Positions 1-64,000 of a stretch of DNA of 64,000 bases are shown here, in pieces. Positions within the stretch are counted from its first letter, which is position 1; each line of letters begins with the position of its first letter. Position numbers and translations under genes: made by a program. The stretch comes from an uncultured Gammaproteobacteria bacterium (GTDB lineage: Bacteria; Patescibacteriota; Microgenomatia; Levybacterales; UBA12049): the NCBI GenBank assembly GCA_964474445.1, contig CAYYSJ010000004.1, positions 185 to 64,184 on the forward strand, in the 5' to 3' direction. The notes below the pieces were generated by a model. It was not told the origin of the DNA and made no database searches. It was given only the letters and a program-made list of their open reading frames with translations.

Positions 1-954
1 AGCTGATGTGGCTAAAGGGAAACATCCCAGACTCCCAATTAAGGCCTCTAAATCAAGGCTAAGTTTACAAGGAAGTCAAGATCCATAGACACCCAGGAAG
101 TTGGCTTAGAAGCAGCCACCTTTTAAAGAAAGCGTAACAGCTCACTGGCGGATGGTTCTTGGCGCCGGAAATTACGGAGGATTAAGCCTTGTGCCGAAAT
201 TGGAGAATCTAATTTAGATTGGTAGGGGAGCGTTGTATGCGCAGTGAAGCGGAACCGTAAGGTTTGGTGGAGTACATACAAGTGAGAATGCCGGTATGAG
301 TAGCGTGAGCGAGGTGAGAAACCTCGCCACCGAATGTCCAAGGTTTCCTCCGCCATGTAATTCAGCGGAGGGTTAGTCGGCCCTAAGGGTGTGCCTCGTA
401 TAAAGGGGTGTAGCCCGATGGATCAGGCGTTGAAATTCGCCTACAGAGTATTGTTATTGTAAGGGCGTGACGAAGGTGGAAAAACTAAGCTACCGCAAGG
501 ATAGTGTAAGTGGTAAGGAAGAAGTGATTGGCAAATCCGTCATTTTGTTTATTTGAGCCACGATGCAAAGTCTCGTAAGAGACAATTTAGTACGTTTCAG
601 CTTCCGAGAAAAGCGTCATTATGACAGTCGCAAGGCTCGTCAAAAGCAATATTTTACCGTACCGTATAACCGACACAGGTGGACAGGTCGAGTAGACTAA
701 GGTGATCGAGAGAAAGTGGATCAAGGAACTAGGCAAAAAAGCTGGGCGTAACCTATGGGAGATGCCCTGCCGCAGCAATGCGGCCGCAGCGAAAGATTAT
801 TTAGCGACTGTTTATCTAAAACACAGGTCCCTGCAAAACCGAAAGGTAACGTATAGGGGCTGACGCCTGCCCAGTGCTGGTAAGTCAAATATCTCTGGTG
901 AAGCAGCAATGCCAGCTTAGGATATAAGCTCCAGTAAACGGCAGCAGTAACTAT

Positions 955-1909
955 GATAAAGTCGTAGTTGTAAAACCTAGCTAAATGCTGGAACATCTGT
1001 ACCGTACAAACGGTTGAAGTATCTGGCGCTACTATGCTATTGTAAAAGTGTAGTGAAAATGCGTTCAGTGCAGACAATCAGCAGGAAAGGCTTTAGCCGA
1101 GAAGATTTGGGCTATTTCCTTGCAGGATTTGTTGAAGGGGAAGGAAGTTTTAATGTATCGCTTCGAAAAAAGAGCGATTACAAAGTTAACTGGCAAGTTG
1201 TTTTAAGCTTTAATGTTTCTCAAAAAGATATTACGGTTCTTTCTGTTCTACAAAAAGAACTAGAGTGCGGAATCATTAAAACAAGAAAAGATGGCTTGCA
1301 TTCCCTAGATGTAACAAATGTGCAAGATGTATTAACCAAAGTTATTCCATATTTTCAGAACTATCCTTTACTCTCTCAAAGTAAAATCACGAATTTTCTT
1401 ATTTTTTCTTCTATAGCAAAACTTGTTGAGCAAGGGAAACATAGAGAAAAAGAAGGTTTAAAGGAAATTTTACTTTTAAGAGAAAAACTAAATGAAGGTA
1501 AAGGGAGAAAAAGAAAGTATGAGTATAGAGATGTCTTCTTAAGCTAAAGAATCCTCAGAGACTATATGCTGGGATCTCAAAATTTGAGATATGATATAGT
1601 CCGACCTTGGTAGCGATACCAAGAGACGTATATAATCGTCCTTGTAACAATGTGAACTGTTCTATGGTGACTAACTTCGTTGCCTTAGAGAGTGTGTTTT
1701 AGAAATCCAACTATATGCTGGAACAACTCAGTATCCAACAGTACCAATTTTGGTAACAATCTGTTGGTGGAGTCGATCAGCAGGGAAGATCCTACGAGAA
1801 ATTGAAGGAAACCCTCAGAGACTACATGTTGGACCCGAAAGGGAAGATATAGTCCGAACTTACTGGCGACAGTAAGAGGTTCTGATTATTCAGGACAGTA
1901 ACATTATTG
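955..1909 (+). mobile_element. Group-I-type intron in 23S rRNA (E. coli ~L1917/L1931 region) carrying a homing endonuclease gene; boundaries approximate, may be composite of two introns
   Basis: The conserved 23S sequence stops after ...GTAACTAT (954, ends in U as required for group I 5' splice site) and resumes at AGCGAAGTTCC (1910) after an intron-terminal G. The intervening ~955 nt contains a LAGLIDADG ORF and a ~75-bp internal direct repeat. The conserved 14 nt AACGGTCCTAAGGT expected between the two exons was not found, so the exact exon/intron structure is unresolved. Confidence 0.7.
1014..1547 (+). CDS. LAGLIDADG homing endonuclease (single-motif, intron-encoded)
   Basis: 177 aa; clear LAGLIDADG motif 'LAGFVEGEGSF' near the N-terminus; lies entirely inside the rRNA intron; Lys/Arg-rich C-terminus typical of DNA-binding homing endonucleases. 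Confidence 0.85.
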   Translation: MKYLALLCYCKSVVKMRSVQTISRKGFSREDLGYFLAGFVEGEGSFNVSLRKKSDYKVNWQVVLSFNVSQKDITVLSVLQKELECGIIKTRKDGLHSLDVTNVQDVLTKVIPYFQNYPLLSQSKITNFLIFSSIAKLVEQGKHREKEGLKEILLLREKLNEGKGRKRKYEYRDVFLS

Positions 1910-2380
1910 AGCGAAGTTCCTTGTCGGGCGAGTTCCGACCCGCACGAAAGGCAGAATGACTGAATAACTGTCTTGATCCATTACTCGGCGAAATTGAGAT
2001 GGCCGTGAAGACGCGGCCTAGATATGCATGGACAAAAAGACCCCGGGAGCTTTACTGTAGTTTGGCATTTGGGAGTTCATTTTATATGTTTAGAATAGGA
2101 GGGAGCTTAGGCAATAGTGAAATACCTCTCTTTGGAATGAACAACCATCACCTCTGCCCGCATAAAAATTCGGGAGGGGAACAGTGCTTGATGGGCAGTT
2201 TAACTGGGGCGATTGACTCCTACAACGCAACGGAGTCGTACAAAGGTTGGCTAGCTACGGATGGAAATCGTAGCGATAGCGCAAACGCAAAAGCCAGCTT
2301 GACTGCGAGACATACAAGTCGAGCAGGGACGAAAGTCGGTGTTAGTGATCTTCCGACGCTTAGTGGTAGGCGCGGAACTT

Positions 2381-2413
<33 letters not shown>

Positions 2414-2456
2414 GATCGCTCCCAAGCGTCCACAGCGACGGGGCGGTTTGGCACCT

Positions 2457-2787
2457 TATATGAAAATATCGGGGCGCCTTACTTGTAAAAGTATAGCCTG
2501 GATTATCTATTGAAAATTAACCCATGCAATAGAGATTAGAATTAACTAGCTCAAATCGGTGAACTCCAACTGTGTGTTGGACAACACCGAGGGAAGTCGG
2601 GAAGTACTACTGAGTACCTCCTTGACCCTGTATCGACTGATTCATACTGAGTTTATCAAAGTATGATGAGATAGAAGCTCTTCGTTCATTTTTTGAACGA
2701 AAATCTATAGCTTCTATAATACGGCTAGCTCCTCAGACAACTGAGGATGAAGGGATAGTCAAGACTTTTGGTAACAAAAGAATAATG
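2457..2787 (+). mobile_element. Second ORF-less group-I-type intron in 23S rRNA (E. coli ~L2500 site)
   Basis: Conserved 23S ...GGTTTGGCACCT (to 2456, ends in U) is followed by 331 nt of non-rRNA sequence ending in G (2787), then exon resumes exactly with CGATGTCGGCTCATC (2788). Confidence 0.7.
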
Positions 2788-3026
2788 CGATGTCGGCTCA
2801 TCCTATCCTGGGGCTGGAGAAGGTCCCAAGGGTCTGGCTGTTCGCCAGTTAAAAAGGTACGCGAGCTGGGTTCAGAGCGTCGTAAGACAGCTCGGTCTCT
2901 ATCCTGCATATCCGTCGAAATTTGAGAGGGTTTGGCCCTAGTACGAGAGGACTGGGCTGAGGGAACCCCTGGTGCGCCGGTTGTTTGCGAGATTGCAAGC
3001 ACCGCCGGATAGCTATGTTCCTAACT

Positions 3027-3057
<31 letters not shown>

Positions 3058-3290
3058 AGGCCTCAAGATAAGATTTCATGTCGTAAGACGAAGACCCCTG
3101 GCAGATCACCAGGTTGATAGGCTGGCGGTGGACGCACAGTAATGTGTTGAGCCTACCAGTACTAATGGTCAACGAGTAGACTTAAAGTAAAATTTTCTTC
3201 TCTTCCTTGTCAAAGAGCTGAAATAGGCAATAGCTATAAAATGTTTGTTGTCTAAGTTCTTTACAACTAAATGAGTTTTGTGTTGAAGCT

Positions 3291-3403
3291 TCGGTCTCTG
3301 GAGCGTAGTGGCACCACCTCTTCCCATTCCGAACAGAGAAGTGAAACACTTCAGCGTTGACGATACTGAGCTGTAGAGCTTGGGACAATAGATCGAGGCC
3401 GGG
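3291..3403 (+). rRNA. rrf: 5S rRNA
   Basis: CCATTCCGAACAGAGAAGTGAAAC (loop C consensus CCGAAC..GAAGTGAAAC), terminal helix cggtctc/gaggccg pairing; immediately downstream of 23S. Confidence 0.85.
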
Positions 3404-3426
3404 ACTTGAACACAAAACTAAAGAGA

Positions 3427-3460
3427 ATCCTCCAGAAATGGGGGATTTTTTTTGATTCAG
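3427..3460 (+). terminator. Intrinsic terminator of rRNA operon
   Basis: Hairpin atcctcc-agaaa-tgggggat followed by TTTTTTTT. Confidence 0.6.
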
Positions 3461-3536
3461 TAAGGCAGAAAATTATCTTGTACGACAATTACCTTTTTTT
3501 TACAAACTTCTTACAAGTTTGACTTAGACTATATAT

Positions 3537-4130
3537 TTGATGATTGATTTACCCGAAGAACGTTTGGGAATGCACGAATCTCAGTCTGTAAAACGTCAAG
3601 CGAGAGCTCTGTTAGAAAAGGCGATGAGAGGAAGTGCGGAAATGTGTCTATTTGATGATGGTTTTGAGCATCTTCCACGAATAGGTGAAGATCCCGGAAA
3701 CTATCTTTCTCGTGTTCTTGCAGCTATAGGAGATAAAAAAGATGTTTACTACAAAGATCCTAAACAAAATCAAGGAATAGAGGTCAATATCCATAATCGA
3801 GTGTTAAGAAATGTTGCTTCTTGGCAGCAAGGAGTGGTAGCTGCTGTCACGTACAGAGAAGGGGGAAAAATTGTGGGATATGGGTTAACAGTAGAAAGAC
3901 CAAATGCTTCTGCATCTGTTTTGTTTGACACAAGAGGTTATGAGCTTCCTGAACAATTAGAACATCCACTAGGTCTTCATGATGCAATTAACAGAGCTCA
4001 ACAACTTTTTTTGGGACGACAGATAGATGAGGTAAGGGCGATTGCGGTTGGCATGTTACCTCGAGAAGTCCAAGGAGGAGGACACCTTCACTCATATCAC
4101 CGCCCTCGTTTAAGAACTATCGTTGCTTAA
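3537..4130 (+). CDS. Hypothetical protein (GC-rich relative to surroundings)
   Basis: 197-aa ORF with good coding compositional look, no recognisable motif; noticeably higher GC than flanking genes. Confidence 0.45.
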   Translation: MMIDLPEERLGMHESQSVKRQARALLEKAMRGSAEMCLFDDGFEHLPRIGEDPGNYLSRVLAAIGDKKDVYYKDPKQNQGIEVNIHNRVLRNVASWQQGVVAAVTYREGGKIVGYGLTVERPNASASVLFDTRGYELPEQLEHPLGLHDAINRAQQLFLGRQIDEVRAIAVGMLPREVQGGGHLHSYHRPRLRTIVA

Positions 4131-4182
4131 TTTTGTATCTCTATAAGGGCAGAGAAAATAGCCAAGTTGGTCTAGACGTATT

Positions 4183-4755
4183 TCACTCAAGAGAAGAAGA
4201 TTGAAAAGTGATTCTCATATGCCTTTGTCCTCTTCTGTTAAAATATGCTTTCCTTATATCTCCTTTTGCACCTCTTCGTCGCATCCATTCCTCTACATGG
4301 TTTCCTAATGTATGGAGCGAGCCGGAGTCTGAAACAGTGGCTGTTACTGGAGCCATTTCCTCCCCTCTTCTTGTAAAAAGAACATATTCATTAGGAAAAA
4401 GGGAATCTGTTCCGTCATCAATCTCCTCAGACATGGTCAATAGGTGTAGTATAGCAGACGATTAAAACGTTTCAGAGTTAGATGTGTGGAAATGGGAAGA
4501 GGATCTTCTTGGTCGAAATGCAGTAACTCGTGGGTGGTCAGCAGAGGTTCCATAATCTCTCATAAGGCGTATGGTTTCATCAACAATTCCATATAGTTTT
4601 AACGTGGTAGTAAAGACTCCCTCTGCAGCGACTTTGGTAAAACTTTGTACCCCAAACATAAAAATATCACTCTTTGTAAAATTCCTTCTACCAGATTTTC
4701 CTCCTTGTACTGCTGCTTTTGCTTCAAAACGTTTTACTGAATCAACAATAACCAT
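4183..4755 (-). pseudogene. Hypothetical gene split by a single in-frame TAA (two same-frame ORFs 4755->4462 and 4440->4183)
   Basis: Both ORFs end in the same phase (4755 and 4440 are both multiples of 3) and are separated only by TAA at 4462-4464; no family recognised. Confidence 0.35.
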
Positions 4756-4892
4756 TTAAGGTGATTGTAGGAGGGAAATATAAGAATACAAGTAAGAAAA
4801 TCAGGTGGCAGGGGCTACTTCTTCCAATTGCTTCAAGTAGGCATTTCGTGATATACTTTGTGTATCTTATCTGAAAGAGAATATGATAGTCT

Positions 4893-5993
4893 ATGGTAGA
4901 TTCTTCTAAAGGCGCACAATCAATGGCAGAACTTTTGGCGAAGCACGCAGCTGCTTTTCAGCCTCTGGTAAAAGGCCAAACAGTCAAAGGAACTATCTCA
5001 AAAGCAACTTCCTCTGAAATTCTTATGGATTTACATGGCAAGACTGAAGCAGTTGTCATGGAGAAAGAGAGAAGACTATTGAAGCAACTTCTTCATTTTA
5101 TTAAAGAAGGGGATATGGTTGAAGCAACGGTTATCTCCCCTGAGTCAGAAATGGGTTATCCTGTTGTCTCTTTGAGACGCTTCATGGATGAAAAAGTATG
5201 GGCTGAGCTTGAGAAAACGCAAGGAAGTGGCGAAAAAATGGATGTTTTGGTAACCGAGGCAACAAAAGGTGGGTTTTTGGTTGAAGCAGATAACGGAGTT
5301 TCAGGTTTTTTGCCAAATTCCCATGTTTCATTACAAAAGGATGCGCAGAGTTTAGTTGGGCAAAAAATTAAGGCAAGTATTGTTGAGCTTTCTCGAGAAA
5401 ATAGAAAAGTTGTTTTCTCACAAAAAGGAGTACTTTCTGCAGAAGACTTTAAGAAAGTTGTTGAGACGTATAAGCCAGGAACAAAAGTAAAAGGTGTAGT
5501 CAGTGGAATTACCTCATTTGGTCTTTTTATCAGTTTGCCTCTAGAAAAAAGTGGTGACGAACAACAATATGTTGACGGGCTTATCCACATTTCGGAAGTA
5601 TCTTGGGAAAAAGTTGAGGATTTGTCAGAGAGATTTGCAATGGGGGATGAAGTAGAAGCTGTGGTTATTGGAGCTGATAAAGATAGCAAACGGATTGATT
5701 TGTCTCTAAAGCGCTTAACCGTTGATCCATTTGCTGAGGTTGTGAATGCATTTCCAGTTGATAAAAAAGCAAGTGGCGTTGTGATGGATATCAATGACCA
5801 AGGAGTTACTTTAGACCTCGGACAATTGGGAGATATAACAGTTGAAGGAATGATTAAAAAAGACAAAATCCCGCCAACAACAACCTATGAAATTGGTCAA
5901 ACAGTTAAAGCAACGGTTGTTTCTGTTGATGCAAAGAGACGAAAAGTCATGTTGACTCCAGTTTTGCTAGAAAAGCCTCTCATGTATCGGTAA
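4893..5993 (+). CDS. rpsA: 30S ribosomal protein S1 (four S1 domains)
   Basis: Repeated S1-fold signatures (..GxVxGxVxxIxxFGxFVxL.., 'GLIHISEVSWEKVEDLSERFAMGDEVEAVVIGADKDSKRIDLSLKRL'). Confidence 0.8.
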   Translation: MVDSSKGAQSMAELLAKHAAAFQPLVKGQTVKGTISKATSSEILMDLHGKTEAVVMEKERRLLKQLLHFIKEGDMVEATVISPESEMGYPVVSLRRFMDEKVWAELEKTQGSGEKMDVLVTEATKGGFLVEADNGVSGFLPNSHVSLQKDAQSLVGQKIKASIVELSRENRKVVFSQKGVLSAEDFKKVVETYKPGTKVKGVVSGITSFGLFISLPLEKSGDEQQYVDGLIHISEVSWEKVEDLSERFAMGDEVEAVVIGADKDSKRIDLSLKRLTVDPFAEVVNAFPVDKKASGVVMDINDQGVTLDLGQLGDITVEGMIKKDKIPPTTTYEIGQTVKATVVSVDAKRRKVMLTPVLLEKPLMYR

Positions 5994-6181
5994 TTCATAC
6001 CAACTTTACATTGTTTAATAATCCCTCAAACTGAAGATCAAGATAGTGCTTCTAGATCTCGTCATACATCTTCATAAATCACTCTCCCAACATTACGTTA
6101 TATCCTTCGTTCATATGCCATTTGCATTGCTATAAAAGGCTTTTCCAACTACCATCATTTCCAAAGATAGGAGGTGAGAAT

Positions 6182-6352
6182 ATGGTAGCGATAACATTTG
6201 CAGTACAGAGGGGCTCGATGAGAAGACAGCCTCCACTAGGCATCAGAGCACAAGATCCAGATGTAACAATCAAGGATGGAGGATATGATCCAGATGAGAG
6301 AGGCGTTGCATTGAGATTTCGGGCAGAAGGAGATGCTGTGCGCAGGTATTAG
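6182..6352 (+). CDS. Small hypothetical protein (57 aa) with strong SD
   Basis: AGGAGGTGA 5 nt upstream of ATG at 6182; Arg/Asp/Gly-rich, GC-rich relative to genome; no homolog recognised. Confidence 0.3.
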   Translation: MVAITFAVQRGSMRRQPPLGIRAQDPDVTIKDGGYDPDERGVALRFRAEGDAVRRY

Positions 6353-6567
6353 AGAAAACACAGGAAGGTCAGAGCTCGAGTTAGGAGAAAGAATAACACG
6401 TGCAGATACAGAACTACAAGAGAGAATACATAGTGGTTGGGGAGAGTTAGATGAGAGAAGTAGATAAAGGATTTGGGCTAGTTCTCAGCTTCTTATCGTA
6501 GTATACTAGGGACAGAAAAGTATAAGGGAGTATCTTCATACTTATACTCAGTTTTTAGTATTATCAT

Positions 6568-7983
6568 ATGCCAAAACAAGTAACATCCTTTGTCTGTCAA
6601 GAATGTGGATATGACTCTCCGCAGTGGCTTGGAAAATGCCCTGAATGTGGGAATTGGAATACATTCCGTGAGTTTAAAACACAAAATGCAAAAGTGAAAA
6701 GTTTGGGAGGAAATGCTTCAACCTCACTGAGAATGACAAATGGAGAAGTTCCAAAGCCAGAACCTTTACAGAAAGTTTCACTTTCTCCAAAAGATAGGGT
6801 ACATACAGGATTCTCAGAGATAGATAATGTGCTGGGAGGGGGCATTGTAATGGGCTCTGCAATGTTACTTGCAGGAGATCCTGGTATTGGAAAATCTACT
6901 ATGCTTTTGCAACTCTGTATTAACTTAGCGAGCCAAGGCAAAACCGTGTTGTATGTCTCTGGAGAAGAATCCAAAGATCAGGTAGCAATGCGGGCAATGC
7001 GGCTTCTTGCAAACAAAGATTTGCCGGAGAAATTATTACTTCTTTCTCTTACTGATGTAGATCGGATTGTTGAGATTGTTGATAATACCAAGCCTGATTT
7101 TGTCGTTGTTGATTCAATCCAGACAGTTGAGTCAGAAATTGCCGGAGGATTATCAGGGAGTGTCAGTCAAATTCGATATGCCACCAGTTCTTTTATAAGA
7201 GTTGCAAAAGTGCTTAATATTCCGATTATTCTTGTTGGTCACGTCACGAAAGAAGGAATGGTGGCTGGACCTATGATGCTTTCTCATATGGTTGATGTTG
7301 TGCTATTTCTTGAGGGAGAAAAACTCACCAAAACACGAATTCTGCGAAGTCTAAAAAACCGTTTTGGACCAGTAGATGAAGTAGGAATCTTCTTAATGGA
7401 AGGGGAAGGAATGGTTGAGGTAAAAAACCCAGAACAGATATTTTTATCTTCTGGGCAACAAAATGTTCCGGGCTCTGTCCTCGTTGTTATTATGGAGGGG
7501 ACAAGACCGTTCCTTGTTGAAATTCAAGCACTTGTCGTGTATTCCAAATTCCCAATGCCAAAGCGTGTTACAAGTGGTATAGATAATAGACGTTTAGAAC
7601 TGTTGCTAGCAGTTCTGCAAAAACATGCCAAATTACCTTTGGAAAATTATGATGTCTTTGTCAATATTGCTGGAGGGATAAAAGTACAGGATCCTGCTGT
7701 TGATTTGGGAATTTGTCTTGCAGTATATTCTTCTTTAAGGAATAAAGCGTTAGATAAAACAGTCAGTATTGCAGAAGTTGGGCTCTTAGGCGAGCTTCGA
7801 AAAGTGCCAATGCTTGATAAACGCCTTCGAGAAGCAAAGAAGTTAGGTTTTAAAACAATTATCACAGCACAGGATAAAACATCGCTTATGGACGTTTTAA
7901 CAGGTTTAGGATACACTGCAGGGAGTAAACAGTGGAAAATGGAAGATGAGAGGCACTGGAAAATTCCTGAAGAGGTAGAGTAA
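6568..7983 (+). CDS. radA: DNA repair protein RadA/Sms
   Basis: N-terminal C4 zinc finger CQECGYDSPQWLGKCPECGNWNT, Walker A GDPGIGKST, KNRFG motif, C-terminal Lon-protease-like domain. Confidence 0.93.
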   Translation: MPKQVTSFVCQECGYDSPQWLGKCPECGNWNTFREFKTQNAKVKSLGGNASTSLRMTNGEVPKPEPLQKVSLSPKDRVHTGFSEIDNVLGGGIVMGSAMLLAGDPGIGKSTMLLQLCINLASQGKTVLYVSGEESKDQVAMRAMRLLANKDLPEKLLLLSLTDVDRIVEIVDNTKPDFVVVDSIQTVESEIAGGLSGSVSQIRYATSSFIRVAKVLNIPIILVGHVTKEGMVAGPMMLSHMVDVVLFLEGEKLTKTRILRSLKNRFGPVDEVGIFLMEGEGMVEVKNPEQIFLSSGQQNVPGSVLVVIMEGTRPFLVEIQALVVYSKFPMPKRVTSGIDNRRLELLLAVLQKHAKLPLENYDVFVNIAGGIKVQDPAVDLGICLAVYSSLRNKALDKTVSIAEVGLLGELRKVPMLDKRLREAKKLGFKTIITAQDKTSLMDVLTGLGYTAGSKQWKMEDERHWKIPEEVE

Positions 7984-8022
7984 GCAAATACCAACAAAGC
8001 TAATAAGTTACTTAAGCAATGT

Positions 8023-8829
8023 ATGAAAGAAGAAGATAAATCAATCAAAACAGAAACAATTATCGCAGCAGCAGCTAATCCAAAAGCACAACCGGTGCCA
8101 TCTCATGTTGTGGGGAATTTAGCTGATGAAATTGCAAAGACTTTGATTAAAAGGCTTCCTAATATGTTTGCTGGTAACTCAAAAAAGAAGGTATCCAAAA
8201 AGGGATTAAAAGTGAAAAAGCAAAAAGAAGCAGAAGGAGCAATTTTTTTAGATACATCTGCAATTATTGACGGACGTATCTTTGATGTTATAGAAACAGG
8301 TATTTTAAATGGTTACGTTGTAATCCCAGAGTTTATATTGCTTGAGCTGAAACATATTGCTGACAGTCAAGATATGGTAAAGCGAGAAAGAGGGCGAAAA
8401 GGGCTTGAACTATTAGAATCGCTCAAAAAAAGTAAACGTATTAAAATGCTTACTGTTCCTGGTAATGAAAAGACCGATAAGTTAAAAGAAGTTGATGAGA
8501 AACTTATTGCACTTTCTAAATTTTACAAAGGACGCTTAATTACCTGTGATTATAATTTAGAGAAAAAAGCTGCAATCAGCAGTGTCATTGCAGTCAATAT
8601 GCATGAGCTAGCAAATAGATTGAAAATTCAAGCAGTGCCAGGAGAGTCGTTGCATATTAAGGTGCAGCATATTGGGAAAGAACAAACACAAGGAGTAGGT
8701 TATTTAGATGATGGGACGATGATTGTTGTTGAGCAGGGAAGTAGTGACATTGATGCATTTGTGAATGTCGTTGTCAGTCGTGTTATCCAAACCTCTAGCG
8801 GAAGAATTCTCTTTGCAAAAAAGATCTAG
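8023..8829 (+). CDS. yacL: PIN/TRAM domain protein (YacL-like)
   Basis: Lys-rich membrane-proximal N-term, PIN-like core (IFLDTSAIIDGR...VIPEFILLELKHIAD), C-terminal TRAM-like beta barrel; directly downstream of radA. Confidence 0.7.
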   Translation: MKEEDKSIKTETIIAAAANPKAQPVPSHVVGNLADEIAKTLIKRLPNMFAGNSKKKVSKKGLKVKKQKEAEGAIFLDTSAIIDGRIFDVIETGILNGYVVIPEFILLELKHIADSQDMVKRERGRKGLELLESLKKSKRIKMLTVPGNEKTDKLKEVDEKLIALSKFYKGRLITCDYNLEKKAAISSVIAVNMHELANRLKIQAVPGESLHIKVQHIGKEQTQGVGYLDDGTMIVVEQGSSDIDAFVNVVVSRVIQTSSGRILFAKKI

Positions 8830-8832
8830 TTC

Positions 8833-10602
8833 TTGCTACTCTTTTTCCCCTTACTTATACTTAATTATATGAGGGATTATACAATAAGTATTGTTGCAGC
8901 ACTTCTTGTTTTTGCTGGTGCGTTAGCAACCACAGTATGCATTGTATATCTAGCAGCGGTGCGTATAGAAGCATTTCACGTGGCTCAGTTTCAGCAGGAT
9001 GCTCACGATATCCAGCAAGCCATTCTTAGTCGGGTTACAAGTTATAAAGCAGTACTCTATGGTGGGCGCAGTTTGTTTGCAAGTGTGCCAGTTACTCGAC
9101 AGGTATTTCAATCATATACTGATTCTTTAGACATATCCTCACATTTTCCAGAACTTTCAGGAATGGGATTTACTCGATACATTTCATCATCTGAGGTAAG
9201 TGCCCTTACTGAACAAATGAGGACTGAAGGTGTGTCATCGTTCACTATTTCTCCACCTGGAAACAGAAGTGAATATGCCCCAATTGTCTATATTTCATCA
9301 AGTCCAGGTCAACAAAACCCTATTGTTGGTATTGATATCCTCGCAAATTCTACCCGATCAAGTGCACTAGAGCAGGCAAAAAGAACAGGCGATGTTGTTA
9401 TTACTGATAAAGTGATTTTAAAAAGCGATGCTTCAGCAAAAAAACAGTATTCATTTATCATGTATTTGCCAATTTATAAAAACGGTCAACTCTTTGGTTT
9501 TCTGTATACTCCTTCCCGAACAAACGAACTGTTTGCAAGTGTTATAACAAATAAAATGCCTCCATTGCATGTTCGGCTATTTGATAGCAAAGATGCAAAT
9601 AACCTAACAGAAACACACCAGTTATATGATAGTGAGATACAGACAGTTAGAAAAGGAAAGTATGCAACAACTATTCCTGTTCTCGTTGGGAGTCACACAT
9701 GGATACTTCGGATTGATAGTACAAAAGCTTATGATAATAACCAGCCCGCACGGTTATTATTGCTTTGGATATCTCTTGGAGGGCTTCTTTTGGATAGTTT
9801 TCTTTTTGCCTTTCTTTACTTTCTTATCACATCCAAAAAAAGGGCATTGCTTTTGGCACAAAAAATGACTCAAGAACTGAGGGAAGACAAATCGCGTCTT
9901 GAAGACGCAATGACTAAGGATGAATTTCTTTCTATGGCGGCACACGAACTTCGAACCCCACTTGGAACGATGCGTTGGCGTCTTGAAACAATGCTTGCTG
10001 AAAAGATGTCTCCTCATATTCGCTCTTACCTAGAACAGAACTATCAAAATGTTTTACGGCTTATTCATTTAGTGAGTAACTTATTAGATGTCTCTCGCAT
10101 CGATCAAGGAAAAGTAAAGCAAACAAAAGATATGATAGATGCAGTAACTTTTGTCCAAACAATTATTGATAATCAAAAAGAATGGGCAACAAAAAAAGGA
10201 GTGCATATACTGTTTCATACGTCTTCATCAACGATTCCTCTCGTTATTGATCAGAACCTTCTCGAAGAGATCGTTGTCAACCTGATAACAAATGCTATTA
10301 AATACAATAAACCCAATGGGAAAGTTGTCGTTTCAATAAAACAGGAAAGGAAGAAGTTTATTTTTTCAGTTGAAGATACTGGTATTGGTATACCGAAGAA
10401 AGATCAGAAGACAATTTTTGAAAAATTCAAAAGAGGAAGTAATGTTGACACAAATGCTTATGAGGGGACGGGGTTGGGATTATTTGTTGTAAAATCATAT
10501 GTAAAGAAGTGGCATGGACACATCCATTTGAAAAGTAAAGAAGGCAAAGGAACGATATTTACCATTGATTTGCCTATTGAAGCAGGATACAATAAAAACT
10601 GA
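8833..10602 (+). CDS. Sensor histidine kinase with extracytoplasmic CHASE-like domain
   Basis: Two TM segments flanking ~270-aa sensor domain (…YAPIVYISS…), HisKA H-box 'MAAHELRTPLGTM', HATPase_c 'GTGLGLFVVKSYV…GKGTIFTIDLP'. Confidence 0.85.
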   Translation: MLLFFPLLILNYMRDYTISIVAALLVFAGALATTVCIVYLAAVRIEAFHVAQFQQDAHDIQQAILSRVTSYKAVLYGGRSLFASVPVTRQVFQSYTDSLDISSHFPELSGMGFTRYISSSEVSALTEQMRTEGVSSFTISPPGNRSEYAPIVYISSSPGQQNPIVGIDILANSTRSSALEQAKRTGDVVITDKVILKSDASAKKQYSFIMYLPIYKNGQLFGFLYTPSRTNELFASVITNKMPPLHVRLFDSKDANNLTETHQLYDSEIQTVRKGKYATTIPVLVGSHTWILRIDSTKAYDNNQPARLLLLWISLGGLLLDSFLFAFLYFLITSKKRALLLAQKMTQELREDKSRLEDAMTKDEFLSMAAHELRTPLGTMRWRLETMLAEKMSPHIRSYLEQNYQNVLRLIHLVSNLLDVSRIDQGKVKQTKDMIDAVTFVQTIIDNQKEWATKKGVHILFHTSSSTIPLVIDQNLLEEIVVNLITNAIKYNKPNGKVVVSIKQERKKFIFSVEDTGIGIPKKDQKTIFEKFKRGSNVDTNAYEGTGLGLFVVKSYVKKWHGHIHLKSKEGKGTIFTIDLPIEAGYNKN

Positions 10603-10603
10603 T

Positions 10604-10951
10604 ATGAAGACGATACTGATTGTTGAAGACAATAAAGAATACATTGAACTTCTCAAAGAAAGACTCACAAAGGAAGGATACAAGGTTTTGGAAGCAGTGA
10701 ATGGAAAAGAAGGGCTGGAATGTATTTTGCATGAGAAAATTGACCTTATTCTTCTTGATTTATTGATGCCAGTTATCGATGGAATAGATTTTTATTACCA
10801 GATGACTCATGTTCTGAAAAAACATATTCCAATTATTGTTCTCACCAACGTCTCAACTGCAACAGGGTATAGTGGGGATGTGAAGGAAGTCCTTATTAAA
10901 GCAGAAGTCTCCCTAGACCAGGTTGTGCAGAAAATAGCAGAATATATCTAG
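10604..10951 (+). CDS. Single-domain response regulator (CheY-like receiver only)
   Basis: MKTILIVEDN…LILLDLLMP(D)…; ATG at 10604, 1 nt after the kinase stop (10602); no output domain. Confidence 0.8.
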   Translation: MKTILIVEDNKEYIELLKERLTKEGYKVLEAVNGKEGLECILHEKIDLILLDLLMPVIDGIDFYYQMTHVLKKHIPIIVLTNVSTATGYSGDVKEVLIKAEVSLDQVVQKIAEYI

Positions 10952-11035
10952 CCTTTTTTGTTAGCTCCATTATTCTAATGTATCTCATGAACCTAAAAAT
11001 GTAGTGCAAACGTGATTGGAAGTTGGCTAGATGAA

Positions 11036-13384
11036 TTAGAAAATGTTTTTCTCGCTCCTCAAATGAGAAAGGTGAAGAATCCACAGAGAGAGATTTACGA
11101 GGGAAATTACGAAGAAAATAAGTGCTTTATTCCATCCTAATGTATACCCAAGTGATAGTTCAAAGAGTACAGAAAGCAGGAGCAATGCCTCAAACCATAG
11201 AGCGAAAAACTTAGTTATAAAGATCATAACTCTTTTTTGAAGAGATGGCGCATGTATCGTTTTGGTGATTCCAAGTAAGTATCCTCCTAATTCCACAGCA
11301 TGAATCTCTGACTGGTGAAATCTTGTTGGCTCATATCCTTCTGCCATCACCTGGATATCATACCCTTTTTCAGGGAGTATTTTAAAAAGAAAATCTCCAC
11401 GTATATCAGTATGGGTATGGGCAAAGATTGTTTCACTATCCTGAGCAACAAGATAGACTTCTGCAAGATTGATAGGTGTTCCACTATCTTTTTCAAACAC
11501 ACGTCCTTTAATGATAGTGCCAAGCTTTTTCTGAACTGAAAGAATTCGAGCATAGTGGAGGAAATATGAAAAGAGCCAACGAAGAGGAACATGAATCCTG
11601 CTACTGAAAGAGAGGAGCGTCAAGAAGACGAGAATACTCACGGAAACAACAGCATTGAGGTCAAAAAAACGTACTGAATAGGAAATGTCTTGCACATACG
11701 TTTTGGTAGCGCCGAGGAAGTCAGATAGAATATTGATGTAGTATTTCACTGTAGTAACAATGTTAAAAGGCTCTGCTGTAAGGAAAACAGCAGGATAATT
11801 CTCTCCTGGGTTTGGCCCAAGGGTAAAGAATACATCTTTTTCTTTGTAGCCGACTGCAGTAATATGCACCTGATATTTTCCTTGTGGAAGAGCGAGTACA
11901 TCTTGTCCGTTAAGATCTGTATAGCTTGGGTTCTTGACGGGGAATAGCTGAGGGGGGAGTGGAAGGTATGCCTTTGTTCGAAAATTAAAATAGGAAATAT
12001 ACATTTGTGCTCGTTCGATTGGTTGTTTCGTATCTTTTCTATACACTCGAAGTGGTTGGGAAACAGTAATATCCGCAATTTTATCCTCAACAATATTCCC
12101 TTTTTCATCATAAATTCTGGCAAACTCTTCATAACTTCCTGGAAGAGAGGGGGTCTTTAAACGCCCTTCGTAGACGCCTGGTTGAGTTTCAATAAGGTCA
12201 GTTATTTGAGTATTTGGTTCTTCTGTCTGGTTACTTGTGATGCCCAAAACATACGCATTTCTGACAATAGTTTGAACTTTTGTAACAGTTGTTCCTTTTG
12301 TTACTTGAAAGCGGAAGTTGTAACTGAGATCCTGTGGTACAACTAAGAGAGGTTTAGGGAGTTCTTGGTTTTTAGATGTTGTATCTGTATTTTGTGGTCT
12401 AGGGACAAAAAGCACGATATCGGAGCTAATAAAACTGACGCTGTCTTTATTGACGACAGGTTTTTCTGAAGGAAGTGCAGTTGTGAAGTTAAAAACTTCT
12501 GATGTTTTTGTATTGCCCGAAGCATCAGTTGCCGTCATTTGAATATAGTAAGTAGTATTTGCTGTAAGATTATCAAGAAGAATATCTTGAACACTCGTAA
12601 AAGGTGATTTGTACATTCTTTGGATAAGTTGCGTAGGGGAGGTTCCGTACGAAACTGTTAATTGTGCGGGAACAGATGTTTGAGAAAGCAAGCGGATTGA
12701 ACTATCAATAATAGATCGAAAAGAGAGATTGGTAAAGAAGAGATTGGCAGGTTGTCGAGGAGGAGGAACTGAAGGTGTTGGCACAATTGTTGGCGTAGGG
12801 ATTGGAGTGGGGGTTGCTGCAGGGGGATTTAGTTGGTAAGTTAGAGTGCTGGATTGGTCTGGTGTCGTAACTTGAGATGTGATCAGGCGTACTCTAACAG
12901 GAAAATTGACTGCTGAAGTGCCTGAATAAGAACTGCTCACTGCAAGCTTGAAAGTAACAGACTGATTGGTCGTTTGCGCAGGGAAAGAAGGAATAGTCCA
13001 AGTAATTTTTTGATTTACAAGATCAATAACAGGAGATGCTCCAGATGTTATGCCAGCACTGCCTACTATATAGTTCAGCCCATCTACAGTGGACGTTGCA
13101 GTTCCTCCTTGAATTGTTCCTCTATCCCACTGAGTTTGTATTGTGACAGGCCCTGCGTAGTACAAACGGGAGCCGTAGGTAATGGTATAGGTAACAATAC
13201 TGTCTCCATGGAGGATTCCTGTGGCATCTGATGTAATTCCTACCTGGAAATCTGAATTACGCGGAACAACAATTCCACTAACAGTAACAGATTGGGTATC
13301 TGCAAATAACAGTGGTAGGGATGCTCTCTGTAAAGTCAAAAAAAGAAGAATACCAACACATGCAAGCATGTTAATCTTTTTCAT
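11036..13384 (-). CDS. Large multidomain surface protein (signal peptide, DUF11/FN3-like beta domains, carboxypeptidase-regulatory-like domain, C-terminal multi-TM anchor)
   Basis: N-terminal signal peptide; Pro/Thr linker PTPIPTPTIVPTPSVPPP; 'GTIIKGRVFEKDSGTPINLAEVYLV…DIRGDFLF' (CarbopepD_reg-like); 4 C-terminal hydrophobic helices. Confidence 0.7.
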   Translation of the reverse strand: MKKINMLACVGILLFLTLQRASLPLLFADTQSVTVSGIVVPRNSDFQVGITSDATGILHGDSIVTYTITYGSRLYYAGPVTIQTQWDRGTIQGGTATSTVDGLNYIVGSAGITSGASPVIDLVNQKITWTIPSFPAQTTNQSVTFKLAVSSSYSGTSAVNFPVRVRLITSQVTTPDQSSTLTYQLNPPAATPTPIPTPTIVPTPSVPPPRQPANLFFTNLSFRSIIDSSIRLLSQTSVPAQLTVSYGTSPTQLIQRMYKSPFTSVQDILLDNLTANTTYYIQMTATDASGNTKTSEVFNFTTALPSEKPVVNKDSVSFISSDIVLFVPRPQNTDTTSKNQELPKPLLVVPQDLSYNFRFQVTKGTTVTKVQTIVRNAYVLGITSNQTEEPNTQITDLIETQPGVYEGRLKTPSLPGSYEEFARIYDEKGNIVEDKIADITVSQPLRVYRKDTKQPIERAQMYISYFNFRTKAYLPLPPQLFPVKNPSYTDLNGQDVLALPQGKYQVHITAVGYKEKDVFFTLGPNPGENYPAVFLTAEPFNIVTTVKYYINILSDFLGATKTYVQDISYSVRFFDLNAVVSVSILVFLTLLSFSSRIHVPLRWLFSYFLHYARILSVQKKLGTIIKGRVFEKDSGTPINLAEVYLVAQDSETIFAHTHTDIRGDFLFKILPEKGYDIQVMAEGYEPTRFHQSEIHAVELGGYLLGITKTIHAPSLQKRVMIFITKFFALWFEALLLLSVLFELSLGYTLGWNKALIFFVISLVNLSLWILHLSHLRSEKNIF

Positions 13385-13462
13385 GCTTTAAGCATAGCAT
13401 ATCAAGTATCAGAGCGTCTAAAAAAGTGGAATAAAGATATATTTTTTTGTTATGATGAAAGT

Positions 13463-14032
13463 ATGAAGTGGGTAGCTCTCGGAATATTGTTGGTAGTCAT
13501 TATTGGAGGAGGTATATGGATCTTTTCACCTGGTAAAGATGTTCTATCTTCACAGGATAAAACAAAAGCTTTGCAGACACTGCTTGGAAGGGATGTTCAT
13601 GTAGATGCACAAAATCCTCAGGAAGTAGCATGGACAATGCACACAAATCAGTCTGTTCAATTTTCCTACCCTTCAGATGCAAAAATATATACTCAAGATA
13701 ATAGTGCAGCAATGAAAAATAAAGATATGGTAGATAGCTTTTCTTTTAGTAATCTTACTGATCATGTGACAGCAGTTGTTCAGGTGGTCAAATTTACTGG
13801 AGCACTTATAGAATATCCCGCAGTAAATTTTCGAATTTCTCAGTCAACACTGTATACAGCGACAACCTCTGGTACTCAAACAATTCAATTTATGAAGAAA
13901 GATGACACAGCAGAAAAGTCACTCTTTTTGAAAAAGAATGCTACTATTATTAGCATAGCTGTAACTGGCTATTCTATGCAAAAAGTAGACAATTTATACT
14001 CAAGAATTATTTCTTCGTTGAAGACGTTTTAA
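13463..14032 (+). CDS. Hypothetical membrane-anchored protein
   Basis: N-terminal TM helix (ALGILLVVIIGGGIWIF) then 165-aa soluble domain; no motif recognised. Confidence 0.5.
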   Translation: MKWVALGILLVVIIGGGIWIFSPGKDVLSSQDKTKALQTLLGRDVHVDAQNPQEVAWTMHTNQSVQFSYPSDAKIYTQDNSAAMKNKDMVDSFSFSNLTDHVTAVVQVVKFTGALIEYPAVNFRISQSTLYTATTSGTQTIQFMKKDDTAEKSLFLKKNATIISIAVTGYSMQKVDNLYSRIISSLKTF

Positions 14033-14920
14033 GTAGTATTTTGCTCCTAAACCTCCGAATAGTACCAATGCTACAACAATAGGGATGAGCGGGAGACTCC
14101 CTTGAGAAAAGAACACAAATGTTTTTGTTAATCTCTGGTGAGACTTACCAAAATGAAGGGAAAGGGTTGCTGTATACATTCCTGGCCAAAGAAACGGCTT
14201 AAGCGTTCTTACAGAGACATAATATCCTCTGATGCTTTGTGGCAGTGTAGGAGCAGAGGCTGCATTTACCATTCCTTTTGCAACAATAGTATGAGAAGCA
14301 TCAGTTATTTCCAAAAGTCCATATGGTGTAAGATCGGTATCTCCAGAATTTGTAAATCGAAAATAGAATGTCGTAGGGAATTCGATAAGTTCTCTTTGTG
14401 TTTCAAATGATGGAAGACTTGCTGCTTCGTATTCCTTTCCTGTGTTGGTTCGGACAAAAAGAAGACTTCCTAATGTTCCTTGAATATGTATCTGTTGTAA
14501 TCCTTGTGTATATTGTTCCTTTATATGAGCAAGAATTGTTGCATAATGGCCACCAGGAGTTAACTTATCTTTGTCTATGAAGATAGTAATATTATTTGTC
14601 TCTCCAGGGTCAAGGATAAGTGAATTGTCACTAAAATGTATCCAAGACGAGAGACCGTATTGATAGTTTTGAAAATTTTTATCATCTAAGAAAGAAAGTT
14701 TGTAACCATTTTCAAGCGCAGTAACATCTTGGGCACTAAAGGTAAGCTCTAATGTTTGAGAAGAAGTGTTTTTATAGAAAAGCTTTGTTTGGGGTTGATC
14801 TGTTGCAAGATCTAAATGAATAATGGAAGGTGTAACTGAAATTGTTTGTTGTTGTGCAAAAGCTGGAGAGATCCAAAAGAGTAAACAAAAGATAAATAAG
14901 ATAGATATTGTCCATTTCAT
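14000..14920 (-). CDS. Membrane-anchored Ig-fold surface protein, DUF916/DUF3324 (CscA)-like
   Basis: Signal peptide, beta-rich body beginning '..ISVTPSIIHLDLATDQ…' (pattern typical of DUF916), single C-terminal TM + basic tail (PLIPIVVALVLFGGLGAKYYLKRLQRRNNS). Confidence 0.6.
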   Translation of the reverse strand: MKWTISILFIFCLLFWISPAFAQQQTISVTPSIIHLDLATDQPQTKLFYKNTSSQTLELTFSAQDVTALENGYKLSFLDDKNFQNYQYGLSSWIHFSDNSLILDPGETNNITIFIDKDKLTPGGHYATILAHIKEQYTQGLQQIHIQGTLGSLLFVRTNTGKEYEAASLPSFETQRELIEFPTTFYFRFTNSGDTDLTPYGLLEITDASHTIVAKGMVNAASAPTLPQSIRGYYVSVRTLKPFLWPGMYTATLSLHFGKSHQRLTKTFVFFSQGSLPLIPIVVALVLFGGLGAKYYLKRLQRRNNS

Positions 14921-15022
14921 GGCATTAGTATAAACATTGCCCTAATTTACCTAATTGGTTTACATTCATTGAACATTCTATCCTTGAGGATTCTTTGGCA
15001 ACGAATTAGGTTAATTAGATTT

Positions 15023-16075
15023 CTATCTTTGCTGTTTTTTGACCTCGTGTGTAATATACCAGGAAAGAATAAATTTCAGAAACACACCTCCTAAAATAAC
15101 GACACCAAGGGTACTAAGCACAATAGTATAAGGAAATACAAAGAACGTTGTTGTTGCTTCAAGTGGGACATCTCGTGTGCCATTGTCATAGACAACAAGT
15201 GCAGATGCTGTATATTTACCTATACGAAAGTGAGTAAGCAAGTTCCAGTTAATGACTAAGTGTGTCATAACACGTCCATTTTTGTCGACTTTAGGAGACC
15301 CATCTTGCAGTATTGGCTCTTTTACAAAGAATCCATCTAACCAGCTTGTTTGAAATGTTCTCGTACTACCAGGTAATATAATACCGCTTTCTTTATTGAC
15401 GGAAAGTACTGCAGTATCATTTCCGGAGAGTTTCACAAAAATATTCCCAGTTGGCTTTATGTGCACATTTCCAGTATTTTGCAGTTGTACATTAAAGGTG
15501 ACTGGGAGATATTCGTTAAAGAAAGACGTTGGGATAAAAGAAACAAGTTTGAGTTCTGATTTTGCTTGTGAGGACGATACGTTGAGAAGAATTGGTAATA
15601 CGATTTGACCAAGAAGCTTTGTCCCAGGTGCATTTTGTGTGCCATTTGTTTTAGTAGGTCCAATACGGAGAGCATAGTAATAGCCAAAAGCAGCAGTCTT
15701 AGGAACAGTGATAGTAAAAGGCACATCAACCCATTCTTTTGGTTTGGCCGTAGGCGTTGCAGTCTCAAAGCTTATCCATGAGATAAAAGCATCATTAGGT
15801 TGGGCTGCAACAGGAACTACTTCACCGTTTCGTGCATGAGGGTCAAGTTTGTCAACAACAATAGAGAGAGCAATAGGATCATTAGTATTATTTCGGATTC
15901 TAAATTTTTGTTTCAGTACATCTCCAGGATTTGCCGTAAGATCTAAGAATGTTGGACTTATTGTGAGATTAAGCCCTTGTACTGATTGAGCAAATACATT
16001 TGCTTGCAAAAGAGAAAGAAACAAAAGGAATATGCCAATAAAAAAAATAGCAGTTCGTTTCATATCCTTAATCAT
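15023..16075 (-). CDS. Second membrane-anchored Ig-fold surface protein, DUF916/DUF3324-like (paralog)
   Basis: Signal peptide, 'LTISPTFLDLTANPGDVLKQKFRIRNNTNDPIALSIVVDKL', C-terminal TM anchor + KKQQR tail. ORF could start at 16114; start 16075 chosen from signal-peptide position. Confidence 0.6.
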   Translation of the reverse strand: MIKDMKRTAIFFIGIFLLFLSLLQANVFAQSVQGLNLTISPTFLDLTANPGDVLKQKFRIRNNTNDPIALSIVVDKLDPHARNGEVVPVAAQPNDAFISWISFETATPTAKPKEWVDVPFTITVPKTAAFGYYYALRIGPTKTNGTQNAPGTKLLGQIVLPILLNVSSSQAKSELKLVSFIPTSFFNEYLPVTFNVQLQNTGNVHIKPTGNIFVKLSGNDTAVLSVNKESGIILPGSTRTFQTSWLDGFFVKEPILQDGSPKVDKNGRVMTHLVINWNLLTHFRIGKYTASALVVYDNGTRDVPLEATTTFFVFPYTIVLSTLGVVILGGVFLKFILSWYITHEVKKQQR

Positions 16076-16171
16076 ATACACAATTACCATTTTTTTCAAA
16101 GGGGAAAATAACAAGTGGGAGAGTGGGCTCCCTATATAAGAAAGTGTGGTTAGATGTCATGTCCAATATGT

Positions 16172-17275
16172 CTAGAACTGTCCTGCTGCAGTAATGGTTA
16201 CAGTATCTGTATAATCACTTGCTGGTTTGGTTGTGGCAGAAGCTTCTGCTGAAAAGGTGAGTGTTGCCGTATTCCCGTTTGAAGGAACTGTGTTTGAGAC
16301 AATTTTTTCAAATTGGGTACTATCCAAAGATCCAACAGATGGACTTGATGTGCTGTATTCTGTTGCAACAGTTGGAGAACCACTTCCTGCTGCTACTGCT
16401 AATCCATATCCTGCAGCCCCAGTAAGGTTATGAATATTGCCCGCTCCTGCTGCAAATGCTCCACTGGAAATGGATGTATCACTTGTTGTTGCAGAGGTGA
16501 GCGTACTATTCGCATTAGCATTTTTAACCCATGCCGTCCATCCATTAGCTGCATTAGTACTGACAGTAAGTGTAATACCTGTTGCAGACGTTGGTGCCCC
16601 AGATGTAGTTAGCGTTCCAATTGCAGCTGTATTGCCACTCAAAGACATGGTGAAGCTTGCAGGGACAGTTGCTGTTACGGTAATTTGATCATTGGAAATA
16701 ACTGATGCTGCATAATTTGCCAACTCATTGGCAAGTTGGGTGCCACCACTATTATTTAACTGGATGGTGCCAATTAAATTATTTGCAGCAGCAGTTGGAG
16801 TGGTAAGTGTACTGGTTCCAGTAAAATGAAGACAGTAGGTTGTCCCTGTAGTAAGTGTTTGGCCTGTAGTCACAATAAACGTTACAATACCATTTGAAAC
16901 AGTTGATGTTGTAGCAGTCCCTGGGAATGCAGTTGTCCCAACAGGAATGTTCGTTGCTGTTGTATCCCATGTCCAGTTGGCCGCGGTTTGGTTTACCCCA
17001 AAGTGGGTAGCATCCGCTGTCCCTGGAGTGCCACTGACAGGAAAAGTAATTGCCATTTGCGCAACGTTGGTTGTTTCCGTTATATTCGGATTAAAACAGA
17101 CAGACCCTCCTGTCGCAGTGTTTATTTTTACCCTATCAAGACGGAAATATCCTTTTGCAACTGCACTTGCAGGAGTAGGAAGTAACAATGGTTCAAAAAG
17201 ACCAGCAGCAAGAACGAGTGAAAGAAAAATATGAGGAAGTTGCTTTTTTTGTATCTTGAGAATGGACAGTAATCT
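16172..17275 (-). CDS. Secreted Thr/Ser/Gly/Ala-rich pilin-like surface protein (C-terminal motif ASDYTDTVTITAAGQF)
   Basis: Signal peptide; ~40% T/S/G/A; C-terminal alternating beta-strand motif shared with 17353-18408 and 55442-56215. Confidence 0.6.
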   Translation of the reverse strand, partial: RLLSILKIQKKQLPHIFLSLVLAAGLFEPLLLPTPASAVAKGYFRLDRVKINTATGGSVCFNPNITETTNVAQMAITFPVSGTPGTADATHFGVNQTAANWTWDTTATNIPVGTTAFPGTATTSTVSNGIVTFIVTTGQTLTTGTTYCLHFTGTSTLTTPTAAANNLIGTIQLNNSGGTQLANELANYAASVISNDQITVTATVPASFTMSLSGNTAAIGTLTTSGAPTSATGITLTVSTNAANGWTAWVKNANANSTLTSATTSDTSISSGAFAAGAGNIHNLTGAAGYGLAVAAGSGSPTVATEYSTSSPSVGSLDSTQFEKIVSNTVPSNGNTATLTFSAEASATTKPASDYTDTVTITAAGQF

Positions 17276-17352
17276 CATGTAATAAGCATTACATACAAAT
17301 TGTTTAGTTGTCAATAGGGTTATTCGTATACTACTTATATATTAAGAAGAGG

Positions 17353-18408
17353 TTAGAAAACTGCTGTTGCAATGACAGTGATGATATCTACGTAATCGCT
17401 TGCTATTTTTGCATTAATGCTTGCTTTTGCTTGTAATTGAAAGGTGCCGGTCCCACTTGTAACAGGTAAACCAGTTGAATCAAAAACAGCACGCTTATTT
17501 ACATTATCAAGAATTCCAACGGTATTTCCTGAGCCATTATATGGAGAGAGAATTTCCATTGGTCCACCAGAACTTTGTCCAACTGAGGTTGCTTGCAATC
17601 CATACCCTTCGGAAGTTGTAGACAAATCGCTACTCACTGCTGCTATGGTATATCCTCCTTGTGATGAAAGAAGGCCTCCATTGGTATCATAAGCATAAAT
17701 AGTTGTTCCACCAGTTCCGTTGGTTGAAATAGTGGCGGTTACAGTACTTGTTGACGTTTTGACAGTTCCTGGATCGAGTTGAGGAAAAGTAAGTGCATTA
17801 CTATTTAAAGAAAACGAAAACGTAGGACTGCCTGTTGAAACAATTGTTGCTGGGCCATATGCAGATTGCGTATAGTTGCCTTGTTTAGCAGAAACACTGA
17901 CGGTGTATGTTGTGGAGGGTGTAAGTCCAATCATCGTGAATCCACTCGCCCCCCAAACAGCATTTGTCTGCCAGACAGGAGATGGTCCTAATGTACCATC
18001 TGCTTGCACATATTGTGTTGAGCTACTGACTACTTTAATTGCATACTGAGTGTCACTTGGGTTATTTGCAGTATTAAGCGTGACACTTAATGAGTTATAC
18101 AAAGTGCCGCCATTATTGGAAACGGTTGGTGCTCCTGGAACGTTTGCTGTTAGGAGGTATGTGAGACCTGGTTGATTTGTGTAGCTTGTTGAGTTGAGAC
18201 TTCCTCCATCTAATTGGCCAGTATTGCCAAACAAGGAATAGGTAGTAGATGTCGCACCGCTTATACCACCAGACCCGAAATCATATGCTTTTATTTCATA
18301 GGTTGTACTTTGAGGGCCGGCATCCATTTGTACTGGAGGGGTAAATAAATAGATGAATAAACCAAAAAGTAAATAAACTGTGATAGCTTTAGAAATAATA
18401 TTACTCAT
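17353..18408 (-). CDS. Secreted Thr/Ser/Gly-rich pilin-like surface protein (C-terminal motif ASDYVDIITVIATAVF)
   Basis: Signal peptide MSNIISKAITVYLLFGLFIYLF; T/S/G-rich; conserved C-terminal strand. Confidence 0.6.
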   Translation of the reverse strand: MSNIISKAITVYLLFGLFIYLFTPPVQMDAGPQSTTYEIKAYDFGSGGISGATSTTYSLFGNTGQLDGGSLNSTSYTNQPGLTYLLTANVPGAPTVSNNGGTLYNSLSVTLNTANNPSDTQYAIKVVSSSTQYVQADGTLGPSPVWQTNAVWGASGFTMIGLTPSTTYTVSVSAKQGNYTQSAYGPATIVSTGSPTFSFSLNSNALTFPQLDPGTVKTSTSTVTATISTNGTGGTTIYAYDTNGGLLSSQGGYTIAAVSSDLSTTSEGYGLQATSVGQSSGGPMEILSPYNGSGNTVGILDNVNKRAVFDSTGLPVTSGTGTFQLQAKASINAKIASDYVDIITVIATAVF

Positions 18409-18488
18409 TACGATATGTTTTGAAATACTTTATTTTATTTTTTCTTGAACATTTCTCAGCATACTGATATACAGATTCTATACTACTA

Positions 18489-18905
18489 TTATATTGGTAA
18501 ATAAAATACTGTTAGTCTAAATAGTGGATGTAAGTACGAAAAGGTACATACCTGACTAATACCTCGTCTATTTGCAATCACTTGCATTAAGACTTCATTA
18601 AATGATATCTCAGGTGTGCTCGTTGAAAGAAGAGTTCTAAATGTCAATTTCATATCCGTTTCATCGGGAGAGAGAATATTAATAGATCCTAAAGAAAGTG
18701 CCTTGATGAAGTCTCTGGCTACTGAGGGGCTAATATAAACAGAAAGTGTATCGTACGTTGTATTAATGACAGAAGCTGAAGTAAAAATTTTGTAACGCTC
18801 TTGTGCAAAATAACGGAAAAAAGCAGCAGCATGCAAATGCTTAGGGTTTGCTCTATCAATAAATGCGACAAAAACATCAGGTGCTATAAAAACCTTTCTT
18901 TGCAT
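18489..18905 (-). CDS. PIN-domain toxin (VapC-like)
   Basis: N-terminal 'VFIAPDVFVAFIDRANPKH' (PIN first acidic residue context), size 138 aa, immediately downstream of small HTH gene. Confidence 0.65.
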   Translation of the reverse strand: MQRKVFIAPDVFVAFIDRANPKHLHAAAFFRYFAQERYKIFTSASVINTTYDTLSVYISPSVARDFIKALSLGSINILSPDETDMKLTFRTLLSTSTPEISFNEVLMQVIANRRGISQVCTFSYLHPLFRLTVFYLPI

Positions 18906-18969
18906 AATGTTTCTAAATCAATATCAAATTTCTCATTATTGTAATTACCAAATTTTGCTTTTGCCTTGT

Positions 18970-19245
18970 CTATGACAAGGATGCGCCTTTCCCATTGAGT
19001 TGTAAAAAAGGATCAGTGTTCGAAAACTCTTGTTCCTTTTCTTGCTTAGCTTTTATGATGATACTTTGCTGGGGAGGAGCAATTGTAAGTGCTGTATGTA
19101 ACTTTTGGACTTCACTTTCTTTGACACGCACATTACCCCCAATTTTTACTGCTTGTAATTTTCCTTCTCGAATATACCGTCGAATAGTAAGCGGATGTAC
19201 TTTAAAAATGAACGCGACTTGTTTGACTGATAAAAAGTTATCCAT
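18970..19245 (-). CDS. HTH (excisionase/MerR-like) DNA-binding protein, putative antitoxin
   Basis: 'LSVKQVAFIFKVHPLTIRRYIREGKLQAVKIGGNVRVKESEV' = classic HTH_17-type helix-turn-helix; 35-bp gap to PIN gene. Confidence 0.65.
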   Translation of the reverse strand: MDNFLSVKQVAFIFKVHPLTIRRYIREGKLQAVKIGGNVRVKESEVQKLHTALTIAPPQQSIIIKAKQEKEQEFSNTDPFLQLNGKGASLS

Positions 19246-19321
19246 GGTAAAGATATAAGATATGCGCTGTTAACATGTCAGTAATTTCATTGCACAAATA
19301 TCTGTTATCCACTCTCTATTA

Positions 19322-19360
19322 TCTCTATTTTTTTTCACAAAAAGCAATATGCAATTGTAT
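19322..19360. promoter_or_regulatory. Tandem ~10-bp ATGCAAT direct repeats (iteron/operator-like) in divergent promoter region
   Basis: atATGCAATtgtATGCAATtatATGCAATagtATaCAAgt: 3.5 copies at helical-turn spacing between HTH-PIN operon (-) and giant surface gene (+). Confidence 0.5.
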
Positions 19361-19435
19361 GCAATTATATGCAATAGTATACAAGTTTGTGAAAACGTTG
19401 ACATCTCACTTGAGGCTAAATCATACTACATATAT

Positions 19436-19462
19436 CGCGCGCGTATAGGCGCGCGCATGCGT
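19436..19462. promoter_or_regulatory. Alternating (CG)n palindrome/hairpin
   Basis: atcGCGCGCGtataggCGCGCGCat, perfect GC-only inverted repeat in an AT-rich intergenic region 10 nt before the ATG at 19472. Confidence 0.5.
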
Positions 19463-19471
19463 TTTTGAGGT

Positions 19472-22400
19472 ATGAGAAAAACTTCCCTGAAAAAAATAAA
19501 GAAAGTTACAGCGAAAGATGCACGACAAAATATAAGAATTTCCTTGGAAAATCTTTTCCAACTTTTCTTCATGATTCCTGTGTGGGTGATTGCTATAGGA
19601 ACGGTAGAAGTAATGGTAGCAGGGGAAGTGCATGCAGCAAATAACAACCAACAAATTAACTTCCAAGGGAAAATTGTTAACAAAACTGGAGGGACAAACA
19701 TCACTGACGGAACATACAGCTTTACGTTTAAAATCTTTGATGCTTCAAGTGGAGGAAACCAGCTATGGTCCGAAACGCAAAGTAGTGTTTCCGTGACAAA
19801 TGGCATTTTTCAAGTTGCTCTTGGCTCTACAAGTTCATTGTCATCGTTAAATTTTACCAATCCAAATCTTTGGCTTGACGTTACGTTTAACGGAGAAACA
19901 TTTGGGTCGAGAATCCAACTTGATGCTGTGCCAACAGCAATCGATGCACTTAATCTGGATGGTGTAGTTGCAACGCAGTCAGCAAGTGGTTTTAATTTAG
20001 CTGGAGGAACAAGTACTGTCTCGACAGTAGCCTTTACAACATCAGGAAATACTCTTACAGTACAACCAGGGAATGCAGGATCCTTAACAGTTCAGTCAAA
20101 TGGTGCGAATGGATTAACACTTGATACAGGGTCTGCATCTTCAGTCAGTGTCGGTACCGCTAACGCAAGTTCCATAACAATTGGAAATACTTCTGCTTCC
20201 AATAATACGGCGATTACTCTTACAACAGGTGGATCAGGCATCATTACCCTCGGTAGTAATACGGGCGTGGGAAATGTTGTTGTCCAGCCAAATGCCGGAG
20301 GACAAGCAGCGCTTCTTATTAAAGACAATGGTGCAGGAGACTTGCTAACAGCATCAGCAGGAGCAACACCAAAATTTGTTGTCTCTAATGCGGGAGTACT
20401 TTCATTAATTGGAGGACAGACAACAGATCTTGATACGATTGGCACAACAAATACCCTCAAAATTGGCACCAATAACCAAAATGGTTTAACGCTTGGAAGA
20501 AATGGGGCAGCAACAACAATTGATGGGTTAGGGCTGACAATAGGACCAACCTCATGGACAGCAACTCCAACGATTTCTGGTCTTGTCACCGCATCAAGTG
20601 GTATTTCACTTGCAGCAGGACAATCCTATACAGGCGCTGGTCTTGTTACGCTTTCTTCAGGTGCGGGTGCAGCATTAACGATTGATTCGGGGACAACAGG
20701 TGCACTGAATCTTGGTACAGGGGCAAATGGAAAAACTATTACTATTGGCAATACCGCGGCAAATACAGCACTCACTTTGACAACAGGGGGATCAGGCATC
20801 ATTACCCTCGGTAGTAATACGGGCGTGGGAAATGTGGTTATCCAGCCAAATGCAGGAGGGCAGGCAGCTTTAGTTGTGAATGACCAAGGAGGGGGAGATA
20901 TCTTTACTGCGTCTTCATCTGGAACAACACGATTGAGAATCTCAAGTACTGGTGGAGTTTTGTTTCAAGGAGATACCCTTACTTCCATTGGCAGTGGTGC
21001 TTCAGGAAATGGAAGTAATGCCGTTGAGAATGCTCTTGGAGACGAAGGAAGTATGGTGCCAAACGCTGGATTTGAATCAGCAATGAGTAACGCAATAGCG
21101 GATGGATGGTTTCCTGCAGCAACGACATCCGCTGGTGTCTTTACCCACGACAACTCAACTGCTGCAAAAGGGCAAGCATCATTAAAAGTAACCATTACAA
21201 ATTCTACTGCTGTTATTTATTCCTCATGTGTCCCTCTTTCAGGAGCAGCAGGAAAATATACCCTCAACTACTACATTAAAGGAGCAGCACCACTAGCAAA
21301 TATAGGAGCATGGATTGATGGGTATACAAGCAAAGCAAATTGTCAATCAGATAACACACCAACATTGGCAGTTGCCCAAGTGGCACCTGCAACAACGTCC
21401 TGGACGAAACGTGGAACCGGTACAACTCCAATAGGAAGTTTTGGAGCTACCGCTACATGGGGACGAGTACATTTCTTAGTGTCTTGTACGAGTGGTTGTA
21501 CAGGATCTGTTACCAATATTGATGGAGTACGACTTACAGAGAGCGATACAGGGCAAGGTCTTGACTATGCTGAAAACTATCCTGCGGATCCTCATAACGT
21601 TCCACAACCAGGGGATATTGTCTCCCTGGAAGTATTGCATGGAGTTGCTGCGGTTATCCCAGCAAGTAAGCCGCAACAAGACAGCAGCGTGATTGGTGTT
21701 GTCTCAACAAATCCAGGACAGGTGCTTGATGATGGTTCTGTTACTGACCCTAAAGTAAGCATTGCTCTTGCAGGTCGTATTCCAACGAAAGTCAGTACAC
21801 AAAATGGCCCAATCCATATTGGAGATTATCTCACCTCTTCTAATATTCCTGGTGTTGCAGTCAAAGCTGTTACCGCGGGAGACGTTGTTGGGGTTGCTAT
21901 GGAAGACTATACAGAATCAGATGCCACAGTCATTGGAAAAGTCGTTATGTTTGTTAAAAATGGATACTATGATGGTGGTAGTGGCTTGGCTGATGCTCCC
22001 GCAGGTATGACCAGTTTTCTGGGCACACAGCAAGTGACACAAGCAAGTAATCAAAATACTATCCTTAGTTCGTCAAGTAAAAGTGTATCCACACAAAGTC
22101 TTTCAGAAAACTTTCTTTCATTATCTTCTAATGGGCTTGCGACAATCTCTGGGACACTTCGTGTGAAAGAGAATGGACTTTTTGAAGGCATTGTGACAGT
22201 TCTAGACACCCTTACAACACATAATTTGATTGTTAATAGTCTATCAGACTTTTTTGATACTGTTGTCTTTCATAAGAGCGTACAATTTGCGACAGCACCA
22301 ACGTTGCCTAAAGATACAGCAGGCTTTGCTGTTATCCATAGAGGAGCAAGAAATGTTGACGTTCACTTCTCTGGTTCTTATTCACAGACACCAATCATTC

Positions 22401-22705
22401 AAGCTTCTCTAACAACACATATCACTGCTGATGCCACAGCAAGCGCACAAGCTTTGTTAAAAAACAATTATGCATTTGTTGTAACGCATGAATCATCCAA
22501 TGGGTTTGGAATTCTTCTAAATAAAGAGGCTCAGGATGATGTCTATCTTTCTTGGGTTGCACTCTCAGTTGATAAACCAAATCTTTTTGAAAGTGCTTCA
22601 ACAGTCTCTGTGTTGGGAACACAAACAACACCAACACCAGTGCCATCAATTTTTACACCAAGTTTGACAAATATACAAAGTGCGAGTGGATCGGCAGGAA
22701 AATAA
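19472..22705 (+). CDS. Large repeat-containing surface protein (1077 aa), paralogous in N- and C-terminal modules to the 3854-aa protein
   Basis: N-terminal TM; domain 'INFQGKIVNKTGG…LWSETQSSVSVTNGIFQVALGS' homologous to post-TM domain of giant protein; tandem ~186-aa repeats (TLTTGGSGIITLGSNTGVGNVV[VI]QPNAGGQAAL x2); C-terminal 'DYAENYPADPHNVPQPGDIVSL…IGVVSTNPG…IALAGRIPTKVSTQNGPIHIGDYLTSSNIPGVAVKA' module. Confidence 0.8.
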   Translation: MRKTSLKKIKKVTAKDARQNIRISLENLFQLFFMIPVWVIAIGTVEVMVAGEVHAANNNQQINFQGKIVNKTGGTNITDGTYSFTFKIFDASSGGNQLWSETQSSVSVTNGIFQVALGSTSSLSSLNFTNPNLWLDVTFNGETFGSRIQLDAVPTAIDALNLDGVVATQSASGFNLAGGTSTVSTVAFTTSGNTLTVQPGNAGSLTVQSNGANGLTLDTGSASSVSVGTANASSITIGNTSASNNTAITLTTGGSGIITLGSNTGVGNVVVQPNAGGQAALLIKDNGAGDLLTASAGATPKFVVSNAGVLSLIGGQTTDLDTIGTTNTLKIGTNNQNGLTLGRNGAATTIDGLGLTIGPTSWTATPTISGLVTASSGISLAAGQSYTGAGLVTLSSGAGAALTIDSGTTGALNLGTGANGKTITIGNTAANTALTLTTGGSGIITLGSNTGVGNVVIQPNAGGQAALVVNDQGGGDIFTASSSGTTRLRISSTGGVLFQGDTLTSIGSGASGNGSNAVENALGDEGSMVPNAGFESAMSNAIADGWFPAATTSAGVFTHDNSTAAKGQASLKVTITNSTAVIYSSCVPLSGAAGKYTLNYYIKGAAPLANIGAWIDGYTSKANCQSDNTPTLAVAQVAPATTSWTKRGTGTTPIGSFGATATWGRVHFLVSCTSGCTGSVTNIDGVRLTESDTGQGLDYAENYPADPHNVPQPGDIVSLEVLHGVAAVIPASKPQQDSSVIGVVSTNPGQVLDDGSVTDPKVSIALAGRIPTKVSTQNGPIHIGDYLTSSNIPGVAVKAVTAGDVVGVAMEDYTESDATVIGKVVMFVKNGYYDGGSGLADAPAGMTSFLGTQQVTQASNQNTILSSSSKSVSTQSLSENFLSLSSNGLATISGTLRVKENGLFEGIVTVLDTLTTHNLIVNSLSDFFDTVVFHKSVQFATAPTLPKDTAGFAVIHRGARNVDVHFSGSYSQTPIIQASLTTHITADATASAQALLKNNYAFVVTHESSNGFGILLNKEAQDDVYLSWVALSVDKPNLFESASTVSVLGTQTTPTPVPSIFTPSLTNIQSASGSAGK
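20215..20300 (+). repeat. Intragenic near-identical repeat, copy 1
   Basis: 47-bp core 20231-20277 (ggatcaggcatcattaccctcggtagtaatacgggcgtgggaaatgt) is identical to the copy at 20789-20835; flanks near-identical. Confidence 0.8.
20773..20860 (+). repeat. Intragenic near-identical repeat, copy 2 (558 bp = 186 codons downstream)
   Basis: See copy 1. Confidence 0.8.
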
Positions 22706-23270
22706 ACGGAGTAGTACGTAGCAAGGAGAATGTTTCTCCACGCATAGAAAGTTTTACTGAGAGAGTCACATCTCGGTTGCTATAAACTACTTAAAAAAAT
22801 AATTAAGGTCTCGCTTTCCACAGTCTGTGCCTTAGGCAGATTGCGAAGCAATAAAACTAAGGAGTGAAATCATTCTTCACTAACGTCTTGAATGAAAAAA
22901 GAAAGGAGGTGAATGCAGAAAAATGATACATCTTATTGTTAGTATGGTCAGGGAAGATTACCGTGTCATACGAGAGTATCTAGAAAATATTTCATTATTG
23001 TACATGTCAGAAGTTGTCTAAAGGGCAGCGGGCTAGGTGTTGAAAATTGAGCGATGGGAGCTTCTTAACCTCGTTTTTCACACTAGGCAGGACCCCTGTG
23101 AAGCATCCCTAGCCCTGTCTTTGGACATATGAGATAGATTGTACAGTGATAAAAGGCAGAGTGTCATTGCACGGTCTGCAAAAAGCGAAAACGGGAGAGT
23201 ATTATCAAAAAAAATATGCTCTACGTCTTTTTGCAGTGGGACTGGATAGATAAAAAAATCTAGAAATTGC

Positions 23271-23822
23271 ATGAAATACTCGTCGATCCTATGCTTGACA
23301 AGATTTCTGAAAATATTCCATACTGAGTTGATGTCAGAGCAAAAGGAAAATCATGAAGAAGACCTCTCTAAAAGAGGACTGCTAAAGATAAAAAATATCA
23401 TAATGGGTCTTGCTGCAGTTGCCTTGGCAGCTGCAATTGCATTTGCAGGCTATTTTTATATTCAGTATTATCAAACACAACGACTCCTAAAAAATCCTGC
23501 TCTTGCTGCAGCACAACAAACACAAGCACTACTTTCTGATATTGGTAAGTTGATTGAGCTTCCAGCGAATGAAACACCAACTATAGCAACAGTAAGCGAT
23601 GTCACTAAACTGCAAGGTCAGCCTTTTTTTGCCCACGCGAAGAATGGAGATAAAGTACTCATCTATACGAATGCAAAAAAAGCAATTCTTTATAGACCTT
23701 CACAAAATAAGATTATTGAAGTTGCACCAGTAAATATTGCAGATATAGCAACTCCAACCCCAACTCCAACTGGGATTGCAAAAAGGGCATCTCCAAGCCC
23801 GTCTCCAAGAAGTAGTAGGTAG
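23271..23822 (+). CDS. Hypothetical membrane-anchored protein with Pro/Thr-rich tail
   Basis: TM helix GLAAVALAAAIAFAGYFYI; C-terminal ATPTPTPTGIAKRASPSPSP; true start may be internal (e.g. ~23403). Confidence 0.45.
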   Translation: MKYSSILCLTRFLKIFHTELMSEQKENHEEDLSKRGLLKIKNIIMGLAAVALAAAIAFAGYFYIQYYQTQRLLKNPALAAAQQTQALLSDIGKLIELPANETPTIATVSDVTKLQGQPFFAHAKNGDKVLIYTNAKKAILYRPSQNKIIEVAPVNIADIATPTPTPTGIAKRASPSPSPRSSR

Positions 23823-24755
23823 TTTACGTACGTGGTTAGAATTAATAAGAATGAAAAATCCGCTGATGTTCTTGATCCTTTGAGATACTAAAAAGGGATA
23901 AGAAAGCCTGCCCAACTTTCTTACCCCATGTTAGTTGATGAAGTAAGAAAGCAATAAAATAGCATATAGAAATTGATTGCATTAACAATCCAATTTCATT
24001 ACTTTAGCCTCATCAATTTTCCTTGACAGGCGTCCGACTATTTGCTACTTTTGAGCTGCATTTAGTTTTTTTCCTGCCTAAAGGACTATTTGCTTTTTAA
24101 GGGCATTGCTTCTCGTACGACGAATTTATATACAGAGTAACGAAAGCGATGCTCTTTTTTTGTAAAACACGAATATTTTCGTATTTTTCAAAAAAAGATA
24201 ATTCCTTGAGCCTTCTTAGACTTTTACATCTATCTGAGCCCAACGAATTAACACAGAAATTATAAAAGAACGACTGGTATAGATAACCCTTTTTGAATCA
24301 ACTTCTCAAATTGTGCTTTCCCTTGTCTGAGTAATACTTCTTGTTTGTAGTCATCAATAGTCTTTCGAGCCATTTTTTTGTGGCTACCAAAAACAGTAAA
24401 TAAGGCAGTGAAGAGTTTCATAAGTTGCATCTATTCTATCACGAGCTGTCAAGCGTTGTCAACCTATAGCCTGTAATGACAAAAAATATGTGAGGCCTAT
24501 AATTTATATAGATTAATTTAGATTGTCATATCAATCTAAAAAATATCAATAAAAAAATGTGGATAACTTTGGGACAAAAAAATTATAACTCTTTTTTGGA
24601 GAAGAAAGCAGAGTATCTATATATAAATAGTATAAGTATAGGAAAAGGTATATTGTTTGAGAGGTATACAAAGGCAAGAAAGGAGGATAAAGTAATAGTA
24701 CTTAAGTACAATTTAAAATATCTTTCTATATCAATAATGAGTTTTGAAATAAATA

Positions 24756-25538
24756 TTATTGTGTAGAAAGAGTGGGAGATTTGAATGCTGAGGAGAAAAA
24801 CGATCGCACAGAAGGTTTGTAGTCATATGCGTCAATTGACTTAAGCCAAAGCTTAATAAGATTAGGAATATTCTTGAGAGTTGTTTTGGCTGTTGTCTGA
24901 GCGATTCGTCTATACTGTAGGGTAAAAGGAAGGTTGGTAATTTGACCATACTGAATAAGTTTGATAAGGATGTCTGAATACATCATATCCTTTTCATTGG
25001 TATTGAACTTCAATAAGTCTTTGGGGAGAAGTAATTTGTTAATCATCATAGATTCAAAGTTAATAGAAACAGTGTGTAGTGGCTTGTGATAGAGGGCATC
25101 GTATTCTTGAGGAAATCCAGTTTTACCTAGCTTTTTATTGTTTGCGTTGACTATCGTACATTGTACTCCAACAGCAACAACCTTTTCATTATCCAGAAGG
25201 AATTTCACTTGTTTGGTGAAGCGTTCTTTATAAACACTATCTTTTGCATCCATCATTGCGAGGAATTGCCCTCTTGCTCTTCTGAGAGCACGATTGAGAG
25301 TGATAGCCTTGCCATAGTGCTTTACATTACGATATATTTTGAGACGTTTATCAAATTTTCTGTAGAATTTAAGGATTTTCCATGAATCGTCTCGTGAGAA
25401 ATCATCAATTGCGATAATTTCAATATTACCATAGTTTTGAGACAGAAGGCTATCAAGACATGCAGGCAGAAATGAAGCTGCAGTAAAAACTGGAAGCAAT
25501 ACAGAAACTAACGGTTTATGGTCAACTAATGTATTCAT
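24756..25538 (-). CDS. Family-2 glycosyltransferase (GT-A fold)
   Basis: 'VSVLLPVFTAASFLPACLDSLLSQNYGNIEIIAIDDFSRDDS…' (DXD-type GT2 N-terminal signature). Confidence 0.8.
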   Translation of the reverse strand: MNTLVDHKPLVSVLLPVFTAASFLPACLDSLLSQNYGNIEIIAIDDFSRDDSWKILKFYRKFDKRLKIYRNVKHYGKAITLNRALRRARGQFLAMMDAKDSVYKERFTKQVKFLLDNEKVVAVGVQCTIVNANNKKLGKTGFPQEYDALYHKPLHTVSINFESMMINKLLLPKDLLKFNTNEKDMMYSDILIKLIQYGQITNLPFTLQYRRIAQTTAKTTLKNIPNLIKLWLKSIDAYDYKPSVRSFFSSAFKSPTLSTQ

Positions 25539-25685
25539 AGTGCGGGCAGAGTTCTGCAAAGCAGATAAGGCAGGAAATGTAGTTAGAGCAGTTTATTCAA
25601 TGAAAAGAGTCTACCAAAGAAGGGATATCTTGTCAAATTTTGAAGCTATCTGGAAGCAATAGACGGAGTTCCTTACAAAAAAGGT

Positions 25686-28600
25686 CTATTTCTTATGAAA
25701 GGACAGTCTAAAAAATTTGTTAGGAAGTAAGTTCAGAATAAAAAATATTAGTGTTCCACTAAAGAGCAACAACCCTGCATACTCCAGATATTGTGGAGTA
25801 AAAACGATAATGATATGTTCATTTTCCATTGGTTTTGGTTCATTGTTTGAAATCCTCCATCCGTTCTCCCAATTATTAACTTTCACATGATCTGTTAGTT
25901 CTTTCCCATAAAAGAAGGGGAAGAGTTCAATCAACGTTGAAGTATCACCAGATATTGCATAGGCATGCCAGCCAGGATCATAGGCTTGAGAGAGAACAAT
26001 GGTTGTTGGAGAATCCATAGAGGAAAAGTTTGTAGTAACGTCGTAGAGACTCGGATTTGGGTGAGTAAATGTAGCGTTTTGCATCACACCCTCATGCTGA
26101 TTTTTCCCCTTATCTGCAATAATCTGTGTTAGAAAATTATAGGGAATAGGGGAAAGAGAAAAGCTATCAATTCGATTTTGAGTTAGTTGTTGGCCAGTTG
26201 AGATATTATCCAGATGAAATGCATAGCCAAGATTATATTTTTCTCGTGGTGGAATGATAAAAAAGGAAGTTGTACTATTCGTTGGAAGTTGTGTATAAAG
26301 AAATGAAAATTGTTCCGACGGGTCTTCTGCCCAAAAAGCTAAGGGTTCCCCAATCATATGTGTACTTTTTACACTGAGAAGATAGCCTTGATTGCTTTGT
26401 GCTTCTTTATCAAAGAATGAGAGACATGCATCTGCATGAATAGCAGAAAGTGTAAGGGATCCTTTTTCCATCTTTGCAACCTGAACATTACCCTGGGAAA
26501 TGGTATTGCAGTTGAAAATGTTTGAGCTGGTAAGTTGTGGAGCAAAGGTTGCATATGATTTTGGAATTTGTATCTCTATAGGAAATGGTATAGAAGAGGT
26601 AAGTGCAATACTGATTGGTTTTGAGAAAGCTTCCTGAACTTTATCCTTAGGGAGGATAGTGCTTACGCTCCCTTTTTGTGCATCTACTGCTGTAACATAC
26701 GTATCTTGCGCAATAGGAAGAAGAAATATCCCAAGATTTGTTGATGTATCTGTCTGCAAGACGACAGGGGGCTGGTTGTTAACACTAACCATCAGAGGAA
26801 ATGCTGCCTGGTCAGGTAACGTAAAGAGCGGATAGGTGAGAGTTTCTCCTGATAAAGTCTGACCGCCAATAATGATGTGGGGAATTTGCAGAACAAGAGC
26901 AACTTCTTTCGTATCTTTGGTATATATAAGATTTGCTTGTATGAAAGACTCAAGAAGAGCAAATGATGGAATAGTAACATGATGTACATCAGCAGGAAGG
27001 GTACTCGAAAGTGTCATTATTGAGCTACTCTCTGTAATTGTTACCGGTATTTCCTGTTGGGACCTATTGGTAAAAAGAGACCGAAACGGCATGACGAAGT
27101 TAGCCTCAGTGTTTGCAATGTAGTTACCGTGCAGTTGATAAAAGACATCATTATCACCCCACTGATATGGATTAACAGAAGGGAGATTATCTGCAGTAAA
27201 AATAGGTGAAGTAGGAAGAGCAAAAAGAGTCACTTTACCGAATTGTTTTATTTGTCTGGCACCAATTTGTGAGAGCATATTTTTTGTTTCTGCAAACTGT
27301 ACTGTTCTGGGAGCGAAAGGGTAGATAACATGCTCATCAAGGAGAATTAATCCAACTTGGTATTTCTCGAAAACTTTTTTCAATGTATCAGCATTATGCG
27401 AATAGAGGGCCTGTGATAGTTCCCAATAGTAATTTTCGTTGTAGTTACTCCAAGGATCAAAAGACCGCTCGAGTGTTGCCTGCGGAATTCCATACCAAAG
27501 AAATCCAGATCCCCGGTAATTATTGTCATAATACTCCCAGTTATAGAAGGTTGGTTGAGGAAATATCGCAATCCGTTGAGGAGTAGGCTGACTACTGAGG
27601 AAATTGATAACGTCTTTATGTTCCGGTTCCATTGTCATTCGTACGCTGTCAAAAAGGAAATGTCCCCAAAAAACAGGAAGGGAAAATAACACCAGAAGGA
27701 GAGAAAAAGTTGTTATCACTCCTGTGGAGCTATGATGGACAGCAAAGCGAAGAGTTGGCTTTTCCCATTTTGTGATAAATTTCTTGAATATATTTTGTTT
27801 AGAGAGTCGTTGTTTGGTTTTTTGCATGTAGATTGCAAGTCTCATGACACTCTCTTTCTTTTGCGAGTACTCTAAGAGATTCTGGAATCCAACACTCAAA
27901 AGAATTGTGTAGGAAAAGGAAAAAAGTGTTTCGAACTTGGTAAAAGGAAATCGAAAAGCCTCATTAAAGACAGGCAAAAGGAATCGTAGTATTGCGTTAA
28001 TAACATTTAATCCCCATATGTCGTTACCAAGAAAGAAAAAGCTGATAGCAAAAGTCACAACGAAAGGATAAAACCCAAGATTTTTTGTTTGCATAATAAG
28101 AAAAAGTCCATAGAGCATGAGAAGTGCAAAAAGAAAACTGGGCAAAATAAAAAGAGGAGTTGTCGTATATTGTCTCCACTCCTGCATAATATAGCTGTAC
28201 TGCTGGTTGGTAAATTCTGCTGTATCTAACATAAAACCTTTAAACGTCATCACATCGATAAGGTTGCCCCTATTTTTATTCGTTAAATAAATTTTATTGC
28301 TTGCCATCTGGTTGATTTTGGAATGCATAATTATCGGTGCATTCTGTGGAATACCATAGAGATAGGGGAGAAGCCAAAATGCATTGATACAAAAGATAAC
28401 TCCCAGGACTTTTACAATAATCGAAATAACTGTTTTTCTATTAACCCACCAATAAATTCCCAGGATTGCAAAAATGAGGAAAAGATAACTGATAAAAATT
28501 TGTGGCACAAATCCTTGAGGTGTTGCTAGAAAAGAAAGAAATGTAAACACCGCAAGGTTTTTCCGGATAGGAAATTGTAAATATAAGAAAAGAGACCAAA

Positions 28601-29066
28601 CAAGAAGAGGCAAAAAAGCAAAATGAATAGCAAAGACTTCAAGTGGTGCATAAAACAGTTGTACAACTCCAAGATTAAAACCGTAAAACAATGCGCCAGG
28701 AAGAGCAACTGATTTTTGTTTGAGAAGTCGGTGGAGCAGAAGATACATTCCAAAAATACCGAGGAAATGCATGAGGAAAATAAAGACATATCGAAGGAGG
28801 TCTTGTGGTAAGACAAAACTCATGAACCACAAAAAGAGTGTGTGGACAAAATTTGAGGCATAGGACATACCGTCATAGAGGCCAACACCACGGTATTCCT
28901 GCCAGATCGCAAAAATATTCCTTTGAAGATTTACTGAGAAATTAAGCTCGGGATAGAGGCCATCCCACCCAGCAAGATACGTACCAGGCCGATAATTAGT
29001 AAAAAATAGGATGAGTTCTATGAGGAGTAGCAGACCTAGTGGCCAGAATTTTTTCAGTCTTTGCAT
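25686..29066 (-). CDS. Large polytopic membrane protein, YfhO-like GT-C glycosyltransferase candidate (1126 aa)
   Basis: >12 predicted TM helices in N-terminal ~480 aa ('AGWDGLYPELNF…' start region reminiscent of YfhO family) followed by ~600-aa extracytoplasmic domain and a C-terminal TM. Confidence 0.55.
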   Translation of the reverse strand: MQRLKKFWPLGLLLLIELILFFTNYRPGTYLAGWDGLYPELNFSVNLQRNIFAIWQEYRGVGLYDGMSYASNFVHTLFLWFMSFVLPQDLLRYVFIFLMHFLGIFGMYLLLHRLLKQKSVALPGALFYGFNLGVVQLFYAPLEVFAIHFAFLPLLVWSLFLYLQFPIRKNLAVFTFLSFLATPQGFVPQIFISYLFLIFAILGIYWWVNRKTVISIIVKVLGVIFCINAFWLLPYLYGIPQNAPIIMHSKINQMASNKIYLTNKNRGNLIDVMTFKGFMLDTAEFTNQQYSYIMQEWRQYTTTPLFILPSFLFALLMLYGLFLIMQTKNLGFYPFVVTFAISFFFLGNDIWGLNVINAILRFLLPVFNEAFRFPFTKFETLFSFSYTILLSVGFQNLLEYSQKKESVMRLAIYMQKTKQRLSKQNIFKKFITKWEKPTLRFAVHHSSTGVITTFSLLLVLFSLPVFWGHFLFDSVRMTMEPEHKDVINFLSSQPTPQRIAIFPQPTFYNWEYYDNNYRGSGFLWYGIPQATLERSFDPWSNYNENYYWELSQALYSHNADTLKKVFEKYQVGLILLDEHVIYPFAPRTVQFAETKNMLSQIGARQIKQFGKVTLFALPTSPIFTADNLPSVNPYQWGDNDVFYQLHGNYIANTEANFVMPFRSLFTNRSQQEIPVTITESSSIMTLSSTLPADVHHVTIPSFALLESFIQANLIYTKDTKEVALVLQIPHIIIGGQTLSGETLTYPLFTLPDQAAFPLMVSVNNQPPVVLQTDTSTNLGIFLLPIAQDTYVTAVDAQKGSVSTILPKDKVQEAFSKPISIALTSSIPFPIEIQIPKSYATFAPQLTSSNIFNCNTISQGNVQVAKMEKGSLTLSAIHADACLSFFDKEAQSNQGYLLSVKSTHMIGEPLAFWAEDPSEQFSFLYTQLPTNSTTSFFIIPPREKYNLGYAFHLDNISTGQQLTQNRIDSFSLSPIPYNFLTQIIADKGKNQHEGVMQNATFTHPNPSLYDVTTNFSSMDSPTTIVLSQAYDPGWHAYAISGDTSTLIELFPFFYGKELTDHVKVNNWENGWRISNNEPKPMENEHIIIVFTPQYLEYAGLLLFSGTLIFFILNLLPNKFFRLSFHKK

Positions 29067-29067
29067 A

Positions 29068-29970
29068 TTACGCCTCCTGAGAAATAACTACCTGTGTAGT
29101 AGGAGAGAAATGTCTTATTCTTTTTTTGAGGATTTGCCAGGGAGAATACATGCCTTGCAAAAACATATACAACGGAACAATTGCCTTTTCAGGAAGGATA
29201 GTGACCAGGAAGGTTTGTACTATATTAGTGAGTTTTGCAGAAAAACTCATTTTGTACGAGAGTGTTTGGATAGCTTTCATTCGAATCTTTTGGATTGCTA
29301 CAAAGCGTTTTTTCGGATTTCTTAAGGAATAATTTTTCCCATGGATTCTATAATAGAGAAGTTTTTCAGGCAAATTGGCAAATTGTCCATGTCTCAAGTA
29401 GGAAAAGAAGGTGTAGTAGTCATCGTGAATTGTATTTGTTGCTTCATACAATCTCTTCTTGTTGGGGAGTAAAGATCGCCTAAACATACAAGATGGGTGT
29501 AGCATTGGATTATAAATACCAAATTTCTTGTAGATATCTCTATGAGTTGTGGGAAATCTTTTTTCACCAATAAGGGTATTCGTGGCGTCAATAATATATC
29601 CTTGTGTTCCCAATACAAAAATCTCTGGGTGTTCAACAAGAAATGCAACCTGCTTTTCAAGACGTTCGGGGTGGGCAATATCATCTGCATCCATTCGTGC
29701 AATAAATTGTCCTTTTGCATATAAAAAACCTCTATTGGCAGTGGCGTTATCTCCAAGATGTTTTTTAAAAAAGACAGCACGGATAAATGGAGAGAATCGC
29801 TTCGCATATTTCTTGATAATTTTTGCTGTTTTATCTGTTGAATGATCGTCTACAATAATGAGTTCGAAATTGCTGTATGTTTGATGCAGCATACTTTCGA
29901 TTGCATCCCGAATATACCGCTTGCAGTTGTAAGTAGGCATAATAATAGATACTAATGGTTGTTTTTTCAT
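29068..29970 (-). CDS. Family-2 glycosyltransferase
   Basis: 'VSIIMPTYNCKRYIRDAIESMLHQTYSNFELIIVDDHSTDKT…ARMDADD' classic GT2 motifs. Confidence 0.85.
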   Translation of the reverse strand: MKKQPLVSIIMPTYNCKRYIRDAIESMLHQTYSNFELIIVDDHSTDKTAKIIKKYAKRFSPFIRAVFFKKHLGDNATANRGFLYAKGQFIARMDADDIAHPERLEKQVAFLVEHPEIFVLGTQGYIIDATNTLIGEKRFPTTHRDIYKKFGIYNPMLHPSCMFRRSLLPNKKRLYEATNTIHDDYYTFFSYLRHGQFANLPEKLLYYRIHGKNYSLRNPKKRFVAIQKIRMKAIQTLSYKMSFSAKLTNIVQTFLVTILPEKAIVPLYMFLQGMYSPWQILKKRIRHFSPTTQVVISQEA

Positions 29971-30017
29971 ATCTTATAAAGATGACGCTGCCAGACAATG
30001 CTAGCAGCGTCAAAAAG

Positions 30018-30812
30018 TTATATTGCTGCCCCAAATACTCTTCCCACACTTCGTGCAGCCCGTACAATTCCTGGTTGTCTTCTCAATGCTTCTTGAGCAG
30101 TACTTAGTCGTGCAGTTAACGCACTGTTGATTGCATTTCCGTTATTCACGCCATTTAATTGATGGTAATCAGGAACTAACGAAAACCCTGCTCTTCTAGC
30201 ATGATTTATTGCTTGTTTGTTTATCTGTCCTGCAGTGCAATCTGTTGGATATAGCCAATATTCAATCCCTCCGGAGATAGTAACTTGTGTATTAGCTGGT
30301 ATAACAGCAACTTGAGTTGGTTTTCCATCAACGGTGTCATCCACGATTGCTCCACCTTTGCCGTTGGTATTTATTGTTGCGCCATTGAGGAGCGGTCCTG
30401 AATCTTTTGCCTGGCCACATGCATATTCTGGTCCACTAAATTCGCCCCCTCCTCCAATGCCATATGCTTGCCTATTGAAAAAGTTTCTGTCAATGGCCAC
30501 TGCTAATGCAGCACATCCTAAAGCTCCTAACAAAACTCCTGCCCCGATTGCTGCTGCTGTCCGAGGGTGCTCTCGTATATAGGTAACAGGAGCATTCTGC
30601 CTTGATGGTGCAGCTGCTGCTGACCAGGCTGCTGGTTGTTGTGTTGCAGCCTCAGCTTTCTTGGGTTCTCCTACAGCAGCCGGTACATTAGCTCTGCTTG
30701 TTGCGGCAGCCCTTTCCCTACCCGTGCTGACTGCTGGACGAGGCAATGTTTCATCGGCGAAATCCATACCTCTTGGTGCCATTGGTGCTCTTGGTTGTTC
30801 TGGTGTTGTCAT
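30018..30812 (-). CDS. GC-rich hypothetical membrane-anchored protein (Ala/Pro-rich N-terminus)
   Basis: 264-aa ORF with strongly elevated GC relative to the rest of window; Ala/Pro-rich cytoplasmic N-term, one TM (AAAIGAGVLLGALGCAALAVAI), Gly/Asn-rich C-terminal domain. Confidence 0.5.
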   Translation of the reverse strand: MTTPEQPRAPMAPRGMDFADETLPRPAVSTGRERAAATSRANVPAAVGEPKKAEAATQQPAAWSAAAAPSRQNAPVTYIREHPRTAAAIGAGVLLGALGCAALAVAIDRNFFNRQAYGIGGGGEFSGPEYACGQAKDSGPLLNGATINTNGKGGAIVDDTVDGKPTQVAVIPANTQVTISGGIEYWLYPTDCTAGQINKQAINHARRAGFSLVPDYHQLNGVNNGNAINSALTARLSTAQEALRRQPGIVRAARSVGRVFGAAI

Positions 30813-30868
30813 ATATTTTCACCTCCTTTCGATACTCCATAGATATTTTTGAAATCATAAACAATGAA

Positions 30869-31597
30869 CTAAGAATCAGTTCTTTTCATTCTCATTGCTA
30901 ATATTCGAAGGATAATTCCTGTTATTCCTGTTGGGAAAAGTGCAACGAGAGGGAGTGCGTCGGGTCCAGTGGGAGGTAGCGTTGTTGTGGGAGTTGTTGG
31001 GAAAACTGTCGGTATGCTCGTGACAAGAGGCGTTGGTGTTACTGTGGTGAGAGTACTTGTTGGAGTAATTGACTGTTGGACACAAAATTGGGAAAAATCA
31101 CTAATGCCAGTGCTATTTTCACTTGAGGTGACTTTTGCTTGATTATTACTACATAAAACACTTTGAGGAAGTGTCGATACAACTTCTCCAACAACAGTAA
31201 ACACCGCAGAATCCCCAGGATTAATCGTGTTTGCTTGAATAGTAACTGTTGCCCCAGCTGGACCTGTCATGCTATCAGGGTTTGGTGCAACAGCAAGGAG
31301 TGAAGATGGTAAGAAATCTGTAATGACAACGTGAGTTGCTTTCCCTCTGCCGGTGTTGGTTACTGTTATTTTAAAGCTTACTCTTTGCCCAGGCTGGAAT
31401 CTTGTATCGTTGAGTCCCAGGTCATGAACATAGGTATTACTGATTGGATTAAAGACAGTTTTGATAATAGAGAGATTTGGATTGGCGCAAGACTCGCCAC
31501 CACCATAGATAGGGACACATTCAGCATACATTTTTGGAATAAAGGTGAGTCCTATGATGACTAACAATGCAAAAACTGGCGCAACAAGGCGTTTCAT
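30869..31597 (-). CDS. LPXTG-anchored surface protein with DUF11-type repeat domain
   Basis: Signal peptide; 'GQRVSFKITVTNTGRGKATHVVITDFLP' (DUF11 conserved repeat); C-terminal sorting signal LPPTG + hydrophobic stretch + RMKRTDS. Confidence 0.75.
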   Translation of the reverse strand: MKRLVAPVFALLVIIGLTFIPKMYAECVPIYGGGESCANPNLSIIKTVFNPISNTYVHDLGLNDTRFQPGQRVSFKITVTNTGRGKATHVVITDFLPSSLLAVAPNPDSMTGPAGATVTIQANTINPGDSAVFTVVGEVVSTLPQSVLCSNNQAKVTSSENSTGISDFSQFCVQQSITPTSTLTTVTPTPLVTSIPTVFPTTPTTTLPPTGPDALPLVALFPTGITGIILRILAMRMKRTDS

Positions 31598-31998
31598 TGA
31601 CCTGTAGTTTGACAAAAGGCAATATGAGATCTATATGAAGTTTGTAAACGAAGAGTAAGAAGGGAAAATTATCTTATTTTGCTCTTCATGTACAACACAA
31701 GCATCATGACACTGAATGTATTGAAGCATACTTATTCTCATTGATCCAATGCCTTGTCACTTCTGATGAAATGAGGAATTTTACATAAACAGAGAGTGAT
31801 AGTGGGAATGACAATGTAATAGTGGGGTATTATTCAGCAATGAGAATTATTTTTCTCCTTGACAAGAGAAAGATACGCATTCTATAATACGTTCAGTTGC
31901 ATTTCGAATCTTCTCGATAGCACATTTGTTTTCCATTCAGAGATTTTTAATCTTAAATGATTCTTAATTCATAATTCTATATTCTTAACTCTAATAAT

Positions 31999-33324
31999 AT
32001 GCCTTATACAAAAAAAACTTCCGTAAGTGATTTCATAGGTTCTCCTTCTTGTGAGGAGTCAACTGAAATGAAAGGGTCGAATGACTCATCTGTCCGTGAT
32101 GGATCTGCAGAAGTAAAACCTCTTGAAGTAAAACCATTTCACCAAAGATCTACTTCACGACCAGTACAAACACTTGATAGTGGTGGGTTAACAACGCCAG
32201 CTGTTATGGCAATGCAAGGGCCAACAGAAGAAGTCCAAGGAATTTTGGATGTTCAACCAGAAGGGCATGGCTTTTTACGCCCTAAATTTATTCCAAGTAA
32301 CCGCGATGTCTATATTTCCCAATCTCAAATTAGACGATTCCTCCTCAGGGCAGGGGATAAGGTAACAGGTGTTGCGAGGCCTCCAAAGGACAATGAAAGA
32401 TACTACGGACTTCTCAAAGTTGAGAAAGTTAATGAACAGTCAGCAGATCAGATAGGACGAAGGCCATGGTATGACGACTTAATGCCTATTTATCCTAACA
32501 AACAGCTTGTTCTAGCTACAGATAAGACACCACTTTCAACACGGCTTATTGATTTGGTAGCACCAATTGGATTTGGACAAAGAGGTTTGATTGTTTCTCC
32601 ACCAAAAGCTGGTAAAACAACCATCTTAAAAGAAATTGCAGCAGGTATTTCAAGAAATTTCCCAGATGTTCATTTAATGGCTGCATTGATTGGGGAGAGA
32701 CCGGAAGAAGTAACAGATATTACCATGTCTGTGAAAGGTGAAGTTATTGCATCTAATTTTGACGAAGCTCCAGAACATCAGACGCGAGTTGCAGAGATCG
32801 CGCTAGAGCGAGCAAAAAGACTTGTTGAAATGGGGAAGGATGTTGTCATTCTTATGGACTCTATCACAAGGCTTGCCCGAGCATACAATTTAGCTGTGGC
32901 ACCATCTGGAAGAACTCTCTCTGGAGGATTTGATCCTGCGGCACTCTGGCCAGCAAAGAAATTCTTCGGTGCGGCACGAAATGTTCAGGATGGAGGAAGT
33001 CTTACTATTATTGCAACAGCGCTTGTTGAGACTGGCAGCAGAATGGATGATTTGATTTATGAAGAATTCAAAGGAACAGGAAACATGGAGCTTCATCTCG
33101 TGAGATCTTTGGCAGAAAGAAGAGTCTTCCCAGCTATCGATGTTGCAAGAAGTGGAACTCGGGAAGAACAGAGAATTCTTAATCCTGAGACGTATCAAAA
33201 ACTAGTGACCCTTCACAGAATGCTTGATATGCTTGGTGAAGATGATCGAACTGAGCGATTTATTGAACAACTTGCTAAGGCAGCATCCAATGACGACTTC
33301 CTTAAGACACTGAAAGCTGCTTAA
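31999..33324 (+). CDS. rho: Transcription termination factor Rho (with N-terminal extension)
   Basis: 'GFLRPKFIPSNRDVYISQSQIRRFLLRAGDKVTG' (CSD RNA-binding), Walker A 'SPPKAGKTTIL', 'GGSLTIIATALVETGSRMDD', Q/R loops. Confidence 0.93.
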   Translation: MPYTKKTSVSDFIGSPSCEESTEMKGSNDSSVRDGSAEVKPLEVKPFHQRSTSRPVQTLDSGGLTTPAVMAMQGPTEEVQGILDVQPEGHGFLRPKFIPSNRDVYISQSQIRRFLLRAGDKVTGVARPPKDNERYYGLLKVEKVNEQSADQIGRRPWYDDLMPIYPNKQLVLATDKTPLSTRLIDLVAPIGFGQRGLIVSPPKAGKTTILKEIAAGISRNFPDVHLMAALIGERPEEVTDITMSVKGEVIASNFDEAPEHQTRVAEIALERAKRLVEMGKDVVILMDSITRLARAYNLAVAPSGRTLSGGFDPAALWPAKKFFGAARNVQDGGSLTIIATALVETGSRMDDLIYEEFKGTGNMELHLVRSLAERRVFPAIDVARSGTREEQRILNPETYQKLVTLHRMLDMLGEDDRTERFIEQLAKAASNDDFLKTLKAA

Positions 33325-33558
33325 AGTACCTCTCCATTACGATACCTCTTCAGCCAATTTGACTTCCAATGCCTTGTTTGGTAGCATTAACAATGCCTCA
33401 TGCTAATGTTTGGACGGTTTTCAAAGACGAATACTACTGCCAAGTGGGGGAGAAATCTTTGGAGTTTTGTGCTCTTTCTCACATCCTATTCTCAAAGAAG
33501 AGTTTTTGGCTCTTTGCTGTTTTTTGAGGGGAATAAAAATACTTTAGTACGGTTTTTT

Positions 33559-34536
33559 ATGATGAAAAGGGGACGATATAATCGTCCTTTTTTACATTTT
33601 GCTACTATGGCTGTACTTGGGCTTGGTGTCATGATTGCCCCTCTTCTTGCAGATACCTATCCATTATTTGCTGCTAGTGGGGCAGGGCTTGATAAGGCAC
33701 CTTCTGCAAAATCAGAACAATCAATCGCAGTGGATGAAAATGTGTTTAATACTAAGGAATCTGAAAAACCACGATCTCAAGTTATTAAATACATCGTTGA
33801 AAAAGGAGATACGCTTTCAAGTATTGCACAAAAATTTGGGATATCTGTTGATACCATTAAATGGGAAAATAGTCTAAGCGATGATAGTGTTACAGTTGGA
33901 GATACCTTAGATATATTACCAGTGAGTGGAATAGCCCACAAAGTACAAAAAGGCGATACTGTCTATTCTATTGCGAAGAAATATGCAACAGATGCACAGA
34001 AGATCGTAGATTTTCCATTTAACGACTTTGCTAATCCCGAAACCTTTTCTTTAGTTGAAGGCCAAATTATTATTGTTCCAGACGGTGTCAAACCATCTGC
34101 AGCATCAAATTACGTAGCACCTGCACCATCTTATGCTTCTGTCCCACAAACAAGCACTCAGGTGCCTTCTACTGGCGGATTTATCTGGCCTATCAATGGA
34201 GAGATTACCCAGTATTTCAGTTGGTATCATACGGGACTTGATATTGCAGGAGCTGTTGGAACACCAATTTATGCAGCAAAGTCAGGAACTGTTATGGAAG
34301 CGTCTTGTGGATGGAACTGGGGATATGGATGTCATGTACTTCTGAATAATGGTGGCAGTTTCTCAACAATGTATGCTCATATGGTTACCCAGCCATCGGT
34401 GAGTGTTAGTCAGTCAGTTTCACAAGGACAGCTTATTGGTTATAGAGGAAGTACTGGAAGATCAACGGGTCCACACACTCATTTCGAAATAAGAATTAAT
34501 GGGCATGTTGTGAATCCGTTACCCTATCTGCAATAG
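33559..34536 (+). CDS. LysM-domain M23 family metallo-endopeptidase
   Basis: Two LysM repeats (YIVEKGDTLSSIAQKFGISVDTIKWEN; HKVQKGDTVYSIAKKYATDAQKI) + M23 'HTGLDIAGAVGTPIYAAKSGTV…HTHFEI'. ORF extends upstream to 33400; ATG 33559 precedes signal/TM. Confidence 0.8.
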   Translation: MMKRGRYNRPFLHFATMAVLGLGVMIAPLLADTYPLFAASGAGLDKAPSAKSEQSIAVDENVFNTKESEKPRSQVIKYIVEKGDTLSSIAQKFGISVDTIKWENSLSDDSVTVGDTLDILPVSGIAHKVQKGDTVYSIAKKYATDAQKIVDFPFNDFANPETFSLVEGQIIIVPDGVKPSAASNYVAPAPSYASVPQTSTQVPSTGGFIWPINGEITQYFSWYHTGLDIAGAVGTPIYAAKSGTVMEASCGWNWGYGCHVLLNNGGSFSTMYAHMVTQPSVSVSQSVSQGQLIGYRGSTGRSTGPHTHFEIRINGHVVNPLPYLQ

Positions 34537-34545
34537 AGCATGGTG

Positions 34546-35259
34546 TTACGGTTTGTCGCGTCTGTACTGTCTTGCGTACTCTTGAACACGGTCATTATCA
34601 ACTTTATCAACTCGTTTCCAAGAAAATCGCGTTGTTTTATCTTCCTGTTTTTCATAATAACGCCTACGTACCTCACGTCTTCCAAAAAGTAAAATTGAAG
34701 AACGAATCATAATCTTTTCGCTCCATATTCCTGGATATGTTGATGATTTCGCAGGTTCCTTTACCTCTTCTTCAGGCCTGAGGATAATAAATCTACTTTT
34801 CTTCAAATTTTTCAAGCCAAGCTCTTCTTCTAGGGCTCTTTGTGCTTCATGTTCCGGTGTCTCCTCAGGATGCATTTTTTCAGACACATAGTAATTGTTG
34901 CGTTCTTTTTTAGGTTTGCCGTGTCTTCTGAATTTTTGCCAGTCTTCATGAAGGACATACAGCTGTTTTTTCCCAACAAGACCATACTTTCTTCTATAAG
35001 CAAAAGCATACACATATGCTGGTTTTACGTGTCTGAGAAGGGTATTTTGACCATCAGGAGTTATAAATGGGGTGAGGATGGAATCTCCGCTATCAAGCTC
35101 TCTCTCTAAGTCCTCCCGACTTTTAGCTATCCCCTTACCCCAACCAAGCTGTTCTGGATCAATTATGCCTTCTTGAATATATCTATTTAGTAATTGGCGA
35201 CTAGTTTGTGCTGCTGCTTTTACCTTTTCAGATTTTGACATAGGGAGAGATTCTAACAT
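34546..35259 (-). CDS. NUDIX-family hydrolase (basic, Lys/Arg-rich)
   Basis: Nudix box '…HPEETPEHEAQRALEEELGL…' (GX5EX7REUXEEXGU-like). Confidence 0.55.
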   Translation of the reverse strand: MLESLPMSKSEKVKAAAQTSRQLLNRYIQEGIIDPEQLGWGKGIAKSREDLERELDSGDSILTPFITPDGQNTLLRHVKPAYVYAFAYRRKYGLVGKKQLYVLHEDWQKFRRHGKPKKERNNYYVSEKMHPEETPEHEAQRALEEELGLKNLKKSRFIILRPEEEVKEPAKSSTYPGIWSEKIMIRSSILLFGRREVRRRYYEKQEDKTTRFSWKRVDKVDNDRVQEYARQYRRDKP

Positions 35260-35312
35260 AAAAATAGTTATAGAGCAAAGTAGGTAGGTCTATGAAAAAA
35301 GATTTGCTATAA

Positions 35313-35384
35313 TCGGGAATATGGGCCAGGAGTAGGTCGGTAATACGCCTCATTCGCATTGAGGAGATGGGCGGTTCAATTCCG
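35313..35384 (+). tRNA. tRNA-Ala (anticodon CGC)
   Basis: Manually folded cloverleaf: acceptor GGGCCAG/CTGGTCC with G3:U70 Ala identity pair, AC stem cctca/tgagg, loop ttCGCat, T-loop TTCAATT. Confidence 0.75.
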
Positions 35385-35497
35385 CTCTGGTCCACAGGAG
35401 CAATATCTATCAAGTAGTAAATACCTAGCATTTAGGATTTTTGGTTTCTGTCTCTTTATACTTAGTACAAAATATTTTATACTAAATACTCATTCTT

Positions 35498-35570
35498 GGG
35501 CCGGTAGCTTAGCTGGTAAAGCGCCACTATGGCATAGTGGAGACCGAGAGTTCGAGTCTCTTCCGGTCCA
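35498..35570 (+). tRNA. tRNA-Ala (anticodon GGC)
   Basis: Acceptor GGGCCGG/CCGGTCC (G3:U70), D-arm gctt/aagc with AGCTGGTAA loop, AC stem ccact/agtgg, loop atGGCat, T-arm GAGAGTTCGAGTCTCTT. Confidence 0.8.
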
Positions 35571-35716
35571 CATATAGGATGCCCCTTTTGAGATAAGGGG
35601 CTGTCCATACTTGTGAAATTTTCGAAAAATTAGTAAATTTCCTTGTTTTGAGTCTGCAGAATAGCTTAAAAAGAAGCGGTTTCCTGGTCGACCGCATACA
35701 CCAAACAAAGAGAAAA

Positions 35717-36544
35717 TTAGAAGTGACCGACGCAGCTATTACCATGACTATTACTATTTGTCCCGTCTGGACAAGTCACACCGGTCCATGTTGTGTTTGT
35801 AAGGTTTGCTGTATTCATATTTTGTGCACCAGTAAAATCTACACCATTAAAAGTTGTATTAGTAAAATTTATGTTTTGAAGATTCGCGTTAGTGAACAAA
35901 GATCCATATATAATTTTATCATTCGAGAAATTAGCATTGGTTAAATTACTCCCTACAAAATATAACGTTGCTCCTGGTGTACTAGGTTGAAAACTATTGT
36001 GATCAGGTGGACTAGATGCATAAAGCAAATTACTAAAATCGGCTCCTGTAAGATTAGTATTTGAAAAATCAGTCAGATTAAGCCATGCACCCTTAAAGAT
36101 GACTCCGTGTATGTCAGCGTTTGCAAAATTTCCATCAACAATTTGTGCATTTGAAAAGTCTTTTCCTTGGAACGTACTTGCATAGTGAGTAAGTCTGCAA
36201 AAAGCACACATAAAGGGAAGTCCAAAGCCACCTCCGCTTCCTGGAGCACCTTGGGGGCCAGGTACTCCGCTTGGTCCTGGTATTCCTTGTGGGCCTTGTT
36301 GATTCCACGAAAGAGCAGTCTCATTATCTTTGCACCCTATGTTTTGACTTATAATTCGTATCTGTCCATTGTCTTTGACACAAGCATAAATTTGTTGCGG
36401 TGTTGTTTGGGCAAAGATATGAGTAACCAGAAGTGTTCCAAGGATTCCTAATACTAAAGCAATTACACTAACAATGGGATGGAAATGGAGAAGATCCCTC
36501 TTGCGAGTTACCCCTTTATCTTTAGAGACACTATTTTTTTTCAC
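35717..36544 (-). CDS. Pentapeptide-repeat protein with N-terminal TM and short collagen-like Gly-X-Y tract
   Basis: Repeats A(N/D)(L/F)xx recurring (e.g. NMNTANLTNTTWTGV, ADFSNLLYASS); 'GPQGIPGPSGVPGPQGAPGSGG'. Confidence 0.65.
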   Translation of the reverse strand: MKKNSVSKDKGVTRKRDLLHFHPIVSVIALVLGILGTLLVTHIFAQTTPQQIYACVKDNGQIRIISQNIGCKDNETALSWNQQGPQGIPGPSGVPGPQGAPGSGGGFGLPFMCAFCRLTHYASTFQGKDFSNAQIVDGNFANADIHGVIFKGAWLNLTDFSNTNLTGADFSNLLYASSPPDHNSFQPSTPGATLYFVGSNLTNANFSNDKIIYGSLFTNANLQNINFTNTTFNGVDFTGAQNMNTANLTNTTWTGVTCPDGTNSNSHGNSCVGHF

Positions 36545-36639
36545 TTACTTATATATTAGTAAGAATAAAATAATTGCATTTGTCAAGAGGGCGAAAAATT
36601 AAAGTTAAATATCCGACACTTCTGAAATACAATGGAAGT

Positions 36640-37524
36640 GATGGAACAAACAACAAAAATCATATTAGCGTGGGAACTGTATGATCAGCATGTACCAAAA
36701 GCACATATCGCTCAAAAGCTGCAACTAAGCAGAGCTACCATCTATGAGTGATTAGGAAAAATTTCTGCTCATCCTCAAGGACTCACGGGATTTCTTGACA
36801 CTACCAATCAGCAAAGAAAGGTTCCCGAGCAAAACGTAAGGTTGATGGGCTTTTGAAGGCATGAATATATCGTTTGAGAGAGGAGAACAGGCAGTGTTGT
36901 GGGCAAAAGATACAGGAATACTTGTTTGAAGAGTGTGGAACCTATCTGTCAGTTCTAACCATCTACACAATCCTTTCAGAAAAATACAAACTCAGAAGCA
37001 AGTGGAAAAAGAATCAAAAAAGAGGAACTCCTACTAAGGCAATCAAGCCTCGAGAATTCATCCAAATGGATACCGTCCACTTTGGGATGGTGTTTGCGTT
37101 TACTGCTGTTGATACCTTTGCCAAAGATGTTTCTGTTAAATTGTATCTAACGCTCACAAGTTTAGACGGGAAGGATTTTCTTCAGAGATCATTTACTGAA
37201 CGATTTCACTATGTATAGCTTCTCCAAACCGATGGCGGACCAGAGTTCAAAGGAGAATTCAAACAAGAAGTATTTCATTTTGCAGACAGATTTCGAGTAG
37301 CACGACCATACAAGAGGAATGAACAGTCATTCATTGAGAGTTTCAACCGAACCTTGAGAAAAGAGTGTTTAGGTTGGGGCAATTTTTATCCTCACCAAAT
37401 ACCAGGTCTTGAAAAAGAACTCAGCGAGTATTTACACTATTACCACAACAAAAGACTCCATCTGGGACTGAACATGAAAACACCTAACCAAATACTCAAA
37501 GAATACCAAGTGTCGGATTTCTAA
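36640..37524 (+). pseudogene. IS481/IS3-like DDE transposase, disrupted by premature stop and frameshifts (IS relic)
   Basis: HTH fragment MEQTTKIILAWELYDQHVPKAHIAQKLQLSRATIYE* (36640-36750); rve core 'IQMDTVHFG…FTAVDTFAKDV' (ORF 36874-37218) continues in another frame '…TDGGPEFKGEF…SFIESFNRTLRKECL…YHNKRLHLGL' to 37524. Confidence 0.7.
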
Positions 37525-37678
37525 CTTAACATACCGACTCTCCTTTGCTTTTTTTAGTCTGATTTTCAGGTCCACATTGCCTTTCTTGATCATTTCTGAT
37601 ATACTATTAAAAGTATTCTCCAAAGGGTTACCTTCTCAAAGGAAAAACACCGGGAAAATCGAGAGGAGGTGACATTCC

Positions 37679-37975
37679 ATGCAAGACCAAACATTAACCT
37701 GTGCAGATTGCGGTAAGCAATTTACCTGGACAACTTCTGAACAAGAATTCTATCAATCAAAGGGATTTACTAATCCACCAAAGCGATGTCCTGATTGTCG
37801 AGTAGCTAAAAAAGCTCGAATGGGGGATAATCGTGGTGGATTTGGCGGAGGACAAAGACAATCTTTCCAAATTACCTGTGCCAATTGTGGAAGAACAGAT
37901 ACTGTTCCTTTCCAACCAAAAGGCGATAGACCAGTATTGTGCCGCGACTGCTTTAGACAGCAAAACGCACGATAA
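37679..37975 (+). CDS. Duplicated zinc-ribbon (CxxC…CxxC) small protein
   Basis: Two CPxCG-type ribbons: CADCGKQF…CPDCR and CANCGRTD…CRDCF; Gly/Arg-rich linker. Confidence 0.55.
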   Translation: MQDQTLTCADCGKQFTWTTSEQEFYQSKGFTNPPKRCPDCRVAKKARMGDNRGGFGGGQRQSFQITCANCGRTDTVPFQPKGDRPVLCRDCFRQQNAR

Positions 37976-38110
37976 CCTTAGTAGAAAGTAGTAAGTAGTA
38001 TGTGTTATGTAAAGAGACATCCTTACTACTTTTTATATGGGAAACAATTGCTACTTCGAGTTACTGTATGTTTTTATCGATAAAGAATGACAGGTCTTAA
38101 ATCCTAAATT

Positions 38111-40183
38111 CTATTTCCCAGGAGTTGGGGAAGGGGAAACCAATGGTAGCTGTTGCTTCTGTGGGGGAATAGTTGCCTGAGGAGCTGGTAGAGATAATTG
38201 TTGTTGCGTTTGCGTTGGTACTACTTTTGTTGGGGTAGCTCCTGAATTCTGGTTACCAGCTTTTGCCTGTAAATCATCTATTTCGCTTTGTACTTTAGCA
38301 CCATTTGTTTTATCAGATCCAATAAGTTGTTTCACAACTTGGAGTGCTGCTAATGCATTTTGATAATCCTGTTTTTGCAAATAGGAGTGTGCTATGTTGT
38401 AATATGCATTTGCATAATCTTGCTTTAGGTTAGCTGCAATTTGAAACTGGCGTATTGCATTATCATATTGTCCAAGCTGGTAATAGAGTCCTCCTAATGT
38501 TAAGTATTCCTGCGGATTCGTTGGGTCAAGAGCCACTGCTTGTTGGGTTGCAGCAATTGCAAAATTATCTGCATTTTGTCCAATACCAATAAGAGTTCTG
38601 TAGACAGATGCCAAATTCTGCCATTCAATTGATGATGCAGGAGAAAGAGTCGTTGCTGTCTTGCCAGCAGCGATTGCTTGCTGAATAAGGGTAAATGCTG
38701 TTTGTTGTGACTGAGCACTTGGGGAAGCTCCATTTCTTGTATTCAAAAGTAATAGAGAGTTAGCAAGTGCTATATTAGTTTGTGAAAAGATACGATAGTA
38801 TCCACTTCGATACGGAAAAGTAGTAATAGCTTGTGTCTCTAGTCTGTAAGCTACCGTCCCACTATTATTACTCGCTGAAACGAGCGCTTTTTGGAAAGTA
38901 AAATCTGACATAACAAAGGTCGTTGTATAAAATCCTGAAAAGACAACTATTGCTAAGAGGAAGACAAAAGCAAAAAGAGGTGTGATATTATTTTTCGATC
39001 GTTCTCCCTCACTTGGTGTTGAAAAACTAAATATACCTTTTTTCAATGTAACAAATTGAAATTCAACTTCAAAAAAACGTGTGTTATCATGTCGTACCTG
39101 AACCAAAGTAAAGACAGCTAACAAGAGAAACAGAAGTGTTACTATGGTGTAGGAAAAAGGCATTAAGAAGGAAATGGTCATTAAAAGAAGAAGCGCAATA
39201 TATGCAGGATTTTTAGTTTTGGATCCTTTGTATGATACTAATTTCACAATAAGGAAAATGTAGGAAAGGATGCCCACAATTCCTGTTGTTGCCAAAAGCT
39301 CAAGGAAAAAACTGGAAGATGTTCCAAAGGTAATATACCAAAGGGGATTTGCATTGAAGGAGATTGGCTTAAATCTGGTAAAAACTTCTACATAATTGCC
39401 AAATCCTGATCCAAAAAAGAATCCTTGCGCAACTCGTCCAGCATCTTGGGAAATTGCTGCAAATGCTGTCTGAAACCCTACTTCAAATGGCAAAAGGTTT
39501 GGCTTTTGGGAGGTAAATAGGAGATACACTGCTTCCAATAACCCAAGGAGGATAATCCCACCAAGTCCTGCAAACAATACCCCTTGAGTCGTTTGTCTCT
39601 TTTTTAATAAAGGAATAGAAAGTGTTGCCGCTATTATAAATAGTACAGCGAGATAGAGTGCCTGATCCAGATATGTCCCAAAAGGAGTGAATGTTGCAGA
39701 ATGTGTTGAGCTGAATGGCAGTAAATACACTTTATAATGATTAGCAAGACTTACAAGTCCTGCTAAGGCTCCACCACTTAACAGAGAAATAAGCAAAAAT
39801 CCAAGGCTGTTTTCTCGTCTTGAGGTGTTGTTAATAACAAAAAAGCCAAGGATGAGATATAGGTAGGGTACCGTTGCAATAAGGCTGTTGACCTTATCTA
39901 TTGCAAAAACAGAAGAAAGGAGTAATGCTACTCCGAAAAGCAGAACTGGAATATCAAATGGGGTACGACGGATTCGTACTTGACCATCTAGGAGCATTTT
40001 TACTCCCCATAACAAAAGAGATAATAGTACTACTCCTCCCAAAAGTATTTGCTTAGGTAAGACAATACCATCTGTTGTTAATGGAGTAAAGAATAGAGGG
40101 AACAGGAATAGGGAAATTCCCCAGATAAAAAGTAGTCCAGTTTCAAGATAGGTACTAAATTTTTGGCGAGTTTCAGCATTCAT
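38111..40183 (-). CDS. O-antigen ligase/polymerase (Wzy_C)-like membrane protein with C-terminal TPR repeats
   Basis: ~12 TM helices in N-terminal 400 aa typical of O-antigen ligase family, then TPR-like 'AIAATQQAVALDPTNPQEYLTLGGLYYQLGQYDNAIRQFQIAANLKQDYANAYYNIAHSYLQKQDYQNALAAL'. Confidence 0.7.
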   Translation of the reverse strand: MNAETRQKFSTYLETGLLFIWGISLFLFPLFFTPLTTDGIVLPKQILLGGVVLLSLLLWGVKMLLDGQVRIRRTPFDIPVLLFGVALLLSSVFAIDKVNSLIATVPYLYLILGFFVINNTSRRENSLGFLLISLLSGGALAGLVSLANHYKVYLLPFSSTHSATFTPFGTYLDQALYLAVLFIIAATLSIPLLKKRQTTQGVLFAGLGGIILLGLLEAVYLLFTSQKPNLLPFEVGFQTAFAAISQDAGRVAQGFFFGSGFGNYVEVFTRFKPISFNANPLWYITFGTSSSFFLELLATTGIVGILSYIFLIVKLVSYKGSKTKNPAYIALLLLMTISFLMPFSYTIVTLLFLLLAVFTLVQVRHDNTRFFEVEFQFVTLKKGIFSFSTPSEGERSKNNITPLFAFVFLLAIVVFSGFYTTTFVMSDFTFQKALVSASNNSGTVAYRLETQAITTFPYRSGYYRIFSQTNIALANSLLLLNTRNGASPSAQSQQTAFTLIQQAIAAGKTATTLSPASSIEWQNLASVYRTLIGIGQNADNFAIAATQQAVALDPTNPQEYLTLGGLYYQLGQYDNAIRQFQIAANLKQDYANAYYNIAHSYLQKQDYQNALAALQVVKQLIGSDKTNGAKVQSEIDDLQAKAGNQNSGATPTKVVPTQTQQQLSLPAPQATIPPQKQQLPLVSPSPTPGK

Positions 40184-40343
40184 AGGCAGTATTCATTCAC
40201 TGTAACAATTAGAAAAGCATAATGTCAAGGATAAAATTAGCTACAGGTTTAACTGTAGTACCAGGCAGTTTTTGCCTTTGGTATGAGTCTTCGCTCATGT
40301 TATTGGGTAATCTTTCCAAGCTGTATCTGCCTTTCAAGCATAA

Positions 40344-40715
40344 TCAATTTTGTCTAGAATAGCCTTGGTAGAAGTTTTGTATGTTTTCTTTTTGTGAGTC
40401 ACTCAGATATGAATCAGAAAGCGCTTCAAGTGCTACCAGAACAGATAGTCCTTGAAATCCAAAGAGTATATAAACACCATAATACAAAAGATCCGTTCCC
40501 CACGCATTTGGAATCAATGTATATCCTTTCATTGTATAGGTATACGAATCAACAGAAGGAAGTGCATGATGCCGCCAGATATGTTTTCCAGTACTAAGAT
40601 GATGGAAGACATCTCCTTCTGTTCCAATAGGATGGAGGAAATACAGAAAAATACCAACGAAGTACAAGATAAAAAGGGTAAGGAAGGCAATCTTTCTGCT
40701 AGAGAAAAGCTTCAT
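40344..40715 (-). CDS. Small hypothetical membrane protein
   Basis: Two to three hydrophobic helices; no motif. Confidence 0.35.
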   Translation of the reverse strand: MKLFSSRKIAFLTLFILYFVGIFLYFLHPIGTEGDVFHHLSTGKHIWRHHALPSVDSYTYTMKGYTLIPNAWGTDLLYYGVYILFGFQGLSVLVALEALSDSYLSDSQKENIQNFYQGYSRQN

Positions 40716-40762
40716 AATAAAACTATTCTATACGAGACATAGGCCAAAGCAAACTGCCTGTT

Positions 40763-43700
40763 TTAGTTGATAATAAGCCAGTTAAAGGTGGTATCAATAT
40801 ATTGTTGGACTGGGATGCCCACTGTAAAGGACTTCCCACCAACTTGTCGAAGAAGATATGGTGTATAGGTCGTCTGGCCAACAGGCGTAATATAGATAAG
40901 AGACTTATCTGTCACCAATGGGTCATCAATAGTGACTTCCGTCTGGTGTGCTTTAATAGCTGCAGTACCAGCAGAGCCAGTTGCAACTACTTCTTTATCA
41001 CTCATTGCCAGAGCTGGTTGTACTGCATTGAAGTTAAGCTTTGCGATATTTGCTGCTCCAGATGCGATGACATTTCCAAGCTGGTCTATGTTGAAGATAC
41101 CAGAACCAGATGCATTCTGAACATTAAGAGTACTGGTTGCAAGAGCTGAGGCAGATGCTGAATTATCTCCAAGTCTTAAAGTGAGGTCTTTGTTATTAGC
41201 TAGTGGGGTAATAACATCTGCAGCCAAATTCTTTGCAAAGACTGCATTTCCTCCAACAGTTAAGTTACCATTGGTATCAATTGCGACAAGTCCTCCTTCA
41301 AAGACAACGTTTCCTTGTGCAAGACTTTGGATTTGGAATGTTCCACCTAAGACATTGACGGAATTGGCAGCGAGTATCAGTTGTGTTCCAATTGCCAATT
41401 GTCCCGTCACTGTCGTATCGGCAAGGGAAGTGGTACCAGTTGAGACAAGTCCCTGACCAAAGGTTGCCGTTGCTGCAGAGAGGTTTGGCACATATGCTAA
41501 GAAGCCAGAATACGAGGCTATGTTGGCATATCCTATCTGAGGACTTAGCAATCCTGAATTCGTGCTGCTAATAGAACTAGAGCCTATAACTGTATTCATC
41601 GGAGTAACGTTAGCAGATGGTGTGGCAAAGTAAATATTGGTGATATTTGTGATGTTTTGAGCAGATAATGTACCCACAGTTGCTTGAAGTCCAACAATGC
41701 TGTTAGCCTCAATTCTATTGGCGTGAAGTGTGCCAGAGACCGTAGCATCGCCATTTACTGCAAGATTTTGTGAGTTTAATTTTCCAGAAAATGTTGCATT
41801 ACCTGAATTATCGAAGCTAGCCACGGTTTGCTGTGAAATGGAATTCTTCACGCTTAGCCTGGAGTTTTCCAGGTTAAAAGCGATAGCTGAGGTAGACGCA
41901 AGTGGAGAAATAAGATTGGTGTGAATCTGGTCGACTTGACCAATGGGGGAGAGTGTTCCGTTTCCCCGTCCAGCCAGAACATCATTTACAATACCGGCAA
42001 CATAGTCATGTAGACTTTGTCCAGCAATAGAGACATTGTTGGTTGTAACAGCCAGACTCCCTGTAAGAACTTGTTGTGCTTGAACAGATCCTGCTCGAAG
42101 ATTCCCAACAACCAGCTCTAAGAAAGCACCCATTCGTGATACCGGATTGCCTAACACATCATTTAAGCTGTAATAGTGAGGAATAGTAAAGTCTGCAGAT
42201 GGAGAGGCATCAGTAATCTGCAGATCTCCAGTTGTAGCAAGGTAGACTTGTGGATCATACCAAGTTGATGTAGCATAAACATAGACTTGTCCACAAATTA
42301 CATTTGCTGGAGTTCCTGCAGGACAGGAGACAATCCCAACTTCTCCTGGTTCTCCATTTGAAGGGTCAAAGTTTTGCATTGCTTTCCCAACAATAAATCC
42401 TGCTTGAGTTGCTTTCATCCCATATCCTGCGATATTACTTGATGTAATAGCATCACCAGTTTTAATTGGGCCATTAATGGTAGAAACATAAACGGGTGCA
42501 CGACCAGCCAAATCAATTGGAGGACGATTGCTAGGAGTAATAGTAGAATTCTTACTTACAGTGACATGGTTTTCTTCAATAATAAGTGCTGGATGAGTTG
42601 AAGCAACACCTAATATTGCATGAGAGTAGGCTGTAGTAGTTTTTTGTACTAGTTTGCCGTTCGTAGATTCAGTTGTCCGTTGTGCTGCAGAAACGGATGC
42701 ATCGTAGTTTGTAATATCTATACCATTCCATGTCTTATCTGGTGAAGTTTCCACAATTTCACCAGGAGTGATAATTTGGTTCGACTTGTAAATTTCTGCG
42801 TAGTCAAAACTATGCCCAGAACCATCTAGGAAAACTGTTCCACCTCTCCAATTGATAAAAACGGGAGCAATACTCGTACAAATATTTACTCCCTGTAAAT
42901 ATCCACCACCATTGCTATTATCAGCGCCCATGTATAAGGTGTAGTTACCACAACCTCCACCATTTGCATCAATTTCAACACCATTATTTGCATGTTCATT
43001 GTTATTCCTATTACCAGTGTTATGATTATTAATATCTACCCAGTCTGCAGTGCTGTCATTCCCTATATTTACTTGGCTATCATTTCTAACACCAAAAACA
43101 TAACCATTGTTTCTATTATAGAGTCCAAAAACAGTGCCTCCTAAGCCTCCTACACCTGGTCCTAATGCCCACACATGGTCATTGCCGTTTGTTGAGGTTG
43201 GATTGCTTCCCACAGCTGTTGCTCCACTAATAAAAGCAATACTCGCTTCACTATTACTGCCTGTATCTGCAACTTGGAATACCCCCCATGGAGATGTCGT
43301 ATTCACAACAACAGTTTTTTGATCTGCTCCATTACCATTAATATATACCTGTTGTGTTGGATTAGTTGTTCCAATACCTACGTTGCCAGAACTATTGATC
43401 CATAAGGCATTATCATGGAAGGACTCGCTGTAGGTATTCGCATTCAACGATGTAGGTAGAACAGCAAACAGATTTTGCCATGCATCGCTACCACTTGCAG
43501 TATTATGGTAAAGGAAATTCCAGTTTGCATTTGCGCTTTCATTTGTTCCTCTTTCGTTGAAAAAATATCTGTTTAGATCTAGCTCATCACCAAAGATAAC
43601 TTGGTTGACACTCCAATTACCATTTCTATTTCCTCGTAATTCTAAGGTGGGAGCTCCAGAAGATTGGTATAATTGCAATTGATAGTTGGGATTCGCAGTC

Positions 43701-46700
43701 CCTATCCCTACTTGCCCATTAATAAGTGCCATTGTTGAACTTCCTGCTCCTCCATTGGTGTTGAACAATAGGTGTTGACTTGTTCCCTGTACTCTTAAGA
43801 CTAAATCATTTGCAATTGTATCGGTTGAATATTGACCACCTGAAGTTGCTAGTCCAAGTAGTCCTTCTACTGTGCCAGAGTTGTCTATAGCTATTCTTGG
43901 TGCATTTGTTCCGTTGAGGGTGATACCGGTGGCTACAGTCGTTGTATTTATATATAAGCTGTCAGTTGGATTCGTTGTCCCTATACCAACATTTCCTGCA
44001 ACGACAAGAGATGTTCCGGATGCTGCTGGATCTAAGAAGTAATTGGTGTTCTGTAAATCTTTAAATGAGGATGCTGTGATAACACCAGTATTACTTAATA
44101 TAAACTGTGTTGCTCCAGATGCTGAAGCTGTCATGATATCTCCTGCACCAGGCTGGTTAACCGTGATTGCTGCATTAACTCCTGTTGTATCTATGTTAAG
44201 AATAGTATTCCCAGATGCATTCTGAAATTGCATTGCAGTTGGGGAGTTGACAAGGGAGCGGGAGAGAAGATTACCATTACTATCAACTCGGAATGCGTCA
44301 GCAAATCGAGCAGAAGAGGTTGCTCCAAAAGCAAGATTATCAAGTCTTGTTGAGAGTTGATTTGTCACTCGAAGGACAGAGTCAATATTCACATTAGACT
44401 GGGTAAGATTTGTGCCAAATGGATTGTAGGACGATGCAAGAACTTCTTTGAGAAGGGTATCTTGTGTTTCCATCCACGTGTTTCCTGATCCTGCATTATT
44501 GGATCCGATAATAAGTCCTATGCCATTGCCATAGGATTGGCCAGCAGCAATACTTTGAACAAAATTATTATTGACACTTGTACTCCATGCTGTACCAACA
44601 TCGTCTTTAGTATTGATAGAAGTTGAATATAAGTCGGTTACTGTATCTGAATCAAGCCCAATAACAGAAACACCCCCGCCTTGAGTGCCGACATAAAGCT
44701 GACCGTTCTGCATATTTGCAGCAACTGCTGAAACATTGGAGTTTCCGTTTGCCAATTTCTGATTTGAGTCTGCTCCTGTTACAACTCCTCTGATTGTTTT
44801 ACTGGTATGATTTTGTAAAGCATGATATCCAACTTGATACATATGGATAATTGCTGAAGGAGTAAGAGCACTTGCTTTCACAAATGGTCCATCGATAGAG
44901 CCAGTAAACTTAGTTGATCCATCTCCGCCTGCCCCAATGCCGAAATTAGCTGTCCCAACTACAATAGAGCCTGAGGTTGTGAGCGAGCCAGCTAGGATAC
45001 CATCCCGATAGAGTTTGAAGGTTGTTCCGTCGTATGTTACCACAGCAAAATGCCAGTTATTATCATTGGACGTTTGAGTATCATCAATAATTCTTGTGCC
45101 TCCATTATTGATGGCTGCTCTCAGTTTACCAGCAGCAAGATCACCAATAGACAAAAGGTATGCAGGGGTTATTGAAGAGCCATCCCATTTAGTGACAATC
45201 CTTCCAGTGTTACCACTTGTTTTGTACCATGCTCCGTAAGACCAGGTCGTACCTCCAGAGTCAAGCTTAGATGCCCCTCCACAAGCAGCATTAGTACAAG
45301 ACAAATAAGCGGTTGACCCGTCAAACGTTAACGCTGTCCCCCTCACACCTGATGCAGAATAGGTAACCGATCCATTTGCCGTAAGGGTGATGCCTTTGAC
45401 TGATGCATCGTTGATATTTCCTGATGTTTCGTTGAATGGCCACATCCCACGTGTATCTCCCACCATATCATCAGTAATATAGTTACTGTTGTAGTACTTT
45501 ACAGAAGCGTTGGTTGGATCTCCTTTCTTGAGCTGGAAAGCCATAACAGATCCATTACTACCTTGAGCTCCAAGATAGACAGTATCAGAGATGCCATCGA
45601 CGATTGATGTACCTTCTGTCACAACCATAGAAGTTGGAACAAAGGTTGCGGATGTACTTGCAGGCCCGGCAGTCAAGGAAAGGGAAGAGAAAGTATTATT
45701 ATCTGTTGTTGTTGCACCATAATTTGTTGTTCCACCCTGATTAGCATAAACCTCATCAAAAAGAGTGTTATTGCCAGAACCATTCTGTGCGTTGTACTTA
45801 ATCTTTAAAGCATAGTTAGAAGCAGTCGATGAATTACCAACAGTGGCATATAATGTTCCTCTTGAGGTAAGCCAGACATTTTGAGCATTAGCATTTGGAC
45901 CGAAGTTGGCAACAAGGCTCAGTAGTGACTCATTAATAAGCGTAACAGCTCCATTAGTGCCACCGGCCGTTGCAAGGACAATATACGTTTGACCATTTAT
46001 CACGTTCACTGCCACATCATTGATGGTTGCATTTGGTGTATTGAGATAGATATTAGGCATCAAAGTGTAGGTTGTTGTGCTATTTCTTCCTGAGATGTTG
46101 GTATTTGAATTCACAAAGTATTGTCCAGCATTACTGGAAGATAGGATCTTATAAGAAGTATCATGCTTGAAATCAATAACGTAGAAGCCTCCTACTGAGC
46201 CATTATTCCCAAAGTAAATTTCTCCATTAAGAGCGGCAATACTGGAGCCAGTAGAATTAGTGGTTGGACCAATCATTTGCTCGGTTGCTCCAGAGCCTTT
46301 GTTAAATGCCATCCATAAAGAATTATCTTTTGCATCAAAAATATATAAATTAGTTGTGGTGACGACGAGGATTGCTTTTCGTGGGAAAGCCTGCTGGCCA
46401 CATCTGGTATTTGTCCCAATAACACAGGTATCAGCTGTGGTTCGAGACTCGTTGTACCAAGAAGATGCGGGAGCCTTGTCATCATTTGTCCAACGACCAC
46501 CATCTGAGTCTTTTGAGGTATCATAGAAAAGAACTTTTTGGATATTTGAAATACTTTGGAGATTTTTGTGCCCACCAATAGTGAGGTCTCGATTATCAAG
46601 AGTCATGTATGAATGATCTGATGAGGCAACATTAATAACCTTGCTCGCAGCAGGGAGAACTCCTGCATTGTTATTAACTTTTGGATCATTTGGTGTAATC

Positions 46701-49700
46701 GCAACAGTTCCAATATTGACGCCTGATCCAAATACCTGGAAATGAGCAGAGGCAGTTGAATTACCCCCTATTACTAAGTCATTGTTTGTGTTTGAAGGAG
46801 CAAGTACGCCACCATTGGAAAGTTGCCAGAATCCAGCAATACCGCCATTGGCAGGAGTGACAATTTGTCTGACATAAAGAGTATTCCACTCTTTACCGCC
46901 TTGTGTTGGATCAGAGCCTAAATTATAGGTATCTGTTACATTTGGAATAAGACTATTTTTAATAGTACCGTCATTAGCAATGGTAAAAAGAGGAGTTCCG
47001 GATGTAGATGCAGTAAAGACGTCTCCTAGCCCAGATTGATTAACAACAAAGGTCGCATTGCCAAGAGAGTTCTTTGAAATAGTAAGCCCACTTGAAGCAA
47101 GGGGGGATGTTGTCCCTATTCCAACACTACCACCGTTATTGATGTATAAGCGACTAGCATTATTTAGTACATCATAAATATTAAAGTAGTCAGCAGTTGT
47201 ATTTGGGTCATACACTTCAAGTTTAAATCCACGGAACTGATTGTTTTGTGGGGATATACGTATTGACCCATAATTATCTGTTACTGGTCTTTGTCCGATT
47301 ACAAGGTTATCAAAATTAGGATCAATAGTACTGGCTGTTGCTGATATTATCGCTTGCCCTCGAACATCAAATTTTGCACCAGGGGCGTTTGTCCCAATGC
47401 CAATATTACTGCTTGCTGCAAGGAAGAGAGATGGAGTGGAAAGTGTTATTCCTTTATCTCCACCAACTGAATTATAGAAGGCAAGAGTACCGCCATTAAG
47501 GGAGTTAACTGCAGTTGCAGAGCCTCTAAAGGTTATATTTCCTGATGTACTTGCTGTTCCAGCTGGAACTGTTCCTAAGTCATTTGTATAGGAATTGCTA
47601 AAGATTTGGAACTTTGCAGAAGAAGTAGACGTCCCACCAATTGCTAGGTCATCGGTAATAGTAAATGGTGAAACAACCTGATTAAACCTCTGCCAGAGAC
47701 CATCATAAGTCCCAGATATAAAAAGATTTGTGATGTAGGCTGAGCCAAAGTTGTTTGTTGCTGAGCCTAAGTTAATAGTTGCAGCGGTTGGAATAATACT
47801 ATTTGAGAATTGGCCATTTGGGAAAATAGTATTTGTACCTGATGAGCCAAGGATGAGATTTCCTCTAAAGGTATTTGTTCCATTTGCATTTCCCAGATTT
47901 ATTCCATTTGTTGCCCCTCCACCGATATTAAGAGTAGTTGCTGTAGTATCAAAGAGCCCAACTGTGCCTTGAGTTGTTTTAATATTTGCACCACCTAATG
48001 TGAGGTCCCCATTGTTATTCAACTGAAGCTGAGTTGTGAGGCCACTATCACCACCCACTGAAGTTTGAACTTTCAAGATACTACCGTTTAATAAGTTAAC
48101 ATTAGTCATTGCTCCTCTAAAGGAAAGTCCTCCGGATGAGGTGGCTGTGCCTGCTGTGTTGATTCCTTGGGTGGTGGCAAACACTTGCCAAGGAGTGGCA
48201 GAGCCTGTTGCGTTACCACCGACTGCTAAGTCATTCCATGCGTTGACGGGGGAGAGGACGTTACTTGTTAATTGCCAGAACCCTGATGTTCCACCGCCAA
48301 CTGGTGCAATGAAGTTATTTGCATAGACAGTTCCCCAATAGTGAGTTGGATCACCAAGGTTAATCGTTGTTGATGAAGGTAAAACATTCTGGTTAACCAG
48401 GCCGTTGATGGTTACTGTGTTGCTTGTATTTGTTCCTAGAGTAGTATTCCCATTCACAGACAAAGCTCCTTGCACTGTTGTTGTTCCGCTTACATTGCCA
48501 ATATTGAGTGTTGTTGCTGCTCCACCAAAGGTGATTGAGGTTGGAGTACCAAAGAGTGTGAGTGTTGAACGATTATCATCAATAGTTGGTGTTCTAAAGG
48601 TTGTCGTTCCCGTTGTTGCACCAATCGTGAGTGTTGATGCAGAACCTGCAAAGGTAAGATTAGATGGAGTCCCAAGTAGAGTAAATACACTTGTTGTTGT
48701 ATCAAGAGTTGGTCCATTGACTATGACATTGCCAGTAGCATTATGAGGAGTAAGAGTAATATCACCTGTTGTGCTCCCGCCAACTGTAAGGTTTGCAAAG
48801 TTCGCTGTCTGAATGGTTCCATTTGCTGTTATATAGGTAGAATTTCCGTTCAATCCGCTTGAAACAGATGCAGTTGGTGTTCCAGATCCTATCATGTTCA
48901 GGACAGCAAATTTTGCGGAATTGGTTGCGCTGCCACCAACAAACAAATCAACTGTGCTATTAACCGGATAAATTGCACCGTTAATAGTATCAAGCGTCCA
49001 CCAGCTTCCATTTGTTCCAGTACCGCAACTTCCCCAAGTAGGATTTGCTCCACCAATAAGACATTGGTTCGTTCCTCCTGTTGGTGTTTGTTTAAACAGT
49101 CCAGTAGTATCTGCGTAAAGAACACCACCATTATTGGTATAATTTGTAGATAAAATAGCCCCAGAGTTTTGGAGTCTGAATTTGGTTGTACCAGAAGATG
49201 AGGCCGTTAATAAATCGCCAGCAGAATTCAAAACATTAATAATTACCCCTGCATTTCCTAACGTATTCTTTTCTATATCTAAAGCAGTTGCAGTAAAAGG
49301 TGCAGCTCCAATCCCAAGTGTTCCAGTAATTTGTGATGCCCCAGCACCATTGACATTAAGTGTCCCAGCAATTTGTGATGTTCCCGTACCGTTGACAGTA
49401 AGTACTCCTGCAATGGTGAGAGCACCAGCATTGGTAATCTTATTTGAAGAACTGAAAAATTGGATGTCTCCTCCTGTTGTATTTGTGCCAAGCGTGATTG
49501 TTCCTGTTCCGGCTAAGATAGCAAGAGTATTATTGCTTGTTGTCGTAATTGTTGGATTCGTACCGGTAAGAGCAACCGTTGCAGCAGCAAGGCTGACTGT
49601 TCCTAACCCATTATTTGGTGAAAGGGTAATACCACCAGTTGTATTACCTCCAATGGTAAGTGGCAAACTATTCGTTGTTTGGACACTGCCTGTAGTGTTA

Positions 49701-52327
49701 AAAGTGAGGGTACCTGCACTTGTTGCATTTCCCGTAGTGGCAAAGATTTGAAATCGAGCAGTGTTTGTTGCTGTTCCACCGATTGCCAGATCGTCAGTGA
49801 TATTGGTAGGAGCAAGTACTCCGAGTGTTCTTTGCCAAAAACCAGATATATTTCCACCGGAAATAATGTTTTTCACATAGAGATTATTCCATTCGATAGA
49901 GGATGTTCCCAGATTATATGTATCTGTTGCCCCTGGGATAATATTTCCGTTGACTGTCACGCTGCCTGATCCATTATTCGGAGATACTATAATATTACCT
50001 GTTGAGTTTCCACCAAGGGTGAGTGGTTGATTTTTTGTTGTTTGGATAATACCTGCACTATTGAGCGTTAGGTTTCCAGCAATAGAAGCGGTTGGAGTTC
50101 CAGAGCCAGGTGTGTTATTTAAGAAAGCAAAATTAGCAGAGGAAGTAGATGTTCCCCCTAAAAAGACATCTAGAGTGGAGTTAAGAGGGTAGAGTGAGCC
50201 ATTTGAAAGAGTCCAAAAGTTTGAAGCTGCACAAGGACTCCAAGTTGGTGCTGTTCCTCCGTTGGAGGTAAGACATTGTCCTATGCTTCCTGCTGCTGTC
50301 TGCAGGAAGAGTCCTGTTGCGTCAGTATAAATAACTCCTCCTGCTGTTGTGTAGTTGGCTGATGATATAAAGCCTGTGTTGCCAACAGTAAATTTAGAAA
50401 CCCCACTACTTGACGCGCTAATAAGTGGCCCTGTTCCGGTTTGATTAATAGTGACTGCAGATGCAGCACTTGTTGCCAAAACAGCAAATAAGCTATCGAC
50501 CTCAACAGCGTGAGGTGCTGAAGGGAAATTACCATTGAAGGTAGTATTTTGGAGTGGTTTTTGTACGTCTATAATACCTGATCCATCTGGAGCGAGAGTA
50601 ATATTACCATTTGTTCCAGAGTTGGTATTGAGAGCGAGAGTATTGCCAGCAAGAGTAAATTGTCCACTGGTTGACTGAAATGTTGTAGATGCTCCAATAC
50701 TTAAGTTTCCAGAAGAATTGAGGGCTAAGATAACATTCGTTGTACCTGCTCCTGATTGGGTGATAGGGGGCATCCCTTGGAGTGTTTCTGAGTTGGTTGC
50801 ATAAGCAACTGTTGCCAATTGTTGACGGGGCGTTAATTCTGGTGTTGATCCAACAGTGATACCCAAATACAAGTTCTGATTGTTAGCAAACAATGATTGT
50901 GGAATTGTTGTGCCTCTTCCTAAGAGTATGGAAAAAACACCATTATTGTCAGGAGTAACACCATTTACTTCTTGCCAAAGCAATGCTGAGGCTGAGGACG
51001 AAGGGTCGGAATAAATCGCAAATCGCAAGTTGGTACTTGCGGTAATGGGAGAATTTTGACTATCTGTCAGTCGTCCTTGGAAGGACATGATTCTGGGCGG
51101 TGCTGTTGCTGCCAATGTTGGAGCTTCTTTTGGTTTGGCAATAAAACTATTATAGAGACCAAATCCAATGGCGGTACAAAAGACAATAAGAATTGCCCAG
51201 TTAAAGTAATGAGCTAAAGCATATGTGTGATACTTTCTGTACCAGTTAGGGCGGGTGTAGCGAACATGGTGCCATGCCTTTCTATACCAAGGGAAATGCT
51301 GTATAGATATTGCTTGAGGAGCATAGAAAGTCTTTGGGAGATTATGAGTCTGAAGCAATGGGTTATGAGCAATATTTGCAATTTGAGATTTAAGATTTGA
51401 AATTCCCTTAACATTCGTAAAAAGAGGTTTGCCTTGTATCTTCCACAGCTGTTTATGAATTAAAAGAACTCCTTTGGTGATTGGTATAATCATAACTGTC
51501 TCAAGAAGAAAATCTATTCCTCTTTCCATTTTTTGCATAAGTCGTAGAGGAGGGAAGGAAGAGTACTTCTTAACGATTAAAGGATTGTTGTCTTTTGATC
51601 CATTTTGACTAGTATTTATACTATTTTCTAGCAGAGGCTCCGGGTTACTGCTATTAAGAACTGGCGTTTCATTTAGGTTGCCAGGAATTGCTATCTGTGA
51701 AGAAAGGTATCCTTGCGTATTTGCCCAGGCAAGATATTTACGAAGAGAAGAAAGTTTTCGGTTAATTGAGGTGGCAGAAAAGGCTCCTGTTTCGAGAAGT
51801 CTCAACTTGTACTCTTCCAGAAGAGGGTAAGAAATATAATGAAAAACATTTTTCTCATCTACGCCTGCAGCTTCTTTTATCCTTGAAGTTTCTTCAACCC
51901 ATCTCAAGAACTGTTTCACATCAATGATATAGTTTTTTATAGTAAGACGACTTGCGTTATAGACATATAAAAAATCTTTAAATTCTTTTATTCTCCAGGG
52001 ATCTTGGTGAACTTGTGCTACTCGAGAGACAACTTCATCAAAAGGAGACTGGGCAATAACTCCTTGCATTTTTAGTGCGTGAAAAAACTTATGAAGTGAA
52101 GAAATATGCCTTTCGATTGATCTCACGGAATACATAGAAGATTTTTGAGCTTTAAATTGATTAATAACAGCAAGTGTTACTTCATTAGGTTGAAATGGTT
52201 TGGCAAGTTGTGCTTCGCACCAGGAGATAAAGTGTTTTACATCTACGATGTAATTCTTCACTGTTGAGTGTGATGGGGTTGGTTTTTGTAAAAGTAAGAA
52301 ATTTTTAAAATTTTGAATAAATTCCAT
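40763..52327 (-). CDS. Giant (3854 aa) surface protein: two cytoplasmic tyrosine-recombinase core-binding (SAM-like) domains + TM + repeat-rich extracellular region + conserved C-terminal module
   Basis: Uninterrupted 11.5-kb ORF. Residues ~1-210: tandem 'S..TVKNYIVDVKHFISW…SIERHISSLHKFFHALKMQGVIAQSPF' / 'LTIKNYIIDVKQFLRW…SINRKLSSLRKYLAWANTQGYL' (Phage_integrase N-terminal SAM-like pattern). TM 'YALAHYFNWAILIVFCTAIGFGLY' at ~aa 375. Then Gly/Thr/Asn/Ser-rich beta repeats incl. recurring 'TDTYNLGS…W..LY……GFWQ' motif (x4). C-terminal 'DYAEIY…PGEIVETS…LGVASTHP…IDLAGRAPVYVSTINGPIKTGDAITSSNIAGYGMKA' shared with 19472-22705. Confidence 0.85.
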   Translation of the reverse strand: MEFIQNFKNFLLLQKPTPSHSTVKNYIVDVKHFISWCEAQLAKPFQPNEVTLAVINQFKAQKSSMYSVRSIERHISSLHKFFHALKMQGVIAQSPFDEVVSRVAQVHQDPWRIKEFKDFLYVYNASRLTIKNYIIDVKQFLRWVEETSRIKEAAGVDEKNVFHYISYPLLEEYKLRLLETGAFSATSINRKLSSLRKYLAWANTQGYLSSQIAIPGNLNETPVLNSSNPEPLLENSINTSQNGSKDNNPLIVKKYSSFPPLRLMQKMERGIDFLLETVMIIPITKGVLLIHKQLWKIQGKPLFTNVKGISNLKSQIANIAHNPLLQTHNLPKTFYAPQAISIQHFPWYRKAWHHVRYTRPNWYRKYHTYALAHYFNWAILIVFCTAIGFGLYNSFIAKPKEAPTLAATAPPRIMSFQGRLTDSQNSPITASTNLRFAIYSDPSSSASALLWQEVNGVTPDNNGVFSILLGRGTTIPQSLFANNQNLYLGITVGSTPELTPRQQLATVAYATNSETLQGMPPITQSGAGTTNVILALNSSGNLSIGASTTFQSTSGQFTLAGNTLALNTNSGTNGNITLAPDGSGIIDVQKPLQNTTFNGNFPSAPHAVEVDSLFAVLATSAASAVTINQTGTGPLISASSSGVSKFTVGNTGFISSANYTTAGGVIYTDATGLFLQTAAGSIGQCLTSNGGTAPTWSPCAASNFWTLSNGSLYPLNSTLDVFLGGTSTSSANFAFLNNTPGSGTPTASIAGNLTLNSAGIIQTTKNQPLTLGGNSTGNIIVSPNNGSGSVTVNGNIIPGATDTYNLGTSSIEWNNLYVKNIISGGNISGFWQRTLGVLAPTNITDDLAIGGTATNTARFQIFATTGNATSAGTLTFNTTGSVQTTNSLPLTIGGNTTGGITLSPNNGLGTVSLAAATVALTGTNPTITTTSNNTLAILAGTGTITLGTNTTGGDIQFFSSSNKITNAGALTIAGVLTVNGTGTSQIAGTLNVNGAGASQITGTLGIGAAPFTATALDIEKNTLGNAGVIINVLNSAGDLLTASSSGTTKFRLQNSGAILSTNYTNNGGVLYADTTGLFKQTPTGGTNQCLIGGANPTWGSCGTGTNGSWWTLDTINGAIYPVNSTVDLFVGGSATNSAKFAVLNMIGSGTPTASVSSGLNGNSTYITANGTIQTANFANLTVGGSTTGDITLTPHNATGNVIVNGPTLDTTTSVFTLLGTPSNLTFAGSASTLTIGATTGTTTFRTPTIDDNRSTLTLFGTPTSITFGGAATTLNIGNVSGTTTVQGALSVNGNTTLGTNTSNTVTINGLVNQNVLPSSTTINLGDPTHYWGTVYANNFIAPVGGGTSGFWQLTSNVLSPVNAWNDLAVGGNATGSATPWQVFATTQGINTAGTATSSGGLSFRGAMTNVNLLNGSILKVQTSVGGDSGLTTQLQLNNNGDLTLGGANIKTTQGTVGLFDTTATTLNIGGGATNGINLGNANGTNTFRGNLILGSSGTNTIFPNGQFSNSIIPTAATINLGSATNNFGSAYITNLFISGTYDGLWQRFNQVVSPFTITDDLAIGGTSTSSAKFQIFSNSYTNDLGTVPAGTASTSGNITFRGSATAVNSLNGGTLAFYNSVGGDKGITLSTPSLFLAASSNIGIGTNAPGAKFDVRGQAIISATASTIDPNFDNLVIGQRPVTDNYGSIRISPQNNQFRGFKLEVYDPNTTADYFNIYDVLNNASRLYINNGGSVGIGTTSPLASSGLTISKNSLGNATFVVNQSGLGDVFTASTSGTPLFTIANDGTIKNSLIPNVTDTYNLGSDPTQGGKEWNTLYVRQIVTPANGGIAGFWQLSNGGVLAPSNTNNDLVIGGNSTASAHFQVFGSGVNIGTVAITPNDPKVNNNAGVLPAASKVINVASSDHSYMTLDNRDLTIGGHKNLQSISNIQKVLFYDTSKDSDGGRWTNDDKAPASSWYNESRTTADTCVIGTNTRCGQQAFPRKAILVVTTTNLYIFDAKDNSLWMAFNKGSGATEQMIGPTTNSTGSSIAALNGEIYFGNNGSVGGFYVIDFKHDTSYKILSSSNAGQYFVNSNTNISGRNSTTTYTLMPNIYLNTPNATINDVAVNVINGQTYIVLATAGGTNGAVTLINESLLSLVANFGPNANAQNVWLTSRGTLYATVGNSSTASNYALKIKYNAQNGSGNNTLFDEVYANQGGTTNYGATTTDNNTFSSLSLTAGPASTSATFVPTSMVVTEGTSIVDGISDTVYLGAQGSNGSVMAFQLKKGDPTNASVKYYNSNYITDDMVGDTRGMWPFNETSGNINDASVKGITLTANGSVTYSASGVRGTALTFDGSTAYLSCTNAACGGASKLDSGGTTWSYGAWYKTSGNTGRIVTKWDGSSITPAYLLSIGDLAAGKLRAAINNGGTRIIDDTQTSNDNNWHFAVVTYDGTTFKLYRDGILAGSLTTSGSIVVGTANFGIGAGGDGSTKFTGSIDGPFVKASALTPSAIIHMYQVGYHALQNHTSKTIRGVVTGADSNQKLANGNSNVSAVAANMQNGQLYVGTQGGGVSVIGLDSDTVTDLYSTSINTKDDVGTAWSTSVNNNFVQSIAAGQSYGNGIGLIIGSNNAGSGNTWMETQDTLLKEVLASSYNPFGTNLTQSNVNIDSVLRVTNQLSTRLDNLAFGATSSARFADAFRVDSNGNLLSRSLVNSPTAMQFQNASGNTILNIDTTGVNAAITVNQPGAGDIMTASASGATQFILSNTGVITASSFKDLQNTNYFLDPAASGTSLVVAGNVGIGTTNPTDSLYINTTTVATGITLNGTNAPRIAIDNSGTVEGLLGLATSGGQYSTDTIANDLVLRVQGTSQHLLFNTNGGAGSSTMALINGQVGIGTANPNYQLQLYQSSGAPTLELRGNRNGNWSVNQVIFGDELDLNRYFFNERGTNESANANWNFLYHNTASGSDAWQNLFAVLPTSLNANTYSESFHDNALWINSSGNVGIGTTNPTQQVYINGNGADQKTVVVNTTSPWGVFQVADTGSNSEASIAFISGATAVGSNPTSTNGNDHVWALGPGVGGLGGTVFGLYNRNNGYVFGVRNDSQVNIGNDSTADWVDINNHNTGNRNNNEHANNGVEIDANGGGCGNYTLYMGADNSNGGGYLQGVNICTSIAPVFINWRGGTVFLDGSGHSFDYAEIYKSNQIITPGEIVETSPDKTWNGIDITNYDASVSAAQRTTESTNGKLVQKTTTAYSHAILGVASTHPALIIEENHVTVSKNSTITPSNRPPIDLAGRAPVYVSTINGPIKTGDAITSSNIAGYGMKATQAGFIVGKAMQNFDPSNGEPGEVGIVSCPAGTPANVICGQVYVYATSTWYDPQVYLATTGDLQITDASPSADFTIPHYYSLNDVLGNPVSRMGAFLELVVGNLRAGSVQAQQVLTGSLAVTTNNVSIAGQSLHDYVAGIVNDVLAGRGNGTLSPIGQVDQIHTNLISPLASTSAIAFNLENSRLSVKNSISQQTVASFDNSGNATFSGKLNSQNLAVNGDATVSGTLHANRIEANSIVGLQATVGTLSAQNITNITNIYFATPSANVTPMNTVIGSSSISSTNSGLLSPQIGYANIASYSGFLAYVPNLSAATATFGQGLVSTGTTSLADTTVTGQLAIGTQLILAANSVNVLGGTFQIQSLAQGNVVFEGGLVAIDTNGNLTVGGNAVFAKNLAADVITPLANNKDLTLRLGDNSASASALATSTLNVQNASGSGIFNIDQLGNVIASGAANIAKLNFNAVQPALAMSDKEVVATGSAGTAAIKAHQTEVTIDDPLVTDKSLIYITPVGQTTYTPYLLRQVGGKSFTVGIPVQQYIDTTFNWLIIN

Positions 52328-52862
52328 AGGGCAGTTGTTTATCTATCAATCGATGGTTGTGAAATGGTGGTGAAAATGCTTCTAGCTTCGAAATTATACG
52401 GATTATACTCATTATCAACCAAACAATCACTACTACTATTAGATTAGAAAGTATACAGTATCTTGTCAATAACCTGGAGTAATATTAAATTGATCTAGTA
52501 TGATCTATTAAATAGGTCATGAAATTTAATTTTCATGAATTTATGAAAAGAATTTTCTATAAAATAATTCGAAAATATTGTGTTCAAGAGGCTAATCTTT
52601 CTAGAGAACGCTCCTGTTAGTTATTTATGGTGAAAAATAAAACAGGAAAATATTCGACTTATTTTCTTATGAAAATTGCCCTTTTTCACGAAAATTAACT
52701 TATACAGGCTCAATTGGCAGCAATTGCCTTTGAGTGATAGGCTCAAGATAGGGCACCTTTAGATTATTCTAGTAATCTAAAAATAAATTTAAGAGAAAAA
52801 GTGACTTTTGTGTCTCACTCTTGTAGTATTTCTGCTAAACTTTTACTATAGATAATAGGTAT

Positions 52863-53747
52863 ATGAAAAAGTATTTTGTTGTCCTGCTTTTGCTTGTCCT
52901 ATTTTTAGGAGTATCACCCCAAAATATATCTGCTGATACATCCTCTGGTAGTGGACAAGTAATTGTTAAGGTGAGTATCAATGGGTTTACTTTCAGCCTT
53001 TCAGGTTATCTTGCTCCATATGCTTCTATAACGCTTACCAGCAATGGGAATGTTTTTGCTTCGACAACTGCGGATGCTCAGGGAAACTTTTCCTTCCCTT
53101 CAGTCAAAGTTGCAAAAGGATTCTCTCTGTTTTGCCTTGATGGTATTGACTACAAGAGGCTTGGAGAATCTGAAGCATGTTTTACGATTCCTCCAGTCAT
53201 AGGCCCATTCAGTAAATCAGCAATTTTCTTACCTCCAACACTTGGCGTTTTTCGTAGTGATGTAACTATCGGGGATAATGCTCTTGTCTTTGGATATGGT
53301 ATGCCAAATGCGCTTATCAGCATTAAGTTAGACAATAGGGTCATTTGTGAGAAAACAGCCGACTCAGGAGGATATTATGAGTGTAATTTTGCAATTAGGA
53401 AAGAAGGAAATCATGAGGTGTATGCAGATTCACGCTTGAATGGTAAAGCTTCTGAACCTCAGCTTAAGCGAGTTATTATTAAAGGAGTATCTCTAACAAA
53501 AGTGACTCCTACTCCGTCTCTGGGCAACATTATTGATATTCTCCATGGGTTACCAGGTATCTTGATTGCCCTCTTTATTGGTCTTTTGCTTATTATCCTC
53601 CTGATTATTCTCCTCAGACGTCGTAACCCCTCATGGTTACCTCGAGTATTTCTTCCAAAACCTGGAGACCTTATCCATCATGGGTGGGATAGTTTTTTTA
53701 GAGAAAGGAAGCTGCACCACTGGTGGATGAAAGGAGTAGGGTACTAG
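52863..53747 (+). CDS. Surface protein with Ig-like (carboxypeptidase-regulatory/Big-like) domains and C-terminal TM anchor
   Basis: Signal peptide; 'ASITLTSNGNVFASTTADAQGNFSF', 'ALISIKLDNRVICEKTADSGGYYE' beta-sandwich repeats; TM 'ILIALFIGLLLIILLIILL' + RRRNP. Confidence 0.6.
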   Translation: MKKYFVVLLLLVLFLGVSPQNISADTSSGSGQVIVKVSINGFTFSLSGYLAPYASITLTSNGNVFASTTADAQGNFSFPSVKVAKGFSLFCLDGIDYKRLGESEACFTIPPVIGPFSKSAIFLPPTLGVFRSDVTIGDNALVFGYGMPNALISIKLDNRVICEKTADSGGYYECNFAIRKEGNHEVYADSRLNGKASEPQLKRVIIKGVSLTKVTPTPSLGNIIDILHGLPGILIALFIGLLLIILLIILLRRRNPSWLPRVFLPKPGDLIHHGWDSFFRERKLHHWWMKGVGY

Positions 53748-54450
53748 TATAAATAGCTACAGTAGTTTGTTTAAGCTAACAAGAATGCATGTGAAGAATC
53801 GTCTAGCTTATAAAAAGGGATCTAGATAGAAGAAGTGTGGGAAAGTAGACGATTATAAGGGACAAATAGTAAGTTCTACAAGAGCAATATGATGGGAATT
53901 AGACATATTAGGTTGTTTGATACAACGAAATCAACAGACAAAACTTTATTCTTATGGGACTATTTTAAATCTTAAAATTTTTTTCACAAGGTTGTTGAAC
54001 ATCTACGTATGAAATCCATTAGAAGGAGTTTGAAATAAGCCAGCTCCAGAGAATTTCACACAATGGCAATCTAAAGTACAGAAATGAAGCGATTATCACT
54101 AAGGCAATAACCCTGCTAATCTTATATGTCAATAACTATATAAACGTATCGAAATGCATCATGAAAAATGAAATGTTACAGGGTGTTTGCATCAGTTAGA
54201 CATTAACCAATCTTGAGTCTATCTCCAAGTTACTGATTTTTCTGTCTCATAATCAAGCTTTTGTTGCTTGGTAATAAGGTCTAGAGAGACTCTAGCTCAA
54301 GAGATGAATGCTTTTAGTTTTATCAAAAGTAGCCAGGTGAGAGTTATCCTATCTTCATTAGAAATCTTGACTGAACTCGTTTTGCATAAGTAGCAATGTG
54401 AGCGTCTATATGAAGCACATTATTATATATGTATTATATGCTTGCTAGCC

Positions 54451-55437
54451 TTATTCTGCAGACTGTTTCATACGTCTTTGCACACGAGTAAAAAGGAATA
54501 TGCCAACAGTAAGAAGCAAGATTATTCCAATCATGTATTGAATCGGTAAGGCAAAAAAATAGATTGTCCGGTGAAATAACGGCCCTTGTGGCGAAAGTGA
54601 GACAGTGAGTGTTGCTGTGTAAGGTCCGAAAAGAAATGTTTCAGGCCATACAGCTTTATTCTCCAGGAATTGGTGCGTGTCTTGAAGGCTCCGCGAGGAG
54701 TTAGAAAGGATATTTTGTTGCAGTAGGTCGACCTTTCCTATCAGTTGACCATAGAGATTGCGAATAAGTATCTGGCCTTGGGGTGCAATGTAGTAGGAAC
54801 TAAGATTGTGGACAATAACAGTGAAAGGAATTGGACCATTGGTCACATAGAAAGGAGCACCAAACTTTTCAATAAAGCCACGTGCTGTATCTTTAGGCCC
54901 TATCGAGAGAAGAACATTACTGGCAATGCCTCCGGCAATTGCTGAGCCTGTTGTACTTGTTTTAGCTGTTTTTGAGAGAAAGACAATTGAAAAGTAATAA
55001 TCAGCAGGTGGTTCATCTTTTGGAAGACCAACCTTAAGAGTAAGGGCTTTTTCTTCCTGGGGATCAAGAGTAACCTCATTCACGGCTGTATCACCATCAA
55101 GTACCTGAATTTTTTGAAAGATATCCTTATCTCTTAAGATAAAGTCTTTTTCGTCTACAAATCCCACATGTCCAAGGCTATCCTTAGCAGTAAAAGGGCG
55201 AAGAGTGATAGAAAGAGTTACTGGCGTATCAGCCCTATTTGTAATCGTAACAGGGTGTTTAATTGCAGTTGGGGGAGTCGCGTCAACTTGGATAATAGGA
55301 GGAAAGACACCCAAAGAGAGAGTTTCAGCGTGAGCAAAAGAGGTAAGAGGAATGAAATAGAAAATCAGTAACAGGAAAGATGCTGTGGATATAAACAGGT
55401 CGCTTCTTTTACTCATAAGTTTTAACTTCTTATTCAT
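54451..55437 (-). CDS. Membrane-anchored Ig-fold surface protein, DUF916/DUF3324 (CscA)-like (third paralog)
   Basis: Signal peptide, 'LSLGVFPPIIQVDATPPTAIKHPVTITNRADTPVTLSITLRPFTAKD', C-terminal TM 'YMIGIILLLTVGIFLF' + TRVQRRMK. Confidence 0.6.
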   Translation of the reverse strand: MNKKLKLMSKRSDLFISTASFLLLIFYFIPLTSFAHAETLSLGVFPPIIQVDATPPTAIKHPVTITNRADTPVTLSITLRPFTAKDSLGHVGFVDEKDFILRDKDIFQKIQVLDGDTAVNEVTLDPQEEKALTLKVGLPKDEPPADYYFSIVFLSKTAKTSTTGSAIAGGIASNVLLSIGPKDTARGFIEKFGAPFYVTNGPIPFTVIVHNLSSYYIAPQGQILIRNLYGQLIGKVDLLQQNILSNSSRSLQDTHQFLENKAVWPETFLFGPYTATLTVSLSPQGPLFHRTIYFFALPIQYMIGIILLLTVGIFLFTRVQRRMKQSAE

Positions 55438-55441
55438 AAAT

Positions 55442-56215
55442 CTAAAATGTAGGGATGGCTATATAGGTAATAGTGTTTGTATAAGTATCAGGTTGTTGAG
55501 AAGCCGAAACGTTTACCTTGTAGGTCACTTGGGACTGACTACCTGTTGTTCTAGTTGTTCCATTCATGACTATCTGAGCTGGTTTTCCTATTCCAGCATT
55601 GGCAAATGTTTTATAAAAGTTCGTTGTATTAAAGTCAGGAGTGCAATCAGTACCAACAACATTATCACAGCGATATCCAAATCCGTAAGTAAGTATATTT
55701 ACCCAGGTGGCTGCTGTCACATCGCTACACAAGCCACTATCGCATGTTGTATCAGGGATAAAGGAGTTGGTTGCTGTAAGAGGATTATTTTCACGAGCAT
55801 TTACTGTATAGGTAAAAGGTTGGCTACCACTTACTGTCAGCGTGTTGGTACGACTGACAGGGCTTGTTGGGTCAATTGATCCAAAATCAATGGTTGTCGG
55901 GTTAACAGTGAATGTAAACGTTGGTGTCCCACTTGGACTTCCTGATGATGTTTGGTTACAAAAAATTCCCCCATAAAATCCTGCACAAATTTTATAGTTT
56001 GTTCCCGTGAAAAGGCCAGGAGCTATCTCTCCTGATGTAAAGGTGAGCTTATTACCGCTCCCACTCACTTGTCCTGCTATGGAGTTGAAATTACCAAGAG
56101 TGATAATAAAGAAATCATTAGCCATACGAAACGCAAGTGCAACTTGCGTAATAGACAAATAGATCAATAGGCATATAAACGAGTGAAAAAGGAGAATGGG
56201 CAGGAATTTTTTCAT
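55442..56215 (-). CDS. Secreted Thr/Ser/Gly-rich pilin-like surface protein (C-terminal motif PDTYTNTITYIAIPTF)
   Basis: Signal peptide; T/S/G/N-rich; conserved C-terminal strand as in 16172-17275 and 17353-18408; 4-bp gap to downstream DUF916-like gene. Confidence 0.6.
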   Translation of the reverse strand: MKKFLPILLFHSFICLLIYLSITQVALAFRMANDFFIITLGNFNSIAGQVSGSGNKLTFTSGEIAPGLFTGTNYKICAGFYGGIFCNQTSSGSPSGTPTFTFTVNPTTIDFGSIDPTSPVSRTNTLTVSGSQPFTYTVNARENNPLTATNSFIPDTTCDSGLCSDVTAATWVNILTYGFGYRCDNVVGTDCTPDFNTTNFYKTFANAGIGKPAQIVMNGTTRTTGSQSQVTYKVNVSASQQPDTYTNTITYIAIPTF

Positions 56216-56232
56216 AGCATTTGTATAGCTGA

Positions 56233-56868
56233 TTATTTCTGTGCTTCTTGACGAAGGTCTTCTGTCTCTTCTAAGATCTCATTTAACTTTTCAACATCAG
56301 CTTCTTTTAAGTTTTTTTTCTCATTTTTCATAACATCCTCTACATCATGAGAAATCGTATCTGCTGCTTCAGTACTTCTTTCCTGAAGCTGTTGTATCTC
56401 TTCTTCTTGTTGCTCTCGATCCCTATATTCTTTGCCAAAAAAGTAGGGAAGTGGAGAAATAAAAAGGAATGATCCAAGCTGAATATAGGTACCAAGAGAG
56501 CCTCCATTTTTGAGGATTTCAGGCACAAACATAGCAATAGTTAAGAGAGCATACACAAAAACTGTTTCAGGCTCAAAGATAAACGTAATACCAAATCCTA
56601 AGAAGTAGAGTAAAAAGAAAAACCAGCTTGTCATTTGGCCGGTAGCATAGATCAGGAGAAAAATAAGAGTATTAAGGATAAAGATATCCGGAATTCCTCC
56701 CGCGAAGGTATCTTTTTTCTGTTTATGACGTATAAAAGAGAGTATAATATAGGCGAAAACGAGCCCAGCTAAGCCCTGGATAATATACTGATTGAGAAAT
56801 GTCTGTTCCCAGATGAAAACAACCACGAAAGAGCATAGTAAGACAAATACATGCAAAAGGAGTTTCAT
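56233..56868 (-). CDS. Polytopic membrane protein with acidic coiled-coil C-terminus
   Basis: 5-6 TM helices then 'EQQEEEIQQLQERSTEAADTISHDVEDVMKNEKKNLKEADVEKLNEILEETEDLRQEAQK'. ORF extends to 56928; ATG 56868 (MKLLLHV) chosen. Confidence 0.45.
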   Translation of the reverse strand: MKLLLHVFVLLCSFVVVFIWEQTFLNQYIIQGLAGLVFAYIILSFIRHKQKKDTFAGGIPDIFILNTLIFLLIYATGQMTSWFFFLLYFLGFGITFIFEPETVFVYALLTIAMFVPEILKNGGSLGTYIQLGSFLFISPLPYFFGKEYRDREQQEEEIQQLQERSTEAADTISHDVEDVMKNEKKNLKEADVEKLNEILEETEDLRQEAQK

Positions 56869-57075
56869 ATAGTGATAGTAGTGGATTTTGGAGACAGAGA
56901 CAAGAGTAAAGAACTGAGATGAGGTCAAGATTCAATAGATCAGAAAAACAGAACCGTTTTTGTAAAAGGAGACTCACGATTTTTTAAAAGTAAACCTCTT
57001 TTCGCCCTTTAGTTGCGATAAGTCCTATAATTCAAAAATTATTTTCCCATAGTAATTATGAGAAATGAGGCTATC

Positions 57076-57104
57076 TTGACAGTGTGGAGGTTGGTGCCTA
57101 TAAT
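57076..57104 (+). promoter_or_regulatory. Consensus sigma70-type promoter (TTGACA-17 bp-TATAAT) upstream of leuS leader
   Basis: ttgacaGTGTGGAGGTTGGTGCCtataat: both hexamers match consensus exactly with 17-bp spacer. Confidence 0.65.
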
Positions 57105-57187
57105 CTCCTCATGGCACAAGAATCTTTTTCACATTCTTTTGAGCTCCTTTTTGGGGTGATGAGTTAGTGGGAGAGAAAAGAAGTTTT

Positions 57188-57213
57188 CGACCCCGTTAAT
57201 CGGGGTTTTTTAA
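57188..57213 (+). terminator. Intrinsic terminator/attenuator hairpin inside leuS 5' leader
   Basis: gaCCCCGttaatCGGGGtttttt ~80 nt downstream of promoter and ~110 nt upstream of leuS ATG. Confidence 0.55.
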
Positions 57214-57322
57214 TAATATTGTCATTGTGAGTTGCCTAAGGGAAGGGGTTTATCTTCATTGCCACCTTTGGATTAACTTAGGACTTCTCGCCATGACAAA
57301 GAGAGGATGCTATACTTGGACT

Positions 57323-59905
57323 ATGGCAAAACAGATAAAAAATCAGATTCCAAAATTTAATCCTGCAGAAATAGAGCCTAAGTGGCAGAAAGTCTGGATT
57401 GAGGCAAAGACCTATGAGCCTGATATGAATAAGGCAGAAAGGCCTTTCTACAACCTTATGATGTTCCCATATCCTTCTGCTGAAGGATTGCATGTCGGGA
57501 ATGTGTATGCACAGACTGGAAGTGACATTCAAGGAAGATTTCAGAGAATGCAAGGAAACGATGTCTTTCAGCCTTTTGGACTGGATGGCTTTGGTATCCA
57601 TTCAGAGAATTATGCCTTAAAAGTTGGCAGGACACCTCAGGAACACGCTGTAATATCTGAGAAGAATTTCTATCGTCAAGTTCACGAGACAGGTTCTGGA
57701 ATGGCATGGGATGAGAAGGTAGAGACCTATGATCCTAACTATTATAAATGGACGCAATGGCTCTTTATTCAGTTGTTTAAGGCAGGCCTTGCCTACCGGA
57801 AGAAAGCTCCTGTAAATTATTGCCCTTCTTGTAAGACAGTTTTAGCTGATGAGCAAGTAATTGATGGCAAGTGCGAGAGATGTGGGACTGTCGTTGAGAA
57901 ACGCAATCTTGAACAATGGTTTTTTAAGATAACAGATTATTCAGAGAGACTTCTCAATAATATTCCGGGGCTTGATTGGTCTGAAAAAGTGAAAATTGCC
58001 CAAACAAATTGGATTGGGAAGAAAGAAGGAATTGAAATTACCTATCCGATTGAAGGGACAGACGAAACGGTAACTGTATTTACGACTCGTCCAGATACTA
58101 ATTTCGGAGCAACCTTCTTGGCACTTGCTCCTGAGCATCCTTTGGTGAAAAAAATTACTACTCCAGACCACAAAATAGATGTTGATCAATACATGAAAGA
58201 GGCAGCAAAAAAATCAGAGATTGAGCGTCAAGCAGAGGGCAGAGAAAAAACAGGTGCCTTTACTGGCGCCTATGCCCTCAATCATCTCACAGGCTACAGA
58301 ATGCCTATTTGGGTCTCTGACTTTGTTTTGGTTGGCTTTGGAACAGGGGCATTAGTCGGTGTTCCTGGGCATGACATGAGAGATTTTGAGTTTGCACAGA
58401 AGTTTGATCTTGAAATAAAAAGAGTTGTTGTTGGGAAAAATGGTGATACATCTCCAATTACCCGAGCAGAACAGGTGCAGGAAGAAGAGGGAACAATGAT
58501 CAACTCAGATTTCTTAAACGGGATGAATATTCACGATGCAACAGAGAAGATTATGGATGTCATGGAAGAAAAAGGTTGGGGCAAAAGAATTTCAACCTAC
58601 CATCTCAGGGATTGGTTAATATCACGACAGCGTTATTGGGGCCCTCCAATTCCAATGATTTATTGTGAAAATTGTGCAGCAAAAGGAATTGTTTATGATA
58701 CAAATGAGCTTGCAGAGGAGCGTGGTATACAAAGGCCTGAATTGCCAGGTGGTATGGCTGGGTGGTTCCCAGTGCCGGAAAGTGAATTACCTGTTCTATT
58801 GCCTGAGACAGAAAACTGGAAGCCAACAGGGACTGGTCAGTCTCCTTTGGCTCAAATTCCGGAGTTCTGGCAGACAACCTGTCCAAATTGTGGAGGTCCA
58901 GCAAGACGAGAAACTGATGTCTCAGATACTTTCCTAGATAGCGCATGGTATTTCTTTAGATATACTTCAACGGACAAAGAGCATGAAGCCTTTGATGTGA
59001 AAAGAGTAGAGAAGTGGATGCCAGTTACACTCTATACTGGCGGAGCAGAGCATTCAGTGCTACACCTTCTGTATGCTCGATTTGTTACGATGGTTCTGAA
59101 AGATTTAGGCTATATTAGCTTTGAAGAGCCATTTGCTAAGTTTAGAGCACATGGTCTTATCATTAAAGATGGTGCAAAAATGAGTAAGTCAAAGGGAAAT
59201 GTTGTTATACCAGATGTATATATTAAGAAGTTTGGAGCTGATACATTACGATCATATTTGATGTTCTTGGGGCCATTCTCTCAGGGTGGAGATTTTTCTG
59301 ACAATGGTATTGAAGGCACGCACAGATTCCTTAGGCGTGTCTGGGTAATGGTTCAGGATTATATGCAGTCAGAAGAAGAGGGAGAAATCAGCAAAGAGCG
59401 TGAATTCATACTCAATAAAACCGTGAAAAAAGTAACAGAAGAGATGGAAGCTCTAAGATACAATACAGCAATTGCAGCACTTATGGAGTGGTATAACTTC
59501 TTGAGTCAGGAAGTAAAAAGTATGAATCAAGAACTAAACAGAAGAGAGATTGAAGCATATGTCAAATTGTTGGCACCAATTGCTCCTCATATGACAGAAG
59601 AACTATGGCAATTACTCAGAGTAAATACTGTAGAAGAGCATGATGTAGACTTTGAATCAGTTCATCAAACTCCTTGGCCAAGTTATGATGAGTCACGGCT
59701 TGTCTCAGATACTATAAATATCGTGATTCAGGTGAATGGTAAGGTGAGGGCAACAATGACAGTCTCAGCTCAAGATTCACAAAACCAAAAGAAAGTTGAG
59801 CAGCTTGCTGAAGCTAATGAAAAAATTGTGGGATGGATTAATGGAAAAACAATGAAACAAGTTATTTTTGTTCCTCAAAAGCTGATTAACTTCGTTGTGG
59901 CCTAA
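57323..59905 (+). CDS. leuS: Leucyl-tRNA synthetase
   Basis: HIGH-region 'PYPSAEGLHVGNVYAQTGSDIQGRF', KMSKS 'KMSKSKGNVV', CP1 editing domain, class-I anticodon-binding domain; ATG at 57323 (ORF opens at 57227). Confidence 0.93.
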   Translation: MAKQIKNQIPKFNPAEIEPKWQKVWIEAKTYEPDMNKAERPFYNLMMFPYPSAEGLHVGNVYAQTGSDIQGRFQRMQGNDVFQPFGLDGFGIHSENYALKVGRTPQEHAVISEKNFYRQVHETGSGMAWDEKVETYDPNYYKWTQWLFIQLFKAGLAYRKKAPVNYCPSCKTVLADEQVIDGKCERCGTVVEKRNLEQWFFKITDYSERLLNNIPGLDWSEKVKIAQTNWIGKKEGIEITYPIEGTDETVTVFTTRPDTNFGATFLALAPEHPLVKKITTPDHKIDVDQYMKEAAKKSEIERQAEGREKTGAFTGAYALNHLTGYRMPIWVSDFVLVGFGTGALVGVPGHDMRDFEFAQKFDLEIKRVVVGKNGDTSPITRAEQVQEEEGTMINSDFLNGMNIHDATEKIMDVMEEKGWGKRISTYHLRDWLISRQRYWGPPIPMIYCENCAAKGIVYDTNELAEERGIQRPELPGGMAGWFPVPESELPVLLPETENWKPTGTGQSPLAQIPEFWQTTCPNCGGPARRETDVSDTFLDSAWYFFRYTSTDKEHEAFDVKRVEKWMPVTLYTGGAEHSVLHLLYARFVTMVLKDLGYISFEEPFAKFRAHGLIIKDGAKMSKSKGNVVIPDVYIKKFGADTLRSYLMFLGPFSQGGDFSDNGIEGTHRFLRRVWVMVQDYMQSEEEGEISKEREFILNKTVKKVTEEMEALRYNTAIAALMEWYNFLSQEVKSMNQELNRREIEAYVKLLAPIAPHMTEELWQLLRVNTVEEHDVDFESVHQTPWPSYDESRLVSDTINIVIQVNGKVRATMTVSAQDSQNQKKVEQLAEANEKIVGWINGKTMKQVIFVPQKLINFVVA

Positions 59906-61752
59906 TCTACTATTTAGCTTGTCATTGTGAGTAAATTTACTGTAAGAAAGGTGCTGTCAGTTGTAAGACTGCTTTGCTAAAGGTGAAAACGATTTTCTCT
60001 TAAGAGATGGCTGTTTTTTTCATGCTTGAAGCTAAATGATCGATACAATCTTTTTTGTTGCTTAGATAGGAAAAGAAACATTAAAGATTTAAGGTATGGG
60101 TGGAACTCCTAAAATCGTTAAAGAATACTTCATTTTACTGTACTCCCGCGTAATTTTTAGATATCTTTTGACACCTTTGGTTAGTAATTTGATATAGATA
60201 TTTAACTTTCTTGAAAAGCACCCCTCTGTTTTTTTCGGAGTGCTAACATTAAATTACACTAGCACAATGCTTTCTCTAGACATTGAGGGAAAAGTCATGA
60301 ATTTTCTGGCATATGCACTAAACTACAAAGTAAATCATAACTGATAGATGTACTAATTGTTGCTGTAGGACTTTTCAGAAATGCCATAAGCAAACAGTTG
60401 CTAAACAATTATGTTTAGCAACTTACAGTAGTAGATAGATATAGAAGCGGATACCCAGTTACTGAAGTAACAAAAATCCAGAGGCAGGGGTATAACAATA
60501 TATGCTATAGGTTTTAGATATGGATATGGTAAAAGTTGGTGTGTTAGATACTTGGTCCCCAGTATGGCAGGTAAGAATGCAAAAATATTGCAATATAGAG
60601 AAAAGATTTTGTCAAAAGATCATGATCAAATTTTTAATCAAAAGTGAAAAAGAAAGATTCAATAAACTGACAGTTTCATGACTCACCGTCAGATTTTATA
60701 ATATAACCATGAAACAAAATTTTTCTATCTCCTTACTTTTTTCTTTTTATTTTAACGTTACAAATCATACTAATTTTTCAACTTTTCCTGTTTTTCCTCC
60801 CAACTAAAAATTACTGTTCGTGAAAATGCTCATTTTCATTACTAGTATTTCTGAGACTAGAAAGTTATCGGAAGATAAAAGGGGTGAATACTTGTTTTGG
60901 AAATTTCTCGTAATAAACACCCTAGTTATGACTAGTCATTAAAAAGTTGAAGTAAAATACATTCTGATATGTTAAAAAATATTGGCAGATGTGACTAAGG
61001 ATTGACAAAATAAAAACAGCATATATTTGCAATCTATTCCATTAAAATCAAGGCTGAAAAATAAGATTTTTACCAATTTTTGCAAGAATAAAGCAAGGAG
61101 CACTACTTATTTGTGAAAAAACATTTTCACACGCATATTTATCTTATCTAAAGGCAGAATTCGTGGGTTAAAAAATATTATGCGTGACTCAGTAAGTGGA
61201 TCATTCTATATCACCAATATTCGTCATGTTATTTCGGGATCTGGCGTAAATATGAGCTTATTGCATGTTTTTGCCGAGTTTTCTTGAGGTTTCCATACAG
61301 AAAGTGGGGCACTATTCTCTTTGTATGCAGAGTATTGGTGGTTATAGCTCTGTAAAAACTTGCTAGTTAATTCTTCGAGAAGAGACAGGGAGCATATGTC
61401 CTTGAGACAAAATTTTTGGTAAGGTGAGAACTCTTATATGGAGTCTTTTTAAAAAAAACAGCATTGTGTTTTTTTATCTGTTTCTTTCTCTGGATGGTGG
61501 TTTTCATTGGTTGAACTGAAAAACTGTTGGTGTCACTTTTATAAAACTGCTTGTCCCATTGGAAAGATTCTTGTCCGAGAACAATCGAAAATAACTATTG
61601 TAAGAATTCCAATACGGTCATTCATAGTGTCAACTTTTGGGAATTGTGAAATGATGTAATTTTGATTAATGTCATGTGTTTTAGACTGTCACTCTCGTTG
61701 CAATTATAGAAACGATTGATATAACTCTAGGGTTTATTTTGCAGCCGGTTTT

Positions 61753-63684
61753 TTAGTTAAGTGTCCGGGGAGTATACTGCTCCAAGACTTGTTGTAACTT
61801 TGGGTTAAGAAGAGTCTTTTTCTCTTCCTGTGCAACAGGAAGAGTGAAGAAGACTGTTGTACCATGCTGAGGGGTAGAATTAACATAAATATTTCCTCCA
61901 TGTGCTTCTACAATACCTTTGGCAATATATAGCCCAAGACCTGTTCCTTCAGTCGGTTCTGAAGTCCGATTTTCCCTTATCTGAGAAAACTTTTGAAAAA
62001 GTAATTTCTGCTTTTCTGTTGGTATACCAATACCAGTATCGCTTACAGATACAAGAATACCCGGGTTAGTTGGTGTATGAGGAAGTTGGGGGCTGTATTG
62101 GCCAACAACTTTTACTTTAATTTCTCCTCCTGCTGAAGTGAATTTAAGACTATTTGAGATAAGATTGTTAACGACTTGCTCAATGCGAGTTATATCAATG
62201 AATGCTTGAGGAAGCGTTTCTTCAAGGACACTGGTTAATTTGACCTGTTTTTTGTTAGCTTCTGGGGCAAATAACTCAATACTTTCCATAACAGCTTGAG
62301 AAATATCATTTGGCGCTTGCCAAATAGTAAAGTGGCCTGCTTCAAGCTTTGCAGCATCAAGTAACGAATTAATATCATTTAAAAGTCTTTTTGATTGTTG
62401 GTCTATAATAACCGCAAGTTTTTGCTGACTTTGTTCAAGGCTTTCACTTTGTGCCATCATCTCAGCAGCAGCTTTAATAGCTGTAAGTGGTGACCTAAGT
62501 TCATGGACGACTGCGTTTGTAAATTCTTCCTTCATTTGTTGGAGTGATTTTTCGAGGGTAATGTCATGAATCAATACTGTGACGCCTGTAACTCGTCTCT
62601 GCATACTTTGCAAATCGTCAGTTGGCCCAAAGACAGGCGTGACAACGACCTGAACTGTTTTTTCCACCAATTGAAGCTCTTTTTCCTCAATTGTTTTCCC
62701 CATAATAAGGGCTTCTTTAATTTTTGCTCCAAAGTCATAATGCTTTGAAAGCATATTGACCGCATCAAAAATAGTTGGGTTAGTTAAATGAGGAATACCA
62801 AGGAGATTTTTTGCAGCCTGATTGATAAGGGTTAATTTGTATGAGCTATCAATCATAAGAATTCCATCCGCAAGACTTGCAATCATTGAGAGAATTTTTT
62901 CTTGCTCAGTTCCTATAACTTCTTGGAGTTTAGAAAGTGCGTTAGAAGCAGAAGATGTTAGTTGATACAAAATAGTCATATCCTCTTCTTTGTAAAGGCC
63001 TGGTTTGGTAGAACAAATACTGATAAGACCTACTATTTCTCCTTTAATAATCAGAGGAATATGGAAAAATGAAGCAAGAGGGTCTGTATTATCTTCGTCT
63101 GCAAGAAGGCCTGTCTTGAATTCTTCATAGTGCTGGGGAAGAGGATGGTCCATAAGTGATGCAAGAGAGGCAAGCATGCTTTTTCTCACCTGTTCAATAA
63201 AATTGCTTCCGACGCGTTCTTCAAGAGCTATTTTAAAGACGTAGCTATCTTCGTGGATGATAAGAGAAGAAGTGGTGGAATAGGGGAAGAGGTTTTTAAG
63301 GCTCCCTGTAAGGGTATCAATAACCCGCTCGACGTCAAGAGAATACCCGATTCTCTCCTGTAGAGCTTTCAAAACGGAAAGCTCGTACATACGCCTTTTG
63401 GTATTGGCGTCTTTCTCACGAAGTTGTTTCTTGAGTTTATCTAGCTGAAACGAAAAGTAGACAGCAAGCGCTCCAAAAAATACTACAGCAACGGTAGATA
63501 TAAGAGTGGGTAAGGACATATTATTAGTATTATGTATTGCGTAGTAAGTATCAAGTATGAAGCCGGGAGGAGGTATCCTTAATATATAATACTTGCTACC
63601 TGCTACTAACTCATCAAAGATTCCAGTTTGTCTCCAGTTTTCTTGCTGCCAATAACAATAACGTAGGTACCAAGCACAAAACAA
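61753..63684 (-). CDS. Sensor histidine kinase with GAF/PAS-like sensor region
   Basis: TM 'LPTLISTVAVVFFGALAVYFSF'; HisKA 'VVHELRSPLTAIKAAAEMM'; HATPase_c 'GTGLGLYIAKGIVEAHGGNIYVNSTPQHGTTVFFTLP'. ORF opens with TTG at 63684; first ATG at 63519 (MSLPTLI…) is a more likely start. Confidence 0.85.
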   Translation of the reverse strand: MFCAWYLRYCYWQQENWRQTGIFDELVAGSKYYILRIPPPGFILDTYYAIHNTNNMSLPTLISTVAVVFFGALAVYFSFQLDKLKKQLREKDANTKRRMYELSVLKALQERIGYSLDVERVIDTLTGSLKNLFPYSTTSSLIIHEDSYVFKIALEERVGSNFIEQVRKSMLASLASLMDHPLPQHYEEFKTGLLADEDNTDPLASFFHIPLIIKGEIVGLISICSTKPGLYKEEDMTILYQLTSSASNALSKLQEVIGTEQEKILSMIASLADGILMIDSSYKLTLINQAAKNLLGIPHLTNPTIFDAVNMLSKHYDFGAKIKEALIMGKTIEEKELQLVEKTVQVVVTPVFGPTDDLQSMQRRVTGVTVLIHDITLEKSLQQMKEEFTNAVVHELRSPLTAIKAAAEMMAQSESLEQSQQKLAVIIDQQSKRLLNDINSLLDAAKLEAGHFTIWQAPNDISQAVMESIELFAPEANKKQVKLTSVLEETLPQAFIDITRIEQVVNNLISNSLKFTSAGGEIKVKVVGQYSPQLPHTPTNPGILVSVSDTGIGIPTEKQKLLFQKFSQIRENRTSEPTEGTGLGLYIAKGIVEAHGGNIYVNSTPQHGTTVFFTLPVAQEEKKTLLNPKLQQVLEQYTPRTLN

Positions 63685-63968
63685 ACCTCCTTTGCTAGCA
63701 GAAGGCTAATTTGAAAAATTTGGGGAAGCAAACTCGCGTAGTTACTGACCACAAGATAGGAGCTAACTGCATCAATAATAATTCCAAGTGCAATGAAAAA
63801 AACTCCAAGAGAATTTGTTTTAAATCCAGAAGCAAGAATACCTGTACCAAATTTCTTTGTAACAGAAGCCATTACAATGCCTGCAGCAATTGCTGCAAAC
63901 GCAGCGATAAAAGATCCTGCTTCAACAATAATAGTTAAGAGTCGCTGTGTATCAATTCCTTCAAACAT
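63606..63968 (-). CDS. Small hypothetical membrane protein (three TM helices)
   Basis: 120-aa ORF, hydrophobic helices; stop overlaps upstream end of kinase ORF. Confidence 0.35.
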   Translation of the reverse strand: MFEGIDTQRLLTIIVEAGSFIAAFAAIAAGIVMASVTKKFGTGILASGFKTNSLGVFFIALGIIIDAVSSYLVVSNYASLLPQIFQISLLLAKEVCFVLGTYVIVIGSKKTGDKLESLMS

Positions 63969-64000
63969 AATCGTTTTGTAACATAGATGATGAGAAGAGA

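Follow-up and report, generated by a model that had tools for sequence, protein, structure and literature searches.

Two group I introns around a 14-nt micro-exon in helix 69 of the 23S rRNA gene of a probable CPR bacterium

Is a conserved segment of helix 69 missing from the 23S rRNA encoded at the start of the DNA analyzed here (a stretch of 64,000 nt, referred to as the window), or does it lie unnoticed within the sequence that interrupts the gene? The original prediction had an rRNA exon end at position 954 (GTAACTAT) and the rRNA restart at 1910 (AGCGAAGTTCC; AGCGAAGTTCCTTGTCGGG), read everything in between as one intron carrying a homing endonuclease gene, and stated that the 14 nt that should join the two exon ends are not recognizable anywhere in 955-1909. 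It left three options, namely, L1917-like and L1931-like introns around a diverged micro-exon, an atypical helix 69/70 region, or an unusual splice junction. We conclude with high confidence that 955-1909 consists of two group I introns, inserted after the equivalents of Escherichia coli U1917 (intron A) and U1931 (intron B) and flanking a 14-nt micro-exon, in a host that is probably of the CPR type; the first option thus stands, and the other two are excluded.

Results

The window begins inside a bacterial 23S rRNA gene, which matches the Rfam model LSU_rRNA_bacteria over window positions 1-3184 with 1267.6 bits. Its long exons lie on the + strand at 1..954, whose last nucleotide is equivalent to E. 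coli U1917, within the helix 69 loop; at 1910..2456, from E. coli-equivalent A1932 to U2500; and at 2788..3184, a 3′ exon that runs up to the gene end and is covered by the Rfam LSU match. A 5S rRNA follows downstream at 3290-3404. Both the LSU match and an Infernal alignment bear out the predicted exon end at 954 and restart at 1910, and in the exon 1..954 the Infernal alignment identifies the 5′ strand of helix 69 as AGCAG(U) (GUAACUAU). Alignments with E. coli and with the consensus of the Rfam LSU model show insertions directly after the equivalents of U1917 and U1931; U1917 was placed by the E. coli numbering of helix 69, in which positions 1911, 1915, and 1917 are pseudouridines. The two insertion sites are 14 nt apart, in agreement with the L1917 and L1931 intron lineages. 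Elsewhere in the window, we found two tRNA genes on the + strand (35323-35394 and 35498-35570; Rfam tRNA, 48.6 and 63.2 bits) and a 3854-aa ORF on the - strand at 40763-52327, and several other large ORFs (782, 1077, and 1126 aa) had no NCBIfam match.

At 1655..1668 on the + strand, the window reads AACTGTTCTATGGT, which as RNA is the micro-exon AACUGUUCUAUGGU, equivalent to E. coli 1918-1931, which contains the helix 69 3′ strand together with the subsequent junction. It is identical to E. coli AACGGTCCTAAGGT at 11 of 14 positions. Such a match alone lies within chance, the 64-kb window containing four matches with at most three mismatches vs. 3.41 expected; for the 955-nt interval on one strand, the chance expectation is about 0.025. 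The 5′ strand of helix 69 is AGCAG here vs. GGCCG in E. coli, and two of the three differences between the 14-mer and E. coli are exact complements of these 5′-strand changes: A1906-U1924 and A1909-U1921 replace the G-C and C-G pairs of E. coli, and therefore all six helix 69 pairs are standard. A covariance-model alignment had been named beforehand, along with the original prediction, as the analysis that might refute it. Run on 800-2460, Infernal returns GUAACUAU, a 701-nt insertion, ACUGUU (1656-1661), a 247-nt insertion, and GAGCGAAG, with ACUGUU placed as the helix 69 3′ strand, and so finds the 14 nt as a micro-exon. Another candidate, first picked out by eye (TAATCGTCCTTGTAAC, 1632-1647), was rejected, as it forms the 3′ side of a hairpin at the periphery of intron A (GACG...CGUC) and varies in relatives.

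We then compared related loci, which were obtained through homologues of the endonuclease. The 14-mer (AACTGTTCTAYGGT, ending in ...TAAGGT in L026) is kept in all of these loci where it is searchable, with diverged intron sequence adjoining it; at position 1928, most relatives have T, four have C (L012, L019, L020, and L022), and L026 has A. Twelve loci are devoid of intron B (L005, L010, L012, L014, L015, L017, L019, L020, L021, L022, L024, and L027), and in these the 14-mer directly adjoins AGCGAAG. BLAST alignments of the window exons pass through it unbroken. Moreover, the predicted 35-nt ligated junction, GCAGCAGTAACTATAACTGTTCTAYGGTAGCGAAG, can be read without a break in the DNA of at least 120 metagenomic contigs, inside 23S genes that are 81-89% identical to the window exons, and in one contig (L093) a single alignment block spans all three junctions. 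We thus assign the 14 nt as a micro-exon on the basis of the compensatory pairs, the Infernal placement, the conservation, the contiguity in intron-less alleles, and the splice-site anatomy described below. Contrary to what had been supposed, nothing is missing from this rRNA: the 14 nt are present at 1655-1668, are aligned by Infernal as helix 69, and leave that helix fully paired when spliced in.

Intron A, at site L1917, is a group I intron of 700 nt (955..1654, + strand) with G1654 as its terminal G. Its P1 joins 948-956 to 962-970, where UAACUAU|GA pairs with UCGUAGUUG and a U954·G964 wobble lies at the 5′ splice site, and its core comprises P3 (976-981 with 1568-1573), P4 (986-991 with 1078-1083), P7 (1558/1560-1564 with 1597-1602), P8 (1574-1590), and P9 (1606-1623). 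Rfam detects the 3′ part of this core (1465-1623) as a partial Intron_gpI match of 22.6 bits (E = 0.003), which remains below the gathering score as a result of the core being split by the ORF. With the ORF removed, the ribozyme halves on either side of it were aligned for 20 loci. Across these 20 relatives, the fold has 57 pairs; 96.5% of cells are paired, and both partners have changed in 27 of the pairs. RNAalifold returns P1, P3, P4, P5 with an extension, P8, and P9, and the ORF-deleted core folds into P1, P3-P6, P8, and P9. In several relatives, the sequence ACAGUU, just 5′ of the intron A guide, perfectly complements the micro-exon start AACUGU, forming a P10 that is weak in the window (AAAGUC vs. 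AACUGU).

Intron B, at site L1931, is a group I intron of 241 nt without an ORF (1669..1909, + strand), with G1909 as its terminal G; both introns therefore end in G, and both 5′ exons end in U. Rfam assigns 1633-1876 to Intron_gpI (RF00028) with 53.3 bits, vs. a gathering score of 50, and E = 1.9e-12. P1 joins 1662-1670 to 1680-1688, where CUAUGGU|GA pairs with UUGCCUUAG with a U1668·G1682 wobble and a U1665·U1685 mismatch, and the other helices are P3 (1706-1711 with 1828-1833), P4 (1716-1721 with 1777-1782), P7 (1818/1820-1824 with 1850-1855), P8 (1834-1843), and P9 (1859-1876). When 11 L1931 introns lacking an ORF were aligned together with the adjoining exon sequence, the corrected fold comprised 61 pairs. 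Of the cells, 97.6% are paired vs. 35-41% in slid controls, both partners have changed in 32 of the 61 pairs, and none of 500 shuffles reaches the observed covariation score. P1 is 100% paired in the 11 sequences except at 1665/1685, and P7 covaries from G-C to A-U and C-G. An alternative returned by RNAalifold, in which ACUGU of the micro-exon pairs with the 3′ strand of P7, was discarded, as all its columns are invariant and it displaces P7, whereas the canonical P7 covaries. P2 is not clear in the window intron B, and introns of the L009 type have an extra hairpin after P1; the L1917 and L1931 lineages have been classified as structural subgroup IB4, or as IC1-like without P2. With two covarying ribozyme cores, each having its own P1 and terminal G, the initial reading of 955-1909 as one intron does not hold.

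The guide of intron B tracks exon position 1928: A in the exon goes with U in the guide in L026, and U1928 goes with A in the guide in L009, L011, L013, L016, L023, and L025. In this CPR lineage, 23S position 1928 is U (sometimes C), not A, and the guide of the window-type L1931 intron still fits the canonical A1928, giving the U·U mismatch in P1; in a second type of L1931 intron (L009, L013, L016, and others), the guide has the matching A. Intron B is sporadic among close relatives, being present in L006 and L008 and absent from L005 and L027. In another relative, L011, two pieces of a different LAGLIDADG gene, with broken reading frames and 31-38% identity to the window enzyme, lie in the L1931 intron (836-1433, 598 nt) and look like an endonuclease gene in decay. 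These remnants fit the usual decay cycle of endonuclease genes, with the 241-nt intron B as an end state.

The endonuclease gene of intron A lies on the + strand at 1059..1547 and encodes 162 aa from the ATG at 1059, the form that is the database product (P0001, 100% identity). The ORF list also bears out the predicted 177-aa ORF with the motif LAGFVEGEGSF, as a longer form that starts at a TTG (1014-1547). The gene is located within the loop of P6, its 5′ end extending over strands of P5, P4, and P6. As predicted, it encodes a single-motif LAGLIDADG homing endonuclease (I-CreI/I-CeuI type): residues 36-133 of 177 match one LAGLIDADG_1 domain (Pfam PF00961; E = 3.8e-22, 79.5 bits vs. a cut-off of 23.1), and among PDB sequences the two halves of the two-domain enzymes I-OnuI and I-SmaMI are matched separately (E about 1e-36), with LAGFVEGEGSF aligned to LTGFADAEGSF and LAGFTSGEGCF of I-OnuI and the acidic E conserved. 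The search for homologues returned 1033 at E <= 1e-10, many of them 66-86% identical. Among species-representative genomes, the family is almost confined to CPR/Patescibacteria, its carriers including Levybacteria, Gottesmanbacteria, Woesebacteria, Collierbacteria, Amesbacteria, and WWE3. In the intron-less target sequence (...GCAGCAGTAACTATAACTGTTCTATGGTAGCGAAG...), two-fold symmetry around 1917/1918 or 1931/1932 was no better than in shuffles (4/11 and 5/11 positions), and the sequence thus gives no sign of the site that a homodimeric enzyme would be expected to have.

A third group I intron, of 331 nt and without an ORF, occupies site L2500 (2457..2787, + strand). It follows E. coli-equivalent U2500 in the context TTTGGCACCT|TATATG...AATAATG|CGATGTCGG, and is thus preceded by U and ends in G; its Intron_gpI match in Rfam (2447-2781, 33 bits, E = 6.9e-07) falls below the gathering score. 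L004 lacks an insertion at this site (TTTGGCACCT|CGATGTCGGCTC), as do many metagenome alleles, whereas L002 has one. In some relatives, the 23S gene has more LAGLIDADG genes downstream (L004, 4668-5171; L022, 3987-4460; L026, 3620-3982), which are 34-40% identical to the window enzyme and presumably belong to introns at other sites. In several related introns, a terminal A, not the canonical G, precedes the 3′ exon (L008, 3353; L017, 3115; L025, 2227 and 3085; L026, 3327). These terminal-A introns recall Coxiella, in which an intron reportedly lacks the canonical terminal G.

The distribution of the endonuclease hints at exchange between the two neighboring introns. One family, defined at 60% identity or more, resides in the L1917 intron of 22 fetched loci and of the window, and the same family is found in the L1931 intron of two CPR genomes, L023 and L025. 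In L025 (1876-3085), an ORF-less L1917 intron of 352 nt is followed by the same 14-nt micro-exon and then by an endonuclease-bearing L1931 intron; in L023 (1-1018), an endonuclease-bearing L1931 intron likewise follows the micro-exon, and of the upstream intron the locus covers no more than the 3′ end. These L1931-resident enzymes share 64-65% identity with the enzyme in the L1917 intron of the window (E = 1e-62), and they fall inside the L1917 family. As for the ribozymes, a test for module exchange gave one-sided support: the L1917 intron of L025 bears the P5 extension typical of L1931 introns, and the L1917-type P5 extension is not clearly present in the L1931 intron of L025. The reversed layout suggests that adjacent introns recombine, exchanging the endonuclease gene or ribozyme modules, and may share one enzyme. 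That the twin introns behave as one composite mobile unit exchanging its parts is an idea that we put forward tentatively and consider rather doubtful at present.

The best matches of the window 23S exons are Levyibacteriota MAGs, at about 84%. Because its closest rRNA and endonuclease relatives are CPR, the host is likely a Microgenomates-type CPR bacterium, and the CPR host guessed originally is consistent with these relatives. The gene content of the window (including histidine kinases, Rho, RadA, and the 3854-aa ORF) is not diagnostic. We also considered a Chlamydiae-like host, given a SycD/LcrH-like TPR protein and the reported precedent for an L1931 intron in Simkania, and set it aside, as the relatives of both the rRNA and the endonuclease indicate CPR instead. 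Five MAGs titled "uncultured Gammaproteobacteria bacterium" (L007, L011, L013, L015, and L017) have a CPR-type 23S gene with these introns and the CPR variant of helix 69; their Gammaproteobacteria labels are probably wrong.

Based on these data, we propose a model in which each intron would recognize its own 5′ splice site through pairing of its internal guide sequence with the preceding exon, the guide GUAGUUG of intron A with UAACUAU, and the guide GCCUUAG of intron B with CUAUGGU of the micro-exon, in each case with a U·G wobble at the cleavage point. In the precursor, both introns would lay claim to the 14 nt, intron A through P10 and intron B through P1. After both splicing events, the mature rRNA would read ...GCAGCAGUAACUAU-AACUGUUCUAUGGU-AGCGAAG..., with a fully paired helix 69 restored. 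That the introns splice, in a given order and without skipping of the micro-exon, is what we infer from this arrangement. The intron A enzyme would act as a homodimer and cut intron-less alleles, allowing the intron to spread by homing, and intron B would have lost an endonuclease gene of its own and persist as a bare ribozyme. Exon co-conversion accompanies intron homing, and as intron B lies only 14 bp from the insertion site of intron A, homing of intron A may co-convert it.

The model presumes that both introns still splice. If one or both no longer did, the rRNA would be fragmented, the insertion would be retained, or the operon would be a pseudogene. The U·U mismatch in P1 of intron B and the weak P10 of intron A in the window would be in keeping with such a loss, and there is a precedent for an unspliced group I intron in the 23S rRNA of Simkania, reported as such in the title of Everett et al. 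1999 (cited in PMC11270868). We nevertheless consider this improbable, given that the core helices are all intact and covarying in both introns, that both junctions have the canonical U and terminal G, and that the exons score like a normal bacterial LSU. Judging from ribosome structure, helix 69 cut in its loop and at its base would also be hard to tolerate unspliced. In addition, CPR rRNA insertions are reported as removed from transcripts, in passages of a survey that cite Brown et al. for this (PMC11270868). The reading of 955-1909 as a single 955-nt intron or insertion, with the 14 nt truly absent or helix 69/70 atypical and the 14-mer a chance resemblance, could appeal to the 11/14 match being within chance for the whole window and to a local Rfam search of 860-2010 that gave no separate LSU match for the 14-mer, but we regard it as vanishingly unlikely and, at the level of sequence comparison, as already refuted by the compensatory helix 69 pairs with their Infernal placement, by identical 14-mers between diverged flanks in relatives, contiguous with the 3′ exon in 12 loci, by the exact occurrence of the ligated junction in at least 120 intron-less alleles, and by two separate covarying cores, each with P1 and terminal G.

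Discussion

Twin introns at L1917 and L1931 have already been published in Synechococcus sp. C9, in a Navicula plastid, and in a 2024 survey of CPR. Haugen et al. 2007 (PMC1995217) described three introns in the 23S gene of Synechococcus sp. C9, at L1917, L1931, and L2593, all of which contain a single-motif LAGLIDADG gene. Like C9, the window has group I introns at L1917 and L1931 and three introns in one 23S gene. The L1917 introns are also alike, with 743 nt and a 181-aa single-motif protein in C9, and 700 nt and 162-177 aa in the window, and with an ORF that overlaps ribozyme core helices in both (PMC1995217). Unlike C9, whose introns all carry endonuclease genes, the window has a 241-nt ORF-less ribozyme at L1931; its third intron lies at L2500 instead of L2593, and its host is probably CPR-type, not a cyanobacterium. 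In the plastid rrl of Navicula vanseea, IB4 introns with LAGLIDADG genes have been described at L1917 and L1931 (PMC11019260). This is the same pair of sites with the same 14-nt spacing as in the window, but in a plastid genome and with ORFs in both introns. Since the site pair is the same in Synechococcus sp. C9 and Navicula, they have the same 14-nt exon.

Coxiella burnetii offers a related arrangement: according to the title of Raghavan et al. 2007, cited in PMC11270868, its 23S gene has group I introns on both sides of a 34-bp exon. There, the introns are Cbu.L1917 and Cbu.L1951, with 34 bp between them, vs. L1917 and L1931 with 14 bp in the window. Table 1 of PMC1995217 assigns the Coxiella endonuclease gene to L1951, and the Coxiella L1917 intron is classified in a different subgroup, IB2 (PMC11019260).

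Among CPR, the passages of the survey by Tsurumaki et al. 2024 considered here (PMC11270868) designate positions 1917, 1931, and 1952 as 23IS6-23IS8 and describe the insertions at 1917 and 1931 as recurrent, group-I-like, and mostly encoding single-domain LAGLIDADG_1 proteins. According to the same passages, the single-domain CPR enzyme I-ShaI cuts insertion-site DNA and forms homodimers, and the insertions were defined by comparison with E. coli and need not equal the spliced regions. The window shares with that survey, as represented in these passages, the 1917/1931 hot spots and probably the CPR host group, its enzyme having a predicted activity only; the passages give no description of a 14-nt micro-exon or of its pairing. 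The window thus differs from the known cases in detail only, by an ORF-less L1931 intron, an ORF-less L2500 intron, and a lineage-specific exon sequence.

Taken together, these results are mainly a correction: the rRNA is complete, and its helix 69 is intact after removal of both introns. A 14-nt exon with lineage-specific compensatory changes is easily overlooked by eye, and pipelines that call insertions relative to E. coli may merge two introns into one "insertion." Of wider, if minor, interest are the co-variation of exon position 1928 with the guide and the hints that an endonuclease is shared or swapped between adjacent twins. If the twin introns do form one composite unit, a single enzyme would maintain both of them by co-conversion across the 14-bp exon, and the endonuclease gene or ribozyme modules would move between the twins by recombination, such that the gene could escape a decaying intron.

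Follow-up and report, generated by a model that had tools for sequence, protein, structure and literature searches.

A probable distant Microgenomatia-type copy of the Pam pilus system with WxLIP-related membrane-tethered chaperones

Four co-directional genes, A to D, at positions 14000-18408 of the window (the whole stretch of 64,000 nt analyzed) are a distant Microgenomatia-type copy of Pam, with two secreted pilin-like subunits (A and B) and two membrane-tethered chaperones (C and D). In the ORF listing all four were on the minus strand, with the coordinates given by an earlier sequence-only reading. We consider it highly probable that the locus is a Pam operon of a Microgenomatia (Levyibacteriota-like) member of the CPR, encoding a pilus of a monoderm cell that assembles by donor-strand exchange with the help of chaperones and without an usher. 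The Pam system of CPR consists of the PamA/PamB pilins, the PamC/PamD chaperones, PamT, PamE, and PamR, and occurs in Saccharimonadia and Microgenomatia (Troman et al., bioRxiv 10.64898/2026.03.03.709456). PamA/PamB filaments of M. amalyticus were solved by cryo-EM, the donated strand in them is the inter-domain linker, and the PamC/D chaperones bear C-terminal TM helices (bioRxiv 10.64898/2026.03.03.709456). The system itself is already known, and the locus adds a distant copy with WxLIP-related chaperones. Folds, homologies, synteny, and conservation peaks were computed here; filament formation, the donor strand, subunit order, and the roles of the accessory proteins P189, E782, HTH, and P138 are proposed by analogy with M. 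amalyticus PamA/B.

The system extends beyond the four genes: conserved partners occupy 11036-14032 and 18489-19245, and 54451-56215 holds a small second module. The conserved order in Levyibacteriota, Saccharibacteria, and Parcubacteria MAGs was HTH-P138-A-B-C-P189-D-E782, with one or two copies of C, and it was identical in all independent CPR genome loci with a sufficiently long contig (18/18); the arrangement of A-D is therefore non-random. The first gene of the module encodes an HTH_17/excisionase-type (BldC-like) DNA-binding protein (18970..19245, minus strand), by analogy likely a regulator. P138 (18489..18905, minus strand; 138-141 aa) immediately preceded A in every complete locus, and no family match was found for it. 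P189 (13463..14032, plus strand), an accessory protein conserved in the synteny and carrying an N-terminal TM segment, was always on the opposite strand and adjoined C or D. In the conserved neighbor E782 (11036..13384, minus strand), a signal peptide is combined with beta-sandwich modules, CarboxypepD_reg domains, and several TM segments. In some genomes the N-domain of E782 and the N-terminal domain (NTD) of B are homologous, and E782 is possibly a base or anchor component. The promoter-like site that scored highest in the scanned sequence (19393-19364) was just upstream of the HTH_17 gene, and the signal in the promoter and terminator scan of the region was no higher than the shuffled expectation. 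No PamR-like protein, the pilus terminator, was recognized at the locus.

The sequence-only reading had called such an assembly unusual for this type of genome. Synteny across CPR MAGs showed the opposite: the module is CPR-specific and widespread, and its recurrence in Levyibacteriota, Saccharibacteria, and Parcubacteria makes the locus typical of CPR. The relatives with an organism name were from Patescibacteria, Levyibacteriota, Saccharimonadales, Pacebacteria, or Parcubacteria, such names covering a minority of the sources and some TPA genome records being titled Gammaproteobacteria or Pseudomonadales. The window contains a 23S rRNA with large insertions, and the G+C content of the locus resembles that of the surrounding window.

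Subunit B (16172..17278, minus strand) is a secreted two-domain pilin-like protein with a signal peptide, an NTD, a linker, and an Ig-like C-terminal domain (CTD). Its ORF (16172-17314) encodes 380 aa, with a likely start at Met13 (17278) that results in 368 aa. The predicted fold was confident (AF2, pLDDT 93.3; 312 of the 368 residues with pLDDT of at least 90), with a nine-strand beta-sandwich NTD (approximately residues 42-194) connected by a linker to an Ig-like beta-sandwich at the C-terminus. In PamA/B, a beta-sandwich NTD of nine strands is joined by one linker strand to an Ig-like CTD that is truncated (bioRxiv 10.64898/2026.03.03.709456), and the B model has the same succession of nine-strand NTD, linker, and C-terminal beta-sandwich. 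The B family showed three conservation peaks (residues 197-213, 238-251, and 350-365), located in the linker and in the CTD groove strands, as expected of Pam. The first of them (DQITVTATVPASFTMSL; 16640..16690, minus strand) covers the inter-domain linker and the first CTD strand and, by analogy with the solved filaments, is most likely the donor strand. The second (TVSTNAANGWTAWV; 16526..16567, minus strand) is a conserved G-W strand of the CTD that would form part of the acceptor groove. The third belongs to a conserved C-terminal strand with an invariant final Phe (residues 350-368, TKPASDYTDTVTITAAGQF; 16175..16231, minus strand), which by the same analogy most likely lines the groove in an F-strand-like manner and pairs with the chaperone or the donor strand. 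The C-terminal strand had previously been proposed as the donor; we rejected this assignment because it is a native strand of its own domain in the B model (pLDDT 97-98) and because the solved Pam filaments donate the inter-domain linker. B, with its PamB-like size, is likely the major shaft pilin.

Subunit A (17353..18408, minus strand; 351 aa, with a signal peptide) is pilin-like and secreted. Its N-terminus has three PamT-like S-T-x-Y short-strand repeats followed by an FN3-like module (weak fn3 match in the Pfam scan), a strand resembling the linker (ATIVSTGSPTFSFSL, 17806-17850), and, ending in ASDYVDIITVIATAVF, a C-terminal Pam-type domain (CT HMM, 3e-40). A and B have in common a C-terminal domain of approximately 170 aa (30% identity, E = 1e-10), and the C-termini cited for them in the sequence-only reading, ASDYVDIITVIATAVF and ASDYTDTVTITAAGQF, were exact. 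The enrichment in Thr, Ser, Gly, and Ala described there was equally evident (47% of A and 52% of B vs. 28-30% in C and D). Orthologues of A ranged from 351 to 1054 aa, the variable part being N-terminal, and the N-terminus of one A-type orthologue matched the PamT model (E = 6.8e-6). The PamT-like N-terminus and the variable size of the N-terminal module suggest, by analogy, that A is likely an adhesin-bearing (adhesive) or tip-proximal subunit.

Pfam and NCBIfam scans of A-D directly gave nothing significant, and the A and B of the window matched none of the NCBIfam Pam models. Among their relatives, NF058581 (CPR_Pam_pilin_C) spanned the entire CTD of the B-family proteins P0205 (E = 6.6e-12, 45.8 bits) and P0200 (24.5 bits) and also covered the C-terminal domain of the S1 family described below. 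All Pam-model scores of the relatives were under the curated cut-offs (23-46 bits vs. 55; 18-44 vs. 240). Significant E-values with scores below cut-off denote a distant, not a trusted, membership in the Pam models; because A and B were unmatched and the matches of their relatives were below cut-off, the link of A/B to Pam is transitive. Family profiles of B and S1 found no matches in a copy of the PDB that was without the PamA/B entries 25PZ and 25QA.

The second module consists of two genes on the minus strand. S1 (55442..56215) is a small single-domain Pam-type subunit, PamT-like, with a signal peptide and matches to NF058581 (E = 6.9e-5; 23 bits vs. a cut-off of 55) and NF058579, the PamT model (E = 1.1e-3); its relatives scored 34-36 bits, likewise below the cut-off. 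It has an S-x-N-Y-type N-terminus and a CTD with four conserved Cys, is without the linker strand, and ends in DTYTNTITYIAIPTF. The S1 family aligned with the CTD of A/B (hhalign, E = 5.6e-7). Directly downstream, S2 (54451..55437) encodes a third WxLIP-like membrane-tethered chaperone with a C-terminal TM anchor. Of the 53 metagenome loci with room downstream of the S1-type gene, 50 had a WxLIP-like gene directly after it and the other three had one nearby. The pair of PamT-like subunit and chaperone is very common (701 cluster representatives at 50% identity).

C (15023..16063, minus strand) is a PapD-like/WxLIP-like chaperone of the PamC/D type, with a signal peptide and two Ig-like domains. 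Its ORF (15023-16114) encodes 363 aa; the likely start at 16063 results in 346 aa, a sequence that matches database protein P0001 exactly. Residues 137-153 of C (15605-15655) form a disordered loop, and a TM helix (15029-15130) lies at the C-terminal end. D (14000..14920, minus strand; 306 aa), a second WxLIP-like membrane-tethered chaperone, is without the domain 2 insertion of approximately 32 aa present in C, and the two are distant paralogues (BLASTP, E = 9e-6; profile comparison, E = 1.3e-24). Both open, after the signal peptide, with the anticipated motif (L-T-I-S-P-T-F-L-D-L or I-S-V-T-P-S-I-I-H-L-D-L), and both end in the single hydrophobic helix and basic tail that had been noticed earlier. 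Resemblance to DUF916/DUF3324 proteins, also proposed at that stage, was borne out by profile comparison with WxLIP: C aligned with E = 5.4e-17 (7.3e-10 after removal of the signal peptide and TM helix; approximately 0.4-0.6 in negative controls) and D with E = 2.3e-10 (hhalign). The WxLIP plan of DUF916 (PF06030), DUF3324 (PF11797), and a C-terminal TM segment was found here, and the chaperones are PapD/FimC-like with a C-terminal TM helix and lie in the same operon as the subunits, as in Pam. The Pam-type chaperones of this locus are well supported as relatives of the Gram-positive DUF916/DUF3324 (WxLIP) proteins, a homology that the Pam preprint (bioRxiv 10.64898/2026.03.03.709456) does not mention.

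WxLIP proteins (DUF916, DUF3324, and TM) belong to the WxL/Csc clusters of Lactobacillales and Bacillales, whose complexes have been described as peptidoglycan-bound platforms, not filaments (PMC10599100, PMC9772566, PMC1534035). Chaperone-like insertion of a strand into the partner has been predicted for WxLIP-WxL (PMC10599100, PMC9772566, PMC1534035; PDB 9i1y, 9i25). The locus could accordingly encode a non-polymerizing Csc/WxL-type surface complex in which C/D hold A/B by strand complementation, as an adhesive platform without a filament. We regard this as improbable, since WxL similarity was not significant in any comparison. PF13731 matched neither A, B, and S1 nor 147 relatives in Pfam scans, hhalign of A/B/S1 with WxL gave E = 0.04-0.54, and WxL hmmsearch scores equaled those of decoy, reversed, and shuffled controls (test set from Firmicutes plasmids with 14 true WxL proteins and 9 of true WxLIP type, plus 120 WxL proteins). 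The solved WxL chain 9i25_A was absent from the best 50-60 structural matches of B. In addition, the Pam-pilin C-domain model matches family members, relatives in M. amalyticus form filaments, and the linker strand ranks with the best-conserved segments, as a donor strand would. We therefore rejected a WxL identity of A, B, and S1, which had been suggested for A/B. As a separate observation, short colinear WxL-like motifs persist in the subunits, the first being partly kept (G-W-x-A); these are a lead, not evidence.

A Gram-negative-style chaperone-usher fimbrial operon of SCPU/Csu type, gained by transfer, appears very improbable. At the fold level the subunit resembles CsuA/B and the chaperone CsuC, and the C-terminal Y-x-D-T-x-T motif recalls SCPU, but the defining parts were missing: no usher-like ORF or Pfam match was found among the ORFs scanned in the module, and instead of soluble periplasmic chaperones there were only chaperones with a C-terminal TM anchor. 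The organism-named relatives and the G+C content also speak against transfer. Family-wide Pfam scans for SCPU (PF05229) gave no match in the B family and one among 87 S1 relatives (E = 0.047); the SCPU identity suggested for A/B was rejected at the sequence level. It is scarcely credible that A/B are disordered mucin-like secreted glycoproteins functionally unrelated to the adjoining Ig-fold membrane proteins. Their high Thr/Ser/Gly/Ala content would fit such proteins, but B is predicted to be well ordered and all-beta over most of its length, the family has conserved motifs that are not low-complexity, and co-occurrence with chaperone genes is near-obligatory. Of the Csc-like or fimbria-like assembly first envisaged, the WxLIP-related chaperones are supported; WxL, SCPU, and the C-terminal donor strand are not.

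Under the Pam reading, A and B would be exported via Sec, each with a C-terminal Ig-like domain whose groove runs between two conserved strands, the G-W strand and the one at the C-terminus (...DYTDTVTITAAGQF). The two-Ig-domain chaperones C/D, PapD-like in fold, would cap this groove with a donated strand, and the inter-domain linker of the next subunit (DQITVTATV) would displace the chaperone strand during polymerization. B would probably build the shaft and A would occupy an adhesive or tip-proximal position, with S1 (single domain, no linker, its own chaperone S2) as a putative PamT-like tip or initiator.

The locus provides a Microgenomatia/Levyibacteriota example of Pam, a non-type-IV appendage thought to serve CPR episymbionts in reaching hosts, and reveals an extended conserved module (HTH, P138, P189, and E782). 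It also improves annotation, because these genes now carry the label "hypothetical" and go undetected by the NCBIfam Pam models. Homology of the chaperones to WxLIP ties a CPR pilus to a Gram-positive surface system that is widespread and poorly understood. The same homology suggests that anchoring PapD-like chaperones in the membrane is an old solution of monoderms. More tentatively, and with considerable doubt, Pam chaperones and Firmicutes WxLIP might be one family, Pam pili and WxL complexes sharing as ancestor a chaperone-subunit system of monoderms. The chaperone half of this idea is well supported here; the subunit half, homology of the WxL domain to the Pam CTD, was not supported. If the idea were true, the WxL domain would represent a pilin CTD that has diverged and bears a groove. 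Donor-strand complementation or exchange might then also be how WxL clusters of Firmicutes assemble, among them those beside conjugation genes on plasmids like pXO1.

Compared with chaperone-usher pili (archaic Csu/SCPU, alternative CFA/I), the system has no outer membrane and no usher, its chaperones are membrane-anchored, its pilins have an extra NTD, and the Pam donor is an internal linker instead of an N-terminal extension. With WxL/Csc it shares chaperones (C, D, and S2) that are homologous to WxLIP in both sequence and structure, with the same plan of signal peptide, two Ig domains, TM helix, and basic tail and the opening motif [FIL]-[ST]-V-[TS]-P ... [FL]-D-L. Partner genes lie directly upstream in both, one of constant size and one with a variable N-terminal extension. 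The partners here differ from WxL in being without the second W-x-L and the Asp/Arg pair and in ending in Phe, not Pro, and no LPXTG protein is present at the locus. The locus is very divergent in sequence from Pam, A/B being missed by the NCBIfam Pam models, and it differs from Pam in gene order and complement (with HTH, P138, P189, and E782 as conserved members) and in the fusion of a PamT-like N-terminus to a two-domain body in A. It resembles Pam in its Sec-exported two-domain pilin-like A/B with nine-strand NTD, linker, and Ig-like CTD, in having operon-encoded PapD-like chaperones that bear a C-terminal TM helix, in its single-domain PamT-like subunit, in its restriction to CPR, Microgenomatia included, and in its conservation peaks at the linker and CTD groove.

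The four co-directional genes described by the sequence-only reading were recovered at exactly its positions, all on the minus strand: A (17353-18408; 351 aa), B (16172-17314; 368 aa from a probable start at 17278), C (15023-16114; 346 aa from a probable start at 16063, identical to the database protein P0001) and D (14000-14920; 306 aa). The C-termini that it quoted for A and B and the opening motifs of C and D were also exact. T, S, G and A together accounted for 47% of the residues in A and 52% of those in B, and only a C-terminal domain of approximately 170 aa was common to these two secreted subunits (30% identity, E 1e-10). C and D were distant paralogues; in each, a signal peptide precedes a beta-rich body, and a helix and a basic tail make up the C-terminus. 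A terminator-like hairpin (16117-16132, minus strand) lay directly 3′ of B and a promoter-like site (16071-16099, minus strand) 5′ of C, so the subunits might be expressed above the chaperones; counts of such sites in the region showed no excess over the shuffled expectation.

Direct Pfam and NCBIfam scans of C and D gave no match. Of 458 detected relatives of C, 43 were aligned, and 28 of these matched PF06030 (DUF916, WxLIP_PGBD; best E 2e-8). Nine genuine DUF916/DUF3324 proteins from plasmids of Enterococcus, Pediococcus, Lactiplantibacillus, Melissococcus, Bacillus and Listeria served as the WxLIP reference. In profile-profile comparison, the C family matched this reference over 226 columns (probability 98.8%, E 5.4e-17), and still did so after removal of the signal peptide and transmembrane helix (E 7.3e-10; negative controls, E 0.4-0.6). 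The D family also matched (E 2.3e-10). The likeness of C and D to DUF916/DUF3324 proteins, proposed from sequence, was thus borne out.

B was modelled with very high confidence (pLDDT 93.3): residues 42-194 fold into an N-terminal sandwich of nine strands, and a second sandwich, at the C-terminus, has the conserved DYTDTVTITAAGQF as its last strand. Conservation in the B family peaked at the linker (DQITVTATVPASFTMSL), at a G-W strand and at the C-terminal strand. Among 85 detected relatives of B, no Pfam domain was found, and all five with a named source organism were of CPR origin. The suggested resemblance of A and B to SCPU or WxL (PF13731) proteins fared less well. SCPU was not detected in family-wide scans of the relatives of B or S1 (a further subunit in the window). 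Against 14 WxL proteins of plasmid clusters and 120 database WxL proteins, WxL identity was not supported: hhalign gave just E 0.15-0.54, hmmsearch scores were no better than those against decoys, reversed or shuffled sequences, and the solved WxL chain 9i25_A was outside the top 50-60 structural matches of B. B and an Enterococcus large WxL protein shared colinear short motifs, namely V-P, then G-W exactly 42 residues on in both, with Y-x-[DT]-T-[VIL]-T at the C-terminus; these motifs are a lead, not evidence.

A second, smaller Pam-type module on the minus strand encoded S1 (55442-56215; 257 aa), a single-domain subunit, and S2 (54451-55437; 328 aa), a third WxLIP-like protein. S1 had four conserved Cys and the C-terminus ...TITYIAIPTF, and its family (701 representatives at 50% identity) was homologous to the C-terminal domain of A and B (hhalign E 5.6e-7). 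A WxLIP-like gene lay directly 3′ of the S1-like gene in 50 of the 53 metagenome loci with downstream room and nearby in the other three; this near-universal pairing indicates that subunit and chaperone form an obligate pair.

The NCBIfam scan (June 2026 release) of S1 and its relatives returned NF058581 (CPR_Pam_pilin_C) and NF058579 (CPR_pilus_PamT). NF058581 matched over its full length at the C-terminal domains of two B-family proteins, P0205 (E 6.6e-12) and P0200 (E 2.3e-5), and the N-terminus of one A-type orthologue matched the PamT model; all scores were below the curated cut-offs. A and B of the window were not detected by these models, so the link to Pam is transitive but consistent. 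PamA and PamB were identified by cryo-EM of filaments from Ca. Mycosynbacter amalyticus, a Saccharibacterium. Each of these pilins has two domains, an N-terminal one of nine strands and a truncated, Ig-like C-terminal one, joined by a linker strand; they polymerise by donor-strand exchange, the linker of one subunit filling the C-terminal domain of the next (10.64898/2026.03.03.709456). The operon also encodes PapD/FimC-like chaperones with a C-terminal transmembrane helix (PamC and PamD), a single-domain tip pilin (PamT), PamE and PamR, without an usher; homologues were reported in CPR only, chiefly Saccharimonadia and Microgenomatia, those in Microgenomatia being approximately 21% identical and found solely by language-model search (10.64898/2026.03.03.709456). 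The window locus agrees with this description feature by feature and is a divergent new member of the Pam system, already known from the 2026 preprint and the NCBIfam models.

The host assignment rests on the rRNA and on the nearest relatives. A 23S rRNA match (1-3184, plus strand) placed model positions 1001-2925 in 3184 bases, and the approximately 1260 extra bases imply large insertions or introns; ORFs of 177 aa (1014-1547) and 127 aa (1999-2382) lay inside it. Such insertions are typical of CPR. The nearest relatives of window proteins with a named source organism came from Levyibacteriota and other Patescibacteria MAGs, and the window is therefore from a CPR/Patescibacteria genome. TPA MAG records titled "uncultured Gammaproteobacteria" or "Pseudomonadales" held the CPR-type module at 41-81% identity (L006, L008, L009, L010, L013, L017 and L018), and their taxonomy labels are probably wrong. 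A 3854-aa ORF (40763-52327, minus strand) presumably encodes a giant surface protein.

Among 18 GTDB genome loci and two others, from Levyibacteriota, Saccharibacteria and Parcubacteria MAGs, the module was present wherever the contig was long enough. It runs from HTH_17 through P138, A and B to one or two copies of C, followed by P189 in reverse orientation, D and, in most cases, E782, a polytopic membrane protein with CarboxypepD_reg. A-type proteins ranged from 351 to 1054 aa, varying in the N-terminal part, and B-type proteins measured 343-373 aa in 16 of 17 distinct B-bearing loci (400 aa in L021); all ended in x-D-Y-x-D-x-x-T-...-F. The first two genes (18489-19245 in the window, minus strand) encode an excisionase-type/BldC-like HTH protein (91-100 aa) and P138 (138-141 aa; no family match), which could be a regulatory or toxin-antitoxin-like pair. 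Both were kept in L001, L006, L007, L009, L011, L012, L015 and L017, and P138 alone in L014. E782-type proteins of L017 (9476-12139, minus strand) and L018 (3001-5667, minus strand) carried an N-terminal domain homologous to that of B (phmmer E 1e-11 to 8e-16), a hint that they may join or anchor the pilus. Divergently transcribed from the module was a 1077-aa T/S/G-rich protein (19472-22705, plus strand) with no Pfam or PDB sequence match, of which a segment of approximately 117 aa was 37% identical (E 8e-6) to Pseudomonas jumbo phage virion structural or baseplate-wedge/tail-pin proteins; L001 had a 2192-aa protein in the equivalent position. It may be the "tail fibre-like protein" reported as a conserved Pam neighbour (10.64898/2026.03.03.709456).

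In the mechanism we propose, A and B would be exported by Sec, their C-terminal domain groove would be capped by the membrane-tethered chaperones C and D, and the linker of the next subunit would then replace the chaperone strand. The shaft would be made of B, with A (PamT-like N-terminus, variable module) and S1 (no linker) at or near the tip. The conserved C-terminal strand, which the sequence-only reading singled out as donor-strand- or edge-strand-like, is most likely the groove-lining edge; it would correspond to the F strand of chaperone-usher pilins and not to the donated strand, which in Pam structures is the linker.

For the WxL/Csc clusters found in Lactobacillales and Bacillales, AlphaFold predicted insertion of a WxLIP strand into WxL (PMC10599100), and a WxLIP-long-WxL complex is in the PDB (9i25). 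The WxL domain itself might be a diverged Pam-type C-terminal domain, though the comparisons with A and B gave this no support. WxL and DUF916/DUF3324 clusters occurred on the plasmids pb of B. thuringiensis and pXO1 of B. anthracis (both typed as conjugative) and pLGUG1 of Listeria grayi (mobilizable), adjoining genes annotated as a type IA topoisomerase, a CpaF/VirB11-family ATPase and a T2SS/T4P/T4SS-family ATPase, respectively; this setting suggests that they act in cell-cell contact during mating. On pLGUG1, two "hypothetical" proteins (4316-4945 and 6057-7604, plus strand) flanked the DUF916 gene and ended in ...PYETTVTVAVVQGP or ...PYETTVTATIVQGP, without the second Trp; the small one passed the Pfam WxL model (29.6 bits), the 515-aa one was unrecognised, and the pair are intermediate-looking WxL variants. 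Neither WxL nor DUF916 is mentioned in the Pam preprint (10.64898/2026.03.03.709456), and our literature search found no published link of DUF916 or WxLIP with CPR. Pam-type chaperones are true DUF916/DUF3324 WxLIP proteins; this family membership goes beyond the preprint and connects the Pam pili of CPR with the Lactobacillales and Bacillales WxL/Csc clusters.

Follow-up and report, generated by a model that had tools for sequence, protein, structure and literature searches.

Patescibacteria (CPR) are ultra-small bacteria that account for a big part of bacterial diversity and live on other cells, and to our knowledge their mode of attachment is mostly unknown. A 64,000-nucleotide stretch of DNA from such a bacterium (the window) encodes two giant proteins, p1 (1077 aa; 19472-22705, plus strand) and p2 (3854 aa; 40763-52327, minus strand), both present as described in an earlier note, and the question is what these proteins are. 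The positions 19472-22705 correspond to p1 alone, and p2 lies outside them. The database gene call for p1 (P0156) begins at M34. We propose, with a probability of roughly 60%, that p1 and p2 are members of sister subfamilies, two in number, within a very large family of N-terminally anchored, phage-fibre-like surface proteins of Patescibacteria that self-assemble and probably attach to host cells. In the literature searched, no published description of this family was found.

The earlier note had proposed that both proteins share modules near their two ends, and pairwise alignment of p1 and p2 was indeed significant at both. In a BLASTP comparison, p1 aa 58-170 (19643..19981, plus strand) and p2 aa 413-527 (50747..51091, minus strand) were 31% identical over 117 aa, with an E value of 3e-8, or 3e-5 when all window ORFs were used as the database, and this N-proximal domain directly follows a hydrophobic helix in both proteins (p1 aa 31-49; p2 aa 371-396), as had been claimed. 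A third ORF with this domain was not found when all window ORFs were searched by BLASTP. The domain, a putative anchoring module in the earlier note, was modelled as a generic Ig-like β-sandwich, its profile recovers a large family with invariant columns, and the p2 copy matches p1-type loci (L003, L012) at 38% identity (E 1e-17 to 1e-20). The second region of similarity, p1 aa 693-859 against p2 aa 3170-3375 (29% identity, E 5e-17), covers a C module that spans aa 698-840 in p1 (21563..21991, plus strand) and aa 3175-3360 in p2 (42248..42805, minus strand; local HMM E 5e-33), the latter with two insertions relative to p1. The motif DYAE is located at D698 of p1 and D3175 of p2, and both proteins also contain GV[VA]ST.P and LAGR.P..VST.NGPI..GD..TSSNI.G. 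In a set of 27 diverse C-module sequences, D-x-A-E, GVVST.P and GR.P are invariant, and some relatives contain two or three C modules in tandem.

The AF2 model of the C module (pLDDT 88.8) has the fold of the C-terminal auto-chaperone domain of gp12, the pre-neck appendage (tailspike) of Bacillus phage phi29 (PF11962; PDB 3GQH, 3SUC and 6QZ9), and 45 phage matches, including preneck-appendage and tail-fibre proteins, were found in BFVD. The same fold occurs in trimeric capsid decoration or cement proteins, such as the HFTV1 capsid stabilisation protein (8QSY) and the base of phi29 gp8.5 (6QYY), but these have no D-x-A-E motif context, no fusion to a fibre and no cleavage. The fold rules out the SH3/KOW-like barrel that had been suggested for this module, whereas its assignment to a tail-spike or tail-fibre type of module stands. 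At the sequence level, the module is linked to gp12 only marginally (E 0.006-0.03), over no more than its first ~55 residues; the best matches in a profile search of the PDB were phi29 gp12 residues 689-742, the chaperone domain of the Dpo31 tailspike, and 3gqh, and a PDB search with a single sequence gave a chance match only. The C-terminal parts of p1 and p2 do not match Peptidase_G2 (PF11962) even at E<=10, two relatives score around the Pfam gathering score of 25 bits (P0055 with 27.1 bits and P0036 with 24.9 bits), and three of the 86 p2 homologues have a precomputed PF11962 match. When p1 and p2 were themselves scanned against Pfam and PHROG, the shared modules remained unmatched and a single weak match to a tail-fibre PHROG (E 0.009) was obtained; the Pfam scan did not find Peptidase_S74 (PF13884) in either protein.

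Residues D698 and E701 of p1 align with D692 and E695 of gp12 (in its sequence sDFAEYFE), and the aligned Asp is the first residue of the cleaved fragment 3gqh. We take S691|D692 to be the scissile bond of gp12, with D692 and E695 reportedly as catalytic residues (MEROPS G2, Xiang et al. 2009). Residue 691 is the last one of mature gp12* (PMC6542822), and the C-domain of gp12 is cleaved after folding and required for trimer assembly (PMC3357383). The scissile bonds predicted from this alignment are probably L697|D698 in p1 and F3174|D3175 in p2.

Both proteins had been described as ending with the shared C-terminal module, which was regarded as their tip. The homology and the motifs are as described, but another 237 aa in p1 and 494 aa in p2 follow the module, so that it is internal, unlike the module of gp12 at its extreme C-terminus. 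By homology, it would be an assembly and self-cleavage module rather than the tip, followed by a linker and a lectin-like end. Its place can also be taken by another module, since of the 86 p2 homologues, 46 contain a G2-like module, 23 a Peptidase_S74 domain and none both, and S74 is situated 437-611 aa before the C-terminus, the same position as the G2-like module. From this distribution we conclude that the two are functionally equivalent in one slot. Peptidase_S74, found in phage K1F endosialidase and the T5 L-shaped tail fibre pb1, and like the ICA of MYRF, is a C-terminal self-cleaving trimerisation chaperone for β-helical fibres, from which the G2-like module of p1 and p2 differs in fold and family. 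Among the best 149 proteins with the N-proximal domain (824-3660 aa), 54 carry a G2-like module 150-530 aa before their end.

The tail of p1, aa 841-1077 (21992..22702, plus strand), consists of a linker and a terminal β-sandwich, and its family was assembled using jackhmmer. The linker between the C module and the end domain is β-helix-like. Judged from the Pfam matches of relatives, the β-sandwich, aa ~929-1030 (22256-22561, plus strand), may resemble H-type lectins: 11 of 14 aligned relatives, which are 24-42% identical to p1, match H_lectin (PF09458; best E 2.1e-9), and p1 itself gave no match at E<=1. The tail of p2, aa 3361-3854 (40766..42247, minus strand), likewise ends in a β-sandwich, aa 3742-3854 (40766-41104, minus strand), which is conserved in homologues and located at the extreme C-terminus in 79 of 86; K1-lyase_C of Pfam is matched by 7 of 16 relatives of this type of end. 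The p1-type and p2-type ends are related according to hhalign (91.7% probability, E 7.6e-7), a link that required iteration and profile-profile comparison, as a profile of p2-type ends alone misses the p1 end.

At the other side of the proteins, hydropathy and charge counts indicate a signal or anchor sequence in p1 aa 1-55 (19472..19636, plus strand), composed of a basic n-region, the hydrophobic helix and a possible signal-peptidase site, VHA|A. The homologues of p1 have a matching N-terminal layout, with AxA immediately before the N-proximal domain. In p2, the transmembrane helix (aa 371-396; 51140..51217, minus strand; hydropathy peak 1.96) is preceded by a region, aa 1-370 (51218..52327, minus strand), with SAM-like domains and a basic juxtamembrane stretch containing six K/R and no D/E, which suggests by the positive-inside rule that the N-terminus is cytoplasmic. 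The ectodomains of both proteins consist for ~45% of G/S/T/N and have few charged residues, and based on the N-terminal helix, the positive-inside rule and this composition we infer that p1 and p2 are on the cell surface. The N-terminal region of p2 contains two integrase-type SAM-like domains, aa 3-205 (51713-52321, minus strand), akin to the core-binding domain of XerD and phage integrases; in the Pfam scan, Phage_int_SAM_1 (PF02899) was found over two stretches with E 3.4e-17, and SAM_4 (PF13495) was found too, each model being matched twice. Of the 86 homologues, 81 keep this region, as do the loci L025, L027 and L014. Database names of p2 homologues include 'site-specific integrase' and 'XerD'. 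However, the integrase catalytic domain with the R-H-R-Y active site (PF00589) was absent from p2 in the Pfam scan, and from the precomputed domains of all 86 homologues. Because the catalytic domain is lacking and, unlike in tyrosine recombinases, the SAM-like domains are fused to a transmembrane helix and a giant ectodomain, the integrase name is, on domain content, a misannotation.

Between the shared modules the two proteins differ, as had been noted. The G/S/T/N-rich variable middle of p1 (19982..20965, plus strand) was delimited from its translation and a direct repeat search, which revealed one internal duplication (20204-20402 and 20762-20960, 74% identity), and it shows short matches, several of them weak, to 'GD..TAS.SG' units of p2. 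It is followed by a domain of ~190 aa, aa 499-692 (20966..21547, plus strand), directly upstream of the C module; in 13 loci this domain adjoins the C module (36-65% identity), and its profile gave no Pfam or PDB match. A CBM4/9-like jelly roll, considered for this domain in view of a 'PNAGFE..GW' motif, found no support in Pfam and PDB. The middle of p2, aa 528-3174 (42806..50746, minus strand), was analysed using regular expressions, MAFFT and Pfam. The unit 'TDTYNLGS..W..LY..GFWQ', reported before as present at least four times, occurs exactly four times, at aa 806, 1324, 1520 and 1803 (49832-49912, 48272-48358, 47690-47770 and 46823-46921, minus strand), with 35-48% identity over ~120 aa and irregular spacing. 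A LamG/ConA-like domain is located at aa 2357-2493 (44849-45259, minus strand; Laminin_G_3, E 8.6e-16), and LamG, Kelch and lectin-type domains are inserted across the family. The middles of syntenic p2 orthologues are only 377 aa (L025, in a protein of 1475 aa), 305 aa (L027) and 283 aa (L014) long, compared to 2,641 aa in p2, and the longest among the p2 homologues reaches 4,863 aa. The suggested cassette-like shuffling found no support as something ongoing: identity between the shared modules is only ~30%, and no DNA repeats or cassettes of at least 40 nt were found between the p1 and p2 genes.

Together, these data reveal a common plan of a signal or anchor helix, an Ig-like base, a G/S/T/N-rich middle that varies greatly in length and holds inserted domains of binding type, a gp12-type auto-chaperone, a linker and a lectin-like β-sandwich, with two cytoplasmic integrase-type SAM-like domains ahead of the helix in the p2 type only. 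The chain would be exported N-to-C and kept at the membrane through its N-terminus. The C-proximal auto-chaperone would emerge late and trimerise, like its phage homologues and the capsid cement proteins of the same fold, and nucleate C-to-N folding of three chains, which by analogy would yield a trimeric fibre. The auto-chaperone would then probably self-cleave just before the invariant Asp, which would release or loosen the conserved tail and uncover the upstream domain. Attachment to host cells or glycans is the most likely role of the fibre, whose reach and specificity would depend on the variable middle. A functional analogy is provided by the trimeric autotransporter adhesins YadA and Hia, which are long, modular, length-variable trimeric fibres with a C-terminal domain that nucleates the trimer. 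These adhesins are not homologous to p1 and p2, and have a C-terminal outer-membrane β-barrel in diderms, whereas p1 and p2 are anchored by an N-terminal helix in a presumably monoderm-like envelope.

In another reading, the G2-like module no longer cleaves, is a permanent trimerisation knot in the fibre and leaves the lectin-like end as the working distal tip. Same-fold capsid cement proteins and the uncleaved P22 tailspike C-domain are parallels for such a knot. Release of gp12 requires ATP, which is absent outside the cell. The lack of Pfam G2 and S74 matches in p1 and p2, the marginal sequence link to gp12 and the tandem modules of some relatives also weigh against the favoured model. Unlike in gp12, the module is internal, and cleavage would remove what is most conserved in the protein, with the lectin-like domain included; a retained structural role would fit at least as well. 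On the other hand, D-x-A-E does not vary among the 27 divergent sequences, and its Asp and Glu align with the cleavage-site Asp of gp12 and the Glu three residues on, the slot alternatively holds S74, of a different fold, with self-cleaving chaperone activity as the common property, and a conserved tail is ill-suited as a host-specificity tip. We regard a permanent knot as possible, at less than even odds. A structural envelope role, as S-layer-like or cell-wall-spanning fibres instead of adhesins, seems unlikely to us: one homologue bears the name 'S-layer family protein', many genes nearby encode small surface proteins, GT2 glycosyltransferases and multi-TM proteins, and the family is near-universal with conserved synteny, but middles ranging from 283 to 4,863 aa among orthologues are characteristic of adhesins and receptor-binding proteins and not of lattice formers, and the same holds for the LamG, Kelch and lectin-type insertions. 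One multi-TM neighbour with TPR was considered as Wzy_C and matched neither Wzy_C nor any other family.

The phage-type C module and end domains, together with weak matches among jumbo phages and to two IMG/VR contigs, could also mean that p1 and p2 are tail-fibre genes of a phage or prophage within the chromosome. This is very improbable, as both proteins have N-terminal membrane helices, the N-proximal domain had no match among 50,697 phage records, and no phage structural genes were found near p1 and p2 in the window, the neighbours being housekeeping and envelope genes (rRNA, ribosomal protein S1, RadA, a histidine kinase, GT2 enzymes, Rho, an M23 peptidase, LeuRS and surface proteins). 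Because of these housekeeping genes, and because synteny of the loci extends over many genomes (MAGs) of Patescibacteria, p1 and p2 are cellular and not phage in origin. It is extremely improbable that the shared motifs arose by chance from low-complexity, G/S/T-rich sequence. The composition of the ectodomains and the weak short matches between the middles would favour it, but the E values at both ends are composition-adjusted, the profiles of both modules recover large families with invariant columns, and a specific structure matches the confident fold model; low-complexity coincidence is already refuted. A last, improbable reading concerns the p2 type, which might act as a transmembrane coupler that links the giant fibre via a single helix to two SAM-like, DNA-binding-type domains and conveys host contact or the assembly of the fibre to the chromosome, in the manner of a ToxR-like membrane-bound regulator or by tethering DNA at the attachment site. 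The self-cleaving G2 or S74 module would then provide the maturation step or the trigger, as an extracellular version of the MYRF logic. In eukaryotic MYRF, such a domain works in a membrane-bound cellular protein with a DNA-binding domain, but there cleavage frees the DNA-binding part, whereas the module of p2 lies across the membrane from the SAM-like domains.

In the favoured reading of anchored, self-assembling surface fibres, p1 and p2 would represent a cellular form of the phage-type fibre. In contrast to gp12, they are cellular proteins with an N-terminal membrane anchor and a length of up to 3854 aa. The analysis provides a testable anatomy for one of the largest protein families of Patescibacteria, with about 58,000 cluster representatives, 57,847 by exact count, of the base domain, and corrects a widespread misannotation: the giant 'site-specific integrases' are, by their domains, not recombinases. 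Its predictions extend to the catalytic residues and the exact sites of cleavage, and it identifies candidate binding domains. The cellular fibres of these bacteria would follow the principle of phage tail fibres, with G2 or S74 self-chaperone modules that can replace each other and middles differing 17-fold among orthologues, which raises the question why a surface fibre has cytoplasmic domains of a DNA-binding type.

The earlier note had proposed that two large surface proteins of the window, p1 (1077 aa; 19472-22705, + strand) and p2 (3854 aa; 40763-52327, - strand), share an N-proximal and a C-terminal module. Pairwise alignment confirmed both similarities, with 31% identity over 117 aa for the N-proximal domain (E 3e-8), and 29% identity for the C-proximal module (composition-adjusted E 5e-17). 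Among all window ORFs, only p1 and p2 contain these modules. The quoted sequence motifs were all found in the proteins, and the 'NLGS..W..LY..GFWQ' unit, counted before as at least four repeats, occurs in p2 in exactly four copies (aa 806, 1324, 1520, and 1803), which are unevenly spaced and 35-48% identical over ~120 aa. However, the C module does not form the protein end, as was assumed, but is followed by 237 aa in p1 and 494 aa in p2. In the public gene call (P0156, 1044 aa), p1 begins at Met34 (19571), which removes the basic n-region from the signal/anchor; the upstream ATG at 19472 is a better fit to the signal peptides of homologues.

With the C-terminal 401 aa of p1 as query, 61 relatives were retrieved, in which a local profile outlined a module of ~148 residues, located at the very C-terminus in some and present in two or three tandem copies in others. 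The invariant columns in 27 diverse copies comprise D-x-A-E, with its conserved Asp and Glu, G..ST, G..P, and several glycines. On the Pfam Peptidase_G2 model, the scores of two relatives are at or close to the gathering cut-off, and p1 and p2 stay below it. The best PDB matches of the module profile were phi29 gp12 residues 689-742, the 'chaperon domain D4' of tailspike Dpo31, and 3gqh, with E-values of 0.006-0.03 that are marginal by sequence alone. The entry 3gqh is the cleaved C-terminal fragment of gp12, and its residue 1 is the aligned Asp of the module. Because of these matches and this alignment, the C module is a phi29-gp12-type auto-chaperone and not the SH3/KOW-like barrel that had been suggested. 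Residue 691 is the last of mature gp12 (PMC6542822), and the C-domain of gp12 serves as an intramolecular chaperone, required for trimer assembly and cleaved afterwards (PMC3357383). The predicted scissile bonds lie between L697 and D698 in p1, and between F3174 and D3175 in p2. The G2-like module, from the D of D-x-A-E on, was also found in virion or baseplate proteins of jumbo phages (phage PA5oct group) and on two IMG/VR contigs, L030 (IMGVR_UViG_3300020477_001008, 242 kb) and L031, with 36-40% identity.

A full-length p2 search gave 86 giant homologues of 2133-6048 aa (P0220-P0305), of which 81 have the SAM-like N-terminus of p2, 82 the N-domain, 79 the terminal domain, and 46 the G2-like module. 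Another 23 carry a precomputed Peptidase_S74 domain, and the overlap between the two groups is zero. Scans of four S74 proteins put the domain 437-611 aa from the C-terminus, which is the place of the G2-like module in the others. Thus, within one protein family, two unrelated folds fill one slot ~450-650 aa before the C-terminus, which holds either G2-like or Peptidase_S74, never both. The terminal ~110 aa of p2 are kept at the extreme C-terminus in the 79 homologues, and 7 of 16 p2-type ends matched Pfam K1-lyase_C, the end domain of a Klebsiella phage tailspike. The p1-type tail is a family of its own, and its last domain matched Pfam H_lectin in 11 of 14 relatives, that of p1 itself being below H_lectin detection. 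A profile of p2-type ends alone missed p1. Profile-profile comparison with hhalign connected the end domain of the p2 type with the terminal domain of the p1 type (probability 91.7%, E 7.6e-7), and p1 and p2 thus probably have three modules in common, of which the third is only distantly related.

Both proteins carry N-terminal anchoring signals, and in relatives a signal peptide with A-x-A at its end immediately precedes the N-domain. The N-domain profile matched 57,847 cluster representatives at E<=0.001 (31,622 at E<=1e-10), nearly all at residues ~20-170 of 150-3660-aa proteins. The domain was modeled as an Ig-like beta-sandwich (pLDDT 78); searches found no specific structural relative of this model, no PDB sequence match, and no phage-genome match. 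It may serve as a base, anchoring or spacer domain. In p2, two integrase-type SAM-like (core-binding) domains (aa 3-205) are followed by a very basic stretch and then one strong TM helix (aa 371-396), and since the basic stretch precedes this helix, the N-terminus is predicted to be cytoplasmic. A catalytic recombinase domain is absent from p2 and from all 86 homologues. Many of the latter, 2-6 thousand aa long, are named 'site-specific integrase' or 'XerD' by NCBI/JGI (e.g., P0227, P0232-P0235, P0237, P0239, P0240, P0256, and P0257) because of the two SAM-like domains, which is a misannotation as they have no catalytic domain.

Among the 149 best N-domain proteins, 54 (824-3660 aa long) also have the G2-like module, 150-530 aa before the end. 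In the p2 homologues, the post-module tail is nearly constant (480-560 aa) and the middle varies between 1002 and 4863 aa. The p2 locus is syntenic with loci L025 and L027 of other genomes (LeuRS, two small surface proteins, fibre gene, 10-TM/TPR protein), where the orthologous fibres measure 1475 aa and 1346 aa, respectively. The middle is 377 aa in L025, 305 aa in L027, and 283 aa in locus L014, versus 2,641 aa in p2. Orthologues of the p1 type are between 1024 aa and more than 3713 aa long, and L014 and MAG CAYMJR01 have two family members each. It follows from this spread that the middle evolves through large gains and losses. The interpretation in the earlier note is supported in part. 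Constant ends with a variable middle are borne out, but not active cassette shuffling: the p1 and p2 genes have no DNA repeat of at least 40 nt in common and their modules are only ~30% identical, a comparison that gave no evidence for a cassette or shufflon mechanism. The gene directly downstream of p2 (38111-40183, - strand) encodes a protein of 690 aa that combines about 10 TM helices with a TPR domain at its C-terminus and whose TM part has no Pfam match. This protein also adjoins fibre genes in L025, L027, L014, L007, L004, L008, and L024 (26-45% identity), and may be a dedicated fibre partner, e.g., in glycosylation or export.

The window is a 64 kb piece of cellular chromosome with the 3' two thirds of 23S rRNA, 5S rRNA, and two adjacent tRNA-Ala genes (anticodons CGC and GGC; 35323-35571, + strand; spacing about 100 nt). 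The 23S rRNA (1-3184) matches model positions 1001-2925 only, over 3184 nt, giving about 1.26 kb of insertions, and one insertion contains a LAGLIDADG homing endonuclease ORF (1014-1547, + strand; Pfam E 3.8e-22), a trait typical of Patescibacteria. Other genes encode ribosomal protein S1, RadA, a CHASE histidine kinase, Rho, an M23/LysM peptidase, GT2 glycosyltransferases, and LeuRS, and no phage structural genes were seen in the window. The loci found via the C module are all Patescibacteria MAGs (Levybacteria/Levyibacteriota, Paceibacterota, Saccharibacteria, and Gottesmanbacteria). Patescibacteria-type fibre genes are present in L001, L006, L009, L012, L013, L015, L020, L021, and L027, all titled 'uncultured Gammaproteobacteria bacterium', a label that looks wrong since L001 is syntenic with 11-24 kb of the window at 72-89% amino-acid identity. 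The window thus most likely comes from a Levybacteria-like member of the Microgenomatia.

Both fibre genes are flanked by 250-380-aa proteins with an N-terminal signal helix, several with a C-terminal TM helix, and weak Ig/Fn3-like matches. They occur in runs (14000-18408 and 54451-56215, both - strand), with further such proteins at 52863-53747 (+ strand) and 30869-31615 (- strand). As the runs flank both genes and keep synteny in L001/L013 and L025/L027, they look like a surface-protein neighbourhood. Near p1, two family-2 glycosyltransferase genes enclose a gene for an 1126-aa protein that has about 10 TM helices and matches no Pfam family (24756-29970, - strand), possibly an envelope glycan or glycosylation locus. 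Across the window, GC skew is positive in all 2-kb bins but one, whatever the gene orientation, and cumulative skew climbs almost steadily; an unusual strand composition disparity is mentioned for a published Microgenomates genome (PMC7143001).

On the model of gp12, K1F endosialidase, and T5 pb1, the protein chains would be exported and held by their N-terminus, the C-proximal auto-chaperone would trimerise and nucleate C-to-N folding into a trimeric fibre, and the module would then cleave before the invariant Asp. We estimate the probability of this cleavage at roughly 0.5-0.55. What speaks most against cleavage is that it would release the best-conserved portion of the protein, with the lectin-like domain; a permanent trimerisation knot would keep that domain as the tip. 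The alternation of the unrelated G2 and S74 folds is the strongest comparative argument for a self-cleaving, trimer-nucleating chaperone in this slot, and to our knowledge such activity in phage fibres is the only property common to both. We regard the permanent knot as the less likely of the two.

All domain types are already known from phages. New with respect to the literature searched are N-terminally anchored cellular giant proteins assembled from them, how large the family is in Patescibacteria, the alternation of G2 and S74, and the double SAM-like head that p2-type proteins have in the cytoplasm. The phylum has an episymbiotic lifestyle. Binding-type inserts are LamG in p2, and Kelch, CBM, and FG-GAP in relatives; essential predicted adhesins are mentioned in PMC11665869. 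Lifestyle, inserts, and length variation together fit a putative role of these fibres in host or glycan attachment.

Follow-up and report, generated by a model that had tools for sequence, protein, structure and literature searches.

The gene at 40763..52327 (minus strand) of the stretch of DNA analysed here, hereafter the window (64,000 nt; contig CAYYSJ010000004.1, positions 185-64,184 forward, GCA_964474445.1), encodes a 3854-aa type-II (N-in, C-out) membrane-anchored surface fibre, whose cytoplasmic part is a duplicated Xer-type recombinase core-binding (CB) domain that has lost the catalytic domain. The architecture of two CB domains, a transmembrane (TM) helix and a giant fibre can be regarded as nearly certain, and the topology, with a cytoplasmic N-terminal domain, one TM segment and an extracytoplasmic part, derives from hydropathy, charge and the structure model. 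That the CB tail of this N-in anchored fibre binds DNA at the membrane, possibly at its own leader, is put forward as a plausible proposal, rated a little below an even chance.

Profile matches and the structure model confirm a core-binding (SAM-like) N-terminal domain in tandem, as the first-pass annotation had proposed. All parts of the gene being given on the minus strand, CB domain 1 (aa 1-100, 52028..52327) is a four-helix bundle, followed by CB domain 2 (aa 108-212, 51692..52006). Among NCBIfam profiles both are closest to XerC/XerD, the Xer models being matched only at positions ~3-108 of ~290, with 60-70 bits relative to cutoffs of 220-335. The catalytic domain PF00589, with its RKHRH pentad and Tyr nucleophile, gave no match at E<=1 with the whole protein, aa 1-420 or aa 213-400, in agreement with the earlier claim that no such domain is present. 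A degenerate catalytic domain in aa 213-400 was also discarded, this segment giving no Pfam or NCBIfam signal and being modelled as helices and disorder without beta-sheet. With the catalytic domain lost, the protein cannot recombine DNA.

The CB domains of Cre, lambda Int and XerD contact DNA through their helices B and D. Across 21-31 homologues (33-52% identity), little or no variation is seen in the polar and basic residues with which helix B begins (T-[VI]-K-N-Y), or in those on helix D (S..R..S.L[RH]K and N-R-K-L-S-S-L-R). Family-invariant positions are T22, K24, N25, Y26, D29, F33, W36, S70, R73, S76, L78 and F81 in CB domain 1, and T129, K131, N132, Y133, D136, F140, W143, N189, R190, K191, L192, S193, S194, R196 and Y198 in CB domain 2. 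Since these helix B and D residues are (nearly) invariant despite such low overall identity, the CB module is under selection. A PDB sequence search with the whole protein gave no match. The best PDB profile match, to a chain labelled RaiA in a P. gingivalis ribosome (9i5v), was set aside; only 34 residues of it are modelled, a portion lying in the tRNA-binding site like Hpf, and it thus provides no evidence for ribosome binding by the CB domain.

A disordered linker (aa 213-255, 51563..51691; pLDDT <50), whose length differs among aligned homologues, leads to a conserved basic juxtamembrane module (aa 256-374, 51206..51562; net charge +13) with a long, partly hydrophobic helix at aa 259-297 and the motifs S-x-FPP-x-RL-x-QK and RPxWYxxYH. 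This module matches no Pfam family, and a homology search with it alone gave no match within the reach allowed by a word-index search. No N-terminal signal peptide is present; an internal signal anchor, the single TM helix (aa 375-397, 51137..51205), follows the 374-aa cytoplasmic region. The anatomy originally read from the letters is correct, including the linker, the single TM helix and a giant ectodomain rich in Gly, Thr and Asn. What had been missed is the resemblance of the ectodomain to phage tail fibres, with a putative MAT-type N-domain and a putative G2/S74-type C-module.

In its build the extracellular part resembles a phage tail fibre or tailspike: a putative MAT-type N-domain directly outside the membrane, a variable repeat and LamG middle, and a conserved C-module of putative G2/S74 (intramolecular-chaperone) type. 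The first extracellular domain (aa 405-475, 50903..51115) is confidently modelled as a beta domain resembling the Bdellovibrio MAT N-terminus, and aligns with positions 8-78 of the 162 of NF053851 (Bdello_MAT_N) at E 2.6e-7, although its score of 30.6 bits falls short of the curated cutoff (60). Gly/Thr/Asn-rich fibre repeats follow (aa 476-1900, 46628..50902), with four copies of the module W..LY...GFWQ...DL.IGG and five of SASxSG; self-BLAST returned no high-scoring pairs indicative of long internal repeats, recurring motifs being short only. A Laminin_G_3 / ConA-like lectin domain (aa 2357-2493, 44849..45259) sits inside a non-repetitive region (aa ~1900-2700). The conserved C-terminal module (aa ~3238-3854, 40766..42616), recognised by homology to family members, is common to members of 1434 and 3903 aa. 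Its homologues match the Peptidase_G2 / Peptidase_S74 chaperone, with PF11962 in P0063, P0080, P0125 and P0168 and PF13884 in P0108, P0175 and P0181 among family members and C-module homologues; direct domain searches gave no S74 or G2 match in the window protein itself. Foldseek related the C-module to phage tailspikes and to the phi29 gp12 C-terminus, from a monomer model of low confidence (pLDDT 55). Because of its build like a tail fibre, the protein is probably trimeric, as judged from homology only. As a further observation absent from the first-pass annotation, family members share a chassis of conserved N- and C-termini around a variable middle.

The N-terminal module is common to at least 200 clusters (50% identity) of proteins of 1300-6048 aa, and at least 200 representatives match at E<=1e-30, so that the architecture belongs to a large family rather than to a one-off protein. 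A scan of genome contigs returned one locus with a single-sequence query, an alignment query being expected to reach further. Named relatives come from Levybacteria, Roizmanbacteria and 'Patescibacteria group', all Patescibacteria, and are labelled 'site-specific integrase' at NCBI (e.g. MCL6096364.1, MBI3985061.1). The earlier suggestion that the protein is undescribed stands in that no publication on a CB-CB / TM / fibre protein was found in the literature searched, and falls in that sequences were already deposited under that label.

The label itself, together with genuine CB domains, would favour a true site-specific integrase or tyrosine recombinase, or a part of a mobile element or prophage tail fibre, but this reading has practically no probability left: the RKHRH-Y catalytic domain is absent, which refutes an integrase; Xer models are matched over their first ~100 positions only; and the synteny of the locus with LeuRS holds over many genomes. 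Moreover, neither relatives nor the leader motif described below were found in 2.9 M viral contigs, on which grounds a phage origin was rejected, and the window protein has no match in PHROGs. Thus, the 'site-specific integrase' label is a misannotation. Just as negligible is an assembly or sequencing artefact in which a frameshift joins a small CB gene to a fibre gene. The frame of one syntenic locus (L001) is indeed broken just past the TM helix into ORFs of 415 and 1544 aa, but the contig of that locus is full of broken genes, an independent assembly (L002) is uninterrupted over >3833 aa, and dozens of representatives from NCBI, JGI, ENA and Logan (1300-6048 aa) extend from residue 1 across the TM helix to the fibre; a CB, juxtamembrane and TM unit by itself would also be left without an ectodomain. 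Like the window gene, a syntenic orthologue at 64% identity is uninterrupted, and the fusion is real.

Upstream of the gene lies a 32-nt leader element conserved across loci, ATAATGA-GTATAATCC-GTATAATTT-CGAAGCT (52384..52415, minus strand), whose end (52384) is 56 nt before the ATG (first base 52327). It contains three ATAAT-type direct repeats, (G/A)(T/A)ATAAT, with 9-bp spacing, carries two perfect TATAAT hexamers and is single-copy in the 64-kb window, a relaxed pattern included. Lying beyond the gene coordinates, this repeat had escaped the initial reading. The element is identical or nearly so in all six syntenic loci, whereas the proteins are only 35-64% identical. In metagenomes 42 exact matches were found; of the 38 that could be assessed, 36 precede a co-directional CB-CB family gene by 3-531 nt; divergent family members keep variant triple repeats. 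Conservation extends beyond the hexamers to ATAA-N3, a G before each hexamer, CC between them and YTYGARGCT after them. An Rfam gathering scan of the window returned rRNA, 5S and tRNAs only, with no known RNA in the leader, and RNAalifold predicted 0 pairs over 35 leaders. Conservation is thus at the level of primary sequence and a structured-RNA reading was dropped, while a single-stranded RNA site is compatible with the RNAalifold result.

A promoter-like block, also conserved across loci, consists of TACTCCAGG..TTGACA and then TAATCT / TCTAATAGTAG (52441..52478, minus strand), with the -35-like hexamer TTGACA at 52464-52469. The promoter scan did not call it, its -10 being weak, so that the promoter assignment is based on conservation only. 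In a divergent subgroup the leader is directly downstream of a canonical TTGACA-N18-TATAGT promoter. One locus (L031) shows the same synteny, promoter and leader before a CB-less gene of TM and LamG type, indicating that the element can do without a CB domain from the gene it precedes. The ATAAT core resembles ...CATAA / TTATG..., with which the inner arms of Xer-bound dif sites end, a similarity taken as a lead only.

DNA binding by the CB module, deduced by analogy from CB-domain identity, appears evenly poised. The tandem module would read double-stranded DNA via helices B and D, which would place a sequence-specific DNA-binding unit at the inner membrane face, at the foot of each fibre. 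The conserved leader repeat provides this idea with a concrete candidate target, and the own leader as the site bound by the CB domains is considered fairly unlikely. Such binding would allow feedback control of the 11.5-kb gene, and could hold the locus at the membrane during insertion of the nascent chain. In a bolder and rather improbable version, the CB module at the foot of a host-contact fibre would bind the triple-repeat leader of its own gene as a direct surface-to-DNA wire; binding might occur in cis, with the nascent chain still attached to the transcribed locus, and would couple fibre production, and possibly host engagement, to transcription and membrane tethering of the locus. Against the own leader as target, (i) its two perfect TATAAT hexamers mean that it could be a sigma-70-dependent pause, an antiterminator-loading site or a real -10, (ii) there is no simple correspondence between three repeats and two CB domains, or six if the fibre is trimeric, and (iii) at L031 the element precedes a CB-less gene. 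Several models are compatible with the 9-bp spacing and with distances to promoter and ATG that vary.

The main rival, although itself unlikely, is that the CB module was exapted as a protein-protein module, as the first reading had also envisaged, and binds no DNA, with the leader an unrelated cis element; the fibre base would then dock to some cytoplasmic partner, for example one involved in the cytoskeleton, division, secretion or glycosylation, or fibres would be clustered. Less probable again is a CB module whose DNA binding serves to tether the nucleoid, or a site on the chromosome such as a dif-like sequence, in a structural role, as the first reading had proposed. The leader would then be a transcription element, either for sigma-70-dependent promoter-proximal pausing or antiterminator loading, so that 11.5 kb can be transcribed in a cell that has Rho, or simply as the -10. 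Such a tether agrees with the closeness of the CB domains to XerC/XerD, and the transcriptional role with the two consensus TATAAT hexamers, the position right after a canonical promoter in the divergent subgroup, a distance to the ATG as variable as that of ops-type elements, the Rho encoded in the window (31999-33324) and the leader kept before a different long surface-protein gene at L031. On the contrary, conservation reaching well past the hexamers and the lack of the leader at any other gene within the 64-kb window argue against it. Regarding the preferred reading, a membrane-anchored fibre with a DNA-binding CB tail, the earlier notion that it might tether a plasmid lacks support, because the locus is conserved and chromosomal.

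When compared with known systems, two sequential CB domains are also found in the RitA subgroup of tyrosine recombinases (PMC8138268). Unlike XerC/XerD and RitA, the window protein has no catalytic domain and allows no recombination, is membrane-anchored and joined to a ~3450-aa ectodomain, and bears T-[VI]-K-N-Y and N-R-K-L-S-S-L-R as fibre-family-specific signatures. Structural neighbours of the CB model include MrpR/YopR, SroF, FliZ and the plant ALOG domain, recombinase-derived folds without catalysis that are kept for sequence-specific DNA binding. Among them, SPbeta MrpR/YopR has lost catalysis and binds a repeated element (PMC10516654), and phi3T SroF is a DNA-binding regulator (bioRxiv 10.1101/2025.11.27.690993); as repressors on repeated operators, MrpR and SroF offer an analogy for the proposed CB-leader binding. 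All four are small and soluble, and MrpR and SroF retain a degenerate catalytic-domain fold, whereas the window protein, with neither the full YR fold nor solubility, has CB domains only, duplicated and tethered to a membrane fibre, with putative DNA binding and a repeated candidate operator. The topology of ToxR/TcpP/CadC, with an N-terminal cytoplasmic DNA-binding module, a single TM and an extracytoplasmic domain, is the same, and the predicted control through the leader is likened to that of such membrane-tethered regulators; however, they use an OmpR-type winged helix, in place of which a CB fold with putative DNA binding stands here, and sensor domains of ~100-250 aa versus a 3450-aa fibre. 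Bdellovibrio mosaic adhesive trimer (MAT) fibres, and phage tail fibres or tailspikes that carry G2/S74 intramolecular chaperones, are close counterparts of the ectodomain (PMC10769870). The present family resembles them in a cell-proximal N-domain, putatively of MAT type (in the window protein below the NF053851 cutoff), in long Gly/Thr/Asn-rich repeats, in a middle and tip that can be swapped, and in C-modules of G2/S74 type, seen here in family members. MAT fibres differ in having a cleaved signal peptide and binding an outer-surface element of a Gram-negative predator; the fibre family, which occurs in Patescibacteria, keeps its signal anchor uncleaved behind a cytoplasmic domain of 374 aa.

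A tandem CB tail in the cytoplasm represents a use of a recombinase domain without earlier description in the literature searched, and its combination with a gene-specific leader repeat makes a directly testable hypothesis of fibre control. An attached life on host cells is assumed for CPR/Patescibacteria and, to our knowledge, almost nothing is known about their attachment machinery and its regulation. With at least 200 clusters, kept beside LeuRS and reaching 6048 aa, the family makes a strong candidate for a host-contact fibre present throughout the lineage. If true, the direct link from surface to DNA would establish, for CPR episymbionts specifically, a new class of regulator that derives from a recombinase and is tethered to the membrane. 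In addition, the 'site-specific integrase' naming inflates mobile-element marker counts in CPR genomes.

The fibre gene is chromosomal, in a conserved Patescibacteria locus by LeuRS. Cumulative GC skew rises monotonically across the window, which therefore holds no replication terminus. A divergent syntenic neighbour (52863..53747, plus strand) encodes a Big_6 / CarboxypepD_reg-like protein bearing a signal peptide as well as a hydrophobic segment at its C-terminus, and three syntenic small envelope proteins (54451..56928, minus strand) of 328 aa (weak WxLIP_PGBD-like match), 257 aa and 231 aa (5-TM) are encoded between the fibre locus and LeuRS. Downstream, two co-oriented genes (38111..40715, minus strand) encode a 123-aa membrane protein and a 690-aa protein with 11 TM segments and TPR repeats, a pair that is syntenic in four of the loci (L001, L020, L035 and L043).

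The fibre gene is a single unbroken ORF of 3854 aa (40763-52327 (-)), and its product almost certainly joins two core-binding (CB) domains of the XerC/D type, one transmembrane (TM) helix and a fibre ectodomain. The tandem CB N-terminus proposed in the first-pass annotation is borne out in detail by Pfam, NCBIfam and Foldseek: Phage_int_SAM_1 matches twice, at aa ~3-100 and 113-205 (E 1.8e-19), with SAM_4 and SAM_5 in agreement; the XerC, XerD, XerA and XerS models match across their first ~100 positions only, far under cutoffs; and structural comparison leads to the same assignment. The two copies share 29% identity with each other (E 2e-13), and therefore arose by internal duplication. The defining catalytic domain of an integrase was looked for and was absent at E<=1 both from the whole protein and from aa 213-400 scanned separately, so that identity as an integrase is rejected.

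Past the CB domains, a disordered linker of variable length (aa 213-255) leads into a conserved juxtamembrane module (aa 256-374) to which no Pfam family matched. Its helix at aa 259-297 is long and in part hydrophobic, and two of its motifs, S-x-FPP-x-RL-x-QK and RPxWYxxYH, are strongly conserved. Considering that (i) this module is very basic (net +13), (ii) aa 375-397 form the sole strong hydrophobic segment of the protein, (iii) an N-terminal signal peptide is absent, and (iv) the 3457 residues after the TM helix are acidic (net -54) and rich in G, T, S and N (with Cys in close pairs), an N-in/C-out signal-anchor topology is predicted.

The alternative named in the same annotation, an N-terminal part that is a separate gene joined by frameshift, fails: the orthologue in L002, a locus from an independent assembly, is 64% identical, shares an identical gene order and keeps its ORF open beyond 3833 aa, many relatives are full-length, and the sole broken example, L001, belongs to a contig on which many genes are fragmented. 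When aa 1-400 were searched with HMMER against all 1.84 billion representatives, at least 200 proteins scored E<=1e-30, many of them with lengths of 1300-6048 aa and with alignments that run from residue 1 to ~400. Two full-length NCBI relatives, MCL6096364.1 (3901 aa) and MBI3985061.1 (3903 aa), are both named 'site-specific integrase', and all named relatives are Patescibacteria (Levybacteria, Roizmanbacteria, Gottesmanbacteria, 'Patescibacteria group'). No relatives turned up in the viral contigs searched, and a PHROG search gave no matches. The fibre gene is neither an artefact, nor mobile, nor rare.

The 23S rRNA gene (1-3184 (+)) spreads model positions 1001-2925 over 3184 nt, and thus contains ~1.26 kb of insertions, one of them enclosing a LAGLIDADG homing endonuclease ORF (1014-1547 (+), E 3.8e-22); a 5S gene lies at 3290-3404. 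rRNA genes with such insertions are typical of the candidate phyla radiation (CPR). This aspect, together with a window GC content of ~40% and the affiliation of all named relatives, indicates a CPR genome. The title of L002 (CAZRBN010000002.1), the closest orthologous contig, reads 'uncultured Gammaproteobacteria bacterium', but the contig agrees in gene content and synteny with the Patescibacteria lineage of the window; its bin is probably mislabelled.

Immediately past the TM helix, the stretch aa 405-475 shows a match to the domain found at the N-terminus of Bdellovibrio mosaic adhesive trimer (MAT) fibres (NF053851, E 2.6e-7, under cutoff) and is modelled as a confident beta domain; in Bdellovibrio this domain is thought to be cell-surface-proximal (PMC10769870). 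Short recurring fibre motifs follow, and then a non-repetitive region with a Laminin_G_3 domain (aa 2357-2493). The C-module, formed by the last ~620 residues, is 35-48% identical to the C-termini of 1434-aa and 3903-aa family members; short members show a Peptidase_G2 intramolecular-chaperone match just ahead of it, and other members and C-module homologues display Peptidase_S74 ('chaperone of endosialidase') or collagen repeats. Its monomer model is poor (pLDDT 55), and its best Foldseek matches, with weak E-values from this low-confidence query and hence taken as corroboration only, are nearly all phage tailspikes or fibres (K64-1 depolymerase, Pam1 tailspike, phi29 gp12 C-terminal fragment, Sf6 tailspike, R2 pyocin fibre). 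We conclude that the ectodomain is phage-tail-fibre-like, its N- and C-terminal chassis being conserved and its middle exchangeable, and the fibre is probably trimeric. A second fibre-like protein of 1077 aa (19472-22705 (+)) combines one TM helix, preceded by a short basic N-terminus, with a MAT-type N-domain like that of the fibre gene (INFQGKI...LWSE...NGIFQVALG). It has neither CB domains nor the leader repeat, so that within this genome only one class of fibre has the CB tail.

Six syntenic loci encode proteins with only 35-64% identity, yet their aligned upstream regions share an invariant block, ATAA-N3-GTATAA(T/A)-CC-GTATAAT-YTYG-NR-GCT. In the window it appears as a 32-nt leader element with a triple 9-bp direct repeat, ATAATGA GTATAATCC GTATAATTT CGAAGCT (52384-52415 (-)), beyond the gene coordinates of the first-pass annotation and the only such site within the 64 kb even with relaxed patterns, and each fetched locus contains exactly one. 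Scanning a metagenome collection with the exact pattern (20 specified bases) yielded 42 loci, four of them cut too early to assess; a CB-CB family gene begins 3-531 nt downstream on the same strand in 36 of the 38 assessable matches, which makes the element nearly exclusive to this gene family in the metagenomes. The match in L009 lies in an unrelated context and is probably due to chance. In L031 (Ga0182027_10001177, motif 1320-1344 (-)) the synteny (5-TM, 257-aa-like, 328-aa-like and Big_6 genes), promoter and element are all kept, yet the product of the gene downstream is a TM-anchored LamG-type protein that lacks CB domains; the locus represents either a naturally CB-less form or a case where the gene behind the conserved leader was replaced. 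No copy of the element was detected in the viral contigs searched.

Divergent family members retain recognisable variants, such as GTATAATCC-AAATAATCA-GTATAATTT, GGATAATAC-GTATAATCG-GTATAATTT and, in a Roizmanbacteria collagen-type member, GTATAATCT-TTATAATCT, which define the element as three direct repeats spaced by 9 bp. Upstream of the element, at a distance of 50-70 nt, a TACTCTAGG..TTGACA block is conserved (promoter-like block at 52441-52478 (-) in the window), and one divergent subgroup has a canonical TTGACA-N18-TATAGT promoter immediately ahead of the element, which therefore sits in the early transcribed region. RNAalifold found no consensus RNA structure in the leaders. In L048 (6001-6040; Roizmanbacteria, family representative P0040, collagen-repeat variant) the first codons of the annotated gene (MQKGYNLYNLEP...) overlap the repeat GTATAATCTTTATAATCTTGAGCC: the start codon has been mis-called, or else the element can be part of a coding sequence.

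CB domains of Cre, lambda Int and XerD touch DNA via helices B and D. On the modelled helices B and D of the fibre protein lie invariant polar or basic residues of CB 1 (T22, K24, N25, S70, R73, R/H79-K80) and CB 2 (T129, K131, N132, N189, R190, K191, R196), which argues for a CB tail that would retain DNA binding. The net positive charge of both domains points the same way, as does the precedent of recombinase-derived DNA-binding regulators without catalysis, namely MrpR, which binds a repeated element (PMC10516654), SroF (10.1101/2025.11.27.690993), ALOG and Ndc10, all of them among the structural neighbours of the CB model. RitA recombinases provide natural tandem CB domains (PMC8138268). 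MRG-type relatives of the CB fold bind protein, however, and the chance that the module still binds DNA appears about even.

The candidate target of the CB tail would be the gene-specific triple repeat in its own leader, an assignment that we consider doubtful. A resemblance of the ATAAT core to CATAA / TTATG, the ends of the inner arms that Xer proteins bind at dif, is a lead only. Against this target, the element of L031 stands without a cis-encoded CB domain, and three repeats fit poorly with two CB domains, or with six per trimer. Alternatively, as two perfect TATAAT hexamers lie within it, the repeat might serve in sigma-dependent pausing or antitermination, or be the true -10.

On its outer side the fibre protein resembles MAT or phage-type fibres, and on its inner side possibly ToxR-type and MrpR-type regulators; ToxR has a membrane-tethered DNA-binding domain ahead of a single TM helix, a topology shared here with putative DNA binding by the CB domains. 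Nonetheless, for each of these families there are defining features that it lacks. A literature search found no paper in which CB domains are described from surface fibres or from giant CPR proteins. What is new is the domain architecture, which defines a sizeable CPR family; the sequences themselves were already public, under wrong names. Were surface-to-DNA coupling true, it would offer a credible path to something categorically new.

Synteny around the fibre gene is kept over dozens of contigs, in the order LeuRS, 5-TM protein, two small secreted or anchored proteins (one weakly WxLIP_PGBD-like), opposite-strand Big_6 protein, fibre gene, small membrane protein, and 11-TM + TPR protein. The gene of the latter (38111-40183 (-)) lies immediately downstream of the fibre gene and keeps synteny with it; further genes nearby encode a 9-TM 1126-aa protein (25686-29066 (-)) and two GT2 glycosyltransferases (24756-25559 and 29068-29970, both (-)). 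This looks like an envelope glycosylation neighbourhood, which could modify the Ser/Thr/Asn-rich fibre. The multi-pass proteins received no family assignment. Small four-helix-bundle genes of 23S_rRNA_IVP / bAvd type occur beside or within the leader region in several loci (L003 at 6783-7196; L013 and L017 between the motif and the contig or locus end), and the motif-to-ATG distance reaches 260-530 nt in L008, L029 and L046. These genes may mark an inserted element or else hint at a connection with diversity-generating retroelements; no reverse transcriptase was detected.

Outside the family, PDB 9i5v chain 14 (P. gingivalis ribosome), a 401-aa protein deposited as 'RaiA' with only 34 residues modelled and described at the Hpf position in the tRNA-binding site, aligns to the CB profile over its first ~100 residues (E 1.6e-8), which suggests a Xer-like N-terminus.
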